Assembly (NCBI GenBank): GCA_000002445.1
Contig: CH464491.1
Location: 544,001-608,000 of the forward strand
Length of the DNA stretch: 64,000 bases
Direction: 5' to 3'
Origin: Trypanosoma brucei
Taxonomy: Eukaryota
The notes below the pieces were generated by a model. The model searched no databases, had not been told where the DNA came from, and saw nothing but the letters and a program-made list of their open reading frames with translations. Within the stretch, counting starts at the first letter, position 1. Each line of letters starts with the position of its first letter. Positions 1 through 64,000 of this stretch are shown piece after piece. A program made the translations under genes and the position numbers.

Positions 1-3000
1 AACCTGTTTCCTCGGTACAAAACTGAAGAATCGGAAAGGTAGTGCGCTAACGCGGGGAATGGAAAGCACTTATACATTCGCCACTAAATGAACGGGGAAG
101 GAGTAAACCCCCACATTCTTCACGGCACCCCAATATATTGGTAAATGCGTCCAGTTTCTATGATCCTGTTGGTATCGTCTTCCCAGGGTGACTCGACGAA
201 GGGTTTGCAGAACTCAGGTTTCAAAAGTGCGGTGCCTACGCGCCGGAAGAACCCCAACCCTGGCAGAAACGACGGATGTCTGGGGGTTGGCGAGAAAATG
301 CGCCTTATTCTGTGAACGCTTAAGAGCGGAACAAAGAAGTGTAGGCTTCCACTACAACTGGCGGTTATAGTATGGAGCAAAAAAAAGTTATAGTGAGTCG
401 AATCCGCAGCACGATGTAAAGTTTTCGATCGAGGGGAGGGGTTAAATTAAAACGCAATCCCACAAGTCCACATAGCTGGAAAGGGGTCAGATTAAATCCC
501 ATAAGCTACGATGCAACTAGTTTGGTCACTAGTTTTGCAGCCACATCGGCATTACGGCACTGAAGCAGTGGGAACAGCTACTGAATTTAGAGGCAACCCA
601 CTATGCACTATCGCGAACGACGGCCAGCAACAGAAAAAAAAATGAAGCAAATCTGGGGGGAGGGAGAAGAGAAAGTTTAGCGCCAGATCTGAAAGGATGG
701 CCTCATAACACGTGCTGTTATGATTTGAATTGGCCTCTTGTGTCTGAGATATCTCGTTGTGTTATCCAAAAGTTTGTTTGAGGTAAGGGAACCTGGGCAA
801 TCCACAACGGACAGTTCAGCAAAACAGAGAGGGGAAATCAATGGAAGATAATTCAAGGAGGAGAAAGAAGAATCAAAGGTGTAACTGAAACTGGATCCCA
901 AGAATGAACTTACGAGAAGTTGCAACGCGTCGAAGGTTCCCGGGCTGGTGGACAGCTCCTGTAACACACGCGGTGCGCGGGTTATATAAAACCAACAGTA
1001 CGCTCTTGGAGGTTGCCCGACGAACATGAAGAAGGGTTAAAGGCCTGTTTGGAAACCCATCGGCTTCCAAATTTGTACGGAACGTGTCAGTCGTATCGGT
1101 CTGACAGTGGACCCGACAAATGGGATGCACCGATAAGAGGGTAAACGCCCATACATATTAAAACTAGGATGTAAAAGGCTTTTCGGCTACATGTTAGGAT
1201 GGGACACCTTGAATCAGGAGGGGTAAGAAATCAGAATCTTCTTTTGACACTCCTTGGGGTGGTGTGGCACGTAAACTAGAAACTGTAACTGGGCAATTGA
1301 GGGTTCTATACGGGGAAAAGAGGTGCCACACTTGTTCCCTCATCTCAATTAAAAGCTTTTCCACTTCTATTACGGCCAGCACTACCCTCGCCCGCCCCAA
1401 TGGTTGAAATGGCGCCACCTCAGCCGGGGAACTCGGCTCTCTTCGAAGTGTCGCATTCTTTTTCCTCCGCTTGTCCATACAATACCTACTCGCAAGCTGG
1501 TGAAAATTAAGCCGCCAAGTCCCTCTCAACGGTATGCGCATAATCCGTGCCTGGCAAAATCAACTATTCTGAAACACTGTCTGTAGACACAAAGGGCGGT
1601 TAAGGCGCTCATTTTCATCTTCCATTTACTCTTCCTCCATCACACAATCAAACAAAAAACTTTCTCATTTTAGTGACAATGCCATTCGAACGGCGTCTTC
1701 GAGTATGCCAAAGCGGACCCATGTGCCCTACTCGGGCCGCAACGCCAGCAGCGCGTTATGGCCTTTACCAAGGGTTTACTGGGGAGTATAGTCGTTTCTC
1801 CATATTCCTGCATCATAGTTCCCTCTGGTTGTATTTCCCACTTTCTTTCTATAATCCTTCTGCGTTGGTTGACGAATGGATGTGTTACGTGGGCAGTTGC
1901 TCCATCACTGCGAAATGGTAGAAGGTGGGGGTGATAAACCTTGAGGTGTCGGGTGAAAGCAACCCTTTTCCACGTTCTGTACCGCCACATTCTGTATTCG
2001 GGTGCGCCAACCGCCGGCTTGAGTGCTTTTTCGTCCACATTGGCAGAAACGGGGTGCAGGTTGCAGAGTCCTTTTATTTATTTATTTTTGTGGGTGCCAT
2101 ACTTTTCAAGACTTCTCAAACAATTTCCTCTGCAATGCCGTCAGCCGCCTATTCGAGGTGAGTTTATCTTAAGGGAAATGAGGCGCATGACAACGTTGTT
2201 TTTTTTTCCACTTTACCCACAGCGAGGGCCTTCGCAGGGGCCGACGCATTGCCTGCGACAAAATGCCCAACTTTTGATATGCTTCGTTTCTTGTTGGGGA
2301 AAGATTTCAGTGCGAGCTTCGTTTGAAGAGCGAAAACAATTATGTATCTACGCTTTAAAGGGCATTTGATCAAAAGAAAATACCTTTCCACAGAGTTTCT
2401 CGTTGTCGTTAGTGTGTCCGATGTTCCGGTTAAGGTTAACAACTGGAGTGTGGATGTTTCCCGCAACGCGAAGCATTTTCACTTGGTAGTGGAAGCGGTG
2501 GCGTCGTCGGAACATGTCTTTTCGTGAGACTTTCGAGGTGTGATAAGGAGTTGTGTAGCGGTTCCGCGCCTATGCGAGTGTAAAGCCTGCAGGCTGTTTT
2601 CTTCCCGCCGCCGCGGTTTCCTGCTATGTTCAAGTGAGGTTGTCTCGTTCCGTTCGAATGTTGTTGTGGAGTTCACCCCTGGTGACCGGCGTTCCCTTTA
2701 GGCAGTGCAATTCACCTTAGTTATCTGACTACTAGCCTTATTTTGCTCTGTTATTTAAATATATATTTGATTGCCGTTACAATCTGACACTGTGCTGAGG
2801 AAGGTAATTGGGAGACATCTATGATAAAGTTCGCTTGTGTATTGAAAGGATGCAAGCTCCATTACAAAATAGGTAATGTGTTTTATTTTAACTGGTCGCT
2901 CGAGGCATGCTATCTCGTGCTTTAAATATTTTCTCAGCCTTATTTTTTCTAGTGTTCAACACCTGAAGTTGTTGCTGCTACTTTTCGTCGGAAGGAAGGC

Positions 3001-3006
3001 GTGGGT

Positions 3007-4671
3007 ATGTCCTTTTTCCAGTTGGATTGGGAATGTTCATATCAAGAGTATATGAAAATGATCTATCATCACGCAACGAACTATGTTCCGCCACGGGTTT
3101 CACAAGAGAGGCACCTCATCACTTGTAGGGAGCTGCTGAATGAAGCTCAGAGGGAATGCAAGGGAGGCAAGTATGATCTTTCCTTCTTTCACTACCTTCG
3201 GTGTGTGGAGATTCTCACTAAGGTGGGGATACCCTCTACATACAAAGATTCAATGGTTTTGAAGAAGCAGTGTATGGATGCCATTGAAGCCCTCATGAAT
3301 GGCGCTCTTAAAAATCACTATGAAAAAATGGTTGAAGAATTAAACTCGAAGAAGGAAGGAGTTGATGTTTTAAGTGTAGGGGATCCCTCTGTAGTTAATG
3401 TGAACAATGAGGAAGCTGAACATTTGAAGCGTAGGGAGGTGCTTCTGAAAAATGAGCGCGGTACTTTGGATAGTTGGAGGGGAGAGATAGGAGAAACGCG
3501 TATACCCTACAATCAAATCTATAATACCACTGTGGATTATCAGTATTGGAATCGTGATGTTGCAGCAACCGTGGCATCAGATGGTGTAGTTGTTCCGCCA
3601 CGATCCATACCGTGTGCTTCCCCTAACGCTTACTGCAAGTGGACATATAACTCTAGTTTTCAGGGTAAGTGGAACCCTAGACGGGGAATGGTTAATCTTG
3701 GTAATACTTGCTATTTGAATAGCGTCGTACAGACGCTTGTTTCTACACCATTGGGGGCTTATTTTCTGGGTGACAAGTATACGCTTGATGTCAGTACTGC
3801 TGGGAGGCAGACTTGTAGGCTGGTCAACTCTTTCACTTTCATTGTTCGAGAGTTGAACCGCAGGGACTGCGCTGCCCCTGTGAGTCCTTCACCATTTAAA
3901 AAAGCGATGGGAGAGGTTAATGAAGCGTTTTCTGGTTTTGGGCAACAGGATGCAAATGAGTTTCTGAGAGTCCTTCTTGAGGGGATACACGACGGGTTGA
4001 ATGATCGAAGAACGGTCAAAGCCGTTCCGAGTGACGCAGACACTATCGAATTCAGTGATGCGGAGTTGGCGAAACGCCACTGGGAGCAATACACGCAACA
4101 AAACAATTCTGTTGTCGTTGATAACTGTGCATTTCAAGAGCGGAGTTCTATTATGTGTTTAGTATGTCGAAGAATTAGTAGGTCTTTTACATGTTCGTTG
4201 GGAATCGACGTTCCCATTCCTGCCGGGACTGGGAACATTTGCCTGGAAGACTGCTTCAGACTATATTGCAAAGAAGAGGAGTTGGATCTTGATTCAGCGT
4301 ATCACTGCCCTTCGTGCAAGCAAAAGGTCAAAGTATCGAAACAGCTTTTGTTGTATTCACTACCGACCCTGTTGTTTGTAACGATCAAACGTTTTCGAAG
4401 CGATGGCGCTATATCGATGAAATTAAATGACCCCGTTTTCTTTCAGAAAAAGATTGACTTAAAACCCTTCTTGTGTTCGACAGAGAAAAACACCATATAC
4501 GATTTAGTCGGTGTGGTGAACCACAGTGGGAGCACGACCGGCGGCCACTACACTGCTGATTATTATGATAATCATTGTGGGTGGTCTTCAGCTAGTGATG
4601 AGCGAGTCTCTAGGGCGGACAAACCTGACTATCGACTTGTTTATATTCTGTGTTACGTACGTTCTGCTTAG
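3007..4671 (+). CDS. Ubiquitin carboxyl-terminal hydrolase (USP / peptidase C19 family)
   Basis: Cys-box GMVNLGNTCYLNSVVQTL and His-box GGHYTADYYD signatures of USP deubiquitinases. ORF-track start 3001 is GTG, so the start is moved to the first ATG at 3007. Confidence 0.85.
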   Translation: MSFFQLDWECSYQEYMKMIYHHATNYVPPRVSQERHLITCRELLNEAQRECKGGKYDLSFFHYLRCVEILTKVGIPSTYKDSMVLKKQCMDAIEALMNGALKNHYEKMVEELNSKKEGVDVLSVGDPSVVNVNNEEAEHLKRREVLLKNERGTLDSWRGEIGETRIPYNQIYNTTVDYQYWNRDVAATVASDGVVVPPRSIPCASPNAYCKWTYNSSFQGKWNPRRGMVNLGNTCYLNSVVQTLVSTPLGAYFLGDKYTLDVSTAGRQTCRLVNSFTFIVRELNRRDCAAPVSPSPFKKAMGEVNEAFSGFGQQDANEFLRVLLEGIHDGLNDRRTVKAVPSDADTIEFSDAELAKRHWEQYTQQNNSVVVDNCAFQERSSIMCLVCRRISRSFTCSLGIDVPIPAGTGNICLEDCFRLYCKEEELDLDSAYHCPSCKQKVKVSKQLLLYSLPTLLFVTIKRFRSDGAISMKLNDPVFFQKKIDLKPFLCSTEKNTIYDLVGVVNHSGSTTGGHYTADYYDNHCGWSSASDERVSRADKPDYRLVYILCYVRSA

Positions 4672-4928
4672 GAAGTTGCTTAGCGAGGGATGTACTCAAG
4701 GTGGAGTTGAATGAGCAGTAAAATACCGCTGGTAAAGGTTTAATTACCATCACATTTATCTACTTCCCTCTTTTGAGAGCATATGAAGCTGTAAATGCTA
4801 TTTTGTCTCTATAATTTATATTGTGGGTTTTGCCTCCTGACAGCAACAAACCTTATTGTTAATGATATGTTGGTGCTTGTTTGTGTGATATGCTCATTTC
4901 GTATAGGTGCTAGGCTGTTATTACTCTG

Positions 4929-6323
4929 ATGGGCTCTGAATGCTCAAGGCATTCGAACCAAACCGAGCTGCGGGATGAGCGATTTTGCAGCAAGCGTAGG
5001 CAGGTGTTAGATGCAACACTTGCGCAAGCTCCACGCCCACCATCCTTTGTAAATTTGTCGAATGACTATCGTTGTTGCTGTGGTGCAGTGGGACCAGGTG
5101 GACTTAGATTTGCAGAACCGCCCAATAGGGGCAGCACCACGGGTCCACCCCGCGATCACCGGCCTGGTATCACGGGGAACCGTCGGTCAGAAAGACCCGG
5201 TAATTTGGGGCAAGTGTCTTCCCTTTATCCGGCCGTGGAGCCACACAGGGGGTTACCCTCACGTGACCAGCCTAAATCCACTCTGTTCCCGCAGTCGTGT
5301 CCGAAGGCTTCCACATCAAAGGTCAATACTCATGTGCGTGCGCGATCTGAGCCCCACACACGCGGTGGCCGAAGAGCAGGGTCGAAAATATCAGTGGCAA
5401 ATGCCTCAGGGAGCAGATCGAAAAGGTCAAAACTGACGTCATATGTTGATGATAATGAAAACGTACAGGGGGTGCACGAATTTCGAAAGAAATTAATTTT
5501 TCTCTCTCTGGAGGAAGAAAAGGAGCGCTTGCAGATCTCAAACGAGAGATTAACTGGGTTCTGTAACATGGAAGATATTTTTGTGCGTTCCATGAAGGGC
5601 ACACCCCATTGCAGCGCCGAACTAAAGTTGTTTTCGTTGCAGGGGAGGAGGAGAGAATTCATACGGGAGCAGGAGCACAATGAATGGAGACAGCTTTTGT
5701 TTTCGGTTAACCAAACACTACTCAATAGTTCTTTGGACGGTAAAGCGAAGGGATTTGCTTACTCCCATCTAGATGAAAATTCACTGTATTGGCCGTCGCC
5801 AACTTCGGAACGCGGATGTATTAGACGACCCTTCACCGCAGCTGAGCTGAATCAACTGGCCAGATCAAACTCTGAAACGGATTTTTACGTATCCAGCGAC
5901 GGATTGAAGAAACCGACATCTCACGCTACTAAGATGTGTGCGTTGTGTGAAGTTGCTCTGAAGAATGTACTAAGTGAAGACATTATAGATATTGATAGAA
6001 TAAATAGAAAGATAGCGCGACAAATTTATCTGCTAAATGAAATTTCTTCTTATTGCAGCCCGACAGACTCTGGCTCTTCTGCCTGCAGCAAGGAACGGGT
6101 TGCAGGTATGTGTCCTTTAACTACCAACGATAATCTACAGTCGGTGGCGTGCCGTCCCCTTCGCTTACCGCCTCGTGCCTCCACAACCACATGCACATCG
6201 TACCCAGTGGGGCACTCATGTTGTGGGTCGGTAAGTTCCACATCAAAAGGGTTGCCGGACTATTTAAGAAAAGAGTGTAACTTCGCTACAAGAAAAAGAC
6301 TAGTATCGCTTCTACAAGAGTAA
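4929..6323 (+). CDS. Hypothetical protein with N-terminal MGSECS (possible N-myristoylation/palmitoylation motif)
   Basis: 464 aa ORF with an ATG start and an upstream polypyrimidine tract. No recognisable catalytic domain. Gly2/Ser6 plus Cys5 at the N-terminus. Confidence 0.6.
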   Translation: MGSECSRHSNQTELRDERFCSKRRQVLDATLAQAPRPPSFVNLSNDYRCCCGAVGPGGLRFAEPPNRGSTTGPPRDHRPGITGNRRSERPGNLGQVSSLYPAVEPHRGLPSRDQPKSTLFPQSCPKASTSKVNTHVRARSEPHTRGGRRAGSKISVANASGSRSKRSKLTSYVDDNENVQGVHEFRKKLIFLSLEEEKERLQISNERLTGFCNMEDIFVRSMKGTPHCSAELKLFSLQGRRREFIREQEHNEWRQLLFSVNQTLLNSSLDGKAKGFAYSHLDENSLYWPSPTSERGCIRRPFTAAELNQLARSNSETDFYVSSDGLKKPTSHATKMCALCEVALKNVLSEDIIDIDRINRKIARQIYLLNEISSYCSPTDSGSSACSKERVAGMCPLTTNDNLQSVACRPLRLPPRASTTTCTSYPVGHSCCGSVSSTSKGLPDYLRKECNFATRKRLVSLLQE

Positions 6324-6613
6324 GTTACTTCTCAATTGTCTTGTTCCAAATTTAACTTTCGTGGTGTTGTTATTGTACATTTCCCCTTTGTTATCGTGCT
6401 TCTTTTCGGATGTTGTCACGCTATCTTCCATTAATATTCCATGGACGGGGCACCTTAACATTAAGCATGGCTTTTTTCCCTTGAAAATTTTCTATGTTCG
6501 TTGATAACATCTTTTTCAGTCATTAAAATCGCTGTTGTGACAGTTTTATTGTGGTTTATCTTCTTCGTATCGCACATATATACCAAAGGCATCTGACTAG
6601 GCAAGCATCAAAC

Positions 6614-7282
6614 ATGAAGCGTACACGCAATGCTTTGTTGTCATCAGAACTACTATGCAAGGTTATGAAAATTACAGAAGAACCACGCGTTGTGAAAGAG
6701 CTGAGTGATATTTTACTCTTTCCCCGGGTTAAAATAAACTCTTTGCCCTTCGTTCCACCTCCCAAGTGGACTACAGAGCTCAATCGCAGACTGCAGAAGA
6801 GGTTTCCGGAACTTAGCCGGAAGCGACACATTTTATTCACACGTGCATTTATTCATCCTAGTTTTACCGCACCAGAGGCAGCTTCATCGACTATGAATGC
6901 ATCTATTGGGTTGGGCGAGTCCTTACTGCTTTCTGTTGGTGGGCGTTTAGTTGTCAGTATATTTGATGACCTGAGACGTGATGAAGTAATTTCGTTGGTT
7001 TCATTTCTATCCTCCGATGCAGCCCTCAGCCACCTTTTGCGTCACCACTGGGAGTTGGAAGATATGGTATTAACAGATGCATCAGTACAACTGTTCCAAC
7101 CAAAAGCAACGCCCTCTGCCTCTAACATTGTATCGTGGCTGCCAGATCAGAGGGGAAAACAGGTCCCTGATCAGTATTGTGCTGGAGCAGTAAAGGCAGT
7201 GATTGGAGCAGTGTTTTTAGATGGGGGCCTGTCGTTAGCCACGCAGTTCATCTTCCAACACGTTCTTGAGGCACTAGAATAG
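6614..7282 (+). CDS. RNase III-like domain protein (degenerate, probably non-catalytic)
   Basis: C-terminal GAVKAVIGAVFLDGGLSLATQFI resembles the RNase III domain motif AxxAxIGAIYLDxG. The ERLEFLGD catalytic signature is replaced by ESLLLSVGG. ORF-track start 6551 is GTG; the first ATG is at 6614. Confidence 0.55.
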   Translation: MKRTRNALLSSELLCKVMKITEEPRVVKELSDILLFPRVKINSLPFVPPPKWTTELNRRLQKRFPELSRKRHILFTRAFIHPSFTAPEAASSTMNASIGLGESLLLSVGGRLVVSIFDDLRRDEVISLVSFLSSDAALSHLLRHHWELEDMVLTDASVQLFQPKATPSASNIVSWLPDQRGKQVPDQYCAGAVKAVIGAVFLDGGLSLATQFIFQHVLEALE

Positions 7283-7427
7283 TGGTATACATTACGGTTA
7301 GTGCAACGCTGGGTTACTGTCTATTTTGTTCTCAAATATTTTTAAAGAAGAGTTTTCAATGAAGGAGTTGTTTTGCTTATTTACCTATTTCTCTTTTTAT
7401 TTGTTCAATTTTTCCTTTAGAGCTTCA

Positions 7428-8606
7428 ATGAACCACCCTGATGAACTTGAAGGGTCGGCGACCTCTGGGGTTCTCTGCCCACTGACAGCATATGAGGAGG
7501 TTCCCCCGACGAAAACAAGGAGCCAGATAATTAAGGAACAACTGTTAGATTTAGAAAATTACTCGTTCGAAATCCCTGACCGGCCGGAAGGTGATCCGTC
7601 AGGGAAATTGGCCTATCTGGACATGTGTGAACAGCTACACAAGGAGTCATTTATGAAGTTTCCTACCCACAGCGTCGCGAACAGTCTTTGCGAGGGCAAA
7701 GAATCATTGGACGTCAGTTTTTTTGCCCTTGGAAAGAAAGGAAGTGCTGCGTTGGCTGCCGCTCTGCGAGTTAATCTTACAATCAGAAAACTTTCCCTCT
7801 TGAGGAACCACATTACTCCTTCGGGTGCCATGGAGATTGCACGGGCGCTTTCCGAAACGAAGGTAGTCTCCGATCTTGACTTAAGTGAGAACTTGCTGGG
7901 GCTGACAGATGCAGATGATATCCAAGGGGGTGCCGTGGTAGCTGAGTTCCTTAAGCCAGGAAACGTTTTGAAGACGCTATCCCTCCGGGACAACAAGTTA
8001 AGTGACCAGCATGTCACTGAGTTTGCGGAGGCGGCAATCGACAACACTGAATTGCACTCTCTTGACCTGAGCTTCAACAGGATTGGTTACATTGGTGCCA
8101 TTGAATTAGCAAACATTCTTTCTAAGAACGCAGACCTTCAGGAAATAAATCTAGAGTGGAACCAATTTCAAACGATTGGTAGCCGCCATATACTTGCCGA
8201 AGGACTTCTTTTGAACAACACAATCAAGCGCTTCAACATGAGTTGGAATGGATTAGATGATGCTTGTGGGGTGCTTGTAGGTCGTATTATTAGTGAAAAT
8301 GATATTGAAGAGATTGTTGTCGCTCACAATAGAATTGGACCGGCAGGGGCGGAAGCTATCGCAAAGGGACTTCTTAATACATCTGCGCTAACCACACTAA
8401 TCCTGGACGACAATCCCATGCAAAACGAGGGTTGCGCTGCAATTCTTCGTGTCGTCGGGGAGGCAGCTACTCTTACGAACGTTAGCCTTCAGCAATGTCG
8501 ATGTGACTCCAGCGTTGTGCTAGAAGCCGATCGAGTGATGAAGGAGGTTCGCCCGGATTTGGATATCCGAATATCTGAAGGTTGCTGTGCCAAGGTAGTG
8601 ATGTAA
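7428..8606 (+). CDS. Leucine-rich repeat protein (ribonuclease-inhibitor-like LRR)
   Basis: Repeated ~28-residue LxxLxLxxNxIgxxGaxxLaxxL units such as LHSLDLSFNRIGYIGAIELANIL and LTTLILDDNPMQNEGCAAI. The track start (7326) is TTG. The polypyrimidine tract 7381-7420 followed by AG favours the ATG at 7428; an alternative ATG lies at 7359. Confidence 0.7.
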   Translation: MNHPDELEGSATSGVLCPLTAYEEVPPTKTRSQIIKEQLLDLENYSFEIPDRPEGDPSGKLAYLDMCEQLHKESFMKFPTHSVANSLCEGKESLDVSFFALGKKGSAALAAALRVNLTIRKLSLLRNHITPSGAMEIARALSETKVVSDLDLSENLLGLTDADDIQGGAVVAEFLKPGNVLKTLSLRDNKLSDQHVTEFAEAAIDNTELHSLDLSFNRIGYIGAIELANILSKNADLQEINLEWNQFQTIGSRHILAEGLLLNNTIKRFNMSWNGLDDACGVLVGRIISENDIEEIVVAHNRIGPAGAEAIAKGLLNTSALTTLILDDNPMQNEGCAAILRVVGEAATLTNVSLQQCRCDSSVVLEADRVMKEVRPDLDIRISEGCCAKVVM

Positions 8607-8853
8607 ATAATCATATGTGGAGGCATTGGCGGAGTGTACTCGCCTGTGGTTAAATGGAGAGGTTACGCTGGCAGAGATTTCTCTTTTTTTTTTTTTTGAA
8701 AGCTTAGTGTGTGTAGGGATGCCTATCGATGATGCACACCCTTCTTACTCCACAGTGACCCTCTTTATTGTATTTGTTGCTAAGCAGCTTTCGTTTCCCC
8801 GAGTTCTTCTAATTCCACCCATTAGGCAGATTTGAAAGGAGCTGACCTCGGAA

Positions 8854-9678
8854 ATGGTCGATCGAATTGAAGCAACACTTAATCGTCTCATAGCATTCGG
8901 ACCAGGTACGGCGTCTTATACAGATGATGCTGCCTTTTTGCAAAATGTTGCCTCTGCCATGGAGGTGGCAGGTGAGATTCCCGTTCTGACGGAAGCGTGC
9001 ATGTCACTTTCTGTAGATCTACTGGAGAACTCGTCACCACAGTCTGCTGCTACTCACGCTGTGTTGACACTTCTCGCATGCTGTTGTATGCGGGATGACA
9101 ACAGGGAACTAGCATCACGTTTCGGTATTTTTTCGTTATGTGTTCTTCTTCTTCGGAGCAGTGAGTTGTTGTGCAAGGACACTCTGTTGACTATTTTTGA
9201 CCTGATAGGGACCCTCTGCATGAGCAGTGCTAGCACGCGACAGATGATGCGCCCATGTATTCCTTATGTCCTCGGGGTGATGAGAACTCATCCCGATTGC
9301 TTTCAGTTGTGCTTCAGCGGGGCCGTCGTGATCGGCACGTTGGTCATGCTGGATGCTGCGAACGCGGAATTGGCTGCGGAAAACGACTGTGTTCAGATTC
9401 TTCTCACGGCTTTTATGCGTGGACATGACAAACGAAAAGAGTTGCTGAATCGCAGACGCACATCTTATTCCCTACGTTGTCAAAGAGAGGAAGATGAGTC
9501 ACGACGTCTATGCGACAACGTCATACGCTGGACGGAGGATGCATTGCAAAAACTTGTTCTGGCTCCATCTCCCGTGATTGATGCTAAACTAGAGGCTGCT
9601 GACTTTGGAAATTATGGGGACAGGGTAGAGGTTGACGAGCTCATGTGGAAGTTGAAGTTTGGGCGAGGAAAGATGTGA
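8854..9678 (+). CDS. Hypothetical protein (helical/ARM-like composition)
   Basis: 274 aa ORF with an ATG start, in the cluster orientation, with trypanosomatid codon usage. Confidence 0.5.
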   Translation: MVDRIEATLNRLIAFGPGTASYTDDAAFLQNVASAMEVAGEIPVLTEACMSLSVDLLENSSPQSAATHAVLTLLACCCMRDDNRELASRFGIFSLCVLLLRSSELLCKDTLLTIFDLIGTLCMSSASTRQMMRPCIPYVLGVMRTHPDCFQLCFSGAVVIGTLVMLDAANAELAAENDCVQILLTAFMRGHDKRKELLNRRRTSYSLRCQREEDESRRLCDNVIRWTEDALQKLVLAPSPVIDAKLEAADFGNYGDRVEVDELMWKLKFGRGKM

Positions 9679-9975
9679 AGTTTCAGCGATGCTTCAACTG
9701 TTCGTGTGTTGTGAACATGGTCACTGCTATCATTCGTGCGCATTCGCATTGTATGTGTTCGCCGTGATCAGTTTTTCGAGAATTTGTGTGAGCTGAGGGG
9801 TAGCTGTTGATGTTATCGACGTGAAGGAGATAAGATCTGTTTCTAGTGTTCATACCTTCTTTTTCATTACACTGTTGTTAATTCTTCTGCACAAAGAAGG
9901 AAGAGCAATAGGGTAATAACAATAACACTTTCCGTTGCGGGAAGAAGCAAAGGTAAGAAAGTTTACACCAGCACA

Positions 9976-11529
9976 ATGAGCAGCGCGGTAGATTCCCTGC
10001 TTGTACGCCTCAAGATTCCGGACCTAATCCCAAAGTTTAGGGAGATGAACGTTGATCGCATCATCAGCCTGCGCAAACTAAGTGAGGAGGAGCTTCGGAC
10101 TGCCGTTCCCGATGATGACCAGCGAAACCGAATAATCGAAGCCATTAAGAACCGTGGGAGTAGTGAGAAGAGGACACAGGCCCCGGCTGCAAGCATAAAT
10201 CCACCTCGTTCTACGGATGATGGAGGTCGCGGTGGCATGTCATACCCTCGTGGAGCACCCCGCGGTGGTGGTCCAGTGCGAGGACGAGGTCGCGGCGGGA
10301 CTGGCAGCGCAGGCGAGGGTGGATTTCACGGTAGTGGCAGCAATAACGCTAACATGTTTCCTTCTCGCCAGCGAGTGTGCAACCACTTTCTTAATGGTGA
10401 CTGCAGGTACGGTGACTCCTGCCGTTATAGCCACAACAAGGCACTGTGCCAGGAGGCGGCGGAAAGTGTGCCTCGACGCAACCACGATGCGACATCGTTG
10501 TCTGAGGATTTCAGTGAAACGTGTATTATTCCTACACACCGCATAAAGTATCTACTTGCGAACAGGGCTGATCGCCTTCGGAGTATACACAGCAAGAATC
10601 GCACACACAACAAGTCATTTCAACACATTGACCCCACCATCGAAAAATTCGAGCTCGTAATTTACGGGGCCGACCAGCAATCTGTTCAGGAGAGCAAGAA
10701 AATGATTCTTGCTTGTATTGGTGTGACACGTGAGGAGGAGCAGAAGAATCGTGTGCAGTACACAATGAACGAGTTGAGCAGTAATCAACGCGCGGCTAAA
10801 TTTTTGGCAGCATGCAATATGAAGAACGAGGGGACTGTTCGTGAACTGTCGGAGGCATCACTGAGGAATATCATTTCGTTCTTCCGCTTTGAGAAGCAGC
10901 AGGATATACGTCACTTTTGGGTGAACACCAACAGCGAACACAGTAAGCTGGATATCATCGCCAACATAGTTGCCCAGCTACAGGGAGTACAAGCCATCAT
11001 GTTCTGTGACCAGAAGCGTGTTGTGGATATGAGCAAAGTGGCATCTAAAATCACTCGCTATTTCAACGGTGTCTCCCCCCTGTTTCTCCACCGTGCCATC
11101 CCGAAGGAGGAGCGCATGAAGATGCTCCAAACTTTCAAAGACGGTAAACCTAATGAAAATGGTATTCGAGAACGTCTGCTTGTTACTAATGAAGACTATG
11201 CCAAACTGGCTCGGAAAACAATTGTTCCGTATGTTAATCTTGTCATTAACTACTCAGTCCCACGCTCTGAAGAATACTACCTACTTCAATCTCTTGTGGC
11301 GGGGCGCAGTGACACGGTAGGAGTTTCCATTGTGTGTGTTTTCCCGCACGAGCAGTCCCTATTTCAAGAATTGCAGCGGAACATCCCGTTTGAAGAGCTT
11401 GAGGAGGAAGGGAATTTCAAGGATGCCGCGGTGAAGCTGGTGTACGACACTGTGGACGAACCATTAACAGGTGAGGACGCCGACCCCCCAAGCAACTGGC
11501 ATGAGCAACTGAAGCCCAAGACCCTGTGA
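9976..11529 (+). CDS. ZC3H41: CCCH zinc-finger / RGG-box protein with orphan DEAD-box-helicase C-terminal domain (ZC3H41-like)
   Basis: RGG/RG repeat block (GGRGGMSYPRGAPRGGGPVRGRGRGG) and a CCCH finger CNHFLNGDCRYGDSCRYSH. The C-terminal region (IMFCDQKRVV...RLLVTNEDYAKLARKTIVPYVNLVINYSVPRSEEYYLL) matches the helicase-C (HELICc) motif set. No Walker A/DEAD N-domain is present. Confidence 0.8.
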   Translation: MSSAVDSLLVRLKIPDLIPKFREMNVDRIISLRKLSEEELRTAVPDDDQRNRIIEAIKNRGSSEKRTQAPAASINPPRSTDDGGRGGMSYPRGAPRGGGPVRGRGRGGTGSAGEGGFHGSGSNNANMFPSRQRVCNHFLNGDCRYGDSCRYSHNKALCQEAAESVPRRNHDATSLSEDFSETCIIPTHRIKYLLANRADRLRSIHSKNRTHNKSFQHIDPTIEKFELVIYGADQQSVQESKKMILACIGVTREEEQKNRVQYTMNELSSNQRAAKFLAACNMKNEGTVRELSEASLRNIISFFRFEKQQDIRHFWVNTNSEHSKLDIIANIVAQLQGVQAIMFCDQKRVVDMSKVASKITRYFNGVSPLFLHRAIPKEERMKMLQTFKDGKPNENGIRERLLVTNEDYAKLARKTIVPYVNLVINYSVPRSEEYYLLQSLVAGRSDTVGVSIVCVFPHEQSLFQELQRNIPFEELEEEGNFKDAAVKLVYDTVDEPLTGEDADPPSNWHEQLKPKTL

Positions 11530-12187
11530 AAAGAGTGACGTCGTATGGTCTCTTCTAATCGCAGTTGCCATTTCGTTCTGTCCCAATTGTCCACACCATG
11601 CACTCACCTCCTCTAACTTTAATGCGTGGGTTTCACCCCCTTCTGGGTGACTACGCGGTTGTTGCCACTCCAAAGAGAAAAAAGAGAAGAATAAAAAAGT
11701 GTCTGCATCTTTCTTTCGTGTGTCTTCTGCTTCGGTTCGATAGCCAATCTCATTTTGACAGTCCTCCAGAACACTTGGTTCTGCCGAGTTTGTGAAGTGG
11801 TGATGATGGCTTCGGAGACGTGTGGCAAGGGGAAATGGAGGGAGACATGTGGTATCTTTTCTTCTTTTTGAGTAACCCCTCTTTCAGTTATTTTCCCTTA
11901 CGCATTGACGGTGCTCCTTCTAGCGATGGGGATGTTCTGCCGTGCCGTGTATATCGGGGCACTGTAGAGGAGGGCTGGGTGGCGATTTTGTTGAAGAACG
12001 TTTTATGATTGTGGGGAGGTGTGCTTGTTTACGCGTGTGTGCAGTGGGGGAAACGGAAAGGAAGGGAAATGCTTAGAGCCTCCACCAGGGACATTCAGCC
12101 TCTTTATTATTTACTATAACCACAGAAACAAGGGAGTTACGATAAAATCAACGCGGAGAAAAAATTTATATTGGTGTATCTGCACAC

Positions 12188-12211
12188 ATATATATATATA
12201 TATATATATAT
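12188..12211. repeat. (TA)n microsatellite
   Basis: atatatatatatatatatatatat within the ORF-free gap. Confidence 0.9.
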
Positions 12212-13588
12212 GCACCCTGAAAAGAATGAAAGAAAATTAATTAAATAGCAAGAAGGAAGGAATGAAGGTCATCACTGTCGTATAATTGTTTATACGTGGG
12301 TGCGAGGGGCGCTTCAGGGGAAGGAAGGGAAGAAAAATACACGAACATGTGAGACGGTAGTTGACGCAATAAGGCAAGAAGGTGAAGCACATTGGAAACT
12401 ACAGCGAGAGGTCATGCGGCTGGTGCTCGTATATACGGGACGGGGAAGGGAAAGAAGTGCGTATGTTTCCTTAGGTGTCGTGCCATGGAAACTTGTGGAG
12501 CAGAAGGAAAGAAGTATAAGGGAGGGGGGAGGAACTGTTATCAAGCGTAACGAAAGGATTATCGGAGGTAACTGAAGGTATGAGGTAGATTGAAGCCCAC
12601 AAACGAGCTTACTGAGCAGAGAGGAATCAAGTGGAGTAGGAAAGGAAGACGGACATGTATTATTCAGATAAATCCGAGGGGCTCGGTGTGGGATGCGTTG
12701 TGCTGGGACGAGCAAGAGATTTAGGTGGCTCGAACTTAGTGTTGACAAGCGAAGGCAGCACGTAATCTCGTGCGTGTGTGTGTTATGCGGTACAGGGGGG
12801 AAGGCATGTATAGGAAAACTCTCTAGTCCACTTGAAGAGGAGACGGTTAACAGAGTACGAGGGTGTTCCGCAGATGGTGGTGGCAGCAATACCCGAAAAA
12901 ACTTTACACGTATGAATCTGCCGCGGCTGGTGTCTTTGGGGAATTGAACACACGTCTCCTTCGTGTTCTCTGCCACTCATTCATCTATGCAGGCACGGGT
13001 AATCGGGGGGAAGGTGTGCTTCGCTCTGCAAGCCGTGATTTTTTCTTCCACTTCTTGCTAATTACTTCTTTCATTGCTGTTTTCGTTGTTTTAAGCCCGA
13101 CATTTCCTCCCTCCTGGATCCGAAGAGAAAAAAAAATTCCCCAGTAAATGCGGGTCCGAGCAGCGGAGCTTCCTGCCTTCCCTGTGAGTAAATGGCGAGG
13201 TGGTCGTACACGCGGAGATGGAACTAGAAAGTGGGTGTGACGAGAAAGGGAATGTTATAGCGGGATGCTGTGAGTTTTACATGCGCAAGGAAATGAGCTG
13301 AATGACGACCTTGCGAATCAGCAAACAGAAACGGAAGGCAGCGAGTGAGGATTGAAGTGAACTCCTGTTTGGCTGTTGTTTGCGTGTGGTTAATGTACGA
13401 GGGCCCCTTCCTTTTTTTTTAAACATCTGTTGAGGGTTCCGCTGCTGTTGCCGATTGCTTTTCCTTTCTTTGCCTCCAGCTCACCACTTCCGAGGCAGTT
13501 CTTTTGGTGTCAGACCCTTCCCGCTCAGTGGCCCCATCTCCGTAGCTCACTGCAGTACTCGTTTGCACGCGTTGCTGCGGTTGATCTC

Positions 13589-13603
13589 ATATATATATAT
13601 ATA
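13589..13603. repeat. (AT)n microsatellite
   Basis: atatatatatatata. Confidence 0.85.
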
Positions 13604-13840
13604 CTTTTTAAAACCTTTTTTGTATTCCCTACTATTTCTTTCGCCTTCTGGGCCCCACAAGGAGTACATGCGCCGCCGGGGTAACGAGCTCAAGTAACCA
13701 AAAGCAACACACCAGGGAACGAAGGTGTATGCGGGAGGGGACGCCTTGTCGGTGTGACCCTCCCCACAGTTCCCCTTTCTTTTGTGATGTCTTTCCACTT
13801 GCCTTTGGTGCTCTTGATGGGAGATTGGAAAGTACCTAAA

Positions 13841-13927
13841 GTCGCTCTTCTCTCTTTTGTGAATGATCTGTCTTTACTTTTCTCACATACGTATTTTTTT
13901 TTACGTGGCCTTTTGGCATTTATTGTG
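13841..13927 (+). promoter_or_regulatory. Polypyrimidine tract (trans-splicing / polyadenylation signal) upstream of ArgRS
   Basis: An ~85 nt C/T-rich run ending ~165 nt upstream of the ATG at 14094. This is the typical kinetoplastid SL-addition signal. Confidence 0.6.
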
Positions 13928-14093
13928 TGAGCGGGTGCCAAGTGAAGAGCAATCTTTCTCGGAACCAATCACCGTCATTGTCATCGAAGCCTGCTGAGCG
14001 TGTAAACAATATCTAAAGGAAGAGGGATATCAGACTACTAAGGTTAACTTTTTGTACAAGTGAGGACCGCCCTGCGGCAGTAAGGTAGTTGCC

Positions 14094-16172
14094 ATGGCGA
14101 AATATATCGCAGGGCCAAATGTCGAGCTATCGCTAAAGGAAATTGTGCACAGGGCCATTAAGAGGGCCTTTCCGTCTATAAACCCACCCGAGATTCTTAT
14201 TACTCTGGGCAAGACGACAGAATATCAATGCAACAACGCTATGGGTCTTGTCAAGCTTCTCTCTTCCGCTTCGCCGCCGATAAAGACAAGCCCGGCACTG
14301 GTTGGAGAGGAGCTCAAGAAGAATCTTGAAGAAAATGACATGATTGAATCCTTTGAGCCCACACCACAGGGTTTCATCAACATCACCATCAAACCAATGT
14401 GGGTTGCCGGTACCGTGGGGAAGGTGCTCCGGGAGGGAATTCGTCCACCGAACCTCCCCAAACAAAAGGTGCTTGTGGACTTTTCTTCGCCGAATATTGC
14501 CAAGGAGATGCACGTTGGCCACCTCCGTTCCACAATAATCGGTGAGGCCATTTGTCGCCTGTTTGAATTTTGCCAGTATGAGGTTCATCGCATCAACCAT
14601 ATTGGTGATTGGGGAACTGCGTTCGGGATGTTGATCTTATTCTTGAGGCGTAAGCACCCCAATTTCACTGAGGAGGTGCCAAACATTTCAGATCTAACTA
14701 CGTTTTACCGTGAGGCCAAGAAGTGCTTCGATGAGGACGCCGAATTCAAAGAACAGGCACGACTGCAAGTCGTGAAGCTGCAAGCCCTGGAAGAGGAATC
14801 CATGAAGGCATGGAAAATTATCTGCGATATTTCTCGAAAGGAGTTTCTTCAGATTTATGAGCGTCTTAACGTTACCATAGAAGAGCGGGGTGAGAGCTTC
14901 TACAACCCACTCATTCCTGAAGTGTTGAAACTGTTGGATGAGGCCGGCAAACTCGTGGAGAGCAATGGTGCGAAAATTACCGTTCTCTCTGACAAAAAGT
15001 CGATATCTGCACTGGACGCAAAGGACATGGCGAAGTTGGCCGCTCCGCACTTGTTGTGGGCCGGTAAGGACACTCGTGTCGAGTTCCACCCCAATATGAT
15101 TACAGCCATGCGTGAAGTCGGGGTTCTAAAGGGTGAAGAGGGTAATGAAACCGTTGCTTTATCTAAGAAAGATGCAAAACCCCTGAAAAACTTCGACATT
15201 CGTACAGACGTGGACAAACTAGTATCGCTTTTACAGCCACTCTTCAAGAATAAAATGTCTCCTCTTTTCCGCGAGGTTTTTGAGGCTGCGGGTATCGTTG
15301 ATGGGGAGAACATTACCATCCCCCGCTTCAGCTTCCCACTCATGATTGTGAAAAGCGACGGCGGTTACACGTATGACACAACCGATGTTGCGACTATGTA
15401 TCATCGATTTGTCTTGGAGAAGATGGACCGTGTGGTTTACTGCACGGATGTTGGGCAGTACGAGCATCTGCGCATGTGTGCCGATTTGGCGAAGGATATG
15501 GGGTGGATGGACAGAGGCACCTGGAGCCATGCTGGCTTTGGGTTGGTAACAGGAGCGGACGGAAAGAAGATCAAAACTCGCAGTGGAGAATCCGCGAAAC
15601 TAAAGGACTTGCTCGATGAGGCCGTCGAGCGGTCACGCGCTATTCTTGAAGAACGCGAGAAGGGTGACCGTGCTCAAGGCCACACAAAGGAGGACATTGA
15701 TGAACTATCGAAAAAAATCGGAATCGGTGCAGTGAAGTACTTCGACCTGAAACAGAGTCGGCTCAACGACTACGCTTTCAGCTACGAAAAGATGCTGGAC
15801 TTATCGGGCAACACGGCTGTCTTCCTTTTGTATCAGTATGCGCGTCTTTGCTCAATTGAGCGTAAGTGTGGCGTTGATAGGGAACAATTCCTGAGTTCTG
15901 AGGTTGTTATTGAAACTCCGCAAGAGAAGAAACTGGCCCTCTGTGTACTGCGCATGGATTCTGTCGTGATCAGGACAGTTGACGACCTTCTTCTGCACCA
16001 TCTAACTGATTTCGCCTACGAGCTGGTGTCGTGCTTCTCTGACTTCTTCCAGAATTGTAAGGTGATTGGGCATGAGCAGCAGAATAGCCGGCTTTGCCTT
16101 GTGGAGCTTACCCGCTTGACGCTGAAGCAAGTGCTTGATATCCTTAACATAGACGTCGCCGAGAAGATTTGA
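14094..16172 (+). CDS. Arginyl-tRNA synthetase (class I)
   Basis: HIGH-type motif PNIAKEMHVGHLRSTIIGEAICR. ArgRS catalytic-core and C-terminal DALR anticodon-binding regions are present (...FSYEKMLDLSGNTAVFLLYQYARLCSI...). 692 aa, typical for eukaryotic ArgRS. Confidence 0.9.
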   Translation: MAKYIAGPNVELSLKEIVHRAIKRAFPSINPPEILITLGKTTEYQCNNAMGLVKLLSSASPPIKTSPALVGEELKKNLEENDMIESFEPTPQGFINITIKPMWVAGTVGKVLREGIRPPNLPKQKVLVDFSSPNIAKEMHVGHLRSTIIGEAICRLFEFCQYEVHRINHIGDWGTAFGMLILFLRRKHPNFTEEVPNISDLTTFYREAKKCFDEDAEFKEQARLQVVKLQALEEESMKAWKIICDISRKEFLQIYERLNVTIEERGESFYNPLIPEVLKLLDEAGKLVESNGAKITVLSDKKSISALDAKDMAKLAAPHLLWAGKDTRVEFHPNMITAMREVGVLKGEEGNETVALSKKDAKPLKNFDIRTDVDKLVSLLQPLFKNKMSPLFREVFEAAGIVDGENITIPRFSFPLMIVKSDGGYTYDTTDVATMYHRFVLEKMDRVVYCTDVGQYEHLRMCADLAKDMGWMDRGTWSHAGFGLVTGADGKKIKTRSGESAKLKDLLDEAVERSRAILEEREKGDRAQGHTKEDIDELSKKIGIGAVKYFDLKQSRLNDYAFSYEKMLDLSGNTAVFLLYQYARLCSIERKCGVDREQFLSSEVVIETPQEKKLALCVLRMDSVVIRTVDDLLLHHLTDFAYELVSCFSDFFQNCKVIGHEQQNSRLCLVELTRLTLKQVLDILNIDVAEKI

Positions 16173-16605
16173 GAGAGCCGTTTGGGAAACGTTGCAACTA
16201 CCGCAATATCGTCGGACCAGAAACTGAATGCATAACCGCGCTCACAAGCATAATCTCTTGTAACAAGCGCGTTGGGTGCGATGATGCGTACGGACGGGAG
16301 TGTGGCAGCGATGTTGTTGAGATGGAGTAAGGCAACGTGGCGCTTTCCACTCGTTGGGTGCTTTCCCATGCGGTTGAAGCTTGATCTGACTCTCAGGGGG
16401 TTTGGCTGAAGAGCATGCAGATTCGGGTGAAAGCAAATGTTCGAGTGGGAGTGTGTAATAAAATAATGCTACAGAACCTAAGCTTCAGTAGATCTTTGAT
16501 AAGTATTTTCCTCCCCTTCCCGTAGCTGATCCGCAGTGCCTTGAGGGCGCAAGCAAGAGGTGTGTGACGTGTGAATAGTCTAGTTTCTCCCAAGGAAAGG
16601 TTGGG

Positions 16606-16617
16606 TGGGGGGGGGAG
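16606..16617. repeat. Poly-G homopolymer tract (G11-12)
   Basis: gggtgggggggggg in the intergenic region. Similar G-runs occur at ~37974-37982 and ~63411-63424. Confidence 0.8.
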
Positions 16618-16813
16618 TTAATGATTTTCCACGATTTAATCTTCCAGAAGCTGCTGATGATACGGAGGCTCGTGAGTTGTGAGCGATCTTAGTGTCATAA
16701 CATGGATTGCGTGTATATCTGTGCGTTGAAGAGATCTGTATCATTTTATTGGACATTAGGTCTTTTTTACTCTTGTCTACACGGTCTTATTTTTATTTTG
16801 AAGTGTTTCACAC

Positions 16814-18466
16814 ATGGCGCAGAGCTGGTTCAAGCGACATCCTCTTGGTATCTATCCGCGTGGTAATGCGAAGAATTTAGATGAGTTGGTCTCCCCGAGG
16901 TTCGGTATTCTCTCAACCCTCCAGTTTGCCAGCAAGGGTCGTGCTGGTAAATGTTGTATTCTTGGATCACAACCAGCAGAAGAGGCGTTTGTTGACGTGA
17001 TGCTCCACCTTCTTTCATTCGTCGCTGTGGATGATATGTGCAGGTTATCGGCTGTATGCACGGGGTGGTATTGCTTTATTCATGCATCAGATGCGTTCAA
17101 ACAGGCCCATGGGTTGCTTTCACCTACGTATACGTGCTTCGAAGGCAGCTGGAAGGAAACAGCCATTCGTCGCTTTATCAAATTACGCTCCAAGCAAAGG
17201 TTAAATACGGCAAAGCGGATGCGTCTGGAGGGTGGTACACCTGGGGTTGGGGAAACTGTGAACTTGTCCCATCGTCCGGTGATGGTGAAGCGCGCCTTTT
17301 ACAATGATCAGTTGTTTCAGGCATGGATGTGCACCATTCTTCCCTGCCACTACCATCTCCGACAATCAAGTATTGCCGGCACCGCAACTGCAAATCGGCA
17401 GCCAAGTGTATTGTCGGCTCGGGGTCGATATCGTAGTCCACTCAAGGAAGTTCCGCGGTGCAGCGGCTTGTCAGTAGACGAGTTCCGCACTCGATTCGAG
17501 GAGACTAATTTACCGGTTATTATAGCAGACGTGGCCACTGAATGGCCTATTTACAAAATATTGCAGGAGAAGTTTGAAAACCTTGCTGTAATGCAGAAAA
17601 AGCTCTTTCGCCCCGGCACGCGTCCTGACGTCCCAATGTGCTGCGAACACACAACCATGAGTGTCGCTGATTATGTTCGGTACGCTCGGGACCAGACCGA
17701 CGAGCGTCCTATCTACCTCTTTGACTCAGAGTTTGGTACTTTTATGGATGTAGAGTCGCTGTACACTGTTCCCGAGTATTTTAGCCGTGATGATTTTTTC
17801 AAGGTTCTTGGTGGTGCGCGGCCCAAGTACCGTTGGATAATTGCCGGACCACGCCGTGGTGGAAGCAGTTTTCATGTGGATCCCAACTATACCAGCGCTT
17901 GGAATGCTAACTTGACAGGGCTAAAGCGGTGGATTCTGCTTCCACCTGGTCACACCCCCGCAGGGGTGTTCCCCAGTGAAGACATGTCGGAGGTTGTAAC
18001 CCCCGTTTCTTTGACGGAGTGGTTGCTGAATCATTACGATGCCACAGTGGAGAAGTGGCGTGACGTTGCGTACGAGTGCGTATGTGGACCAGGGGATATT
18101 ATGTTCATTCCTTGTGGATGGTGGCACTTTGTTATTAACCTGGAGGACTCGGTTGCAATAACACAAAATTATGTGTCAAAGTGCAACCTCTCGAGTGTAC
18201 TGAAGTTTCTCTCTGTCATGAAGTCTTCTATCAGCGGGATTGATGAGGATGTGGACAATTGCGACACGAGCCGAATGGTAGAGACGCGCCGCGCTAACTT
18301 CGCTGAAGAATTTGCCGCGGCGATGCACTTGTCGTACCCCGAGTTGATGCAGACTGTTGCTGGCGAGGCTAAACGTGAGGCAGAGGAACGACATGAGAAA
18401 AAGAAGATGCGAGCTGCTCTTCCGTTGTTGGATGTTGGTAGCAACGGCTTTGCGTTCAGCTTCTGA
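16814..18466 (+). CDS. F-box / JmjC-domain protein (JMJD6-like 2-oxoglutarate/Fe(II) oxygenase)
   Basis: N-terminal F-box-like motif MLHLLSFVAVDDMCRLSAVCTGWY. The JmjC core HVDPNYTSAWNANLTGLKRWILLPPGH ... GDIMFIPCGWWHFVINLEDSVAITQNY closely matches JMJD6 ([20 protein letters not shown] ... [20 protein letters not shown]). Confidence 0.85.
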   Translation: MAQSWFKRHPLGIYPRGNAKNLDELVSPRFGILSTLQFASKGRAGKCCILGSQPAEEAFVDVMLHLLSFVAVDDMCRLSAVCTGWYCFIHASDAFKQAHGLLSPTYTCFEGSWKETAIRRFIKLRSKQRLNTAKRMRLEGGTPGVGETVNLSHRPVMVKRAFYNDQLFQAWMCTILPCHYHLRQSSIAGTATANRQPSVLSARGRYRSPLKEVPRCSGLSVDEFRTRFEETNLPVIIADVATEWPIYKILQEKFENLAVMQKKLFRPGTRPDVPMCCEHTTMSVADYVRYARDQTDERPIYLFDSEFGTFMDVESLYTVPEYFSRDDFFKVLGGARPKYRWIIAGPRRGGSSFHVDPNYTSAWNANLTGLKRWILLPPGHTPAGVFPSEDMSEVVTPVSLTEWLLNHYDATVEKWRDVAYECVCGPGDIMFIPCGWWHFVINLEDSVAITQNYVSKCNLSSVLKFLSVMKSSISGIDEDVDNCDTSRMVETRRANFAEEFAAAMHLSYPELMQTVAGEAKREAEERHEKKKMRAALPLLDVGSNGFAFSF

Positions 18467-18719
18467 TCAGTCTTACTTCACGTTTTTTTAATCTATGTTA
18501 AACAGTTAAGAGTACTAAGGTCATGATGTGTGAGGGAGGTTGGTGGGTATATACGTACCGTGGGTAGGGTGTGTTACCTCTGAACTTGTGTACGGTGTGT
18601 GAAAGCACCTTGATTTTTTTTTCTACTTTGAGTTTCGCCCCCTTTTTTTATTATGCGTGCATATTTATCGTTTATCACACGGATCTGGGGGTTGCCATAG
18701 GCGTGAATTTCCCTTGTAC

Positions 18720-20027
18720 ATGGGTCTTTTAACGAGGTATTATGAGAAACTGGCCGAGCAAGGTCGTTTGGAGCAACTGATCGTTTTTGGGATGTACGAC
18801 GAACGGGTGTATGAGGTTATCGACCGTCATAAACTGGCGGGGAGTATTACTGCGTTGCTTCCATCGTCTCAAGCAGCCGCGTTTCTCTCTCGAGGGATGG
18901 CATACGACTGTGTCAATGAAGAGGTGCTGAGAAATTTCATTAAGATATGCATGATGTTGTCCACCTACAAGACTGTCGAAGAGGGGGCGAGTCTTGCGGA
19001 GCTTATAGGGAGTTGTGGTGTGCCTGAACACTATCGAATGAGTTTGTTTAACTTTAGTGAGACGTACAGACACATGATATTATCCAAGTCGTACTTTCCT
19101 CAACGGGCCGTGTTGAAGCTTCTGTCGTACATTTTTTGTGATGATGTACTTACTGACGCGGTGGCGCAGTTGCAGTACAAATCAGATATATTGAACCACG
19201 TGAATAAAGTTTATGTCGATACCCCAGATTTCATCTCGTGGCGCTTCTCTGTGCGGGTTTTATCGTTGGCAGGGGGCTACAACGAGGACCGTAGTGATGT
19301 GGAATACACTGACGCATTGACCCGTTTGGTCACTCGTACTATCCCCGAGTTCATTGTCTACTTCGGTGCAACATTTATGTACGCTATGATACGCCACTAC
19401 CCCCGGCGTGTGCGTGGAATCACACCGCGATGGCTTGCCAGGCAGCGCGCCGTCTTTTCGGCCGCGTACTGCGCCTTTCTTGGGGTGTTTGTCAACTCCA
19501 TCTTAGAGTATCGTGTTCACAAACATCGTATGCTGTATGAGCTACGCAAAAGCCAAGAATGCCGTCGCCGCCGTGGCGCTGAGAAACGCGGCGTCGATTA
19601 CACTCCCAATACGTATTTTGACAGTCTTGAGGGTGTCACTCGCCACATTTACTCCATGCAGTTGACAACGTATGGTGCGTCCGCGTCGATGTTACTCCTT
19701 TCACTCGTTCCACTAGTGCCTGTGAAGTTCCCCAAGTGGATGGGTGACGTGGCATGGCGTCACCCATTTGTTCCACGACTGTTTCCGGCCATCCTTGGGA
19801 TGCACGCTGCATCGCGTTGCATGGTTCCGTTCGTGTTTGCCCCTTTCACTATTATGACAGCTCTGCGTTTCAATGGGTGGTCCACCACATTGTATGACCG
19901 TTACGTGGAGTTGCGAATGCGGCTCTGGCACAGGAAGGTGGAAGCTGTTTTTGACACATCAACAGATGTTACCGATCTTGACGTTACAAGGGAGTCGAAA
20001 AAGAAGGGAGGGCTGGCCGGAAACTGA
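18720..20027 (+). CDS. Hypothetical membrane protein
   Basis: The ORF carries several hydrophobic segments. Track start 18657 is GTG; the first ATG is at 18720, downstream of polypyrimidine tract 18612-18650. Confidence 0.5.
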   Translation: MGLLTRYYEKLAEQGRLEQLIVFGMYDERVYEVIDRHKLAGSITALLPSSQAAAFLSRGMAYDCVNEEVLRNFIKICMMLSTYKTVEEGASLAELIGSCGVPEHYRMSLFNFSETYRHMILSKSYFPQRAVLKLLSYIFCDDVLTDAVAQLQYKSDILNHVNKVYVDTPDFISWRFSVRVLSLAGGYNEDRSDVEYTDALTRLVTRTIPEFIVYFGATFMYAMIRHYPRRVRGITPRWLARQRAVFSAAYCAFLGVFVNSILEYRVHKHRMLYELRKSQECRRRRGAEKRGVDYTPNTYFDSLEGVTRHIYSMQLTTYGASASMLLLSLVPLVPVKFPKWMGDVAWRHPFVPRLFPAILGMHAASRCMVPFVFAPFTIMTALRFNGWSTTLYDRYVELRMRLWHRKVEAVFDTSTDVTDLDVTRESKKKGGLAGN

Positions 20028-20469
20028 TCCTGCTTGCCTTAAGGCGCAAACCCCCTGGTCGTTGTGTGCGTGCGCGTCTTTGTGTGAGTTGTAGGGATGT
20101 ATGAGACGAAAAGTAAAAAAGAATAAGAGGGGCTGAGGTGGGTGTGACAGTTTGTGTGTGTGTTACTATATTTACATGTGGTTTAATTCTATCGGAATTT
20201 TGCGTGCCGCCGGGGCATATCTGTTCTTTGAAGGACTTTCGGCATTTGTTGCGTGCAACGGTACCGCTGTTCACGTGGGGATTTTCTTTCTACTGCACCT
20301 CGTTGTGGAGAAGTGAAAGCGAGCACTGTGTGTGTGTGTGTGCATTAACCTTCACTCTTACTCGCTATTTTACATTATTTGTGCTCATTTGAATACATTT
20401 TTTTTTTTCGCTTCAACCGAGCGACAAGCATCACTCACTCCGCGAGGAAAGTTTTGCAGCGCGTGGATA

Positions 20470-21246
20470 ATGACTAGTGAGTGCGTTACCGTAAAGGTGA
20501 AACTAGGCGGTGCAGCATTGCCTGCCCACGATTTGATGCAACTGGAAAGGAGGCTTATCGGAGCGCGTTCCCTTATGCAAGCGACGGAGAAAACTTTGAA
20601 GGAGACGGTGGTAGTGGTGTCACCAAACCTCAGAAAGGATGGTGATGAACGCAGGGACCACATTCTTAATGATGGAATGGTGAGTAAGCATACGCAACTT
20701 TCTTGGTATATTGTCGAAGACGTTCTTGCTGTGTACTACAGGCTCTCAACTCTCATAGAGGAGGAAGAGCGACAAGCGCGAATCCGTGTTGAACGATTTC
20801 ACTCAAGCACTATCAATCAAATGCGTCGAAGACACAATGCAGACCACCTCAGTAGCGCTAAGTGTGTCTATGAGCGATCCTGCGTTGAAGAGGATGCCCA
20901 CTGGGCTTTGAAGCTTGTGGCGCAGGAACATTCAGATTACCTCTTCTCCATCAAGATATTAGAAGAGGATGAGCGTCAGGACATTGCACGCCGTGTGGGG
21001 CTACCGATGCAAAATTCAACCCCGTTGCTGGGCTGGTCGCGCACACCTAACACTGTGTGGCAGCAGCCAGAACTCGCACCCTGGTGGGATCATTTAGAGG
21101 GGCCAGCTGGTTATTTCTGGGGCGTATCACCGAGTGGCGGCGTGGAAATGCCTCAGTGGAGTCATGTACACTGGGGAGACAATCCAGCCAGTGGGGGTTT
21201 CCAGTGTGTACCTGGTGAGTGGTGCCACCGCAGTAATCTTCAGTAG
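20470..21246 (+). CDS. Hypothetical protein
   Basis: Track start 20332 is GTG inside a (GT)n/poly-T tract. The first ATG at 20470 follows a T11 polypyrimidine tract. Confidence 0.45.
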   Translation: MTSECVTVKVKLGGAALPAHDLMQLERRLIGARSLMQATEKTLKETVVVVSPNLRKDGDERRDHILNDGMVSKHTQLSWYIVEDVLAVYYRLSTLIEEEERQARIRVERFHSSTINQMRRRHNADHLSSAKCVYERSCVEEDAHWALKLVAQEHSDYLFSIKILEEDERQDIARRVGLPMQNSTPLLGWSRTPNTVWQQPELAPWWDHLEGPAGYFWGVSPSGGVEMPQWSHVHWGDNPASGGFQCVPGEWCHRSNLQ

Positions 21247-21898
21247 TGGTTGTTCCTTAGCTGCTCACTTTTATTCGTTTACCCAACCCCTTGTTATTTT
21301 TTTTTGGTTACATCACGCATTGTAAACATGCACATATATATGTATGTGCTTGTGTGTGGTTTTCGAATTGCCACCACACACTCGCTGTACCTGGAATAGC
21401 TGCTGTGCGGAGAGTTACAGGGTTTCCAGTCTTACCGAGAGGAACGGGACGGGCGCTCGACAGTAGGAGCGGATATTGGAAAAGAATTTATATACCTACT
21501 CGAGGCTTGAAGTTGAAAAGTAATCTTGTTTTTTCTTTTTCGTCGTACTGTGGTTGAGCCCACCGGGGTCAGGGGAGCGCGATTTCTGGCATTCTCAAAA
21601 TATATCTGTTCTCACACAAATGCTTGCAGCCATTTGAACTCGCTTAAAGGGTCAACCGAGAGGTTCTCTACGCGGCCTTCGGGTGTGGTTCAGGTGAGTG
21701 GGCATGCGTGCGACGAGGACCCCTTCTGCTGCATGCCTTGTCATTTGCCTCTTTCATCTGGGTTTATATAAAAAGTTGGTAGCAAGCGTAGGGCAGTTGC
21801 GTGTTTTTCTAACGTCGCGATAGCAACATCGCGATTTGTGTGCAGCCAGAGAAACGTGGTTTCCGCCCTCTGGACTCACTTCAGTTCGCGGGCGGTCG

Positions 21899-23605
21899 AT
21901 GTCTTCATCTTTCTTGGTTCCTTTCACACTGAATGTGCGGCTATCAGTTTCATGCAGCAGCCTGCACGATGGTTTGGGTGGTCTTTTGTCGTTATTACGG
22001 GCCGATGACCACAGTGTGAAGGCAGGTACAATGTCGCGTGACCCATGTGCCGATGGGGAGAGACAGGATGCATTACGTCATCTTCTCAGCAGGGATGCCA
22101 GCGTCCTCTCGGAAATTGACTTCCGCGGCGACATCCCCGCCATTGAGGATTTCGCGTCCACTATCCGCAGTGTCGACAGCTTCGAGAAGGGGTATATTTC
22201 CCTTATTTTTCGTGAATATTGCAAGCGGATGGGTATAATTAGTGAGTGGAAAGCGTCCCTACAGGCTGCCCAAAGGGAGAGTTCGTTTCCCATATCGGGT
22301 GCGTTGCTGGACACAGTGATTGCCGAGGAGGCGAGTGCACGAGCGGAACTCCACACGTCCCGCGAGCATTTCGTGGAGTGGGCTAAGGGGGTGGCCCCAC
22401 GGTGGTTGGAGACGGCTCGCAACATGGGAGCCTCGAAGAAAACAGAGGATGGGGCTGCTGAGAGGGCACAAAATCAATTGGAAACTGTGATTGCTCAGCA
22501 GTTTGGCTTCAGTGGCAACGACGTGGTGAACAGCGGCCCCCCGTCGTCTCCCAGGGTGACAGGGGCCAACAGTGACGCGTTGCGCCGACAGGCGATTGCG
22601 ATGATTGAGCAAGAGCAGTCGCTGAGGAGACAAGAGGCGAAGACAAGGGTGGCGAGTCTACTTGAGCAGGAGGAACAGTTGCGTTGTCAAATGGAGGAAA
22701 GGCGCCAGAAGCGGGAAACCGAGGAAAAGCGGCACCACCAGGCCAATATGGAGGCATTCTGCCGACAGCTTAGGCAGGAGGAGGAGTCATTCCGTCAACG
22801 CATGGAGGCACGCGAGAGCGAGCGACTCCAGTTGCTTGAACACATTGAAGCAGAGGAGCAGTGGCTTTCTCAACGACTTGCTGATCGGGAGAGGCAACGT
22901 GCGCTGGAAATAGAGGCCAAGGAGAGAGCCGAGCGCGAGCAGCGAGAGTTGTACCGCGAGCACGTGGAGGCTGAGGAGGAGTTGCTTCGCAACCGTCTAC
23001 AACAGTATGAAGCGTCTCGAAAGATGGAGGCTGAAAAGGCACGACAGAAGGAAAAAGAGGATCGTGAGGAACTCTACGAGCATGTGCTAGCCGAGGAGCA
23101 ATTAATTCGACAACGACTTGAACAGCGGGAGAAAGAGGCTGAGCGGAGGGCTAGGTACGAGCTGTACCATGCAGGAAGAGCAGACGCAGGACTAGGCAAC
23201 ACAGATTCGACCTTGCCGGAGCATTCCTTCGGTACGCAGCAGCTCGTAGGATACCAAGCAATTAACAATTCATATACGGGTGTAGGATTGTGTGGGGAAA
23301 GGCAGGCCTTCACATCGCCCCAAGGGCATCCCCATTCTTATCATCAGCAGGTGCACTCTCTGCCCCATGTTCAGCATTACCAGCAACAGTATCTCCCACA
23401 GGTGATCACATCCCCAGCTCAACCCAGTTGCTATCCCGTTGCGCCAGCCGTCCCACAGCCCGCCACCGTTTACTCTCCCCTTACACAGTCAGTTGTTACA
23501 CCACCTTACAATCACTACGTGTCTTATCACCCCCAGGGAGAGCTGCGATCTCCGCAGCCACCCCAAATGTTTCCTGGGAATCACCCATATTACTTGAACC
23601 GTTGA
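21899..23605 (+). CDS. Coiled-coil repeat protein with Q/P/Y-rich low-complexity C-terminus
   Basis: Track start is TTG; the first ATG is at 21899 (another at 22032). Central ~40-aa degenerate repeats (E.EEQ/ELL..RL..RE...) are followed by a QQ/PQ/Y-rich tail. Confidence 0.6.
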   Translation: MSSSFLVPFTLNVRLSVSCSSLHDGLGGLLSLLRADDHSVKAGTMSRDPCADGERQDALRHLLSRDASVLSEIDFRGDIPAIEDFASTIRSVDSFEKGYISLIFREYCKRMGIISEWKASLQAAQRESSFPISGALLDTVIAEEASARAELHTSREHFVEWAKGVAPRWLETARNMGASKKTEDGAAERAQNQLETVIAQQFGFSGNDVVNSGPPSSPRVTGANSDALRRQAIAMIEQEQSLRRQEAKTRVASLLEQEEQLRCQMEERRQKRETEEKRHHQANMEAFCRQLRQEEESFRQRMEARESERLQLLEHIEAEEQWLSQRLADRERQRALEIEAKERAEREQRELYREHVEAEEELLRNRLQQYEASRKMEAEKARQKEKEDREELYEHVLAEEQLIRQRLEQREKEAERRARYELYHAGRADAGLGNTDSTLPEHSFGTQQLVGYQAINNSYTGVGLCGERQAFTSPQGHPHSYHQQVHSLPHVQHYQQQYLPQVITSPAQPSCYPVAPAVPQPATVYSPLTQSVVTPPYNHYVSYHPQGELRSPQPPQMFPGNHPYYLNR

Positions 23606-24034
23606 GTCCGTGAGCGCTTGTTTCGAGTCGTGAATAAGAAGATGCTTTTTGGCCGTGGTCTGGTCACCACTGGCATTGCTCGCCTTTGCAAAAGCACAAA
23701 CTGGGTCTTTTTCTTAACTCGATTCTGGGCTGCACCGTTCTGCTTCCCGTTTTGTTTCTTTTAACCCATTTTTTTTGTTTCCACCCTTCTCATATCTAGG
23801 TGATAATTGTGCTTTGCCACGTGAAACTAGGAACATTTTTTTTGCCGCTGGAAGGTTGGTTTCCATAGCGACGGCGATTACTAGAGGGTTGTTGTCGTCT
23901 GGCAGGTATATATAAATAAAAAAAAAATATATATATACACTGGTTAAGTGTGCTCCACAGGGTGTCTGAAGAATTTATTACATTTTTAAATTTGCTCGGT
24001 TTGTGTGTGCGTGTGATACTTGCCCTCCGCTCGT

Positions 24035-26290
24035 ATGAAGCTGAGGGCTGACTCCCGTGGGGGTGGGGAGCAGGATATCAGGGCCAGCTTCGGCCACTCT
24101 ACCCCACGTGACACTGGTGAGAGTCCATCTATTCAACCCGTGGAAGGCCCGATCCCCCTAAATTTCCAATACGACCCGAAAGTCACATCATTAGAGGGAG
24201 CGCTGCTCTTTGTTGGCCGCACCTCCTCTGCGAACGTGAATAGTGTCAACCAAAAGCATCTTCACGGTAACTCCGGTGTTGCAATCCCGAATTCACCGGA
24301 GCTGGTTGGAGGAAACCAGCCGCTTGCGTCCGCTCGTTCATCGGTGGCTGACAATTCTGATCAAAGCAGCGGTAAGAAAAAGAGTGCCGTCGGTACGGGA
24401 TCTATAGGTGGCCGTCACCACGATCCAAACGCACCAGCAGCGAAAATCATAGTTAACGAGACGCAGGGGAGAACGTTGAATAAACCAAAGAGTGCCGCTG
24501 CCGACATCGTGAACGAGACTCCCCACGCTGAGGGCACTGGTGTGAAGAGTGCTTTTTGGGCTGTAGCGAAAAATGTAAGTGATAGAACTCCACTGAGCGG
24601 TCAGTCAAAGCCCCCACCTCGAAAAAATAGCAACGACGGCAGCCCAACCCCGGACCATGCGGGTGACGAGCCTATAGACGTGCGGGCGTGCAACTTTAAG
24701 TTCAAAATCATCCGAGAATTGGGTGGTGGAGGCTTTGGAAAGGTGTATCAGGCAATACTGGGTGACGGTAGGTTTGTAGCGGTTAAGAAGATGAAGATAA
24801 CATCCCACGATAAGGTGATCGACAGAGAGGTCCGCGTGCTGAGCACGCTTCCGCCGCACAAACACTGTGTCCGTTACCTTGGCTCGAAGAGGAGCAGTAA
24901 TCACTATTACATTTTCATGGAATACGTCAGTGGGGGTAGTATCCGTTACATTCGTAAAAGTGCTGGGGTGTTTGAGGAACCAGTGATGCGGCGCTGTGTG
25001 AAGATGGTTTTAGAGGGTCTTCAACACATTCACAGACACGACATCGTTCACCGCGATATCAAAGGGGAAAATGTTCTGCTTGACGAGAAAGGTTGCGTAA
25101 AAATTGTTGATTTCGGCGCATGCAAGGTTTTGAATAGCGGCCACAATACTGTGGGTAGTGTTGGCACACCGTATTGGATGTCCCCGGAGGTCTGCCGTGG
25201 GGAAGCGGCTACGGAGAAATCAGACGTATGGGGTGTGGGGTGCCTCTGTCTTGAGATGACAAATGAGTCGGGCATACCGTGGGAGTTCCATTCGACTGCC
25301 AACAATACGCAAGCTGTTCTCTATTCCATCGCGGCAGCAAAGAACCCTCCCAAAATCCCTCAACATCTTTCCCCAGCCGCTCGCGACTTCATTGCTTGCA
25401 CTCTGAGGGTCGACCCGAAGGATCGCCCTACTGTGGATAAGTTGTTGCAGCATCCCTTCTTTTCGCAAAGCTATTCCGCTGCGCAACCTGTTGAACGTGA
25501 AGCGGTGATGTCGAGGGTGGAGAGCTTCGACTTCGTCAACACTATTTCAACTCTTTCTCAACCGGGAGATGCAGCAAGTACCGGCAGCAAACCACCTGTC
25601 GTGAACATCGGACCCGTAATGATTAGCACAGGTTGTAAGACTGTGGCGCCGAGTAAAGACAAGGAGAAATCTCAGTCGCCGACCTATCAACTCAAGGCAG
25701 CAAGCAGCGACGACGATGATGATTACTGCAGGGTGCGTAATGTTATTAGACCTCAGGGAAATCTTGAACGGTATCCCCCGCCAGGTACCCCCGGAGATGA
25801 AGGTATCATCGGGAAGCGCAAGAAATCTGTTATTGCGACCCCCTCTCGCGTGGGTAAAGATGAGGTTAAGGAGATGCTAGAGGTGACCCCGGCACCACAA
25901 GCACGTGCGACTGGAGTGGGGCCCCCTGCTGATGTTCGTGTGTCGCCCCTTCCCAATCCAAGCAGCAGTAGCCCGGTGAGGGTGGTGAGGGCTCAGCCGC
26001 CTCCACGGCAGAGGCGAAGCACCGAAGCGTCTAATCCTTCTTCAACACGTGTAAGTTCTTCCTTAACTTCTGGAAAACCTGCCGGTGACCCCCCTGTGAC
26101 GAATTCGCTTGCCGAAGGAACAGCTAAGCGGAAAAAGACCAATGAGTCTGGCAAGTCGGCATCCGAACCCGGGCACAACGACGGCCGCCCAAGTAAGGAT
26201 AATCCTGGGCGCTCAAATAGTTCTGCGTGGTGGCGGCCCAAACAGGGATCTGACACCAACAAATCGGTGATCAAGTGGTTGATCAAATAA
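24035..26290 (+). CDS. Serine/threonine protein kinase (STE-like)
   Basis: Gly-loop LGGGGFGKVYQA followed by VAVKKM, the catalytic loop HRDIKGENVLL, DFG, and the GTPYWMSPEV activation segment/APE motif. Track start is TTG; the first ATG is at 24035. Confidence 0.9.
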   Translation: MKLRADSRGGGEQDIRASFGHSTPRDTGESPSIQPVEGPIPLNFQYDPKVTSLEGALLFVGRTSSANVNSVNQKHLHGNSGVAIPNSPELVGGNQPLASARSSVADNSDQSSGKKKSAVGTGSIGGRHHDPNAPAAKIIVNETQGRTLNKPKSAAADIVNETPHAEGTGVKSAFWAVAKNVSDRTPLSGQSKPPPRKNSNDGSPTPDHAGDEPIDVRACNFKFKIIRELGGGGFGKVYQAILGDGRFVAVKKMKITSHDKVIDREVRVLSTLPPHKHCVRYLGSKRSSNHYYIFMEYVSGGSIRYIRKSAGVFEEPVMRRCVKMVLEGLQHIHRHDIVHRDIKGENVLLDEKGCVKIVDFGACKVLNSGHNTVGSVGTPYWMSPEVCRGEAATEKSDVWGVGCLCLEMTNESGIPWEFHSTANNTQAVLYSIAAAKNPPKIPQHLSPAARDFIACTLRVDPKDRPTVDKLLQHPFFSQSYSAAQPVEREAVMSRVESFDFVNTISTLSQPGDAASTGSKPPVVNIGPVMISTGCKTVAPSKDKEKSQSPTYQLKAASSDDDDDYCRVRNVIRPQGNLERYPPPGTPGDEGIIGKRKKSVIATPSRVGKDEVKEMLEVTPAPQARATGVGPPADVRVSPLPNPSSSSPVRVVRAQPPPRQRRSTEASNPSSTRVSSSLTSGKPAGDPPVTNSLAEGTAKRKKTNESGKSASEPGHNDGRPSKDNPGRSNSSAWWRPKQGSDTNKSVIKWLIK

Positions 26291-26605
26291 AATGCGACAT
26301 GGACTCAAGTTACTTGCCTGAGGTTTATTAATTTTAATTTACCTCGAAAGCGCCGTATATTCAGGCCTCTTTGTTTTATTCTCTCGTACCCCCCTAGCAC
26401 CTGCCAACCGCCTGTGGCGAGACTTGGATGTACGCAGTGCGTATGCGTGTATATGCTTGCTATTGCTGCACCCATGTGGGAGCGTACTTTTTTTGACATT
26501 TTGGCGTGTGGTCATACGCCCTTTCGACTATCAAAAAGTGAGAAATCGTAGCCGAGGGCAGTGTGGTTCCCCGAGCTCAGCCCACAGCGGGAATGTTTGG
26601 GTACA

Positions 26606-26652
26606 ATGTATACATATATCTGTATATATATATACATATATGCATATACATT
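26606..26652. repeat. AT/TA-rich compound microsatellite
   Basis: tacatatatctgtatatatatatacatatatgcatataca. Confidence 0.8.
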
Positions 26653-27015
26653 GTGTTCATGCAGGCTTTTAATATATGTTTGTAGTGATGGTATATTCTA
26701 TGTTCTTTAGTACATATACGGTGGTTAGTGCTAACTATACGTCCAAAAGCAGGCGTATTTTTCTCCCTACCCTGTTTTCTTTTCTTTTTCTTGCTCGTGG
26801 CGGTGAAGACATTGTGTTATTCCCCCTGCAACCTCTCAGGTAGTAGTTGCAGCGATGCCACCACCACCTTTGCCAAGCTGATACGGCGGTTCATTCATCG
26901 GAACAAAAAAGACTGAAAAAAGGGCAAGTTCATTTGGTGTCTGATGGAACTTGTTGATAATTATGGTTAACCATCACTCATTGCCGATGCCACATATCTT
27001 TTTTTAAGATTCAAT

Positions 27016-27060
27016 TCCTTCTCTTTCTTCTCTTTCTAAACTATTCTGTGCGAACTGCAG
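27016..27060 (+). promoter_or_regulatory. Polypyrimidine tract plus AG acceptor immediately upstream of P0 copy 1
   Basis: cttctctttcttctctttctaaactattctgtgcgaactgcag ends ~22 nt before the ATG, implying a very short 5'UTR, as is common for ribosomal protein mRNAs. Confidence 0.55.
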
Positions 27061-27081
27061 GCTCCGTTGTAACAAACAGTT

Positions 27082-28056
27082 ATGCCATCCGTTTCCCAGG
27101 AGAAACGTGACTATGAGGATCGCCTCAACGGCTGCCTCACGAAGTACAGCCGTGTGCTCTTCTGCCTGATGGACAATGTTCGCTCGCAGCAGGTGCACGG
27201 TGTACGCCGTGATCTCCGCGGTAAGGGTGAGCTGGTGATGGGAAAGAAGACGTTGCAGAAGAAGATCGTGGAGAAGCGCGCTGAGGGCAACAAGGCCACA
27301 GATGCTGATAAGCTGTTCCACCAGGTTTGCACCGATAAGCAGCTTCTGTGTGGCAACACATCGATGATATTCACGAACAGCGAAGTGTCTGATATCACCA
27401 GCGTGTTGGACAGCCACCGTGTTCAGGCGCCTGCGCGTGTTGGTGCCATTGCCCCATGTGATGTTATTGTGCCCGCCGGTAACACGGGTATGGAGCCGAA
27501 GGCAACGGCGTTCTTCCAAGCGTTGAACATCGCGACGAAGATTTCCAAGGGTACTGTGGAGATTGTGAGCGACAAGAAGGTACTGAGCACTGGTGACAAG
27601 GTGGATAACTCCACGGCGACGCTGCTGCAGAAGCTCGACATCTCACCTTTCTATTACCAGGTCGAGGTGCAATCCGTGTGGGACCGCGGTGTGCTGTTTA
27701 CCCGTGAAGATCTCTCCGTCACCGATGCGGTTGTGGAGAAGTACCTCCTCGAAGGAATCAGCAACATCAGCGCTATGTCACTGGGTGCTGGTATCCCAAC
27801 TGCCGCTACACTGCCGCACATGATTGTCGACGCCTTCAAGACTCTTCTCGGCGCCTCCGTTGCCACGAATTACGAGTTTGAGGAATACGACGGAAAGAAC
27901 CTGCGCACAGCCGCCTTGGAGGGTAAACTCGGTGGTGGCGAAGCTGCTGCCCCCGCCGCTGCCGCTGCTGCCGCCGCCCCCGCCGCCGCTCCCGCTGCCG
28001 CCGCAGCTGAGGAGGAGGAGGATGATGATGACTTTGGCATGGGTGCTCTCTTCTAG
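27082..28056 (+). CDS. RPLP0: 60S acidic ribosomal protein P0 (copy 1)
   Basis: 324 aa with the uL10/P0 N-terminal domain, an Ala/Pro-rich hinge and the conserved P-protein C-terminus [15 protein letters not shown]. Stop codon is TAG. Confidence 0.95.
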
Positions 28057-28313
28057 TGATTTGAATGGAGTCTTCACTTATTTTTCTTATTTTTCATTTT
28101 CTCGTTGCTATGCGTCCATAGTTAATTGAATGTTTTGGTTTCATTCGTTTGTTGCAGACAGCCAAACCAACAGAAACGTTTGTGAACCAGTTTTTCGTAT
28201 TTGAAACGTTCTATTTTTCTTTTTCTTCTGTTGTTCTCCTCCCATCATAATCGCAAAATTTAAATTCCGTCTGAGCCGGAGAGAGCCGGATTGACCTACT
28301 ATAAAACGTAGTT

Positions 28314-29288
28314 ATGCCATCCGTTTCCCAGGAGAAACGTGACTATGAGGATCGCCTCAACGGCTGCCTCACGAAGTACAGCCGTGTGCTCTTCTGCCTG
28401 ATGGACAATGTTCGCTCGCAGCAGGTGCACGGTGTACGCCGTGATCTCCGCGGTAAGGGTGAGCTGGTGATGGGAAAGAAGACGTTGCAGAAGAAGATCG
28501 TGGAGAAGCGCGCTGAGGGCAACAAGGCCACAGATGCTGATAAGCTGTTCCACCAGGTTTGCACCGATAAGCAGCTTCTGTGTGGCAACACATCGATGAT
28601 ATTCACGAACAGCGAAGTGTCTGATATCACCAGCGTGTTGGACAGCCACCGTGTTCAGGCGCCTGCGCGTGTTGGTGCCATTGCCCCATGTGATGTTATT
28701 GTGCCCGCCGGTAACACGGGTATGGAGCCGAAGGCAACGGCGTTCTTCCAAGCGTTGAACATCGCGACGAAGATTTCCAAGGGTACTGTGGAGATTGTGA
28801 GCGACAAGAAGGTACTGAGCACTGGTGACAAGGTGGATAACTCCACGGCGACGCTGCTGCAGAAGCTCGACATCTCACCTTTCTATTACCAGGTCGAGGT
28901 GCAATCCGTGTGGGACCGCGGTGTGCTGTTTACCCGTGAAGATCTCTCCGTCACCGATGCGGTTGTGGAGAAGTACCTCCTCGAAGGAATCAGCAACATC
29001 AGCGCTATGTCACTGGGTGCTGGTATCCCAACTGCCGCTACACTGCCGCACATGATTGTCGACGCCTTCAAGACTCTTCTCGGCGCCTCCGTTGCCACGA
29101 ATTACGAGTTTGAGGAATACGACGGAAAGAACCTGCGCACAGCCGCCTTGGAGGGTAAACTCGGTGGTGGCGAAGCTGCTGCCCCCGCCGCTGCCGCTGC
29201 TGCCGCCGCCCCCGCCGCCGCTCCCGCTGCCGCCGCAGCTGAGGAGGAGGAGGATGATGATGACTTTGGCATGGGTGCTCTCTTCTAA
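28314..29288 (+). CDS. RPLP0: 60S acidic ribosomal protein P0 (copy 2, identical CDS)
   Basis: Its translation is identical to copy 1. All overlapping spurious ORFs in the other frames are also identical, which implies nucleotide identity. Stop codon is TAA. Confidence 0.95.
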
Positions 29289-29479
29289 GCACGATGTTTT
29301 ACCTGATGGTCTCCGGCATCCATTCTTTTTTACTTTGTTCTTTTTTTTTTTGCCTTGGTGGTGATCAATACCTTGGTAGACTGAAATGTTCTGCAGTGTT
29401 GTTGCACCTGTTCGTGGTTTAGCGATGGTTAACCACTAGTTGGTGTTTTTGTGCGTGTGTTGAAACCTATTGACAGGCC

Positions 29480-29570
29480 TCTCTCTTCCGTTTACTTCAC
29501 TTTTCTTTTTTTGCTAACAACTTCCAACCCCCTATCGACCCCCAACAACTACTATATTTTTAAACTTAAG
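29480..29570 (+). promoter_or_regulatory. Polypyrimidine tract between P0 copy 2 and the downstream gene
   Basis: A long C/T-rich run followed by AG dinucleotides, positioned to direct polyadenylation of P0 copy 2 and SL trans-splicing of the 29651 gene. Confidence 0.5.
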
Positions 29571-29650
29571 TATGTTCGTGTGTGTGGTAAACGGAAGGAA
29601 CTGACATCCGTTTGAACTACCCCTGCACCTTTGAAAGGCTCTGTTCCACA

Positions 29651-30055
29651 ATGGTGCGCTCGCTTGTTGTGTTGCTGACTTATGATGAACCAGAATGTGG
29701 TGGTGCAGCCGACGCACTTGTTGTTCACCTTCAACGGGACTGCGCAGCACTCGCGGATAGATGTCAGTTATCGGCTCGGCCAATATCTATTCTCCAGAAT
29801 TCTTCCCACCGTGACGCACTGTACAGGACACTGCAGGACCTTATTCAAGTGAAACCGCAAGATATTTACGCTATCAGTTTTTTAAAAGACAACAACCCTG
29901 ATGAATACCGCAAAATCCGAGAACTTTGCAACGGTGTCAAGCCACGACGTATCAAGCACCAGATACTTACACACCTCGCGAACTACAATGATGTGGGGCT
30001 CATTATAAGAAACCTTGTGCGGCTAGTGTTGGATGAGATGTCCCGTGACGTATGA
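29651..30055 (+). CDS. Hypothetical small protein
   Basis: Track start is TTG; the first ATG is at 29651. A long polypyrimidine tract lies at 29480-29570 upstream. Confidence 0.4.
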   Translation: MVRSLVVLLTYDEPECGGAADALVVHLQRDCAALADRCQLSARPISILQNSSHRDALYRTLQDLIQVKPQDIYAISFLKDNNPDEYRKIRELCNGVKPRRIKHQILTHLANYNDVGLIIRNLVRLVLDEMSRDV

Positions 30056-30424
30056 TGGCTCTGTGTGTTGTTTGTAGTGTGCGAGTTTGTGGGAGGGGAG
30101 GCAGGGTACGCTGTGGCCAAGTTGGAGGCGGTGACGCCAAATGAGTGCCTCGGGATGTTTGTACTGACTGGGGCACAGACAGAAGTATGGTTCATGCGTG
30201 TTGGTTATCCTTGTGACTATGTGGACGGGGCTCATTAAGACACAGGGCCTTTGTTGCGCTTTTATGAGTTGGTTGCTGAGTGGGCGTATGAATATACACA
30301 TAATGCACACATGCTTATATTCAAACTCTCTTTCTTGTTCTTCAGTTTTCTCCGCTTTCGGTTTTTTGCCTGTCTTTATATGTACCGCTGCTTGTTCACT
30401 CCAAATCCTGTATGTTGGCACGCG

Positions 30425-30448
30425 CGCACACACACACACACACACACA
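30425..30448. repeat. (CA)n microsatellite
   Basis: gcacacacacacacacacacacag. Confidence 0.9.
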
Positions 30449-30567
30449 GAAAAACACATAGTTGCTTGCTTTGTTGTTACGCTTGACTGAACTGCTATTC
30501 ATGTATGCTTCCCAGTTTCTATTTCATCCCCGTTGTGTGTTAGTTTGTTGTCGGCGGGGAGTTTGTT

Positions 30568-31557
30568 ATGAATGATTGGATTACTAAGGCTTTGGAGGAG
30601 AAGCAGATCTTATCTCTTCCATCTCTTGCAGATGTAAAAGGGGTCTTCTGTGTGGCACGGGAGCATGAGTGGTATGATGATTGTGTTGTGATGGACTGGA
30701 CGGCCCTGCACCGTGGACTCCGGCCGAGTACCTCCTCATTTAATCCCACTGTTGCAGTGGCTGAGGTAATGCGTTTTGGATGTGAGTTGGAGGGGGATGG
30801 AAGTCTGGCGACAGCGTTGGAATTGCGCACCCCGTGGTGCGTGGTGCCACTCGCCGAGCAGGCGCAGCGACTCAGTGTTTTTTTACATCCATCTGGTGCG
30901 AATGTTAAGCCATACATGTTTTGCCGTGGACCACCTGGGCAGCGTAGCGTTCGTGATGACCTTCACTCTGTCCTTCAAGGGGTTCAGCGGCAGCTGCGGG
31001 ACTCGGGCATCAGGTGTCATGTGTTCTTTGGAAGTGTCATCGTGGTGTCAGATGACTTTGAGCATTTGATGCACCTCACGGCGGCGGTGTATCGGGCGCT
31101 GAAGAGTGCCGGCATCGAGTTAAACGCAAATGCCTCGTCATTTGAGCCGAGACGAGTCTTTAGGACTGCTGGTGGTTTGTGTTGGAATACATTGAGCCCC
31201 ATATCTTTGAAGAGTGTTGATAACATGGCTGCGCTTCTAGTTGATTTGTTTTACATGTGGTTGGGAGACTTCTACCTGTGGTTGTGTGTAACACCACCGG
31301 AATCGTTGCTGGGTGTGGCCGGGAGGGACGAGGACAAAATGAAGGTGTTTCGTGACTTCATTGTGAAGAGGGTGGTGCCGAACTGCGAATGTATTGAGTT
31401 TAACGGTTTAGCTGACGTGGACGTGGAGGAACTGCTTACAGCTGCTAAGCCCCTCCTGAAACGGAAACTACCACTTGTTGGACCGCAGAAGTGGAGTGCA
31501 CTTGAGTTGCGATTGTGCCTTGCGGCTTTGAAAGCTTACGAGCACCCGCCCCCGTGA
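30568..31557 (+). CDS. Hypothetical protein
   Basis: 329 aa ORF with an ATG start, in the cluster orientation. Confidence 0.5.
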   Translation: MNDWITKALEEKQILSLPSLADVKGVFCVAREHEWYDDCVVMDWTALHRGLRPSTSSFNPTVAVAEVMRFGCELEGDGSLATALELRTPWCVVPLAEQAQRLSVFLHPSGANVKPYMFCRGPPGQRSVRDDLHSVLQGVQRQLRDSGIRCHVFFGSVIVVSDDFEHLMHLTAAVYRALKSAGIELNANASSFEPRRVFRTAGGLCWNTLSPISLKSVDNMAALLVDLFYMWLGDFYLWLCVTPPESLLGVAGRDEDKMKVFRDFIVKRVVPNCECIEFNGLADVDVEELLTAAKPLLKRKLPLVGPQKWSALELRLCLAALKAYEHPPP

Positions 31558-32026
31558 TTGGTTGGCCGCCTAAGTTAGAAGTTGCGCTCCTTCATCCTCT
31601 TTACTTTTACTTTTTTTCCCCACGGCAGTTGATCCTTTCTTTTATTTTCTCCCGGGCATCCGTGGCGTGCTGGTCACATTTGGTGATTATACAGCGATGG
31701 GATATTTAGTCTTTTTTTTTTTAAATGTTATCTCTACTTTTCATATTCCGCAAGAAGTGCATATAAAGGGGAGGTGACATTGATGACCCTATTTATTTTT
31801 TACACTTTGTTCTTTTCTTCTTTTGCGTGTGTGAACGACATTGACTGGTCGAAGGGTGTCCCTCAAAAATTTGTGAAGTAGAGACATTTAATAAGTGGGC
31901 GAAAACTTACCCAAGAATCAGTAGAGGAGAGAGGGGGAAAAGGTTAATAATAATAATAATAATAATTGCTGGTGCTAGGACTGCATACGGGTATATAATT
32001 AAATATACATATAATTGAAGCGCGCG

Positions 32027-33322
32027 ATGGAGGTGGCTGTGGGGCACGTCCGTCATGTGCCGTGCACGGTACCCGACGATCCTGCGAGCCGTATGAGAGC
32101 TATTCGGGAAATCGTTGCTCGGCACTGTGCGCTTTTCATGCAAAAGGGTGGCGATGTAGGCCGATCTCAATGTGCTTCAAATCTGGGCAATAATATTACG
32201 AGCGGCACGTCAAATGGATTCGATGCAGATCGTTTGCAGGTGGTGGCCTTTTCTGGCGGAATAACGAATGAGATGTACCATGTATACTGCGAAGGATGGG
32301 AGGCCCATTCTGTTGTGATGCGTATCTTTGGAAAGGAGACAGAGCGCGTCATATCCCGTGGGGATGAGCTTTTCTACCAGTCATTATTTATTCCGACTTA
32401 TGTTCGCGGCCAGAACTTTTTAGTTTACCAGTACCTTTATCAGTACGAGCCCCTTCCGTTCGTGGAGATGGTAAAAGAGTACGAAAAGATAGCGCGTGGG
32501 ATTGCCTTCTTCCACGTCCGGGCGACACTTGAGGCAAGAAGTGATTATAGTGTCACCCCCGTCGGTGGGGTGGTCGGCGCGGGTGGCGCAACCGTAGGCC
32601 CAACGAATACCTGTTCGCGCTTCGATTTGGAGGAAAATTATATTGTCCATTCCCTCACCGAGTGGGTGGAGCAGGCCCTTTCGGAGACTGTGCAGGAGAA
32701 GGTGGACGCCACAAAACGGGCGACTTATGCATCTGTAGCGCAACAGCTGAAGGAGGAGGCCCAGTGGCTGCTGCCATTGATGCAGAGGCACTCACCTGAG
32801 TTGGGCGAGAGTACGTGCCACAATGACCTGCTCAGCGGCAATATCATGAGGCAGAAAAGTGATGGCGCACTGAAGATTATTGACTTCGAGTATGCAAAAC
32901 GTAATTACTTTCTGTTTGATATAGCCAATCACTTCAACGAGTACACGGGGCTCGAGTGTGACTACGCCACATATTTCCCCTCTGAGGAGCACATGAAAAA
33001 GTTTGTGACCACTTATATGTGTGCTATGCGGGAGGAGCTCGAAAAACATGCTGAGGAGGCGAAGCGTCGGCAACTAACGGATATTATACCGGGACAGCAG
33101 CATTTCTTCATGTGCGATGTGGGAGGTGTTGAGGGGGATAAGCGGATCCATCGCATGGTTCAGCTTGTCAAACTCCTTACCCTCGCTTCTCACCTAAGTT
33201 GGAGTGTTTGGGCCTTACTTCAGGAGGCGGTGTCGAAGACGGACATGGACTTCCTGCGGTACTCGCAGCTCCGACTGTCGCGGTACCTGGAGACGAGGAA
33301 GGAGTTTAGTGCATCTTCATAA
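32027..33322 (+). CDS. Choline/ethanolamine kinase
   Basis: Brenner phosphotransferase motif HNDLLSGNIM and the choline-kinase motif IIDFEYAKRNYFLFDIANHFNE. Track start is TTG; the first ATG is at 32027. Confidence 0.85.
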   Translation: MEVAVGHVRHVPCTVPDDPASRMRAIREIVARHCALFMQKGGDVGRSQCASNLGNNITSGTSNGFDADRLQVVAFSGGITNEMYHVYCEGWEAHSVVMRIFGKETERVISRGDELFYQSLFIPTYVRGQNFLVYQYLYQYEPLPFVEMVKEYEKIARGIAFFHVRATLEARSDYSVTPVGGVVGAGGATVGPTNTCSRFDLEENYIVHSLTEWVEQALSETVQEKVDATKRATYASVAQQLKEEAQWLLPLMQRHSPELGESTCHNDLLSGNIMRQKSDGALKIIDFEYAKRNYFLFDIANHFNEYTGLECDYATYFPSEEHMKKFVTTYMCAMREELEKHAEEAKRRQLTDIIPGQQHFFMCDVGGVEGDKRIHRMVQLVKLLTLASHLSWSVWALLQEAVSKTDMDFLRYSQLRLSRYLETRKEFSASS

Positions 33323-33522
33323 AGGAGGCATAAAGATGTCGGGGTGGTGGTGTAATTGCCTTGCTGAGAGAATCGCACCAACCGTTTGACAGTGATTGCG
33401 GTGTGTCGTATAACGCAACTTGTCGCGGTAGCATTAGCGTAGCAATTATGGTTGCTATCATTACATTTTCTTTTCCCTCTGTTACGTAGCGTCCAAGGCA
33501 CGGCTACACTCCCATATTAAGG

Positions 33523-33542
33523 ATATATATATATATATATAT
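33523..33542. repeat. (AT)n microsatellite
   Basis: atatatatatatatatatat. Confidence 0.9.
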
Positions 33543-34475
33543 GTTGTGTATGAGGGTGCGTCAAGATGTTGCGGTATTAATTGACGGTACCATCTGAATG
33601 TGTTTTGGGCTGCTTCTAAATTTGTCCTTGTTTACGGCTTCTCTGCCATCTCCCCCCCTCAAGGCGGTTCCCCCTTTCCGTATTTCTCATGTGTTGCTCG
33701 TCCCTTTCCTTCCCTGGAGCTATTGGATACCGGTGGAAGGGTTGTTGTGGGGTTGCAGGTGTGTTTCCGTTGGTCATGCAAGGGAAGGGTGAGGAAAAGA
33801 GAGGATAGGAGAGCGGTGGAAGTGAATTGCAATGGTGCCACGTTTGCACTTTTTTGCGCTCTCTTAACATTTTTTTTGTTGATCCTTAGTTCGTTTCTTT
33901 TTTTTTTTTTCGTGCCTACGTCGTGTTAGTGATCGCCACCGCACACCAACTTAGTGTCCCAAATGATACTTCATGGAGGCGGGACGAGTGCCTCGTTCCC
34001 TCCCGTTGCATTTGTGTGATTTTTTCTTCGTGGTAGTTCGCGGGTGTTGAAAACATGTGGAGTGGGGGTGTATATGGAGAAGCTGGTGGGTAACGCAACT
34101 GTTCTGGTGAAAAATTGGTAAAAAGAAGCAAAAGAAGGTTCTGTTTGGGCAATGGCTGTAGAATGTCAAGGATAAGTAAAACGTGCCGTGTGCTTGTGTG
34201 CATTGTAAAGGTTATCATTAAGTACCGTAAATGAGATGTTGGATGAGGGGATACTTCCTTGGCTATGTAGGGCTTCTCATTTTTCTCATTGTTCATTTTT
34301 ATTGCATCAATGACATGTGAATTTTCAACTTTTTTGTGCGCCTTTTGACAACTATAAGGAAGGGAGGGGTGAAGCTACACACAGGTCGCACACAGCGACG
34401 CGTGCCGACTGCTGGCGCGTTCCGGAGGAACGCAGCGAAGAATCGAATAGGGAAAAAGAAGGATCAACTTTTTAC

Positions 34476-36380
34476 ATGTTTCAAATTGATGTCACCGACG
34501 TTTATTCCGCTCAAACGGAAACAGAGATAGCAAGGCTGTTTGCTTTAGCTGCAAACAGCGATTTCCCCTCCGAGACTCCCACCATCGAAGTGCGTTTACT
34601 GCTGCAAACAGAGAAGGATGGTTCTCAACCGACAGGTGATGTATGGACCCGGCAGGAGCGTGACACGCTGCTACTGTGTTTGGATCGCTCCGTCTCGCGT
34701 GTTTACCCTCCGCTCGACCCACTACAGTACACGCAACCACCACCGGAACTGGAGGTGCGTAACGGGAAACGGGTGGCGCGTATATACGTTACACCAACAG
34801 TCCGTTTGTTTTCCTTTCATTCAACTCCACACTGTGTTGAGGGACGCATGGGTACAGCAAATGGGACTCCTCCTAGTTTACTCACTCCCTTCGCTGAAGG
34901 TGAAGGTGTTAAAGCGAGCGGGGAATTCGAAGACTTTGCCGTTTCTCGGAGTCGGTGGAGGGTTGCTGCGTGGCTGACTGCCCGATTGTTCAATGAGAGT
35001 AGTTGGGTTTCTACCTGTCCCTGTGGTGGACTAAACAATGGGGATGGCACTGTCGCCGTACCTGCTGAGAGGTGTAGTGACGTTATTGATGCTGCAGAGT
35101 GTGACGGGCAAAAGCGGTTGCTTCATGTGGATGTGGCAGGGATGGAGTTCGTTGGGCTCATCACAGCTGTTACGTCACGGTATGCATACGTGGCTGTACC
35201 ACATGAAGAGGAAGGCCAACTGGCTACTAAGTGGGTCCTTGTCAGCCGTGTTAGCGTACCGCCCGCGCTGGAACGCATTGTGGGAAGAGAAACTGTGAAG
35301 AGGCCGAGGGAGGACAGTGAAAGGTCCCGGAGAGAAGAATTTGTGTATGAAAGGGAAGTTATATCTCATGACAACACCCCTTTCAGAGTGCTGCGTGTGG
35401 AGGAGCGTTTGTTGGTCACGCTGCGTGCGCACAAAGTGTATTGCACAAAGCAAAGGCCGGTGTTAGGTCTTCCTAGGGCGGTTTCCGTCTTATTTGAAGA
35501 CGTGGCTGTGGTGAAGAAGGTGGCTGACAGTCTCACTGATGGCGGTGACAGTACCAAAGTTATTCACAAATCATGTTGTAATTCATTTGCGGACGTCCTT
35601 GAAATTGTGAGGGGAAGCTGCAAGCGTTTTCTGCGGGGTTATACCAAATATAAGTTAAACACCAACGGACCTGCGGTCGAGCGCTTATTTAGCGCCCTGA
35701 CCGATACCGTCTCGGTGCAGTCTGTCTGTCACGGTGCGGGGACCCGGCGGCGGCGGCAGCGGCCACCCGTCACTGTCTCGTCTCCACGGGACATCTCTTC
35801 GCTTTATGAGGGAACTTGTGTTGAGTTCAAGGCGAAGGCGAACAAATGGGAGGCCAACTCTATTGAGGATTTCGTTGAGACGGATGTCTTTGGTGATGCG
35901 AGCGCAAGTGCCGGCGGTAATTACCGAAGCACTTCGAGGAAAACGGGCTGCATGAATATGGAGCGTATTCGGCACACCATTGCTGCCATGGCGAGCACGC
36001 TGGGCGGTGTCCTCCTTGTGGGTGTAAGCGACGACGGTAAGGTGTTGGGCCACAGTCCCGATGCGCTGAAGGAACTTCGACTGACTGGCTTCTGCCCAGC
36101 AATGCCGAAGGGCACGGTACAATGTACAACGATGCGAGCTGTGTCGGAAGATGCCCCAGTGACGTTACCAAAGGAATGGTGGAAGAATAAGACTCAGAAT
36201 ATTGGGCAGCGGGTTAATCAGCAGACCAATCTTGTGGTAACAGTGATCACGGTTTCCAGAGGACCAGCCCCAGTCTATACCGTGGCGCGCCACTCTGTGC
36301 CATACATCCGCGGGTTTGCCAGCACCCTCCCACTACATGTCATTTCCGTTACGCGACGTATAACTCCTCTACTGCCATAA
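34476..36380 (+). CDS. Hypothetical protein with C-terminal Schlafen/AlbA_2-like domain
   Basis: CVEFKAKANKW ... IRHTIAAMASTLGGVLLVGVSDDGKVLGHSP matches the AlbA_2 (PF04326, divergent AAA/Schlafen) consensus E..EFK ... iaAfaNt.GG.lliGV.DdG.v.G. Track start 34317 is GTG; the first ATG is at 34476. Confidence 0.55.
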   Translation: MFQIDVTDVYSAQTETEIARLFALAANSDFPSETPTIEVRLLLQTEKDGSQPTGDVWTRQERDTLLLCLDRSVSRVYPPLDPLQYTQPPPELEVRNGKRVARIYVTPTVRLFSFHSTPHCVEGRMGTANGTPPSLLTPFAEGEGVKASGEFEDFAVSRSRWRVAAWLTARLFNESSWVSTCPCGGLNNGDGTVAVPAERCSDVIDAAECDGQKRLLHVDVAGMEFVGLITAVTSRYAYVAVPHEEEGQLATKWVLVSRVSVPPALERIVGRETVKRPREDSERSRREEFVYEREVISHDNTPFRVLRVEERLLVTLRAHKVYCTKQRPVLGLPRAVSVLFEDVAVVKKVADSLTDGGDSTKVIHKSCCNSFADVLEIVRGSCKRFLRGYTKYKLNTNGPAVERLFSALTDTVSVQSVCHGAGTRRRRQRPPVTVSSPRDISSLYEGTCVEFKAKANKWEANSIEDFVETDVFGDASASAGGNYRSTSRKTGCMNMERIRHTIAAMASTLGGVLLVGVSDDGKVLGHSPDALKELRLTGFCPAMPKGTVQCTTMRAVSEDAPVTLPKEWWKNKTQNIGQRVNQQTNLVVTVITVSRGPAPVYTVARHSVPYIRGFASTLPLHVISVTRRITPLLP

Positions 36381-36919
36381 CATAAACCTTAAAAAAGCAA
36401 CAACAACAACATATCATTCGTTTACTTTTCGTTATTCACTAATCGACCGCTATGGTGGTACGTTCCGTTTAAATATGGTGTGGTGGCAGCAGACCCGTCC
36501 GAGGCTTTGTTGTGAGAGTGCGGCACTTGGCTCTGTTGAGTTTTTTCTGTTCTGTGATTTCGGTAGTGCTCGCACCGTCTGGTAAGTACGGTACTTTGCG
36601 TTTATTTTTTTAAATTATACTTCCACCACCCCTACTGTTTTTCTTTGAGGGAACAAGGTCATTAAGGATAGCTTGTAGTTGTTGCACCCAGCGGCCTGCA
36701 CACACGAGGGCACACAGGGTTTTTTTAATTTTTCTTCCACCATAACTTTTTTCACAATTTGCGAGTTGGGTGCCCCTTTTGGTTGCCACTTAGGTAACAT
36801 TCTTGTCACCGCATTACACAACATTGGTGTGGAAGTGGCGTGGAAAGATCAGTTTCCATTTCTGTAAATTATTTGTGAACCTCAGAGCGTGTAAGCGTAT
36901 ATTTTCGTTTTTGGGAGTG

Positions 36920-37564
36920 ATGTCATTCATGTCATTGTTTCAGCGTGAGAGGCCGGAGGAAGCAATGCGAAAATACAAACGTGGTCTAGACCGAACAGTG
37001 GTCGAATTAGACAGAGAGAGGAACAAACTCCAGCAGCAGGAAAGCCGTACAACGATCGAGATGAAGAAAATGGCCAAACAAGACCAAATTGATTCGGTCC
37101 GCATTCTTGCCAGGGATTTGGTACGCACACGAAAGTATCAGCAGAAGTTATACCGTATGCGAGCACAGATTCAAGGGGTGGCGCTGCGCATTCAAACTAT
37201 GCAATCCACCGCTCAAATGGCCAGCGCAATGAAGGGTGTGGCCAAGTCTATGGCTAGTATGAACCGGAGTATGAATCTACCGCAGATGCAACGTGTCATG
37301 CAAGAGTTTGAGAAACAAAACGAATTGATGGGGATGAAAGAGGAGATGATGAATGACATGATAGACGATGTGATGGATGATGAGGGTGAGGAGGAGGATG
37401 AAACTGAATTGGAGATTCAGAAGGTTATGGACGAGGCGGGGTTGGAGTTCAAAAACAAGGTTGGCGTGGCAGACAGCGCTCTGCCGAAACAGGGAGCCAA
37501 TGACGTAGGTGAAGATAAAGAACTTGACGCGAGGGTAGCTGCTCTTCGGGCGGCTATGAAGTAA
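36920..37564 (+). CDS. VPS2: ESCRT-III subunit Vps2/CHMP2 (Snf7 family)
   Basis: Near-collinear similarity to CHMP2A: LDRERNKLQQQE...MKKMAKQDQIDSVRILARDLVRTRKY...MKGVAKSMASMNRSMNLPQMQRVMQEFEKQNELMGMKEEMMNDMIDDVMDDE. Track start is TTG; ATGs lie at 36920 and 36929. Confidence 0.9.
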   Translation: MSFMSLFQRERPEEAMRKYKRGLDRTVVELDRERNKLQQQESRTTIEMKKMAKQDQIDSVRILARDLVRTRKYQQKLYRMRAQIQGVALRIQTMQSTAQMASAMKGVAKSMASMNRSMNLPQMQRVMQEFEKQNELMGMKEEMMNDMIDDVMDDEGEEEDETELEIQKVMDEAGLEFKNKVGVADSALPKQGANDVGEDKELDARVAALRAAMK

Positions 37565-38113
37565 CTCACGGTTTTTCTCACTCGTCTGCTTATGACACTC
37601 CTGCTTTACGTGTACCCTATTCCCCCTTCTTTTTGCCAGTGCTTCCCCTAATTCTCATCAGTTCACTTTCCCTTCTCCTTATTAGCTTTGAACGTTTGCT
37701 GCAGACGATGTTTTTTTTTTGTTTTGCGCTACGGGAAATAGTAACTTGCAACGTTTCTCCTTCACCGCTTTGTTTAAAATGTGTACTGAGAGGGGAATGC
37801 CGGTGGGGTGTCCATAGGTTGTGACTTTGTGCGTTTTTTTTCTTGTTGTAGGAGGAAGTCGAAACTTTACAACTTCACTGTGCAGCATTTTTGACTTTTA
37901 TTGTTTCAGCTCCCGGGAAGAATTAGCTGTCCCATAAACTTCTCATTATGGTGCATACGCGTGCGATTTGGTTGGGGGGGGCAAAGGGAGAATTTGATGC
38001 GTGTGTGTTGGGTTTGGTGACCGACAGTTTTTCATAGGGAGAGCGTTTTACTAAATGGGTTGAGTTTGCTGCAGCATGTTAATTTAAGCACAGCATGCAC
38101 AAATATACATAAG

Positions 38114-38140
38114 TATATATATATATATATATATATATAT
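38114..38140. repeat. (TA)n microsatellite
   Basis: tatatatatatatatatatatatatat. Confidence 0.9.
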
Positions 38141-38429
38141 GCATTTGTCCGGCGTTGCTCCCCTTAATGCTGTTGCTGTACTTTACGTTTTTTCCTTCCC
38201 ACCAGTGTTCCCATAGTCCGCTGTCCAACCCTTCTAGGTGTGGCACCGACAAAAGGTGAGTCAGGAGTACAGGTGCTGCTTGAAGGGAGCGCACCTCACA
38301 GTTTACGAACAAGCAGCGAGAAAAAAAGGGACTCCCAAACATTTAGAGGGCCACCAGCTTTTCCTTATATAGGTTCATCGTTAGTTACGCACAGATACCT
38401 AAAATAGGCATATAAACATCCCTTAAAAA

Positions 38430-40796
38430 ATGACTCGAGAAGAGGAGGTATTGGATCTGGGAAAACGATGGTATGAGCGGCCACTCCCTCTACGGGTATG
38501 CAGCCTGAAGGAAGTGGCCAACGACACCACAACGAAGGAGGAGATGGATGCCATGTTCAGTGAAGCGCGGGATATACTCAACCAAGCTACCAACAGGGGT
38601 CACTCAGACAAGGGGCGGTGGTACAACACACAGTTTATCTCACGCGGTACAACTTCGGACAAAATCGCTTCTGCTGCCGTAAAGTTGAGTGACACGGACT
38701 TTATGTTCTTTCTTGAAGGTTTTAATCTTCTGTTTGACACCGCTCGTACGGATACCCACCACTACGAGGCCGCACTGAAAGCACTTGCAGTCATTTGGAC
38801 GAAGCTAATGCCCCGGCGGCCACTGAAGCGGTTTTTTTCCCAGTTCTTTGCCACGCTGCCAGCGAACCCCGCGGATAGGAAAGTTGTTCTTGTATATTGG
38901 TATCTCGAGGATTACCTGAAGCGCACATATGCGCAGTTTCTTTCGCTCGCAGAGGCGATGCTGAAGGATCGTCTGCAGCAGCGTCGCGAAGCATGGTTAG
39001 ATGTGGTTGGAAAGCTTATATGTAACGTTGCCGAGAGCCGCCACGTAGCGATGGCATTAATGGTGGATAAGTTGGGAGATCCGGCGGCACGTGTTGCGCA
39101 CAATGCCTACCATCACCTGCTTGCCCTTCTGCGTGACTCTTCCATTCATCAGGGGGTACTCTTTGTCGAACTTGAGAAGGTAATTTTTATGAAGAACTGC
39201 CCCAAATCCACAATGAAATATGCAACCAACGTTATGAATCAGTTCGTTTACAATAAGGATGAACGGAAACTTGCCTTAAAAGCTATCCAAACATATCTTT
39301 CCATTTTCCGTCAGCTGGCAATCAGTGGTTCTGTGGATCTCTCCGTGACGACAGCTACCATCGTTGGCCTTCGGCGTGCCTTTCCTTATGCTGGCACAGA
39401 TGTTGCCTCGCTAGAGGAGCACCTTAACGCACTATTTGTCATCGCTAACACCGGGAACTTTACACAGCGTGTCACTACGATGTCCTTACTGCAGCTTGTC
39501 GCACTTGGGAAAAGCGCTACGGAGGAGTTTCGTAACCGTTGGTACAGGGCTCTGTACAAGCTACTGCTCATTTCACCAAAGCAGGTATCTCACTCTGCTC
39601 ACATAACGGGTTTCTTCTCGATGCTGCATAAAGCAGTGCGCTTGGACACTAATGACGACAGAATAGCAGCATTCATTCATCGCCTTCTCCAGCGGGCATT
39701 GTTTTTCCATGAATCAATGATATGCGCCATTCTTTTGTTGGTTGGTGACGTGCTGCAAGCTCACCCTCGTCTCCGCTCAGTAATCTTGGGATCCCGCAGA
39801 CCGCCGGTCGTACCAGCAGAGGAGCGTTATGACGTGAAACATCGCGAACCGCAGTATGCGCGGGCAAAGAACGAGTGCTTGTACACACTGGGTGTCCTGG
39901 CGCGCCATTCGCATCCCTCCGTAGTACAGTTGGCTGTGATGTTACTTTTCGGTGAGGAAATTATTTTTGACAGCCACCCTCTAGATGAGCTCACACTAAT
40001 AAACTTCCTGCAAATGTTTGTGGATGCGAAGGCCCACACCCAGCATGGGATAGACAGCGACGTAGCCGCGGCCGAAGCCGTAGGTAAGGCGGGGTCCTCA
40101 GTGTTCCGTCGCGCAACTCACCGGGCGAACCTCCCCAGCGCATCGGATCCTTTTTTTATCAACTCAAGCGTCCAACAAGTTGATGTGTCGGCGTTATTTC
40201 TTCACCGCTACGCCGTGCAACGTCAACGCTTCATTGATGGCCTTTCCCGGGTGCGGTCCACGTGGGGTGACGCGAGTGGCGAGGCGGACGTGGCACTCCG
40301 CGTGTCGGATGTGGACGCATCACTTTTTGGACCTTCTGGCGTGCTTGGGGATCCAGCAGTATCCAAGAAAAAGAATAAGCGTGCAAAGAAGAAGAAGGAA
40401 CGGTTGAAAGAGAAACTTAAGGAAGGAGCTGTGCTCGACGAGTGTGTGGAGGCCATTGGTAGCGAAGAGGTTGAAGGCGGCGAGGATAATTTTTTCGATA
40501 TGGAAGGTAGTGAAGGCGACTTGGAGTGGGGAAGCGGGGATGAGGGAGTAATGATGGACGATGATGAGGATGGGGATGACGGTAATGAAAGGGACGATGA
40601 TGGCGTGGGTTTGGCGCTTAGTCGTCGGGAAAATGCTGATGTTGATGATGGAGAGGACCTTGCAGAGATGCTGGAGGCTCACCGTAACGTTGCGTCTAAG
40701 AAGCGGAGGCGTGAAGAGGCTTGGTTGGAGCGAGTGACGTCGGCAGCAGGTACTAAAGGACCAAACCGAAGGTCCTTTGTGAGCAGAAGGCGGTAA
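38430..40796 (+). CDS. CBF/Mak21-family nucleolar protein (Noc1/CEBPZ-like)
   Basis: CBF-domain signature RWYRALYKLLL...FFSMLHKAVRLDTNDDRIAAFIHRLLQRALFFHESMICAILLLVGDVLQAHP, an acidic D/E-rich C-terminal tail and a KKKNKRAKKKKERLKEKLK NLS-like block. Confidence 0.65.
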   Translation: MTREEEVLDLGKRWYERPLPLRVCSLKEVANDTTTKEEMDAMFSEARDILNQATNRGHSDKGRWYNTQFISRGTTSDKIASAAVKLSDTDFMFFLEGFNLLFDTARTDTHHYEAALKALAVIWTKLMPRRPLKRFFSQFFATLPANPADRKVVLVYWYLEDYLKRTYAQFLSLAEAMLKDRLQQRREAWLDVVGKLICNVAESRHVAMALMVDKLGDPAARVAHNAYHHLLALLRDSSIHQGVLFVELEKVIFMKNCPKSTMKYATNVMNQFVYNKDERKLALKAIQTYLSIFRQLAISGSVDLSVTTATIVGLRRAFPYAGTDVASLEEHLNALFVIANTGNFTQRVTTMSLLQLVALGKSATEEFRNRWYRALYKLLLISPKQVSHSAHITGFFSMLHKAVRLDTNDDRIAAFIHRLLQRALFFHESMICAILLLVGDVLQAHPRLRSVILGSRRPPVVPAEERYDVKHREPQYARAKNECLYTLGVLARHSHPSVVQLAVMLLFGEEIIFDSHPLDELTLINFLQMFVDAKAHTQHGIDSDVAAAEAVGKAGSSVFRRATHRANLPSASDPFFINSSVQQVDVSALFLHRYAVQRQRFIDGLSRVRSTWGDASGEADVALRVSDVDASLFGPSGVLGDPAVSKKKNKRAKKKKERLKEKLKEGAVLDECVEAIGSEEVEGGEDNFFDMEGSEGDLEWGSGDEGVMMDDDEDGDDGNERDDDGVGLALSRRENADVDDGEDLAEMLEAHRNVASKKRRREEAWLERVTSAAGTKGPNRRSFVSRRR

Positions 40797-41452
40797 ATAC
40801 GAATGCAGAGGGAAAATTGGAGGGGCTGAGGAAGAGGAAGCGGCTGCGAAAGCGCTGCTGCAGTGTCGCCAATGCAGTCGTTTTGGGTGAAGGTGCCTCA
40901 TTCATTAGGCTAACTTTCCTCCACTTTCCTCGTCGCTGTGACTTTTGTGGTTCCGTGGTCTCTCGGGGGTTACAATACTAGTTCGATGCGGGTGGTTGGG
41001 GTTAGGTGTGGTAAAGACTCCATTTTTAGGAGGCATGAAAGGCCAAGTAATTTTAAGAGAAAAAATTCTCACAAGAGAGTAAACATAAAGAGATATTGCC
41101 TAGTTGATCGGTTAAGTTGGTAACGCATGCAAAATTAGTGTTGAATATCTAATTGTTAAAAAATAAGTTACCCTTCACCTACGATTAAGTCTCATTGTCA
41201 TGCGCTGTGGCATATTCGTGTGCACCCGAAAGCGGGTAAATCCACACTTTAATTTTACCCCATGTATCTGTCCTTATCTCACTTTCGCCTCTTATTTTTT
41301 TTTCAATTTTCGGATTTAGTGACCCGCATCCAAACAAACTATATTTTGCTTCCGTTTTTTCTTTATTCCCCTCGCGTTTTTTTTTGTATAGCTTGTTTTC
41401 TCGCTTTTTCGTCTCGAGTAACGAAGAAACCGAATACGGATCTTCAGGAGTG

Positions 41453-42457
41453 ATGCAAACGACCGGTGAGCTTACCCTGAAGCAGCAACTGCAACAGTCC
41501 GGAAGCAAAGGAAATGACGAGTTGCTTGGACGTCTCATGAGCCTTTACCGAGCTCTTTGCGTTCGCCATGATGAAGTTGGACAGGAGATGTTGCTCAATG
41601 ATATTCTGGCACTGCTGACACTCAACCATCAACACGACCTGGCAGAGCGTGTCATTGCCACATGCGAGATTAGTCTTCCTCATCGCTCTAATAACCAGGC
41701 CGCACGTTACTTTTATTACGTTGGCTTGACCCATGCACTGCGGTTAGGATACGTTGAAGCCGACCAGTTCCTTCAATACGCCCTGCGTAAGGCCCCGGAA
41801 CGGGCATCTGGCTTTCGCGTTGCAGCAACCAAGTTGTCCCTTGTTGTCCAGTTACTCCTTGGTGAGATCCCGCCGCGCTCTGACTTTCTCCAGAAGGATA
41901 TGCGTGAGTGTCTATCTCCCTACCTACAACTCACATCTTGCGTGCGTTTCGGACAGTTAGGTCGTTTCATGTCCATTCTTCAGCAGCATAAGGCCATCTT
42001 TGAGCACGATCGTACGTACTCTCTCATACTGCGCGTGAGGCAGCACGTGATCCGTACAGGTCTCCGCCGTATCTGTCAGGCATACAGCCGCATTAGTATT
42101 CCCGACGTCTGTGCCAAGCTATCTATGGAGAACCCAGATGATGCAGAATACATCATTGCAAAGGCTATTCGAAGCGGTGTAATAGATGCTGTTATTGATC
42201 ACGAGCAACGGCACCTAATCAGCAGCGAAACGGTGGACGTGTACTCTACCTCCGAGCCACTTCTTGCCCTTCAGCGTCGCATACAATTCCTGAATGCCAC
42301 CCACAACGAAGTGAAACGGTCTATGCGGTACTCTGCTGCGGACCCGGATTTGGAGGAGGAGCGACGCAAGGTGGATCGTGAGGAAATGGACAGTCTCCTA
42401 AGGGCCATAGAGGATGAGGAACTTGGTGGTGCTGACTTCGAAGACGGCCTACCGTAA
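41453..42457 (+). CDS. RPN3: 26S proteasome regulatory (lid) subunit RPN3 (PCI domain)
   Basis: AYSRISIPDVCAKLSMENPDDAEYIIAKAIRSGVIDAVIDHEQRHLISSETVDVYSTSEPLLALQRRI aligns closely with human PSMD3 [68 protein letters not shown]. Track start is TTG; the first ATG is at 41453. Confidence 0.8.
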   Translation: MQTTGELTLKQQLQQSGSKGNDELLGRLMSLYRALCVRHDEVGQEMLLNDILALLTLNHQHDLAERVIATCEISLPHRSNNQAARYFYYVGLTHALRLGYVEADQFLQYALRKAPERASGFRVAATKLSLVVQLLLGEIPPRSDFLQKDMRECLSPYLQLTSCVRFGQLGRFMSILQQHKAIFEHDRTYSLILRVRQHVIRTGLRRICQAYSRISIPDVCAKLSMENPDDAEYIIAKAIRSGVIDAVIDHEQRHLISSETVDVYSTSEPLLALQRRIQFLNATHNEVKRSMRYSAADPDLEEERRKVDREEMDSLLRAIEDEELGGADFEDGLP

Positions 42458-43226
42458 CCGCTAACAGCGGAGTGGCGCAGGACTGGAGGGAGAAAGAAAA
42501 GGTAAAGGGATGTGTATGGATAGGAGAAAACAAGGAAAGAGAATGAAACGTTGCAAAGGTGGTTTGCCACACAGATCGTTGGGTCGGGGCCTCTAGGTAC
42601 TAGTTGTGAGGTGTAACTCGTCGTGCTAAAGGTAATGTCCATATGAGATCACAAGACTTTTTTTGAGCGCGCAGAAGAAAAACCAGAAGGTGGTTTCAGG
42701 ATTTTCACCAAGAGTTGAGGTGCATCTCCCGCTTAGTCATTACATCGAAGGGAGGGCTGCTGTGCACTGAGCACTGACAAAAGGCTGTCAAACGAATTTG
42801 AGCTGTCACCACTTAGCATGTGTAGGCATACAGTTGAGCAGACATGCGTCAGCGTCAATGCGTTCTTATGTGTAAATTTCCTTTTGTTGCTACCTCCCAT
42901 TAACTACCCACGGTGTACTTTGAGTGACGCAAATCTCAGGAAGTCTGCACTCCTCTCTATTTGTCGATTCTTACCTTTGTTCCTCACACGAATGGGATTC
43001 TCATTTCCCCTGTAGCACGGGATTCAAGTTAAATTGCATTGTTCGACAGATGCAGCGGTACTATTCTCGTTTAATTTTCTTTTCTATTTTTCTTTTATCT
43101 CACCCCTTTCCCTACTCTTTCTGACACACACTTATACATATATATTCACGCAGTCGTTTCGGGATACCACAGACTGTGTGCAAACAAGTCTCCTTATTGG
43201 GGCGAATATAGATAGATCAGTGGGCG

Positions 43227-46200
43227 ATGAGCGACTCCATGGGTGAGGGACAGGACCTTGTTCCTATGACCCTTCCGGTGCCGGAGGTTATGCACGTCTC
43301 TGAACTTGATGTTACGGGACCGCTGCAACCTGGTGATGACTGCGCACAGAAGTCGCTCTCGGGTAATCTTCCGGATAAATGCATGTCTGTTTCATTTGCC
43401 AAAAGCTTGAGCGGCGTAGACCTCAGCATTTTGACACGTTCGGCGGGAAATGCGTCTCACACCTCTATCCGAAGTGGCAGTCGTGCGAGGGGGGGCAATA
43501 CAGAATCTTACGAACTCGCTGCTGTCATGGTTAGATCGTACCCACTCATGACCGTTGAGGGAACGGCGTTTTTAAACACAACACGGCCTCCAAGCTCGCT
43601 GGGGGGAACAGAGCCATCCGTGAGTCTTCGGCAAGATGCAGGCAGTCCCTCTGGGGTTGCTACCGACGATGAACCTCTGGGGGAGAGTTGCGTAAACTTG
43701 GCTGAAAGTGGTGAGCACAGTCGGACGTCCGCCAATGTGATGGCAATCGCCACTAGTCTCAAGCGTGCTTGCATGTGGCAGGTCATAATTACAAACTTTT
43801 TAGCGCACCGCGCGTGGATGGAAGCATTTCGCCGAAACAAACTGAGATCAGTTCTTGAGGTGCACCTTCTTCCCGTGATTCTCCGGAGACGTGGTAGAAT
43901 GAATTTGTCAGGACGGTTTACGCGGAGGGTCTGTGTTCAAAAGCCTGAGCTAGTGAGTAGAGATTCGACTGATTTATTGCAAGGCACGTACCTCTACGAC
44001 ACCGTGCCCATCCTAAAGACCTTGAGAAACGTAAAGTTCTGTGAAGCACTTACGGAGACTGTTTTGAAATACCGCTACAGCTGCGGCCAAGCAATAGCAA
44101 GCAGCGGGAATCCGGAGCAGAACGCTTTATATATTCTCGTCTCCGGCAAGTGCGATGCCATCACCCCAGCATCGGAGACAGGTGGAAAGGTGCGACGCCG
44201 ACGTCTCCAACCAGGTGAAACATTCGGTGGGCTATTTGGTGGTAAAGCGATATTCACAGATGTATATAGAGCCATATCTACCTGTGTGGTGTATGTTATT
44301 ACTAGAGAAAAGTTTGAAGAGTTGTTTTCTCAGTACGCTGACAGCAGTATGAAGGAAACATTCCTTGGTGCGTTACGCGACCACGAGATGGTGCGCCTAA
44401 AAAGGTTACACCCTCTACCCCAGTGCATAGCGCGCGTTCCCATATACCGTAAAAGTGAGCAGCTTGCAGGACAGGTCAACGAATACATTAAGGGGTTCAC
44501 ACCATTGGTGCTTTTACAAGGAGATGTGCTCTTTGAGCAGGGAGATCCTCCCGGCGATGTGTTTTGCCTCATTGAGGGGTATGTCCTGCGCGAGCAACTT
44601 GGTCCAGACATGAAGTACGAAAGCGGCACTCGGCAGGTTCTGGCACCGAACGAGCCGAACAATAACTTCGCACTGAGCACGCGGTTCCTGCTATTGGGAG
44701 AGGAGCCGCACATATTGCCGGGTCCGCTGCGCTACCGCTGCACTGTTGCCAGTCGTGCTGCTCTCTTTTTCAAGATCAATAGCGACAGCTTTGTGAATAT
44801 GCTACTGGATGACGCTAGTCTACTCATTAGGCTTCGGCAAAAGTACAAGGAACAACTGCAGCAGTGGATGCGAATTGCTCCCGAGGCACTCAGGCAAGTT
44901 CCCATGTTGGGGGAGATGCCACGACAAAATCTTAATACCATCATTCACGCTGCGGAACCGCGTGTGCTCGAGCGGTACGTTGCTGTGTGTGAGCCAGCTC
45001 GCGTCATCCGGGAGATTTATGTGTTAACGAAGGGCGATGTACGGGACCCGCGTCAATTTGATCATGTGCCAACGCAACCCCCCTCATTACCTCCCACGGA
45101 AAGCGAGTCTGTAGAGGAAGAGGCCGCGGGGAAGCAGCGAAAGGAAAAGGTCACCAAACGTGTGCCCTCCCCACGTGAAAGAAACTCTAAGGCTCAGAAA
45201 ACGGCCCAGCAACCTGTATCGCCGCTGAAGGAAGGCCGTCCGCGGAAAGGAAACAGGTCTGTTGCATCACTCGTTTGCAAATACACCGACGATAATGCAG
45301 TTCAATGGAGTTTTGAAGAGAATACCGAACTGCTGAAGGCTACAATTTATCCCGATGAGCGGCAGGAAATAACACCGCCACTTCCATTAAACCCGGAGAG
45401 GAATATTATCTGCACCATCGGTGGCGGATGGGAAGGCCTTCTACTGGAGAAGTGGCCTACCGGTTGGGAGACGACGACAACGGTGGAACTCTGGGCCATA
45501 CCGACACTGGCCATAAGGACGGAGTTCAACACTTTCCCCAAGGCGGCTCAAAATTCTATTCTTCGTTGCATTGGTGAAGTGCAAATGCGGGAGCTCGATC
45601 TTCCCACCCCGCCGAAGGTGAAGCTTCCACCAATGAGCATCTACACCCCAATCGAAAAGCGGCTAACGAAACCCGGTTTGAATGTTGACAGGGCCCCCCT
45701 TCGTTCACCGCGTAATGTTGGAGGAAGTGGAGCCTCGCACGACCGCTCCACCGCCGGAACCACAAGCAAAATTGGGCGGCAGCAGGCTGATGCTGCAAAT
45801 TCACAATCCAGTTTTACGACGAGGTCGTCGTCATTTTTCTCCGTTGACATCAGCACCGTGAAGCCTCCGCCTTCTGCGCTGACATCCAACAGGGATCCCA
45901 AAACCATGTCACCTAAACCGGCTGCAGTAGACACAAAGGTCCCCACGGTTCCGAAGACCCGCAAACAATTGGCACAGGTAACCGCGGCTGAGTCGGCGCC
46001 TGTTGAACCTCGCAAATCCAAGGCAGTGCCGGCCTCGTTGCTGTTGTTCCAACGGTTTTCCAAGAAAGTGACTGAGGAACCCCCAAAGATCACACCGGAA
46101 CTGCGAGCCATGTATGCTGGAGAGAAACCACAAAAAGGAATTGTACGTGAGTCGCCTCTCATAGAAGCTGACAAGCGACGAAGTCATAGTTGTCTGCCGA

Positions 46201-46568
46201 CGCTGCCCATAACAGCTTCTGCATGGCCGGTGTTGGCTGGAAGGAGGAAGCGGTGGTTTCCGATGGTACCCACGTTTGCACCCCTTCCGGGAACCCTGGA
46301 CAACGCGAACAACAAGGTGGATCCGCCTCATTTGGTCCCTAACACCTCCCACATGGTTATGCGTGAGAAGGGTTATAGGGATGTGCTGCAGTCACAAGTT
46401 GTTTATTTTACTTCGCTAGCAAATAGCAAAGCCTGTGAGGACCCAACGTACCTCTCGGTCTCCCCATGTACAACTGCAAGGTCCCGTTCCTCTCGTCATG
46501 GTGGGTCCACAGCAGCTCACATTGGTGCGGTACTGCCAACGCCTGGCCGGCATGCATACAGCTCTTAG
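43227..46568 (+). CDS. Large protein with tandem cyclic-nucleotide-binding-like (cNMP) domains and S/P-rich C-terminal half
   Basis: Two or three cNMP-binding-like modules: LYILVSGKCDAI...LQPGETFGGLFGGKAIFTDVYRAISTCVVYVITREKFEEL; VLLQGDVLFEQGDPPGDVFCLIEGYVLRE...LLLGEE...RYRCTVASRAALFFKINSDSF. No kinase or other catalytic domain was detected. Confidence 0.6.
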   Translation: MSDSMGEGQDLVPMTLPVPEVMHVSELDVTGPLQPGDDCAQKSLSGNLPDKCMSVSFAKSLSGVDLSILTRSAGNASHTSIRSGSRARGGNTESYELAAVMVRSYPLMTVEGTAFLNTTRPPSSLGGTEPSVSLRQDAGSPSGVATDDEPLGESCVNLAESGEHSRTSANVMAIATSLKRACMWQVIITNFLAHRAWMEAFRRNKLRSVLEVHLLPVILRRRGRMNLSGRFTRRVCVQKPELVSRDSTDLLQGTYLYDTVPILKTLRNVKFCEALTETVLKYRYSCGQAIASSGNPEQNALYILVSGKCDAITPASETGGKVRRRRLQPGETFGGLFGGKAIFTDVYRAISTCVVYVITREKFEELFSQYADSSMKETFLGALRDHEMVRLKRLHPLPQCIARVPIYRKSEQLAGQVNEYIKGFTPLVLLQGDVLFEQGDPPGDVFCLIEGYVLREQLGPDMKYESGTRQVLAPNEPNNNFALSTRFLLLGEEPHILPGPLRYRCTVASRAALFFKINSDSFVNMLLDDASLLIRLRQKYKEQLQQWMRIAPEALRQVPMLGEMPRQNLNTIIHAAEPRVLERYVAVCEPARVIREIYVLTKGDVRDPRQFDHVPTQPPSLPPTESESVEEEAAGKQRKEKVTKRVPSPRERNSKAQKTAQQPVSPLKEGRPRKGNRSVASLVCKYTDDNAVQWSFEENTELLKATIYPDERQEITPPLPLNPERNIICTIGGGWEGLLLEKWPTGWETTTTVELWAIPTLAIRTEFNTFPKAAQNSILRCIGEVQMRELDLPTPPKVKLPPMSIYTPIEKRLTKPGLNVDRAPLRSPRNVGGSGASHDRSTAGTTSKIGRQQADAANSQSSFTTRSSSFFSVDISTVKPPPSALTSNRDPKTMSPKPAAVDTKVPTVPKTRKQLAQVTAAESAPVEPRKSKAVPASLLLFQRFSKKVTEEPPKITPELRAMYAGEKPQKGIVRESPLIEADKRRSHSCLPTLPITASAWPVLAGRRKRWFPMVPTFAPLPGTLDNANNKVDPPHLVPNTSHMVMREKGYRDVLQSQVVYFTSLANSKACEDPTYLSVSPCTTARSRSSRHGGSTAAHIGAVLPTPGRHAYSS

Positions 46569-47795
46569 CAAATGAAGGGTTGTGGTTGTGGATATGAGTA
46601 GGCCGCAGCTGGTGGGGAGTGAGTGGGCCAGTGGAGGAAATGCCTCACAACATTTCCTGTAGATGTTCATAGGGCGATGGGTGTGCATTATGTTCGTCCA
46701 TCGTGTTGCCACTGCTCTTTTCTCCTCTCCCCATGCGCTCTCCTTGCCTTTCATTTTAGGTGTTTGCCTTTTCCCCCCTTACCTGTGCCGAATTTCTCAC
46801 ATGCGGGTGCATGCATTGTTCACTTTTTTTTTTTACTGTTGCTGATATCGGTTTTTGTTTTTAGCTGTGATATGGTTGGCACCTTTTCCCCCTTTCCACA
46901 AAATGTGCAACGGTGAACACCCTTTTTTTTGGTATTTATTAGTATTTGGCCTCTTCTTTTGTAACTTTTTTTTCTTTGGCGGAAAAAGAGAGAGAGGCAG
47001 ATGATGGTGTCGATGACGATTTGATAAGCGGCACAAGGTTACTGCATTGACCGTGTGTTTCATGTAAATGTCGAATTAGAGTGCGAAAGAAATGAGGTTG
47101 GAGTCGTGTGTTTGTATCCCCTTCTCCCCCTCAAAAAAAAAATCAATAAAAGAAAAAAGAGGAAGATGAAAAGAATATGATAACAGTGGCTTCACGCATA
47201 TATACATTTGTATTCGTGAGCGCCTTTCAACCTCCGTTTGTCGATATACTACTTAATATGTATACGTTGGCCCCTTCTCCCCTTTCCTGTGTTATGCATT
47301 GGCTTTTCAGCAGTTGCGTGTGCGTAAACGAGCACACTTGCGCTCACGCACGCAGAAGTGCTCTCTGTGGCATATATGTAGTGATACGTTGGGGGTGAGC
47401 GGTCCCCTCACAAGAAGAAAACCTTTCACTGATTCAGTGTGTGTGTGTGGGAGAGAATTTTTAAAGTTTATTTCCTCCCTCCCTCCTTCCCCCATCACGA
47501 CTCTTCCTAAATTGCTGGTGTTGTCTTTAGTAGAGTATTTCTTTGGTGGTGGACTATGTGCTTCATTAAGGGCCACACACACATGGTCTAAACGATCCTT
47601 AAACCAGTACCCATCATCAGGATATCAACATTGCGCTTCGCTGCTTTTTAACACATTATAGTGTAGGAAGACTGGGAAGAAGGGGGTTCCTTACGTATAA
47701 ATTGGCAGATATATACTTTTACTCACATATCTTTCCCTTACATAGAGTTTGTGGGATTTTTTAAAACTTAGTTGCTGTTGAGCATTTAGTAGTAG

Positions 47796-49283
47796 ATGCA
47801 GGACCTCAACTGGGCCCTGGCGGAAAAGGGCACAAAGGTTGTGGAGGTTTCCCACGAGGCTGCACATGTCGCTAGTTCCGCCACGAATCTTCTTGTGGAC
47901 CGTGAAGAATTACTTTGGATAACGGGAGATGCTCCGCAGCACGTAACGCTGAGGTTAGCGAATCCCCATCCACCACTAAATTATGTTGGATGGCACGTTT
48001 GGCACGATTACGTCACCAACCCCAAAACTGTGGAGGTGGCGACGGGTGAGTCTCCTGATGAAATGGTGGCACAAATCGTGTGTCAGGCAGTTGCCGGGGC
48101 TGGCACGCAGATTTGGAAATTGCCAAGTCCCATCCCCGCCAATCACTTATATGTACGCATGAAGATAGTTGAAACCTTCGGGCCGGGGCCAACTTACTTG
48201 AATAATTTGGTACTCTTCGCTGATGACCCCGGAAGTCGATTCCGCATACTCCGCGGCGAAGAGAGGGATAAATCAATGGCCGATCCGAGAAACTTGTCTT
48301 CGGGTAAAATGAGCGTTCTCCTTCAAGAGTTAGGTCAGGACATACGATCATTACATCCCATCAAGACAGTAGCTTCAAAAAAAAACATGCTACTTTACGT
48401 TCCCAAGGAACCGGATGCCGTCATACGTCCCCAGGGGGAAGAGGATGTTACCTTTCAATCGTCGTCCCAACACGCGAATAATATAACACCGCGGTGCGGA
48501 ACAGATAGCGCGAGGCAGTGCCATCTAGACTCTGGAAGTGGTTTTCAAGCTTCCAGTGACTTTCCAGGTGGTTTCAACGAACGGTTGTGTGCACTAGAGC
48601 AGGCGGTCGCATCTCTAACTCAAACAATGAATCATCAGCGTGAGGATCTTACGATGATTAAACGCCTTCTGCTTCAACAGGCTACAGACAGGCGGCGGGA
48701 GATAGAACGCCAGGGTAACGGCCCAGGCATCGCGTTGCCGCAACATGGCACCCACCCTGTGTCTCACCATCAGGTTTGCGTGGACTTTCCTGAACGAGCC
48801 CTTCGCACATTTGTGGAGGAAGTCGTGAGGCCGAAGCTGCAAAAGCACTCTAGACGGACTGAGACTCAAACTATAGCAAAGCTCGATGAATTCTTAAAGG
48901 ACGTTATTGGGGAAATGACCCAAGTAGTGGATGAACGAGTTCGGTTCCACATTCAGCGGGCCTCGTGCAATAGCAGCGTCAGTACAGGGTTTCATGCCTC
49001 GTGCAGCGGTGGGAGCCTCCAACCGTGCTCACCACACCTGTCGGTCAGCGGCGTGAATGCCAGCAGACCATCAGTCATTGCGGATTCCTCTATTCCCCAA
49101 ACTAACGGGTTCCCACCGGGATCCTTTTCATCTTCGGTTCATGGGTATTCTGCTGCGGCTAGGCATAATTCACCTGCAACCTCTTGTCACGATCCTATCA
49201 GCGTACCCTCTACGGCCGTGCGTGATGTGTCGTTCGAAGTGGATATGACCAGCACAAGGAACACGACACCCAGACCACAGTAA
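47796..49283 (+). CDS. Hypothetical protein
   Basis: 495 aa ORF with an ATG start, a central coiled-coil segment and an S-rich C-terminus. Confidence 0.5.
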   Translation: MQDLNWALAEKGTKVVEVSHEAAHVASSATNLLVDREELLWITGDAPQHVTLRLANPHPPLNYVGWHVWHDYVTNPKTVEVATGESPDEMVAQIVCQAVAGAGTQIWKLPSPIPANHLYVRMKIVETFGPGPTYLNNLVLFADDPGSRFRILRGEERDKSMADPRNLSSGKMSVLLQELGQDIRSLHPIKTVASKKNMLLYVPKEPDAVIRPQGEEDVTFQSSSQHANNITPRCGTDSARQCHLDSGSGFQASSDFPGGFNERLCALEQAVASLTQTMNHQREDLTMIKRLLLQQATDRRREIERQGNGPGIALPQHGTHPVSHHQVCVDFPERALRTFVEEVVRPKLQKHSRRTETQTIAKLDEFLKDVIGEMTQVVDERVRFHIQRASCNSSVSTGFHASCSGGSLQPCSPHLSVSGVNASRPSVIADSSIPQTNGFPPGSFSSSVHGYSAAARHNSPATSCHDPISVPSTAVRDVSFEVDMTSTRNTTPRPQ

Positions 49284-49650
49284 GAGTATTTTTTTTTTAA
49301 ATTTTCGTATCTGCTGTTTCTCCTCCCCCCCCCTGTTCTTTCAGTGTGTGTGTAGCGGGTGTTGCTGATCCACCCGCTGGTGTTTGGGTACTTCACGGTT
49401 TTTGTTCTTTGTTTTGAGACGGTTGTCGCCTTGAAGATCCAATGTCTAGTATACGAGCTTACTTCCTATCACTTCTCCCCGATTTATTTTTGTAGATTTT
49501 TTTCATTTTTATATGGCGAAGTACGGCATCGGGGCACGTTGTAGAGTGTGACACAAGTGGCACCGCATTTTGTCGCGGAGCCCGTCCCCCTTAAACTTTT
49601 CCCCCCTTTCTGTTTACTATACACATACATACATACCTTTGTGTGTGTGC

Positions 49651-49671
49651 ATATATATATATATATATATA
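49651..49671. repeat. (AT)n microsatellite
   Basis: atatatatatatatatatata. Confidence 0.9.
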
Positions 49672-50269
49672 GGGATGATTAACTGTTTCTGGGACCGCGT
49701 GTTCGTCCTTTTGGTTCCGCTCGTACGTGCACAAATTTCCATATATATTATGTTATGTTATGTCATAGGGTGTTTGCTTATCTTTCTCTCCTCCGGGGGT
49801 TATATGTCGTGCACCCGCATTCATATTCGACCCTATTTCGTTTCGCCTTCGTTCCTTTCGTTGCAAGAGATTTACTTTATTTATTTGTTTCTTGCCCCTG
49901 CTTACCATATGGGTGAGACCTCAGGTATATCCTATCGGTTTCCATCCCTTCTTGTGTTTTTATTGTGTCTGAATTTTTTGGAATGTTTGAGACGACGACC
50001 AGTCTCTCGTTTGCAATGATCTTCTTTCTTGCTTCCTCTAAATCAAGCATCCGCCTCTAGAAAAGATATTGGGCACCGGGTGTGAAGCCATTATTGTCTG
50101 GAATAGGAAGTAAGGTTGTATTCGTTTGTTAGGGGACAAGGAGGATAAGCGTGCCCGATTTTGTGGGTTGTAAGGGTTGACCGCGGGGAGTAACAACTGC
50201 AGGTGCAAGCAAAAAAAAAAACACTAGGCGGTGGCGAACTAATAAGAGGTCGAGTGACTCTTTTCTGAG

Positions 50270-50734
50270 ATGCAGTCGCGGCGTAACTCGATGATGAATC
50301 GCGTCTGCCGTAAATACGCTCGAGTACCTGGTCAACACGGTGACGGTAATGTACCTGCATTTTATCCCATCGCTATCAACCCCGGCTGGTGGGGACAGCC
50401 TTTCGGTAAGGTGAAGGACGCCAAAGGGCAAATTCTTTTTTTCTACGGCCTTGTGTTACCAATCGCTCTGTACTGGATATTTGATGTCACGTTCGCCCAG
50501 CGCACACGTGTCGGCAACGTCGGCAAGCGGCCGATGTACTCTAACTTCTTTTTTAGACAAATGGACCTGGATGACCCAGATCACGCCATCAAGTATGAGA
50601 AACTGCGGCAGGAAATAGCGGAGAATAAGTTAGAAGTCCGCTGGGGCGGGACGAACTTCTTGGCAAGTTACTTATGGGAGCCCGGTGATCCGGAGCCCGA
50701 CATACGCCGTCGTGAGGTACATGCACATCACTAA
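50270..50734 (+). CDS. Hypothetical small single-pass membrane protein
   Basis: 154 aa with an ATG start and one hydrophobic segment (ILFFYGLVLPIALYWIF). Confidence 0.4.
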   Translation: MQSRRNSMMNRVCRKYARVPGQHGDGNVPAFYPIAINPGWWGQPFGKVKDAKGQILFFYGLVLPIALYWIFDVTFAQRTRVGNVGKRPMYSNFFFRQMDLDDPDHAIKYEKLRQEIAENKLEVRWGGTNFLASYLWEPGDPEPDIRRREVHAHH

Positions 50735-51623
50735 TCCGAGAATGAAACGGCATATTTTGAAATGGCGGTGGTGGGACACATATATGTGTACATGCCATGG
50801 TTTCGTGATTATTGTGGGTGTCGCATATTTTTTTTTTTTTTTTAGGATAGCAGATGAAACTTTTTTTGAAAGTTTTGGTGTGGGGGCGTATCTTTGATTT
50901 CTCCGACGTTGCGAGAGGCGGTAAGCAGTCAACAGTTGTCGGTGTGGTAGTAGGGTCGGCGTTAATTTAGTGATTGTGACATGACATTACCTTTCTTTCC
51001 CCATTTCTGCAAGTGACCTGCTACTTATGTGGCGGCGTTGCTTTTAACAGTAAGAGGGCACGTGCGTAGGATCACCCTTGTGTTGTTGTTAGCTATGGCT
51101 GCGGTAATCCCGTGTTTTTTATTTTATTTTATCGTACTTGCTTGTTGTCACGGTTGTACACAATCATTGGCGTCGTAGTAGTACGGGTACAGCTTCGCCT
51201 GTTTGTGGCTGCAAGCAATGGAGCGAGTAAGCGTACACGTTTATGTCGTTGTTCTTCCCCTCTTTTCCCCTCTTGTGCTGTCAGTATTATTGTTATTATT
51301 ATTGTTTTTTTTAAAGTTTCTTCTCATCCGCTCAATATCACGTGCTGGGGGAAGGCCCCACGTGAGACGGTTGTTGGTGGTGTGTCGGTACCTTTCATAA
51401 ACGCAGTGCCGCGACAACCTTTTTGACCCTTTCTTCTTCTTCTTTCCTCAACCTTTCTTTTCTTGTGTGCGAATGCGCTGTATTGTCTCGCACCTCTTTA
51501 AGCTGGTATGACTGGGAAATTATAAAGGTAGGGAGACGAACTGTGTTGTGTGTCTTTTCAGGCGTGACAAAGTGAGATACCGTTCGTTTAGGGCCACCGA
51601 AGTAGTTGTTACGGAATCAGTGA

Positions 51624-52892
51624 ATGATGGAATTAATCGGCTGCCCTGCGGTTGCGGTGTTGACCTGTTTCTACTGGGTGGCTTCCCATTTGGTCCTTCT
51701 TCTTCGCGTTGCTTTGCCGCGCTTCAGCGTAATCGTGCGCTACGGTGGTCGCTGTGTTACGTCCGAGAGTATTTGCAGTGGCTTTGCCTCTTGGATTCAG
51801 TCATCTCGGGATTATGCAAAGCGCACAGTCGGCATGTGGAAGTCTGAGAGACTATCGCGGGCCGTCTTTCACTGTACTGCCATTCTTGAGGGTTCGATCT
51901 TGTGTCGTATACGAGTTAGCAGAAAGCTTAGCTTCTGCGCTTTTTATGTTGCAGGTATTGTTTCCATCGTTTTGATACTCATTCTGATGGATGGCGGCCA
52001 TTGTTCTCCCATTGTGGAGGGGATGACAGTATATTCTGACGGCCTCAATCACTCAGCTGTCGCCTTCCTGGTTTCTTATGCCGGTCGACCGCTGCTTGCT
52101 TTTCTCATGCACTGCACCGTCCGATTATTGGAGTGCCTTTTTTTGCATCGCTTCAGGGGCGGGTCCGATGACTGTGTGACTGGCTTCGCCGCCGTTGCTG
52201 GATGCTCTTTCTACGTATTTGCCTCGTGTTCCAGCGGCATTATTCTCCCCTGTACAGAACGGTCGCCACTAGTGATTGGTGGGCAGAGGGTTGTTAATGG
52301 TATGACGGAGGCATCACCTTTTTTCCCTACGTTCGCGTTGGCCGTGGATGCCTTATTTGTTCTGCATATGGTTTTTCAAGTAACACAGGTGTACCATCAC
52401 TGGGTCCTGGCGGAGCTTCGGAGAAAACCTGTCGGCACAAGTGTCCTTAAGGGGGAGCACTGTTCCGTTGGCAGATGCAAGACCACACCGAAGGGCGTGA
52501 GCGAGGAAGGGAGAATCGGCGACGGTTCAGCGGTGCTGTACCATTTTCCTCGTATCGCACTCTTTAAATATGTGCAGGAGCCGCACTACGCGTGCGAAGT
52601 CGCGATGTATGCCGTCAATGCAATCAGTATCTGCCTCATAGTTTACAATAGGTCATTGCCCTCCGGTGGCACTGGAAGGGAAATAGGGGATGAGTTTTCC
52701 GTAGGCAGTGAGGTGGTGCCGTTGTTGTGCGCGACGTGCTTACCGCCGCTAGGCGTGTTGTTTTTCTCGTTGTTTAATCTCGCCATTACCGCGCGTGAGC
52801 ACCGCCGGTTTTGGGAGTGTGTGAATGCTAGGCGAGGCGACGGGGAGCGGGAGCTAATCCCCAAATGGGATTTGTTCTATGGCGTGTGGTAA
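51624..52892 (+). CDS. 3-oxo-5-alpha-steroid 4-dehydrogenase family protein (polyprenol reductase / TECR-like), polytopic
   Basis: C-terminal FPRIALFKYVQEPHYACEVAMYAV matches the steroid-5-alpha-reductase C-terminal motif (...Y.yVrHPnY.gE...w.g). There are multiple TM segments and an N-terminal extension relative to canonical ~300 aa members. Confidence 0.5.
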   Translation: MMELIGCPAVAVLTCFYWVASHLVLLLRVALPRFSVIVRYGGRCVTSESICSGFASWIQSSRDYAKRTVGMWKSERLSRAVFHCTAILEGSILCRIRVSRKLSFCAFYVAGIVSIVLILILMDGGHCSPIVEGMTVYSDGLNHSAVAFLVSYAGRPLLAFLMHCTVRLLECLFLHRFRGGSDDCVTGFAAVAGCSFYVFASCSSGIILPCTERSPLVIGGQRVVNGMTEASPFFPTFALAVDALFVLHMVFQVTQVYHHWVLAELRRKPVGTSVLKGEHCSVGRCKTTPKGVSEEGRIGDGSAVLYHFPRIALFKYVQEPHYACEVAMYAVNAISICLIVYNRSLPSGGTGREIGDEFSVGSEVVPLLCATCLPPLGVLFFSLFNLAITAREHRRFWECVNARRGDGERELIPKWDLFYGVW

Positions 52893-53316
52893 CCCAGCCT
52901 CCCTTCCCCATTCTTCGCTGTTTGTTTGGGTGCCACGGGGGTCTTTTTTGGCTTGATAATCGCAGCTGTTGACCCGGGAGGGGGACAGTGGCCTGCACGA
53001 CAGTGTTGAGTAATATGAGGGAAGGGCGTTTTGTACGCCCTATATCAGGGTGGATATGACTTTACCTTGAATTGCTGCCCTAATGGCTGCTCGTGCGTAT
53101 TTATATCCGTACGTGCGCCTGAACTCCGTTGTCTCAGGTTGTCGTTGATTATTCTATCACTTTTTGCCGTGACCTTTTTGTTGCCGTTGTGACACTGTCT
53201 CCTGTTGGCATTTCTCTTACTTTCTATTTTTTGTATTGTGTTCGGGTGAACAACTAATTGCGCATATGCTTGTAGGCGTTTTCTAAGCGTCGCACTCAGA
53301 AGCATCATACTTAGCC

Positions 53317-55245
53317 ATGCCGTCTGCTAGTTCCGGCTACACCTTTGCGGACTTCTTGCGGCGGTTGGAGCGCAGTCCCGACTCCCACATGGCGCCCCTA
53401 TACCACGAGCATCGTGAGCTCTTTGTGCGGCGCCATGATATGTTTGCGCGGGTTATTAGCAGTGTCACATGGTCAAAAGGTGTCGCACTGGTTGCTGCCG
53501 CGGGGTACACACAAGCCGTCAACGTGACGATCTATAGGGCGCTGCTGGCACGTATGTTGTTACATAACCGGCACGTACGGCAGTGCGGCGCTGGCTCCGT
53601 TGTTCCGTGGTCGGCTGCGCTGCGCACTTACAGTGAGGCCATTGCCACGCACGGAAATGCTGTGCCAACCCGGATGACGCTATCGGCGCTGCGGCTCTGC
53701 ACGCCAGCACGTCAATGGGTTGCCGCCATATCGTTGTTAATGTTGAGTCAAGCGAACGACAAATTGACGCTCCCGATGTTAATTGATGCAGCGGGGTGCT
53801 GCGCCACACCAGCTGCGTGGGAAAAAGCGATGACATTACTCGGAAGATTTCACGCGCAGTCACTTCAGGTTCTTCCGGACTCTATACAAAGTCTTAGACC
53901 TGTTGGAACAAGCGCTTCAACCGTGGATGCGGCAGCCCACGCTCTGTTGCCCCGCAGCGAGGGTCCTACGCCGGAGCAGAAGCACATATTGACGGTTATC
54001 AACAAGGTCGTGTCAGCTGTGCCGTGGCAGGTGGCATTGTCAAATGAAATGTGCAGGTCTTATCTCACTCACCTTGTGGCAAGTACAACACTGCGACCAA
54101 CGGAGAAGACGGCTTCTCTCACAACTGCTGTGCAACAACTTCCGTGGGAAGCTTTTGTTACACTGATGAAGACAGTTACGGCGACTGTTCAGGAAGGGTC
54201 GCAGGGTGTCTTGGGATCTCGTTCGACTCCCCAACTCCCACCGCCTCAGGATGGAATGGAGCGAGGGGACGTTGCCAAATCCCTGTTGAGCAACAGCATT
54301 ATTAGGGAGGGTGTAAACCTGCTTCAGAGCGAACCAGAAACCGCTATTCCCTTCATCACAACTATTCTTCACAAGCTACCATCTGCAGAGGCTGCGGCAC
54401 TGTTCCTCAGTGAGGCAACCTCAGCCTACCGGAACAGTTCAAGCGCCGTTGTGGCCGCTGCCATTCGCCATCCTGTTGTTGTGGGAGCTTTGTTGAAAAG
54501 GTGCGCTGATAGTAACTCATGGTACCTCGCAGCATCAATATTTAAATCAACCTCACCGACAGCAATTCCTTGTGACGTGGCTAGCGACCTTGTAATCCAA
54601 ATGCGGAGGGCAAATCAGGCACCACTGGTGGTGGATGTTCTGCAAAAGTACATTGTGCCATCGAGGACCAAACTAACGGAAGAGGCGATTGAGGCAGCGC
54701 TATTGTGTGTGCTGGTGCACAATCGGGCACTCGCGAAAGCCTCAGCCGTCGTCGCCGGCACTTCCCCCGACAATCGCACTGGAAAACCTAACGGAATCGG
54801 TGTTGCCAATGGTGTGCATTGGATATCAGCACTTAGTTGGGCCACTGACCTTTTGGAGGAGGGTGTGGAGTCGAGAATACTTCAGACCGGAACAACCCCT
54901 TCGGTAGGTGGTGTAAATCATGAAGACCCCACAGTGTTACTGCGGAAAAAGACATTATCGCCACGCATCCTGAGCCTTCTCATTTACATATGCGTAAATG
55001 CTGGGAGTCCACGTGGGGGTCTGTTTGCGCTGGGATACGCACGCACCGTCAGCAAAACGGAGCTCGAACTCTCAGAAGAGATTACAGCACTGTTGTATTG
55101 CATGATGTACGACCGTCCTCGTGAAGCGGAGAGTATCATTCAACACGCTGTGAAGAAACACGGGGAGTACAAGGGGAAATACCTTGGTAGGTTACTGGTG
55201 GCTTCGCAAGAGGCAAAGGGGTCCGCGCTGAGGAATCAAACTTGA
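53317..55245 (+). CDS. Hypothetical protein (alpha-helical repeat-like)
   Basis: 642 aa ORF with an ATG start. Ala/Leu-rich helical composition. No confident domain match. Confidence 0.55.
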   Translation: MPSASSGYTFADFLRRLERSPDSHMAPLYHEHRELFVRRHDMFARVISSVTWSKGVALVAAAGYTQAVNVTIYRALLARMLLHNRHVRQCGAGSVVPWSAALRTYSEAIATHGNAVPTRMTLSALRLCTPARQWVAAISLLMLSQANDKLTLPMLIDAAGCCATPAAWEKAMTLLGRFHAQSLQVLPDSIQSLRPVGTSASTVDAAAHALLPRSEGPTPEQKHILTVINKVVSAVPWQVALSNEMCRSYLTHLVASTTLRPTEKTASLTTAVQQLPWEAFVTLMKTVTATVQEGSQGVLGSRSTPQLPPPQDGMERGDVAKSLLSNSIIREGVNLLQSEPETAIPFITTILHKLPSAEAAALFLSEATSAYRNSSSAVVAAAIRHPVVVGALLKRCADSNSWYLAASIFKSTSPTAIPCDVASDLVIQMRRANQAPLVVDVLQKYIVPSRTKLTEEAIEAALLCVLVHNRALAKASAVVAGTSPDNRTGKPNGIGVANGVHWISALSWATDLLEEGVESRILQTGTTPSVGGVNHEDPTVLLRKKTLSPRILSLLIYICVNAGSPRGGLFALGYARTVSKTELELSEEITALLYCMMYDRPREAESIIQHAVKKHGEYKGKYLGRLLVASQEAKGSALRNQT

Positions 55246-55797
55246 ATCTTGAACCGTATCGTTTGTTGCGAACATCACTTATGATGTTCAGTTTGTGGGT
55301 ATGTGAAGGAAGGGAGGGGTATCATGGGTTTAAAAAAAGGCATATAAGCGTACTATTCCCCAGCCGACTCCCTTTGCGTGTTCTTTTCTTCTTGTCACTC
55401 AGTTCATTTGTTTGTGCCTGTGCTTGTGTGCCACGGTGGTGGCGATTGGCTAACTCGGGGTTGAAGCATCATCAACACGGAGGCCACGACATGCGACGTT
55501 GATGTCATTTCACCATGTTGTCATGTTGATAAGTCGCTTTCAAGGTCCTGTTTTCATCTCGTTTCTTGCCTTTTCTTCTTACTTTTGTAACTTCCTCTTT
55601 TCCTGCTGTTGGTTGCTGGTGTGGGTAAAGCAGAGGTTAGGAAGAGGTGAGACAAGGTAGCACCATTATCCAAGTTTGTGTGTGGATTTTTGAAGGCTGC
55701 GCTCTAGTGAAAGCGAGGAGGAAAATAAAAAAATACACACACACACATATATATATATACATCAAAACGAAGGACGTGTAATCGTGCCCAGTAACAG

Positions 55798-56097
55798 ATG
55801 AGCGAGCAACGAGTTTCACAACCCAAAACTCCGGTAAGCAATGAGGAGAAGTGGGATCATAGTTTGGAGAATTTTTTTCGCAAGACAACACTAGGACTCG
55901 CCTACAGCATCTTGCCTGCATTTCTGCTGGCTCGGTCTGCAGCTGCCCGCGGAGCCATTCTCATGTTCGCCACCGGTATCGGCTCAGGTATTGCTTATGG
56001 TGAGGCGCGCTATCTTTTTGACCACGATGTTGTGTTTGACAGAAGACATTTAGTACATATCGAGCTACTGAAACCCAAGGAGTCGAAAATCAATTAA
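55798..56097 (+). CDS. Small two-TM protein with glycine-zipper (GIGSGIAYG), possible Mic10-like
   Basis: 99 aa with two hydrophobic segments. The second contains a GxGxGxxxG glycine zipper reminiscent of the MICOS Mic10 GxGxGxG motif. Confidence 0.35.
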   Translation: MSEQRVSQPKTPVSNEEKWDHSLENFFRKTTLGLAYSILPAFLLARSAAARGAILMFATGIGSGIAYGEARYLFDHDVVFDRRHLVHIELLKPKESKIN

Positions 56098-57311
56098 GAA
56101 AAGTGACGTATGAACGTTTCACATCCGAGTTTTGTTTGTAACTCCGATGTGTCGGACGCCAAACAGACTTATGGGGGTAATGCAAGGCGAAGGTCAGTGT
56201 GAAGAGGCCATTGAGCAGGGGAGGGGGACGCACATGTTGAGTGGTGTGTGCGTGTGTGTGGAGTGAAGTAAAGGAATGCATAAACGGAAGAATATGATTC
56301 CCACCAACAATGCGCTCCAGAATGTTTTTTTGTTTTTGCGTGTGTGTGACAATGAACGTGCCGAGTGGCATGGGGGTGTTTTACTTTTTAGTCCGCGCGA
56401 AGGCAACTACCACCGCGAACAGCAATAGTCTCACCCCTCCTTTTCATTTTGTTACTGTTCTTTGGTGTCGTTCCTGTGTGACCGATGCCTGCCTTGTATG
56501 CCGGTAATGTACACCGCAGAGGGGGATGCAAAATGTGTTTTGACATTCTGTTAGTTAGGGAAATTACCGGTGCTGTTCTGCAAAATTTCGAAACACTTGA
56601 CCGCCGGTTCTTTGCAACGGGGTTATTTATTCTGTCTTCTCTCCCTCGGTCTTTATCCACTCTTCTTTAGGTATTACCCGCTGTTGCATATAGTCTGAGT
56701 AAACTGTGGACGTGAAAATGTAAAAGCAACTACAAATGTTTCTCCATGTAGAATTAAAAAAGACGCCACAAGTGTTAGAGATGCGCATTCCCAGTAGCAG
56801 GTAAAGGGGTGGGCTGTTGGTTCTCAATCTGGGTTGTTCCCCCATGAGTATCTGCCTTATTATTATTATTATTTTTGCTCTGTGTTGACCCTTCTCTCAC
56901 ATGCGGGCTACAGTTTCTGCACTGTTGTCTTATGGTGGCGGTGTGTTCATGCGTGCTCGTGACGGTATCGTGTGTGGGAGCAACGCTGCTCTTATAAGCC
57001 GATCTGTCGGTGCTTGTTGTGTTATTAATGTTTTACCCCCCAAAAAATATTTGATTAATTATCTGGCTTTGTGGGAGGTTTATGGAGGAGCGAAGGAACC
57101 GCGCCAACACTCATGGATGCAAAGGAGACAAGAAATTCCTCTCCTTTCCCTTGCCAATTTTTGCACCATTTTGCTTCATTTAACTTTTCATTCCCCATGT
57201 TTCGCCTCCTAATTGCGCATTTTTTACCTTTATAAATGATTTCTCAACACTCAGGGGCGGACAGGCGTTTCAAAAACAACAACAACAACATACAGGAAGG
57301 AAGGAAGGGAA

Positions 57312-57710
57312 ATGTCCACCTCACATGGCATGCTGATTTACAACAATGATATCACTGCTGATAGCCTTCTGGACACGAAGGACTGCCGTAAAATTGTGGA
57401 GGAAGTGTCCAGTAAGATGCCCAACTCCTCCCTTTTCAAACTGGACAGAGAGGACCACACTTTAGCCAACCTTCTTCGCATGCGATTGCACGAGAACCCA
57501 CTTGTGCATATTGCAGGTTATCGCGTGCCACATCCCACGCAACACCGTGTAGAGCTACGCGTTCAGACATCCTCCGATGGCACCGGAAAGCCCATTCCAA
57601 CTCCGAAGGAAGCACTCCTGGAGGCGGTCGGATCGTGCATGAAAGACCTTGAGGAATTTGAAGGGGCGTTCCTTCGCGAAGCGCAGAGCAAAGGTTTGGA
57701 TGTTGAATAG
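57312..57710 (+). CDS. RPB11: DNA-directed RNA polymerase subunit RPB11 (RBP11/AC19 family)
   Basis: LFKLDREDHTLANLLRMRLHENPLVHIAGYRVPHPTQHRVELRVQT matches POLR2J [47 protein letters not shown]. Confidence 0.85.
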   Translation: MSTSHGMLIYNNDITADSLLDTKDCRKIVEEVSSKMPNSSLFKLDREDHTLANLLRMRLHENPLVHIAGYRVPHPTQHRVELRVQTSSDGTGKPIPTPKEALLEAVGSCMKDLEEFEGAFLREAQSKGLDVE

Positions 57711-58696
57711 GGGGAGCGGTTCTTCCCATCTGTAGCATCAACTCTGATCTCCTCGTGCCTACATGAGTGCACTCGTATATGGCCCAGAGATAAAAGAGTT
57801 TCTGGGGAGTGATGGATAATGGAAGCAGGAGGTATTTCCTTGCAACTCTTTGTCTTTTCCGTTTTCTCCTTCCCTCCACAAAGTTCTCGCGTAGGTGTTG
57901 CTGCGCGTGAGTGCCACGCAGTACGCGTGCAATGGGGTAGGGTTTGCCTAGATGTGCGAATGCCAGTGTGCGATTGAGAGTTGCTTCGTTACCCCTGCCT
58001 CCGTTAGTTGATACTATTTGTGAACCAAGTTCATTTTCCTTTGGCCTATATTTCCATATTCTTGGTGAAGTTGTAGTGCCATTAGTTATCTATAGGAATC
58101 CGCGCATAACTCAGCTGCCGTTGCGCATTTTTTTGGGTTTAGCTTGTTGAGTGAACAAACTATTATCCCTCCGTGCCGCTACCAAATCCACAAGCGAAAG
58201 TGAGGCGCAGAAACTTGTGTTGAAATTGCTGCGTGACTTTTCTTGTTTTTCATTTTGTGCTAAAATATACACAGTAACGGCGCCAATGAGTTGAAGGTGA
58301 TTTAAGTTCGATCTGGATACTCTTGCTTGCAACTCTCGGAACTTTATATGACGGCAATTGTGTTCGTGTGCGCGATCAGGACATGAAAGTGTTCACATGG
58401 AAGCAAGGGTCACGCTACCAAATCATAATTAGTTAAGAGCACACCCTGAAACAAACAGCTATGAAGATAAAAATATATGTTTACGGTTAATATCTGGACT
58501 CACTCAGCGCATACACTGGCGTACCAACAGGTTGTACTTGGCATGCGCTTGATTTGACGTTTATTTGCACTTCCTCTTGTTGGGCGACGCTGCTCTTCAC
58601 CTTGCTACTGCATTTCTAGGTTGTTTTTAGTTCCGCCGGCTTTGTGTGGTTTCTGTTACATCGGTAGCCTTGCGTTCGTGCGGTTGGACGAGTGTG

Positions 58697-61600
58697 ATGG
58701 CTGGAACCCAGGCAGCAGTGGACTACACCAAAGTGTTGGTGAAGAATACAGTAAGGTTCATCCTCTTAGTTCTGTTTCTCATATCTCTCGTTGTCTCGTT
58801 ACTCCTATGCATGCTTGCTGACATCTTTCAAGCCTACGCCCCCGTCTTCCCATTGTGGCCAATGGTTTTTGCGAGCGTTGCGCTAAACGTTGCGTGTGCT
58901 GTTTCGACTTCGTTGTATCATCGAGTAACGTGCAAGGCTTCTCGTTCTTATAAGAGCTCCGGAAGCAACCATGCATATTTGGCAATGCAAGGTTTCGGGT
59001 ACGGTTTGCTTTTTATTTGTCCGGCGGTGCTGTTCTTATATATTGAACTTTTAGCTTCCCCTGTTGCCGTCTACCGCTACGGATTGATAACAGCACTGGG
59101 TGGTTCATGTGCCGTGGCAAATGGGCTATTGATCGCATCTTTGCGGTACTCCGAAAAGACTCAGCGGCGAGTGAAAGAAGGTGGACTTGGGGGAGGCGAG
59201 AGGCCACAGCGCGACTCCGGTCTGTGGAGGAGACGTTTGTTATTGCTTCCAGACGGCGAGACAGCCATTGTCGTTTTGCTTTGTATCATTGCTCTCACGT
59301 GTTCTATTATTGCGGAGTATTTTACGCACCTGCGCCGTGCGTTGACCATTGTGGGCATGTTGCTTCTCGTAGTTAGTGCGGCTATCACTCGTGTTGGCAC
59401 TGGGTATCGGTCTGCTACCGGCGAGCACCCCTTCTCGATCTCTAGGTGCAGCTTCAGAACGGGTATTGTTCAAGGGCTTGGTTGGTTTCTGGGTGGGGCA
59501 ACGTTGTGTTTCGATTTGGTTTTGTGTAATTCAGGTGCGGGCGCACCTCCGTCTTGGCATATCATCAGTGGGTTAAGTTCGATGGTGAGCGTTGCTGCAC
59601 TCCTGTTTGCAAGGTTTCACCGCTTCACAGAACCTACATTCAAACAAGGCTTGCAGTTGTCCAGTGATGGACCCTACGTAATGACAGCAACAAGTCTATT
59701 TCAACTTACTTTTGTGTGGTGTTTAACGTTACTACTATCTACGGAGTACTGCGAACTAGGTATGCAGTTGAGGCAGGGGCTGATTACGTGTCAAACCCTC
59801 ACAGCGGTATCCATGTTTGCCCTGCCTCTTTGCACTCACTTTCTTGGCCGTGTTGTGTTCGGCAAGGAGTACGGAATATGGATAAGTCTTGACTGCCGGT
59901 TAGAATTCGCAATCTTGCAGCGGTTGGCGTGGTTTTGCTACAGCATAGCCATTTTCTTCGCCGTACTTCACATGACGGAGTCCAACCACTTCAGGTTCGT
60001 TGTCATACAGGCCCTACTGGTCGGAGTTTCTCAATGCCTTGTACATGCGTCGCTTTGGGCATTCGGTGGGGGAACATTGGGGAGATATTCAAGCGATGTT
60101 GAAGATCAAGAGTCTTTATCACGTACTACTTCCACCAAATCCACTTCACAGGAGGAAGACTCAGAGGGGGAAGCCTCCGTATCTTATGAGGGCGGTCGCT
60201 CTGCTCTACCTCTAGTACTGAATGCAGAGATGGTCACCGCCATTGCGGTCTGCGTGTGCGGGATTGCTCTTCGGCTTGTTGCCGATGTGGAGTCCATGGA
60301 TGGCGCATTTGTCGGTGCTCTGTTGGGTGTTCCCCGGAAATCGCTTCTGAATCTTGCAAGGGTCATGGCCACTGTTGCGGTACCGCTTGCTCATATTTCA
60401 TCCAGGGACCGTGTTCCTTTGTGGCAGCCATTTGTTGGCTGTGGTGGTTATGTTTCTATGCAAGCGGTGGGGTGGTCCGTTTACGCGATCAATACGTTGA
60501 TTGAGGCCGCCAATTACTTTCATGAGGAACGCCGGAGTCTTGCGTCTCCGGTATTTGGAACTCAATCTATGCCATTGGAACACACAGTGGATGGTGTATG
60601 CGCTACCGTCCCGTTTATTTGCATATTCCTGGGCTCCTTATTTGAAACATGGGCCCAACAAAGCGAGAAAATTCATCAGCGGAAGATGCAACAGAAGATC
60701 GTGGAGCTTAACAGCTTACTACAGCATGTCATTGCCGATCCGGAGGATCGGGAGCGGACGAAGTCACTTTTGAAGGTTGTAATTGGCCCTCGGTGGAAAG
60801 ATTTGAGAAGTAGCGGAAGTTCCGACGAGGACGAACGCGCCGAGGAGGTGGAAACAAGAAAGGAGGGCATGAGAAATATCGTAGCCATTCTCTGCGTCTG
60901 TGTAATGATGTTGTTTGCGACTTCCGCGTTTTCAGCAACGCACCAACCCGCCTTTACACTTATATTCGGGATATCAGGTATGATGATGACGAGTGTATCG
61001 TGTTTTTCGCTGCAACTTTTTTACGGATCGATCGTGCACGGGGCCACCGGAACCTATTCGTACTTTATGCCATTTTCTGGTGGGCAAAAGTTTGTTGCAT
61101 TCCAGACTGCTGGGTGGTCTTGTTACGCGGCTGCACTATTGTTAATTCTAATAAGTTGTCTCGAAGGTCGCGGTTCGCCCACTGCCTTCGTTTGCATGGG
61201 TTTCTTTAGTGTCGCGGCACAGTTTTTGATTTTGAATTCTATTCCGCATTTTGATTCCACTCCGAGACCGGCTTCGTTGTTGGAACAAAATGCGGAAGCG
61301 GCGCTTGCCGTGTTTGCGCTCGTTGGTTCCTTTACTTTTGGTGTTGTATGGAACGCCTACACAGGCGGTGGCATTCCAGGGCAGGCGCCATCCCCGCTCC
61401 CCATTATTGTTACAGCTATTGCCGCATCGTGTGCTGCACCATTGGGAATCGTGTCTTTGAAGCGCCACATGGAGCGTTCCGCCATGTTCGCCGTCGCTGA
61501 TGGACTGGAAAGTTCCTCCGAGGCAAGTGACGGTGAAGAGGAAATACGCAGTGATGGCCACACGGATGCAATCGCCCATGTAAGTAATGGGAGTGGACAC

Positions 61601-63271
61601 CAGTTCCCCTCTTCATTGATGCAGGGCCAAGTAAACACCGGTGTCGACTCGGAGCGAGGGACAAATGATTCCTTCGACACCCAAGCATCCCGCTCCTTTC
61701 CAGGATCCACCGGATCGTTCGGGAGTGGCAAGCGGTGCCGCTCAGTGCAGCACATGGAGGTCATACCGGGCACATTGTACACGATTTGTCTCATTTTGGC
61801 GCTGCTTGCTACACTGATTTGGGTTATATTCGTCCCGATAGTTCTCTTCTATATGTTCTACTCGTACGCCTACAGTGGACTTGCCGTATTTCACATGACG
61901 TTTACGACATTTCACATTGTGTTGTTCCTGCTTTCCATTGCGGTTGTTACCCCGGTGCTCGTCCAAATAATTTACGACAGACGATGTAAGGGTCTTCGGG
62001 GGAAGTTCTGGAGCCCTCTAGTTGCTTTTACTGTGTACTCCCTACCAACAATTGTGGTTTCAACGGTGCTTGTTGTCTGGACTCAGGTGGACACAATGGG
62101 GGCCGAGGTTTTTGCCCTAAACATGGTATTCATGAGTTGCCTTTCGTTCCTTTCGTGTGCTTATCTGGTGGCGTCACTCTTTAACACATGTTTCCTCGGA
62201 TATGTGCTGCACTTTTATCTCTACACATGTTTGGTTCAGGGGTTGGCGCCTCTTGTCGTTTGGAAGTGCGTCACGGACGTCGGGTTTACAGTGTTTTGGT
62301 TGTGGTACTTACGAGGTTACGGTAAGCTCCCTCACATCACTGGATGCATGTGCGGTGCCAAATCGCGGGACTTGTTCCGTACCTATTTATCACCTGCCAT
62401 TGTCGATTACTTCAGTGCGCGTCTTATTGTTGATGGGAGGGGGAAGGCTGGAAGGGGTAAAACGGTTATATACAGTAATTCCGAGGGGGAGGAGGAAAAT
62501 GCTGGACCTGATCACAATGATCCGTCAAACAAATACATTTATTCCTTTCATCCGCATGGTGTTTTCCCCGGCACCGCACTCTGGTTGCCGATGTCACCGC
62601 AGTGGGAGGAACTGATCGGCCGCAACGAGGAGACCATTGTCACAACACACGGTGCAGATGTGATTTTTGCCGTCCCGTTCATGCGTGACGCGCTTATGTC
62701 AGTTGGCACCATGAGTGTATCGAGGAAAGGAATTGAGAACTGTCTTAAGCAAAACAACAGCCCTATTATTGTGACTGGTGGGATGGCGGAAATGGTGTAT
62801 CAGAAGGGTAGTGACACCGAAATGCACATCGTCATGCATCACAGCGGGTTTGTTCGAATGGCTCTGCAGCATGGGGTGCCTATTGTGCCTATCCTTTGTT
62901 TCGCCGAGCAAAATGTAATGATGAATGTTCCCTTTCCACGTCTACAGAGACTCACCTCGAGAAAGCTTGGCTTTCCATTTCCCACAATGCCGTATGGGAG
63001 ATGGTTTCTTCCCCTTCCACATGCACGGCCACTCACCGTAGTGGTGGGTAAACCAATTCTTCCAGATCCTGCGATGTGCAATGCTGATGACCCTGATCAT
63101 GTAGTACACTACAGACTCCGCTATTTTGGTGAATTGCAGCGGCTTTTCTTCAAGTATCGTGATGAAGCCGGATACCCCAACATGGTGCTTCATCTCCACT
63201 GCCACAACGAGACGCATATTGTGACAGAATTTAAAGGGTCGGAATCAGTTAAAGATGATCAAAACCAATGA
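58697..63271 (+). CDS. Giant polytopic membrane protein with C-terminal DGAT2-type (diacylglycerol O-acyltransferase 2/MGAT family) domain
   Basis: C-terminal ~300 aa carry the DGAT2-family signatures FHPHGVF, a GGxxE-type GGMAEM, and RSGFVRMALQHGVPIVP (compare the RxGFVKLAL region). The preceding ~1200 aa contain four blocks of multiple TM helices separated by S/D/E-rich linkers. Track start is GTG; the first ATG is at 58697. Confidence 0.8.
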   Translation: MAGTQAAVDYTKVLVKNTVRFILLVLFLISLVVSLLLCMLADIFQAYAPVFPLWPMVFASVALNVACAVSTSLYHRVTCKASRSYKSSGSNHAYLAMQGFGYGLLFICPAVLFLYIELLASPVAVYRYGLITALGGSCAVANGLLIASLRYSEKTQRRVKEGGLGGGERPQRDSGLWRRRLLLLPDGETAIVVLLCIIALTCSIIAEYFTHLRRALTIVGMLLLVVSAAITRVGTGYRSATGEHPFSISRCSFRTGIVQGLGWFLGGATLCFDLVLCNSGAGAPPSWHIISGLSSMVSVAALLFARFHRFTEPTFKQGLQLSSDGPYVMTATSLFQLTFVWCLTLLLSTEYCELGMQLRQGLITCQTLTAVSMFALPLCTHFLGRVVFGKEYGIWISLDCRLEFAILQRLAWFCYSIAIFFAVLHMTESNHFRFVVIQALLVGVSQCLVHASLWAFGGGTLGRYSSDVEDQESLSRTTSTKSTSQEEDSEGEASVSYEGGRSALPLVLNAEMVTAIAVCVCGIALRLVADVESMDGAFVGALLGVPRKSLLNLARVMATVAVPLAHISSRDRVPLWQPFVGCGGYVSMQAVGWSVYAINTLIEAANYFHEERRSLASPVFGTQSMPLEHTVDGVCATVPFICIFLGSLFETWAQQSEKIHQRKMQQKIVELNSLLQHVIADPEDRERTKSLLKVVIGPRWKDLRSSGSSDEDERAEEVETRKEGMRNIVAILCVCVMMLFATSAFSATHQPAFTLIFGISGMMMTSVSCFSLQLFYGSIVHGATGTYSYFMPFSGGQKFVAFQTAGWSCYAAALLLILISCLEGRGSPTAFVCMGFFSVAAQFLILNSIPHFDSTPRPASLLEQNAEAALAVFALVGSFTFGVVWNAYTGGGIPGQAPSPLPIIVTAIAASCAAPLGIVSLKRHMERSAMFAVADGLESSSEASDGEEEIRSDGHTDAIAHVSNGSGHQFPSSLMQGQVNTGVDSERGTNDSFDTQASRSFPGSTGSFGSGKRCRSVQHMEVIPGTLYTICLILALLATLIWVIFVPIVLFYMFYSYAYSGLAVFHMTFTTFHIVLFLLSIAVVTPVLVQIIYDRRCKGLRGKFWSPLVAFTVYSLPTIVVSTVLVVWTQVDTMGAEVFALNMVFMSCLSFLSCAYLVASLFNTCFLGYVLHFYLYTCLVQGLAPLVVWKCVTDVGFTVFWLWYLRGYGKLPHITGCMCGAKSRDLFRTYLSPAIVDYFSARLIVDGRGKAGRGKTVIYSNSEGEEENAGPDHNDPSNKYIYSFHPHGVFPGTALWLPMSPQWEELIGRNEETIVTTHGADVIFAVPFMRDALMSVGTMSVSRKGIENCLKQNNSPIIVTGGMAEMVYQKGSDTEMHIVMHHSGFVRMALQHGVPIVPILCFAEQNVMMNVPFPRLQRLTSRKLGFPFPTMPYGRWFLPLPHARPLTVVVGKPILPDPAMCNADDPDHVVHYRLRYFGELQRLFFKYRDEAGYPNMVLHLHCHNETHIVTEFKGSESVKDDQNQ

Positions 63272-64000
63272 ACTGGTGATTGTCACAATCGGGGTTCAAT
63301 ACACTCTAATCCTTTCATGCTGTAGTTGTAAGGGGGGAGGTGCAGTGGTGAGCGCTTCGGGTAAGTAAGTACACAAATAATGTAATTTTTTTTTTTCGGT
63401 GAGGGGGAGAGAAGGGGGGGGGGAAAACGCTAGCATGGCGGCCGAGGTTTATTTTTGTAAAAAGCTGGAGTTAAGCCCGTGTGTGTGTGTGTGTGCGGAC
63501 GGTGGCGGCTTTTGTGGCGGTCATGCTGTTTTGTTTCATCGCATCTCCGCGTTTAACTTCTTTTATTTTCTTTTTTTCATTCATTCCTTTCCTATTTTTC
63601 GCCGCCGTTACCACCTCCACCATTTTTGTCCACTTCCCCCAATACTGCCACTGTTAATGTTTGTTCCTCTCCACATCGAAACATCTTCCTGCTTGCATTT
63701 ACTTGTCCCTTATGTTTTGCGCTGCTCTTGTTGTTCATTATTGTGAGGACAGTTGCATATTCATCTCATGTTTCGTTTTTCTTGTGCTGTCGTCCATTAC
63801 TTTTTTGTTTTGTTATGTTTTGTTTGTCTTATTTGTCCTTCTGTTTATTGTTTGTTAACTCTGTTTTTTTTTTCCGTTTTGGAAACAATGCGGAGTTGCC
63901 GCCGAAAGATATTTTTCGCAAGTAGTGTTTTTCATTTTTCATTTTGTGTTTTCTTTCTTTTTTTTTTTGATTGTCTTCTTCTTGTAAATGTCTTGTGTTT

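What the first reader, a model, noticed from the sequence alone, without database searches (positions are those of the whole stretch)
58697..63271. DGAT2-type acyltransferase domain fused to a ~1200-residue multi-block polytopic membrane region
Canonical DGAT2/MGAT enzymes are ~330-400 aa with only 1-2 N-terminal TM helices. Here the catalytic module (FHPHGVF, GGMAEM and the RSGFVRMALQHGVPIVP region) sits at the extreme C-terminus of a 1524 aa protein. The N-terminal three quarters consist of about four separate bundles of transmembrane helices joined by acidic/serine-rich linkers. This architecture suggests an acyltransferase coupled to a transporter- or scaffold-like membrane module. Candidate roles are lipid droplet or specialised membrane biogenesis, or channeling of acyl acceptors. 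It is not explained by the standard DGAT2 family description.
Basis: partly seen in the sequence, partly recalled or inferred. Interest (0 to 1): 0.7.

Follow-up and report, generated by a model that had tools for sequence, protein, structure and literature searches.

The report
Trypanosome DGAT2 with five-repeat membrane array
This is the Trypanosoma brucei fat-synthesis enzyme DGAT2, a real single gene whose unusually long front part is five copies of an undescribed four-helix membrane unit that other eukaryotes attach to lipases and F-box proteins.

Summary
Window 58697-63271 (+) is one 1524-codon ORF. It is identical to T. brucei brucei TREU927 XP_828305.1, 'diacylglycerol acyltransferase, putative'. 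Pfam DAGAT (PF03982) matches aa 1276-1493 with E=3.6e-25, and the HPHG and GGxAE motifs are intact.

The N-terminal region is not a transporter by any test available here. It consists of five tandem homologous repeats, a sixth unrelated TM block, and then the DGAT2 core.
- Repeats R1-R4 are four-helix TM bundles and R5 has six helices. Profile-profile probability against R5 is 98.2-99.5%.
- The shared signature is [WF][QM]PFxGGxxF[VI]xLQxxGW...SxxxF.
- The sixth TM block spans aa 1023-1210.

The long architecture is conserved in Trypanosoma, Leptomonas, Strigomonas, Bodo and a diplonemid. It is under purifying selection, so it is one polypeptide and not two genes.

The same repeat array is fused to Abhydrolase_3 lipase/esterase domains (one in a choanoflagellate) and to F-box domains (an oomycete). 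A raphidophyte has two repeats plus DGAT2. No Pfam family, PDB sequence or solved fold matches, apart from generic four-helix bundles.

The gene model is already annotated; what is new is the repeat module. Its role is inferred only: it most likely acts as a lipid-binding or lipid-sensing platform on the cytosolic leaflet.

The parts
58697..63271 (+). Complete ORF, 1524 aa plus stop. It is identical to T. b. brucei TREU927 XP_828305.1 / EAN79193.1 / Q386T8, 'diacylglycerol acyltransferase, putative'.
   Evidence: 0 differences to P0014
58561..58630 (+). Pyrimidine-rich stretch followed by AG dinucleotides (58618-58619 and 58629-58630). This is a candidate spliced-leader acceptor region 67-78 nt upstream of the ATG. 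Inferred only.
   Evidence: Sequence read; 80% pyrimidine windows. Logan contig L001 starts at 58627. No RNA data were available.
58766..59170 (+). Repeat R1 (aa 24-158), a four-helix TM unit. Its motif is AYLAMQGFGY, a degenerate form of the QPFxGG..Q..GW signature.
   Evidence: 12.3 bits against a maximum of 7.0 in 200 shuffles; hhalign vs R5: 99.5%, E 3.5e-22
59252..59623 (+). Repeat R2 (aa 186-309), a four-helix TM unit. Its motif is FRTGIVQGLGW.
   Evidence: hhalign vs R5: 98.4%, E 6.8e-15. It is weak with the R5-only HMM (5.8 bits).
59645..60067 (+). Repeat R3 (aa 317-457), a four-helix TM unit. Its motif is EFAILQRLAW.
   Evidence: 17.3 bits; 99.3%, E 6.7e-21
60074..60211 (+). Linker 1 (aa 460-505). 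It is acidic and Ser/Thr-rich, has low pLDDT, and is predicted to be cytosolic.
   Evidence: (pLDDT <50 for aa 477-500)
60215..60682 (+). Repeat R4 (aa 507-662), a four-helix TM unit. Its motif is LWQPFVGCGGYVSMQAVGW.
   Evidence: 21.6 bits; 98.2%, E 5.4e-14
60683..60823 (+). Linker 2 (aa 663-709). It is a charged, helical segment predicted to be cytosolic.
   Evidence: 15 K/R and 16 D/E in the loop 650-727
60824..61513 (+). Repeat R5 (aa 710-939). This is the best-conserved unit: a four-helix core plus two further TM helices. Its motif is YSYFMPFSGGQKFVAFQTAGW ... S848 ... F852.
   Evidence: most hits fall on aa 720-930; pLDDT ~90
61514..61759 (+). Linker 3 (aa 940-1021). It is Ser/Gly/acidic-rich and disordered. 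An in-frame Met (M1020) lies at its end.
   Evidence: (pLDDT <50 for aa 945-1021)
61763..62326 (+). TM block 6 (aa 1023-1210), about six helices. It is not homologous to the repeats. It is conserved with the 541-aa relative P0002, which may be cut short by its 1,712-nt contig.
   Evidence: P0002 aligns to aa 1047-1501; hhalign vs unit: 0.2%
62522..63175 (+). DGAT2 catalytic domain (Pfam PF03982 match, aa 1276-1493).
   Evidence: Columns invariant across 52 family members: P1286, H1287, G1288, R1330, G1361, G1362, E1365, G1384, P1398.
62549..62560 (+). HPHG motif (aa 1285-1288), the DGAT2 active-site histidine block.
   Evidence: The catalytic role rests on established knowledge of the DGAT2 family.

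Best explanation
SHOWN. The ORF is one gene that encodes one 1524-aa integral membrane protein. This is the T. brucei member of a distinct DGAT2 sub-family found across Euglenozoa.

Its layout from N- to C-terminus is:
- five tandem, homologous four-helix TM repeats (R1-R5; R5 carries two extra helices; 22 helices in all), separated by charged or Ser-rich linkers;
- a sixth, unrelated block of about six helices;
- a canonical DGAT2 catalytic domain with HPHG and GGxAE intact.

INFERRED, catalysis. By family membership, the catalytic domain transfers an acyl group from acyl-CoA to diacylglycerol (or a related neutral-lipid acceptor) at the cytosolic face of the ER.

INFERRED, topology. The positive-inside rule together with 28 helices puts the N-terminus, all the linkers, the five conserved [WF][QM]PFxGG loops and the catalytic domain on the same, cytosolic side. 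The residues conserved across 386 repeat instances (G777, Y787, P792, F793, G795, G796, F799, Q803, G806, W807, S848, F852) all lie in the cytosolic-leaflet half of each bundle.

INFERRED, role of the array. It is most likely a lipid-binding or lipid-sensing platform in the cytosolic leaflet. It would hold a C-terminal effector at the bilayer and present or gauge its lipid substrate. The effector is DGAT2 here, an HSL-type alpha/beta-hydrolase or an F-box domain in other eukaryotes. A 28-helix protein also cannot move onto a lipid-droplet monolayer the way hairpin-type DGAT2 does, so this enzyme should be confined to the ER bilayer.
For: Identity and domain:
- The window protein equals XP_828305.1.
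- PF03982 matches with E=3.6e-25, and the catalytic residues are invariant in 52 relatives.

One polypeptide:
- The ORF is uninterrupted.
- phmmer of aa 1-1200 against 1.84 billion representative proteins gives 97 hits, 26 of them below 1e-30. Most are 1300-1900 aa long and carry a C-terminal DGAT2 domain.
- Named long forms come from T. grayi, T. vivax, T. conorhini, Leptomonas pyrrhocoris, Strigomonas culicis, Bodo saltans and the diplonemid Namystynia.
- Two T. brucei strains differ by 22 synonymous and 7 non-synonymous changes. Five of the six N-terminal non-synonymous changes fall in linkers.
- AF2 gives pTM 0.65 for aa 1-960 and 0.74 for aa 700-1524.

Repeats:
- An HMM built only from R5 regions of other species hits R1, R3 and R4 above every one of 200 local shuffles.
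- hhalign of R1-R4 against R5 gives 98.2-99.5%. TM block 6 gives 0.2% and serves as a negative control.
- The motif alignment and the conservation table support the same repeats.

Modularity:
- The array is fused to Abhydrolase_3 in 6 of 37 members scanned, to F-box-like in 5 of 37 and to DGAT2 in 10 of 37.
- DGAT2 domains of the repeat-fused proteins score 115-430 bits against the T. brucei domain. Canonical short DGAT2s score 63-79 bits.

Topology:
- There are 61 K+R in the predicted cytosolic loops and 10 in the opposite loops.
Against: - No experiment or RNA/protein evidence was available here for transcript boundaries, protein size, localisation or activity.
- The function of the array rests only on domain co-occurrence, the position of conserved residues and predicted topology. 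No ligand, structure or homologue of known function supports it.
- Model coordinates could not be inspected, so the packing of the repeats and their contact with the DGAT2 domain are inferred from pTM alone.
- L. tarentolae has a 387-aa DGAT2 with no repeat array upstream, so the catalytic core can apparently exist without the array.
- The acyl acceptor (DAG, MAG, fatty alcohol or sterol) cannot be told from sequence.
- Some non-kinetoplastid members come from transcriptomes or metagenomes, where contamination is possible.
Confidence: 0.6

Rival explanations
1. The repeat array is a transporter, flippase or scramblase that delivers or removes lipid substrates (DAG, fatty acids, acyl-CoA) for the attached enzyme.
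For: - The region has 22 TM helices predicted to pack as one compact domain (pTM 0.65).
- Conserved polar residues (Q, S, acidic residues) lie within or next to the helices.
- The array is associated with two different lipid enzymes.
Against: - No Pfam transporter family is hit in 37 members, even at E<=1.
- The PDB sequence profile finds nothing.
- Five independent four-helix bundles with a conserved site on a single leaflet do not resemble an alternating-access architecture.
- Fusion to F-box domains is hard to explain for a transporter.
Confidence: 0.12
2. The array is mainly a regulatory sensor of membrane lipid composition, working like a sterol-sensing domain. It would switch the attached effector (DGAT2, lipase or F-box) on or off, with the Ser-rich cytosolic linkers as phosphorylation-controlled hinges.
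For: - The same array sits on functionally opposite effectors: synthesis (DGAT2), hydrolysis (Abhydrolase_3) and ubiquitin-ligase targeting (F-box).
- The disordered linkers are acidic and Ser-rich.
- The conserved site lies at the cytosolic-leaflet boundary.
Against: - There is no similarity to SSD, Patched or INSIG families.
- There are no data on regulation.
- This rival overlaps with the best explanation, because binding and sensing cannot be separated in silico.
Confidence: 0.2
3. The long ORF is an annotation artefact or a fusion of two genes. The mature mRNA or protein that matters would be a short DGAT2 starting near M1020, as in L. tarentolae, and the upstream part would be a separate protein or untranslated.
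For: - L. tarentolae encodes a 387-aa DGAT2 with no upstream array.
- A 541-aa relative (P0002) starts at the position of T. brucei aa ~1020-1047, though its 1,712-nt contig may cut it short.
- An in-frame Met sits at aa 1020.
Against: - The frame stays open for 4.6 kb and is conserved in frame with the DGAT2 domain in at least 8 named species, from Trypanosoma to a diplonemid.
- The repeats are under purifying selection.
- There is no pyrimidine tract of 12 nt or more in the ORF outside the DGAT domain, and none at 85% or more in nt 61450-61760.
- One Logan contig from another strain spans the whole ORF.
- P0002 sits on a 1,712-nt contig and may simply be truncated.
Confidence: 0.04
4. The array is an inert membrane anchor or oligomerisation spacer with no specific ligand. 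It serves only to keep the enzyme in the ER bilayer.
For: - The fold is a generic four-helix bundle.
- The catalytic core can exist without the array.
Against: - The signature is very strongly conserved across 386 repeat instances and several eukaryotic supergroups: Q in 352, W in 328, S in 329 and P in 336 instances.
- All of these residues sit on one leaflet. That is much more constraint than an anchor needs.
Confidence: 0.1

Closest known systems
Canonical DGAT2/MGAT family (Pfam PF03982; e.g. mammalian DGAT2, yeast Dga1, algal DGTTs)
   Same: The catalytic domain matches PF03982 (E=3.6e-25). The HPHG, GGxAE and xGFxRxAxxxGxPxVP...F[AG]E blocks are present and conserved in the sub-family.
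   Different: - Canonical members found here are 319-388 aa with a short N-terminal hairpin. This protein has about 1210 aa and about 28 TM helices in front of the catalytic domain.
- The catalytic domains of the repeat-fused forms make up a separate, closer group (115-430 bits against 63-79 bits).
- The usual R/K before GF is H, and FGE reads FAE.
Annotated trypanosomatid and bodonid 'diacylglycerol acyltransferase, putative' proteins (T. grayi XP_009310952, T. vivax CCC52738/KAG8346269, T. conorhini XP_029231092, Leptomonas pyrrhocoris XP_015659438, Strigomonas culicis EPY26988, Bodo saltans CUG91922)
   Same: They are orthologues with the same architecture of five repeats, a TM block and DGAT2, at 1447-1913 aa.
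   Different: They differ only in linker length and sequence. None carries an annotation for the N-terminal region.
Repeat array fused to Abhydrolase_3 (P0070 Salpingoeca urceolata; P0063 and P0099 from metagenomes) or to F-box-like (P0089 Thraustotheca clavata; P0061, P0106)
   Same: They carry the same 5-6 tandem units with the WQPFxGGxxFVxLQxxGW signature, placed N-terminal to a cytosolic effector.
   Different: - The effector is an HSL-type esterase/lipase or an F-box, not DGAT2.
- Repeat-by-repeat positional orthology with T. brucei is not resolved outside the kinetoplastids.
Polytopic lipid-sensing or lipid-handling modules attached to enzymes (sterol-sensing domain of HMG-CoA reductase/SCAP; PGAP2/Frag1-type domains; MARVEL four-helix domains)
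   Same: This is a conceptual analogy only: a multi-helix membrane module joined to a catalytic or regulatory cytosolic domain. For MARVEL the shared feature is a four-helix TM unit that can occur in tandem.
   Different: No sequence or fold similarity was detected. None of these Pfam families is hit by any of 37 members at E<=1, and there is no specific PDB match.

Membership tests
DGAT2/MGAT acyltransferases (PF03982) | Significant match to the family profile above the curated threshold | tested here: met
   88.9 bits against a cut-off of 22, E=3.6e-25, aa 1276-1493
DGAT2/MGAT acyltransferases (PF03982) | HPHG active-site block and the GGxxE / xGFxxxA...VP...F[GA]E blocks are conserved | tested here: met
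   HPHG at aa 1285-1288, GGMAEM at 1361, HSGFVRMALQHGVPIVPILCFAEQ at 1382. P1286, H1287, G1288, G1361, G1362 and E1365 are invariant in 52 relatives.
DGAT2/MGAT acyltransferases (PF03982) | Short N-terminus with one or two TM helices or a hairpin that allows relocation to lipid droplets | tested here: not met
   About 28 predicted TM helices precede the catalytic domain.
DGAT2/MGAT acyltransferases (PF03982) | Acyl-CoA:diacylglycerol acyltransferase activity | not testable with these tools
   This needs an enzyme assay or complementation. No publication on this protein was found.
Euglenozoan 'repeat-array DGAT2' sub-family (defined here) | Five tandem units carrying the [WF][QM]PFxGGxxF[VI]xLQxxGW...SxxxF signature, then a TM block, then DGAT2, all in one ORF | tested here: met
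Known membrane transporter superfamilies (MFS, ABC, RND/SSD, LeuT, etc.) | Sequence-profile or fold similarity of the N-terminal region to a transporter family | tested here: not met
   - Pfam gives no hit at E<=1 in 37 members.
- The PDB profile's best hit is E 0.049 to FtsX, which is not credible.
- Foldseek's best match has TM-score 0.10.
Four-helix or six-helix membrane domain families considered (MARVEL PF01284, Frag1/DRAM/Sfk1 PF10277, Mpv17/PMP22, sterol-sensing domain) | Profile match of the repeat unit | tested here: not met
   None of these families appears among the Pfam hits of 37 members at E<=1 or of the T. brucei protein.
Single trans-spliced trypanosome mRNA covering the whole ORF | Spliced-leader acceptor upstream of the ATG at 58697 and no major internal acceptor or poly(A) site | tested here: inconclusive
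   Sequence features are compatible: a pyrimidine-rich stretch plus AG at 58561-58630, and no strong internal tract. No RNA-seq data were available.

The most novel reading that the evidence does not exclude
The four-helix unit with the [WF][QM]PFxGGxxF[VI]xLQxxGW...SxxxF signature is a previously undescribed, ancient eukaryotic membrane domain. It is present in Euglenozoa, stramenopiles and a choanoflagellate. It would bind or sense a neutral-lipid precursor such as diacylglycerol in the cytosolic leaflet. Evolution has repeatedly wired it, as a five-fold array, to effectors that make lipid (DGAT2), break lipid (HSL-type hydrolase) or mark proteins for degradation (F-box). In trypanosomes this would make TAG synthesis an ER-bilayer-locked, substrate-gated process.
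Probability: 0.35. Interest if true: 0.8.

Novelty: new variant of a known kind. Interest (0 to 1): 0.6.

Why it matters
This DGAT2-family protein is an obvious candidate for the last step of triacylglycerol synthesis and lipid-droplet formation in T. brucei. No paper in the searched library deals with it.

About two thirds of the protein turns out to be a conserved five-fold repeat of an unannotated membrane unit. The same unit is also attached to lipases and F-box proteins in distant eukaryotes.

Three consequences follow:
- It defines a new domain family that can be given a profile and searched for.
- It yields a testable hypothesis for how neutral-lipid enzymes are coupled to the bilayer, either through substrate presentation or sensing, or through confinement to the ER.
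- It marks a parasite enzyme whose architecture is very different from the host's DGAT2. That difference matters for selective inhibition.

Tried and rejected
- Self-BLASTP of the protein (word size 2, E<=10) found no internal repeats. Pairwise comparison was too insensitive; profiles were needed.
- Two word-index homologue searches, one with the full protein and one with alignment A1, returned only the query's own cluster. The third search was therefore wasted. The exhaustive phmmer search was what worked.
- The hypothesis that TM block 6 (aa 1020-1215) is a sixth degenerate repeat was rejected: hhalign probability is 0.2%.
- The hypothesis that L. tarentolae has a frameshifted array upstream of its short DGAT2 was rejected. 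There is no ORF and no tblastn hit in the 4 kb upstream, even with a query that is 69% identical in the DGAT domain.
- Seven literature searches for a study of the trypanosome DGAT2 or its N-terminus found only host-DGAT or Toxoplasma DGAT1 work. A search for the UniProt accession found nothing.
- The TriTrypDB gene ID, TrypTag localisation and RIT-seq phenotype could not be retrieved.
- The Logan contig L001 starts 8 nt after a candidate AG and ends 61 nt after the stop. The type of sequencing run is unknown, so I did not count these ends as mRNA ends.

Full report
**1. Observation**

The + strand carries an ORF that is open from 58646. Its first ATG is at 58697 and its TGA is at 63269-63271, giving 1524 codons. 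Pfam DAGAT (PF03982) matches aa 1276-1493 with E=3.6e-25 and 88.9 bits against a cut-off of 22.

- FHPHGVF is at aa 1284.
- GGMAEM is at aa 1361.
- The third motif reads HSGFVRMALQHGVPIVP at aa 1382.

Hydropathy finds about 24 hydrophobic segments before the catalytic domain. AlphaFold2 secondary structure resolves about 28 membrane-length helices. Charged and Ser-rich, low-confidence linkers lie at aa 460-505, 663-709 and 940-1021.

**2. Source and context**

The translated ORF is identical to XP_828305.1 / EAN79193.1 / Q386T8, 'diacylglycerol acyltransferase, putative', of Trypanosoma brucei brucei TREU927. It has one to eight differences from T. b. gambiense, T. equiperdum and a Logan assembly.

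All 24 ORFs of 250 aa or more in the window lie on the + strand. This is the pattern expected for one trypanosome polycistronic unit. The gene model itself is therefore already public. What needed evaluation was the N-terminal 1200 residues.

**3. One gene or two?**

Several lines of evidence favour one gene:
- The frame is uninterrupted.
- Inside the ORF the only pyrimidine tract of 12 nt or more lies within the DGAT domain, at 63005-63018, where it encodes FLPLP. The region in front of the in-frame M1020 has no window with 85% or more pyrimidines.
- A pyrimidine-rich stretch followed by AG sits 67-78 nt upstream of the ATG.
- An exhaustive phmmer search with aa 1-1200 against 1.84 billion representative proteins gave 97 hits at E<=1e-3, 26 of them at E<=1e-30.
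- My own phmmer search with the catalytic domain showed that most of these hits are 1300-1900 aa long and carry the DGAT2 domain at their C-terminus.
- Named members are T. grayi (1570 aa), T. vivax (1500/1540), T. conorhini (1447), Leptomonas pyrrhocoris (1913), Strigomonas culicis (1596), Bodo saltans (1552) and the diplonemid Namystynia karyoxenos (1347).
- Against a second T. brucei strain (Logan contig L001, which spans the whole ORF) there are 22 synonymous and 7 non-synonymous differences. In aa 1-1020 the counts are 16 and 6, and five of the six replacements fall in linkers. The repeat cores are therefore under purifying selection.

I conclude that this is one polypeptide. RNA and protein data were not available to prove it directly.

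**4. What the N-terminal region is**

Self-BLAST saw nothing, but profiles did.
- An HMM built only from the best-conserved block (aa 710-939) of 34 other species hits the T. brucei protein in register at aa 24-157 (12.3 bits), 338-456 (17.3 bits) and 513-610 (21.6 bits). The best score in 200 locally shuffled controls is 7.0 bits, and the reversed sequence gives nothing.
- Profile-profile comparison of alignments seeded from R1, R2, R3 and R4 (none overlapping an R5 segment) against the R5 alignment gives 99.5%, 98.4%, 99.3% and 98.2% probability, with E from 3.5e-22 to 5.4e-14.
- The TM block at aa 1020-1215 gives 0.2%. It acts as an internal negative control for 'hydrophobic helices match anything'.

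The unit is a four-helix bundle of about 130-150 aa, and R5 has two extra helices. Across 386 instances the conserved positions, in R5 numbering, are:
- an acidic residue at the end of helix 1;
- G777 in helix 2;
- Y787, [WF]790, [QM]791, P792, F793, G795 and G796 in the loop between helices 2 and 3;
- F799, V800, Q803 (352 instances), G806 and W807 (328 instances) at the start of helix 3;
- S848 (329 instances) and F852 at the end of helix 4.

Positional orthology of R1, R3, R4 and R5 holds between T. brucei and Bodo. The five-fold array therefore predates the kinetoplastid radiation.

**5. Wider distribution of the unit**

The same array occurs without DGAT2. Of 37 diverse members scanned against Pfam, 10 carry DAGAT, 6 carry Abhydrolase_3 (with BD-FAE and Say1-like signals) and 5 carry F-box-like. 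None hits any Pfam family over the repeats, even at E<=1.

Named examples are:
- a 1559-aa array plus Abhydrolase_3 protein from the choanoflagellate Salpingoeca urceolata (transcriptome);
- a 1325-aa array plus F-box protein from the oomycete Thraustotheca clavata (genome);
- a 755-aa protein with two repeats plus DGAT2 from the raphidophyte Chattonella subsalsa.

DGAT2 domains of the repeat-fused proteins score 115-430 bits against the T. brucei domain. Canonical short DGAT2s score 63-79 bits. The fused enzymes therefore form their own DGAT2 sub-family.

**6. Structure**

AlphaFold2 was run with 52-sequence alignments.
- For aa 1-960 it gave mean pLDDT 77.7 and pTM 0.65.
- For aa 700-1524 it gave pLDDT 84.1 and pTM 0.74.

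Only the linkers have low confidence. pTM values this high are not expected if the bundles were placed independently of one another. I therefore infer a defined packing of the five bundles, and of R5 with the TM block and DGAT2. I could not inspect the coordinates to check this.

Searches against solved structures found nothing specific:
- Foldseek against the PDB found nothing at E<0.08, with TM-scores of about 0.1, for either model.
- Sequence searches of the PDB found nothing.

There is thus no support for a known transporter fold.

**7. Topology (inference)**

I used the predicted helices to sort the loops by parity. Loops on the same side as the N-terminus contain 61 K+R, and loops on the other side contain 10.

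With 22 helices in the array and about six in the last block, the following all fall on the positive side, presumably the cytosol:
- the N-terminus;
- all three long linkers;
- the five QPFxGG loops;
- the DGAT2 domain.

DGAT2 active sites are known to face the cytosol (established knowledge). All of the strongly conserved unit residues except the acidic residue of helix 1 lie in the cytosolic-leaflet half of the bundle.

**8. Mechanism**

Shown:
- The protein has a DGAT2 catalytic core with intact motifs.
- That core is fused to a conserved, five-fold repeated membrane module.
- The same module is combined elsewhere with lipid hydrolases and F-box domains.

Inferred:
- The enzyme acylates DAG (or a related acceptor) from acyl-CoA at the cytosolic face of the ER.
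- The array supplies five conserved interfacial pockets in the same leaflet. These bind, present or sense the lipid substrate and hold the effector at the bilayer.
- With 28 helices, the protein cannot migrate onto the lipid-droplet monolayer as hairpin DGAT2 does.

I rate 'lipid-binding or lipid-sensing platform' as the most likely reading. A sensor-only variant, a transporter or scramblase, and an inert anchor are the rivals. 'Two genes' is very unlikely.

A counter-observation is that L. tarentolae encodes only a 387-aa DGAT2, with no array-like sequence in the 4 kb upstream. The array is therefore dispensable for the existence of the catalytic protein in at least one lineage.

**9. Known or new?**

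The gene model and its name are in GenBank and UniProt. Seven literature searches plus one accession search, and the papers I read, found no study of the trypanosome enzyme or of its N-terminal region. Neither Pfam (2025 copy) nor the PDB has a family for the repeat.

I file the protein as a member of the DGAT2 family by its catalytic domain. Its architecture is a new variant, defined by an undescribed repeat domain. I score interest at 0.6:
- The enzyme identity is ordinary.
- The repeat module, its breadth across eukaryotes and its recurrent pairing with lipid enzymes would surprise a specialist, and the idea can be tested directly.

Noticed in passing
L002 8001-9164 (L. tarentolae BLBS01000037.1) and upstream 3900-8000: Leishmania tarentolae encodes a 387-aa DGAT2 that aligns only to T. 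brucei aa 1192-1505. The 4 kb upstream has no long ORF and no tblastn similarity to the repeat array, even with a 1662-aa relative that is 69% identical in the DGAT domain. This looks like lineage-specific loss of the array, or a short paralogue.
   Followed up: partly
window 27082-28056 and 28314-29288 (+): Two tandem genes encode 100% identical 324-aa ribosomal protein P0 (Ribosomal_L10, RL10P_insert and 60s acidic domains).
   Followed up: yes
window 1-64000: All 24 ORFs of 250 aa or more lie on the + strand, so the window is part of one polycistronic transcription unit. Cumulative GC skew rises steadily across it.
   Followed up: partly
window 32015-33322 (+): A choline/ethanolamine kinase gene (PF01633, E=4e-45), another lipid-synthesis enzyme, lies in the same transcription unit about 25 kb upstream of the DGAT2. 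Trypanosome units are not functional operons, so this is probably coincidental.
   Followed up: no
window 16814-18466 (+): A 550-aa JmjC/Cupin_8 protein has a sub-threshold F-box-like signal at aa 61-90 (20.4 bits against a cut-off of 24.3).
   Followed up: no
window 43227-46568 (+): In a 1113-aa protein the only recognisable domain is a cyclic-nucleotide-binding domain (aa 283-370). The rest has no Pfam match.
   Followed up: no
window 57312-57710 (+): A small 132-aa RNA polymerase Rpb11/AC19-type subunit (RNA_pol_L_2, E=1e-23) sits about 1 kb upstream of the DGAT2 ORF. The spacer between them (57711-58696) is unusually long and contains a strong pyrimidine tract at 57856-57877.
   Followed up: no
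window 63272-63500; L001 ends at window 63332: The region just after the stop contains G-runs (63333-63340 and 63403-63424) and a (TG)8 microsatellite (63480-63495). The Logan contig from another T. brucei strain stops exactly at the first G-run and starts at 58627, 8 nt after a candidate AG acceptor. It is unclear whether these ends reflect mRNA ends or assembly breaks.
   Followed up: partly
P0035 (2762 aa), P0091 (2200 aa), P0043 (2005 aa), P0047 (1989 aa): Some family members are much longer than 1500 aa. P0091 has five repeats starting only at about aa 700 and no DGAT2 hit. Additional domain combinations with the repeat array probably exist.
   Followed up: no
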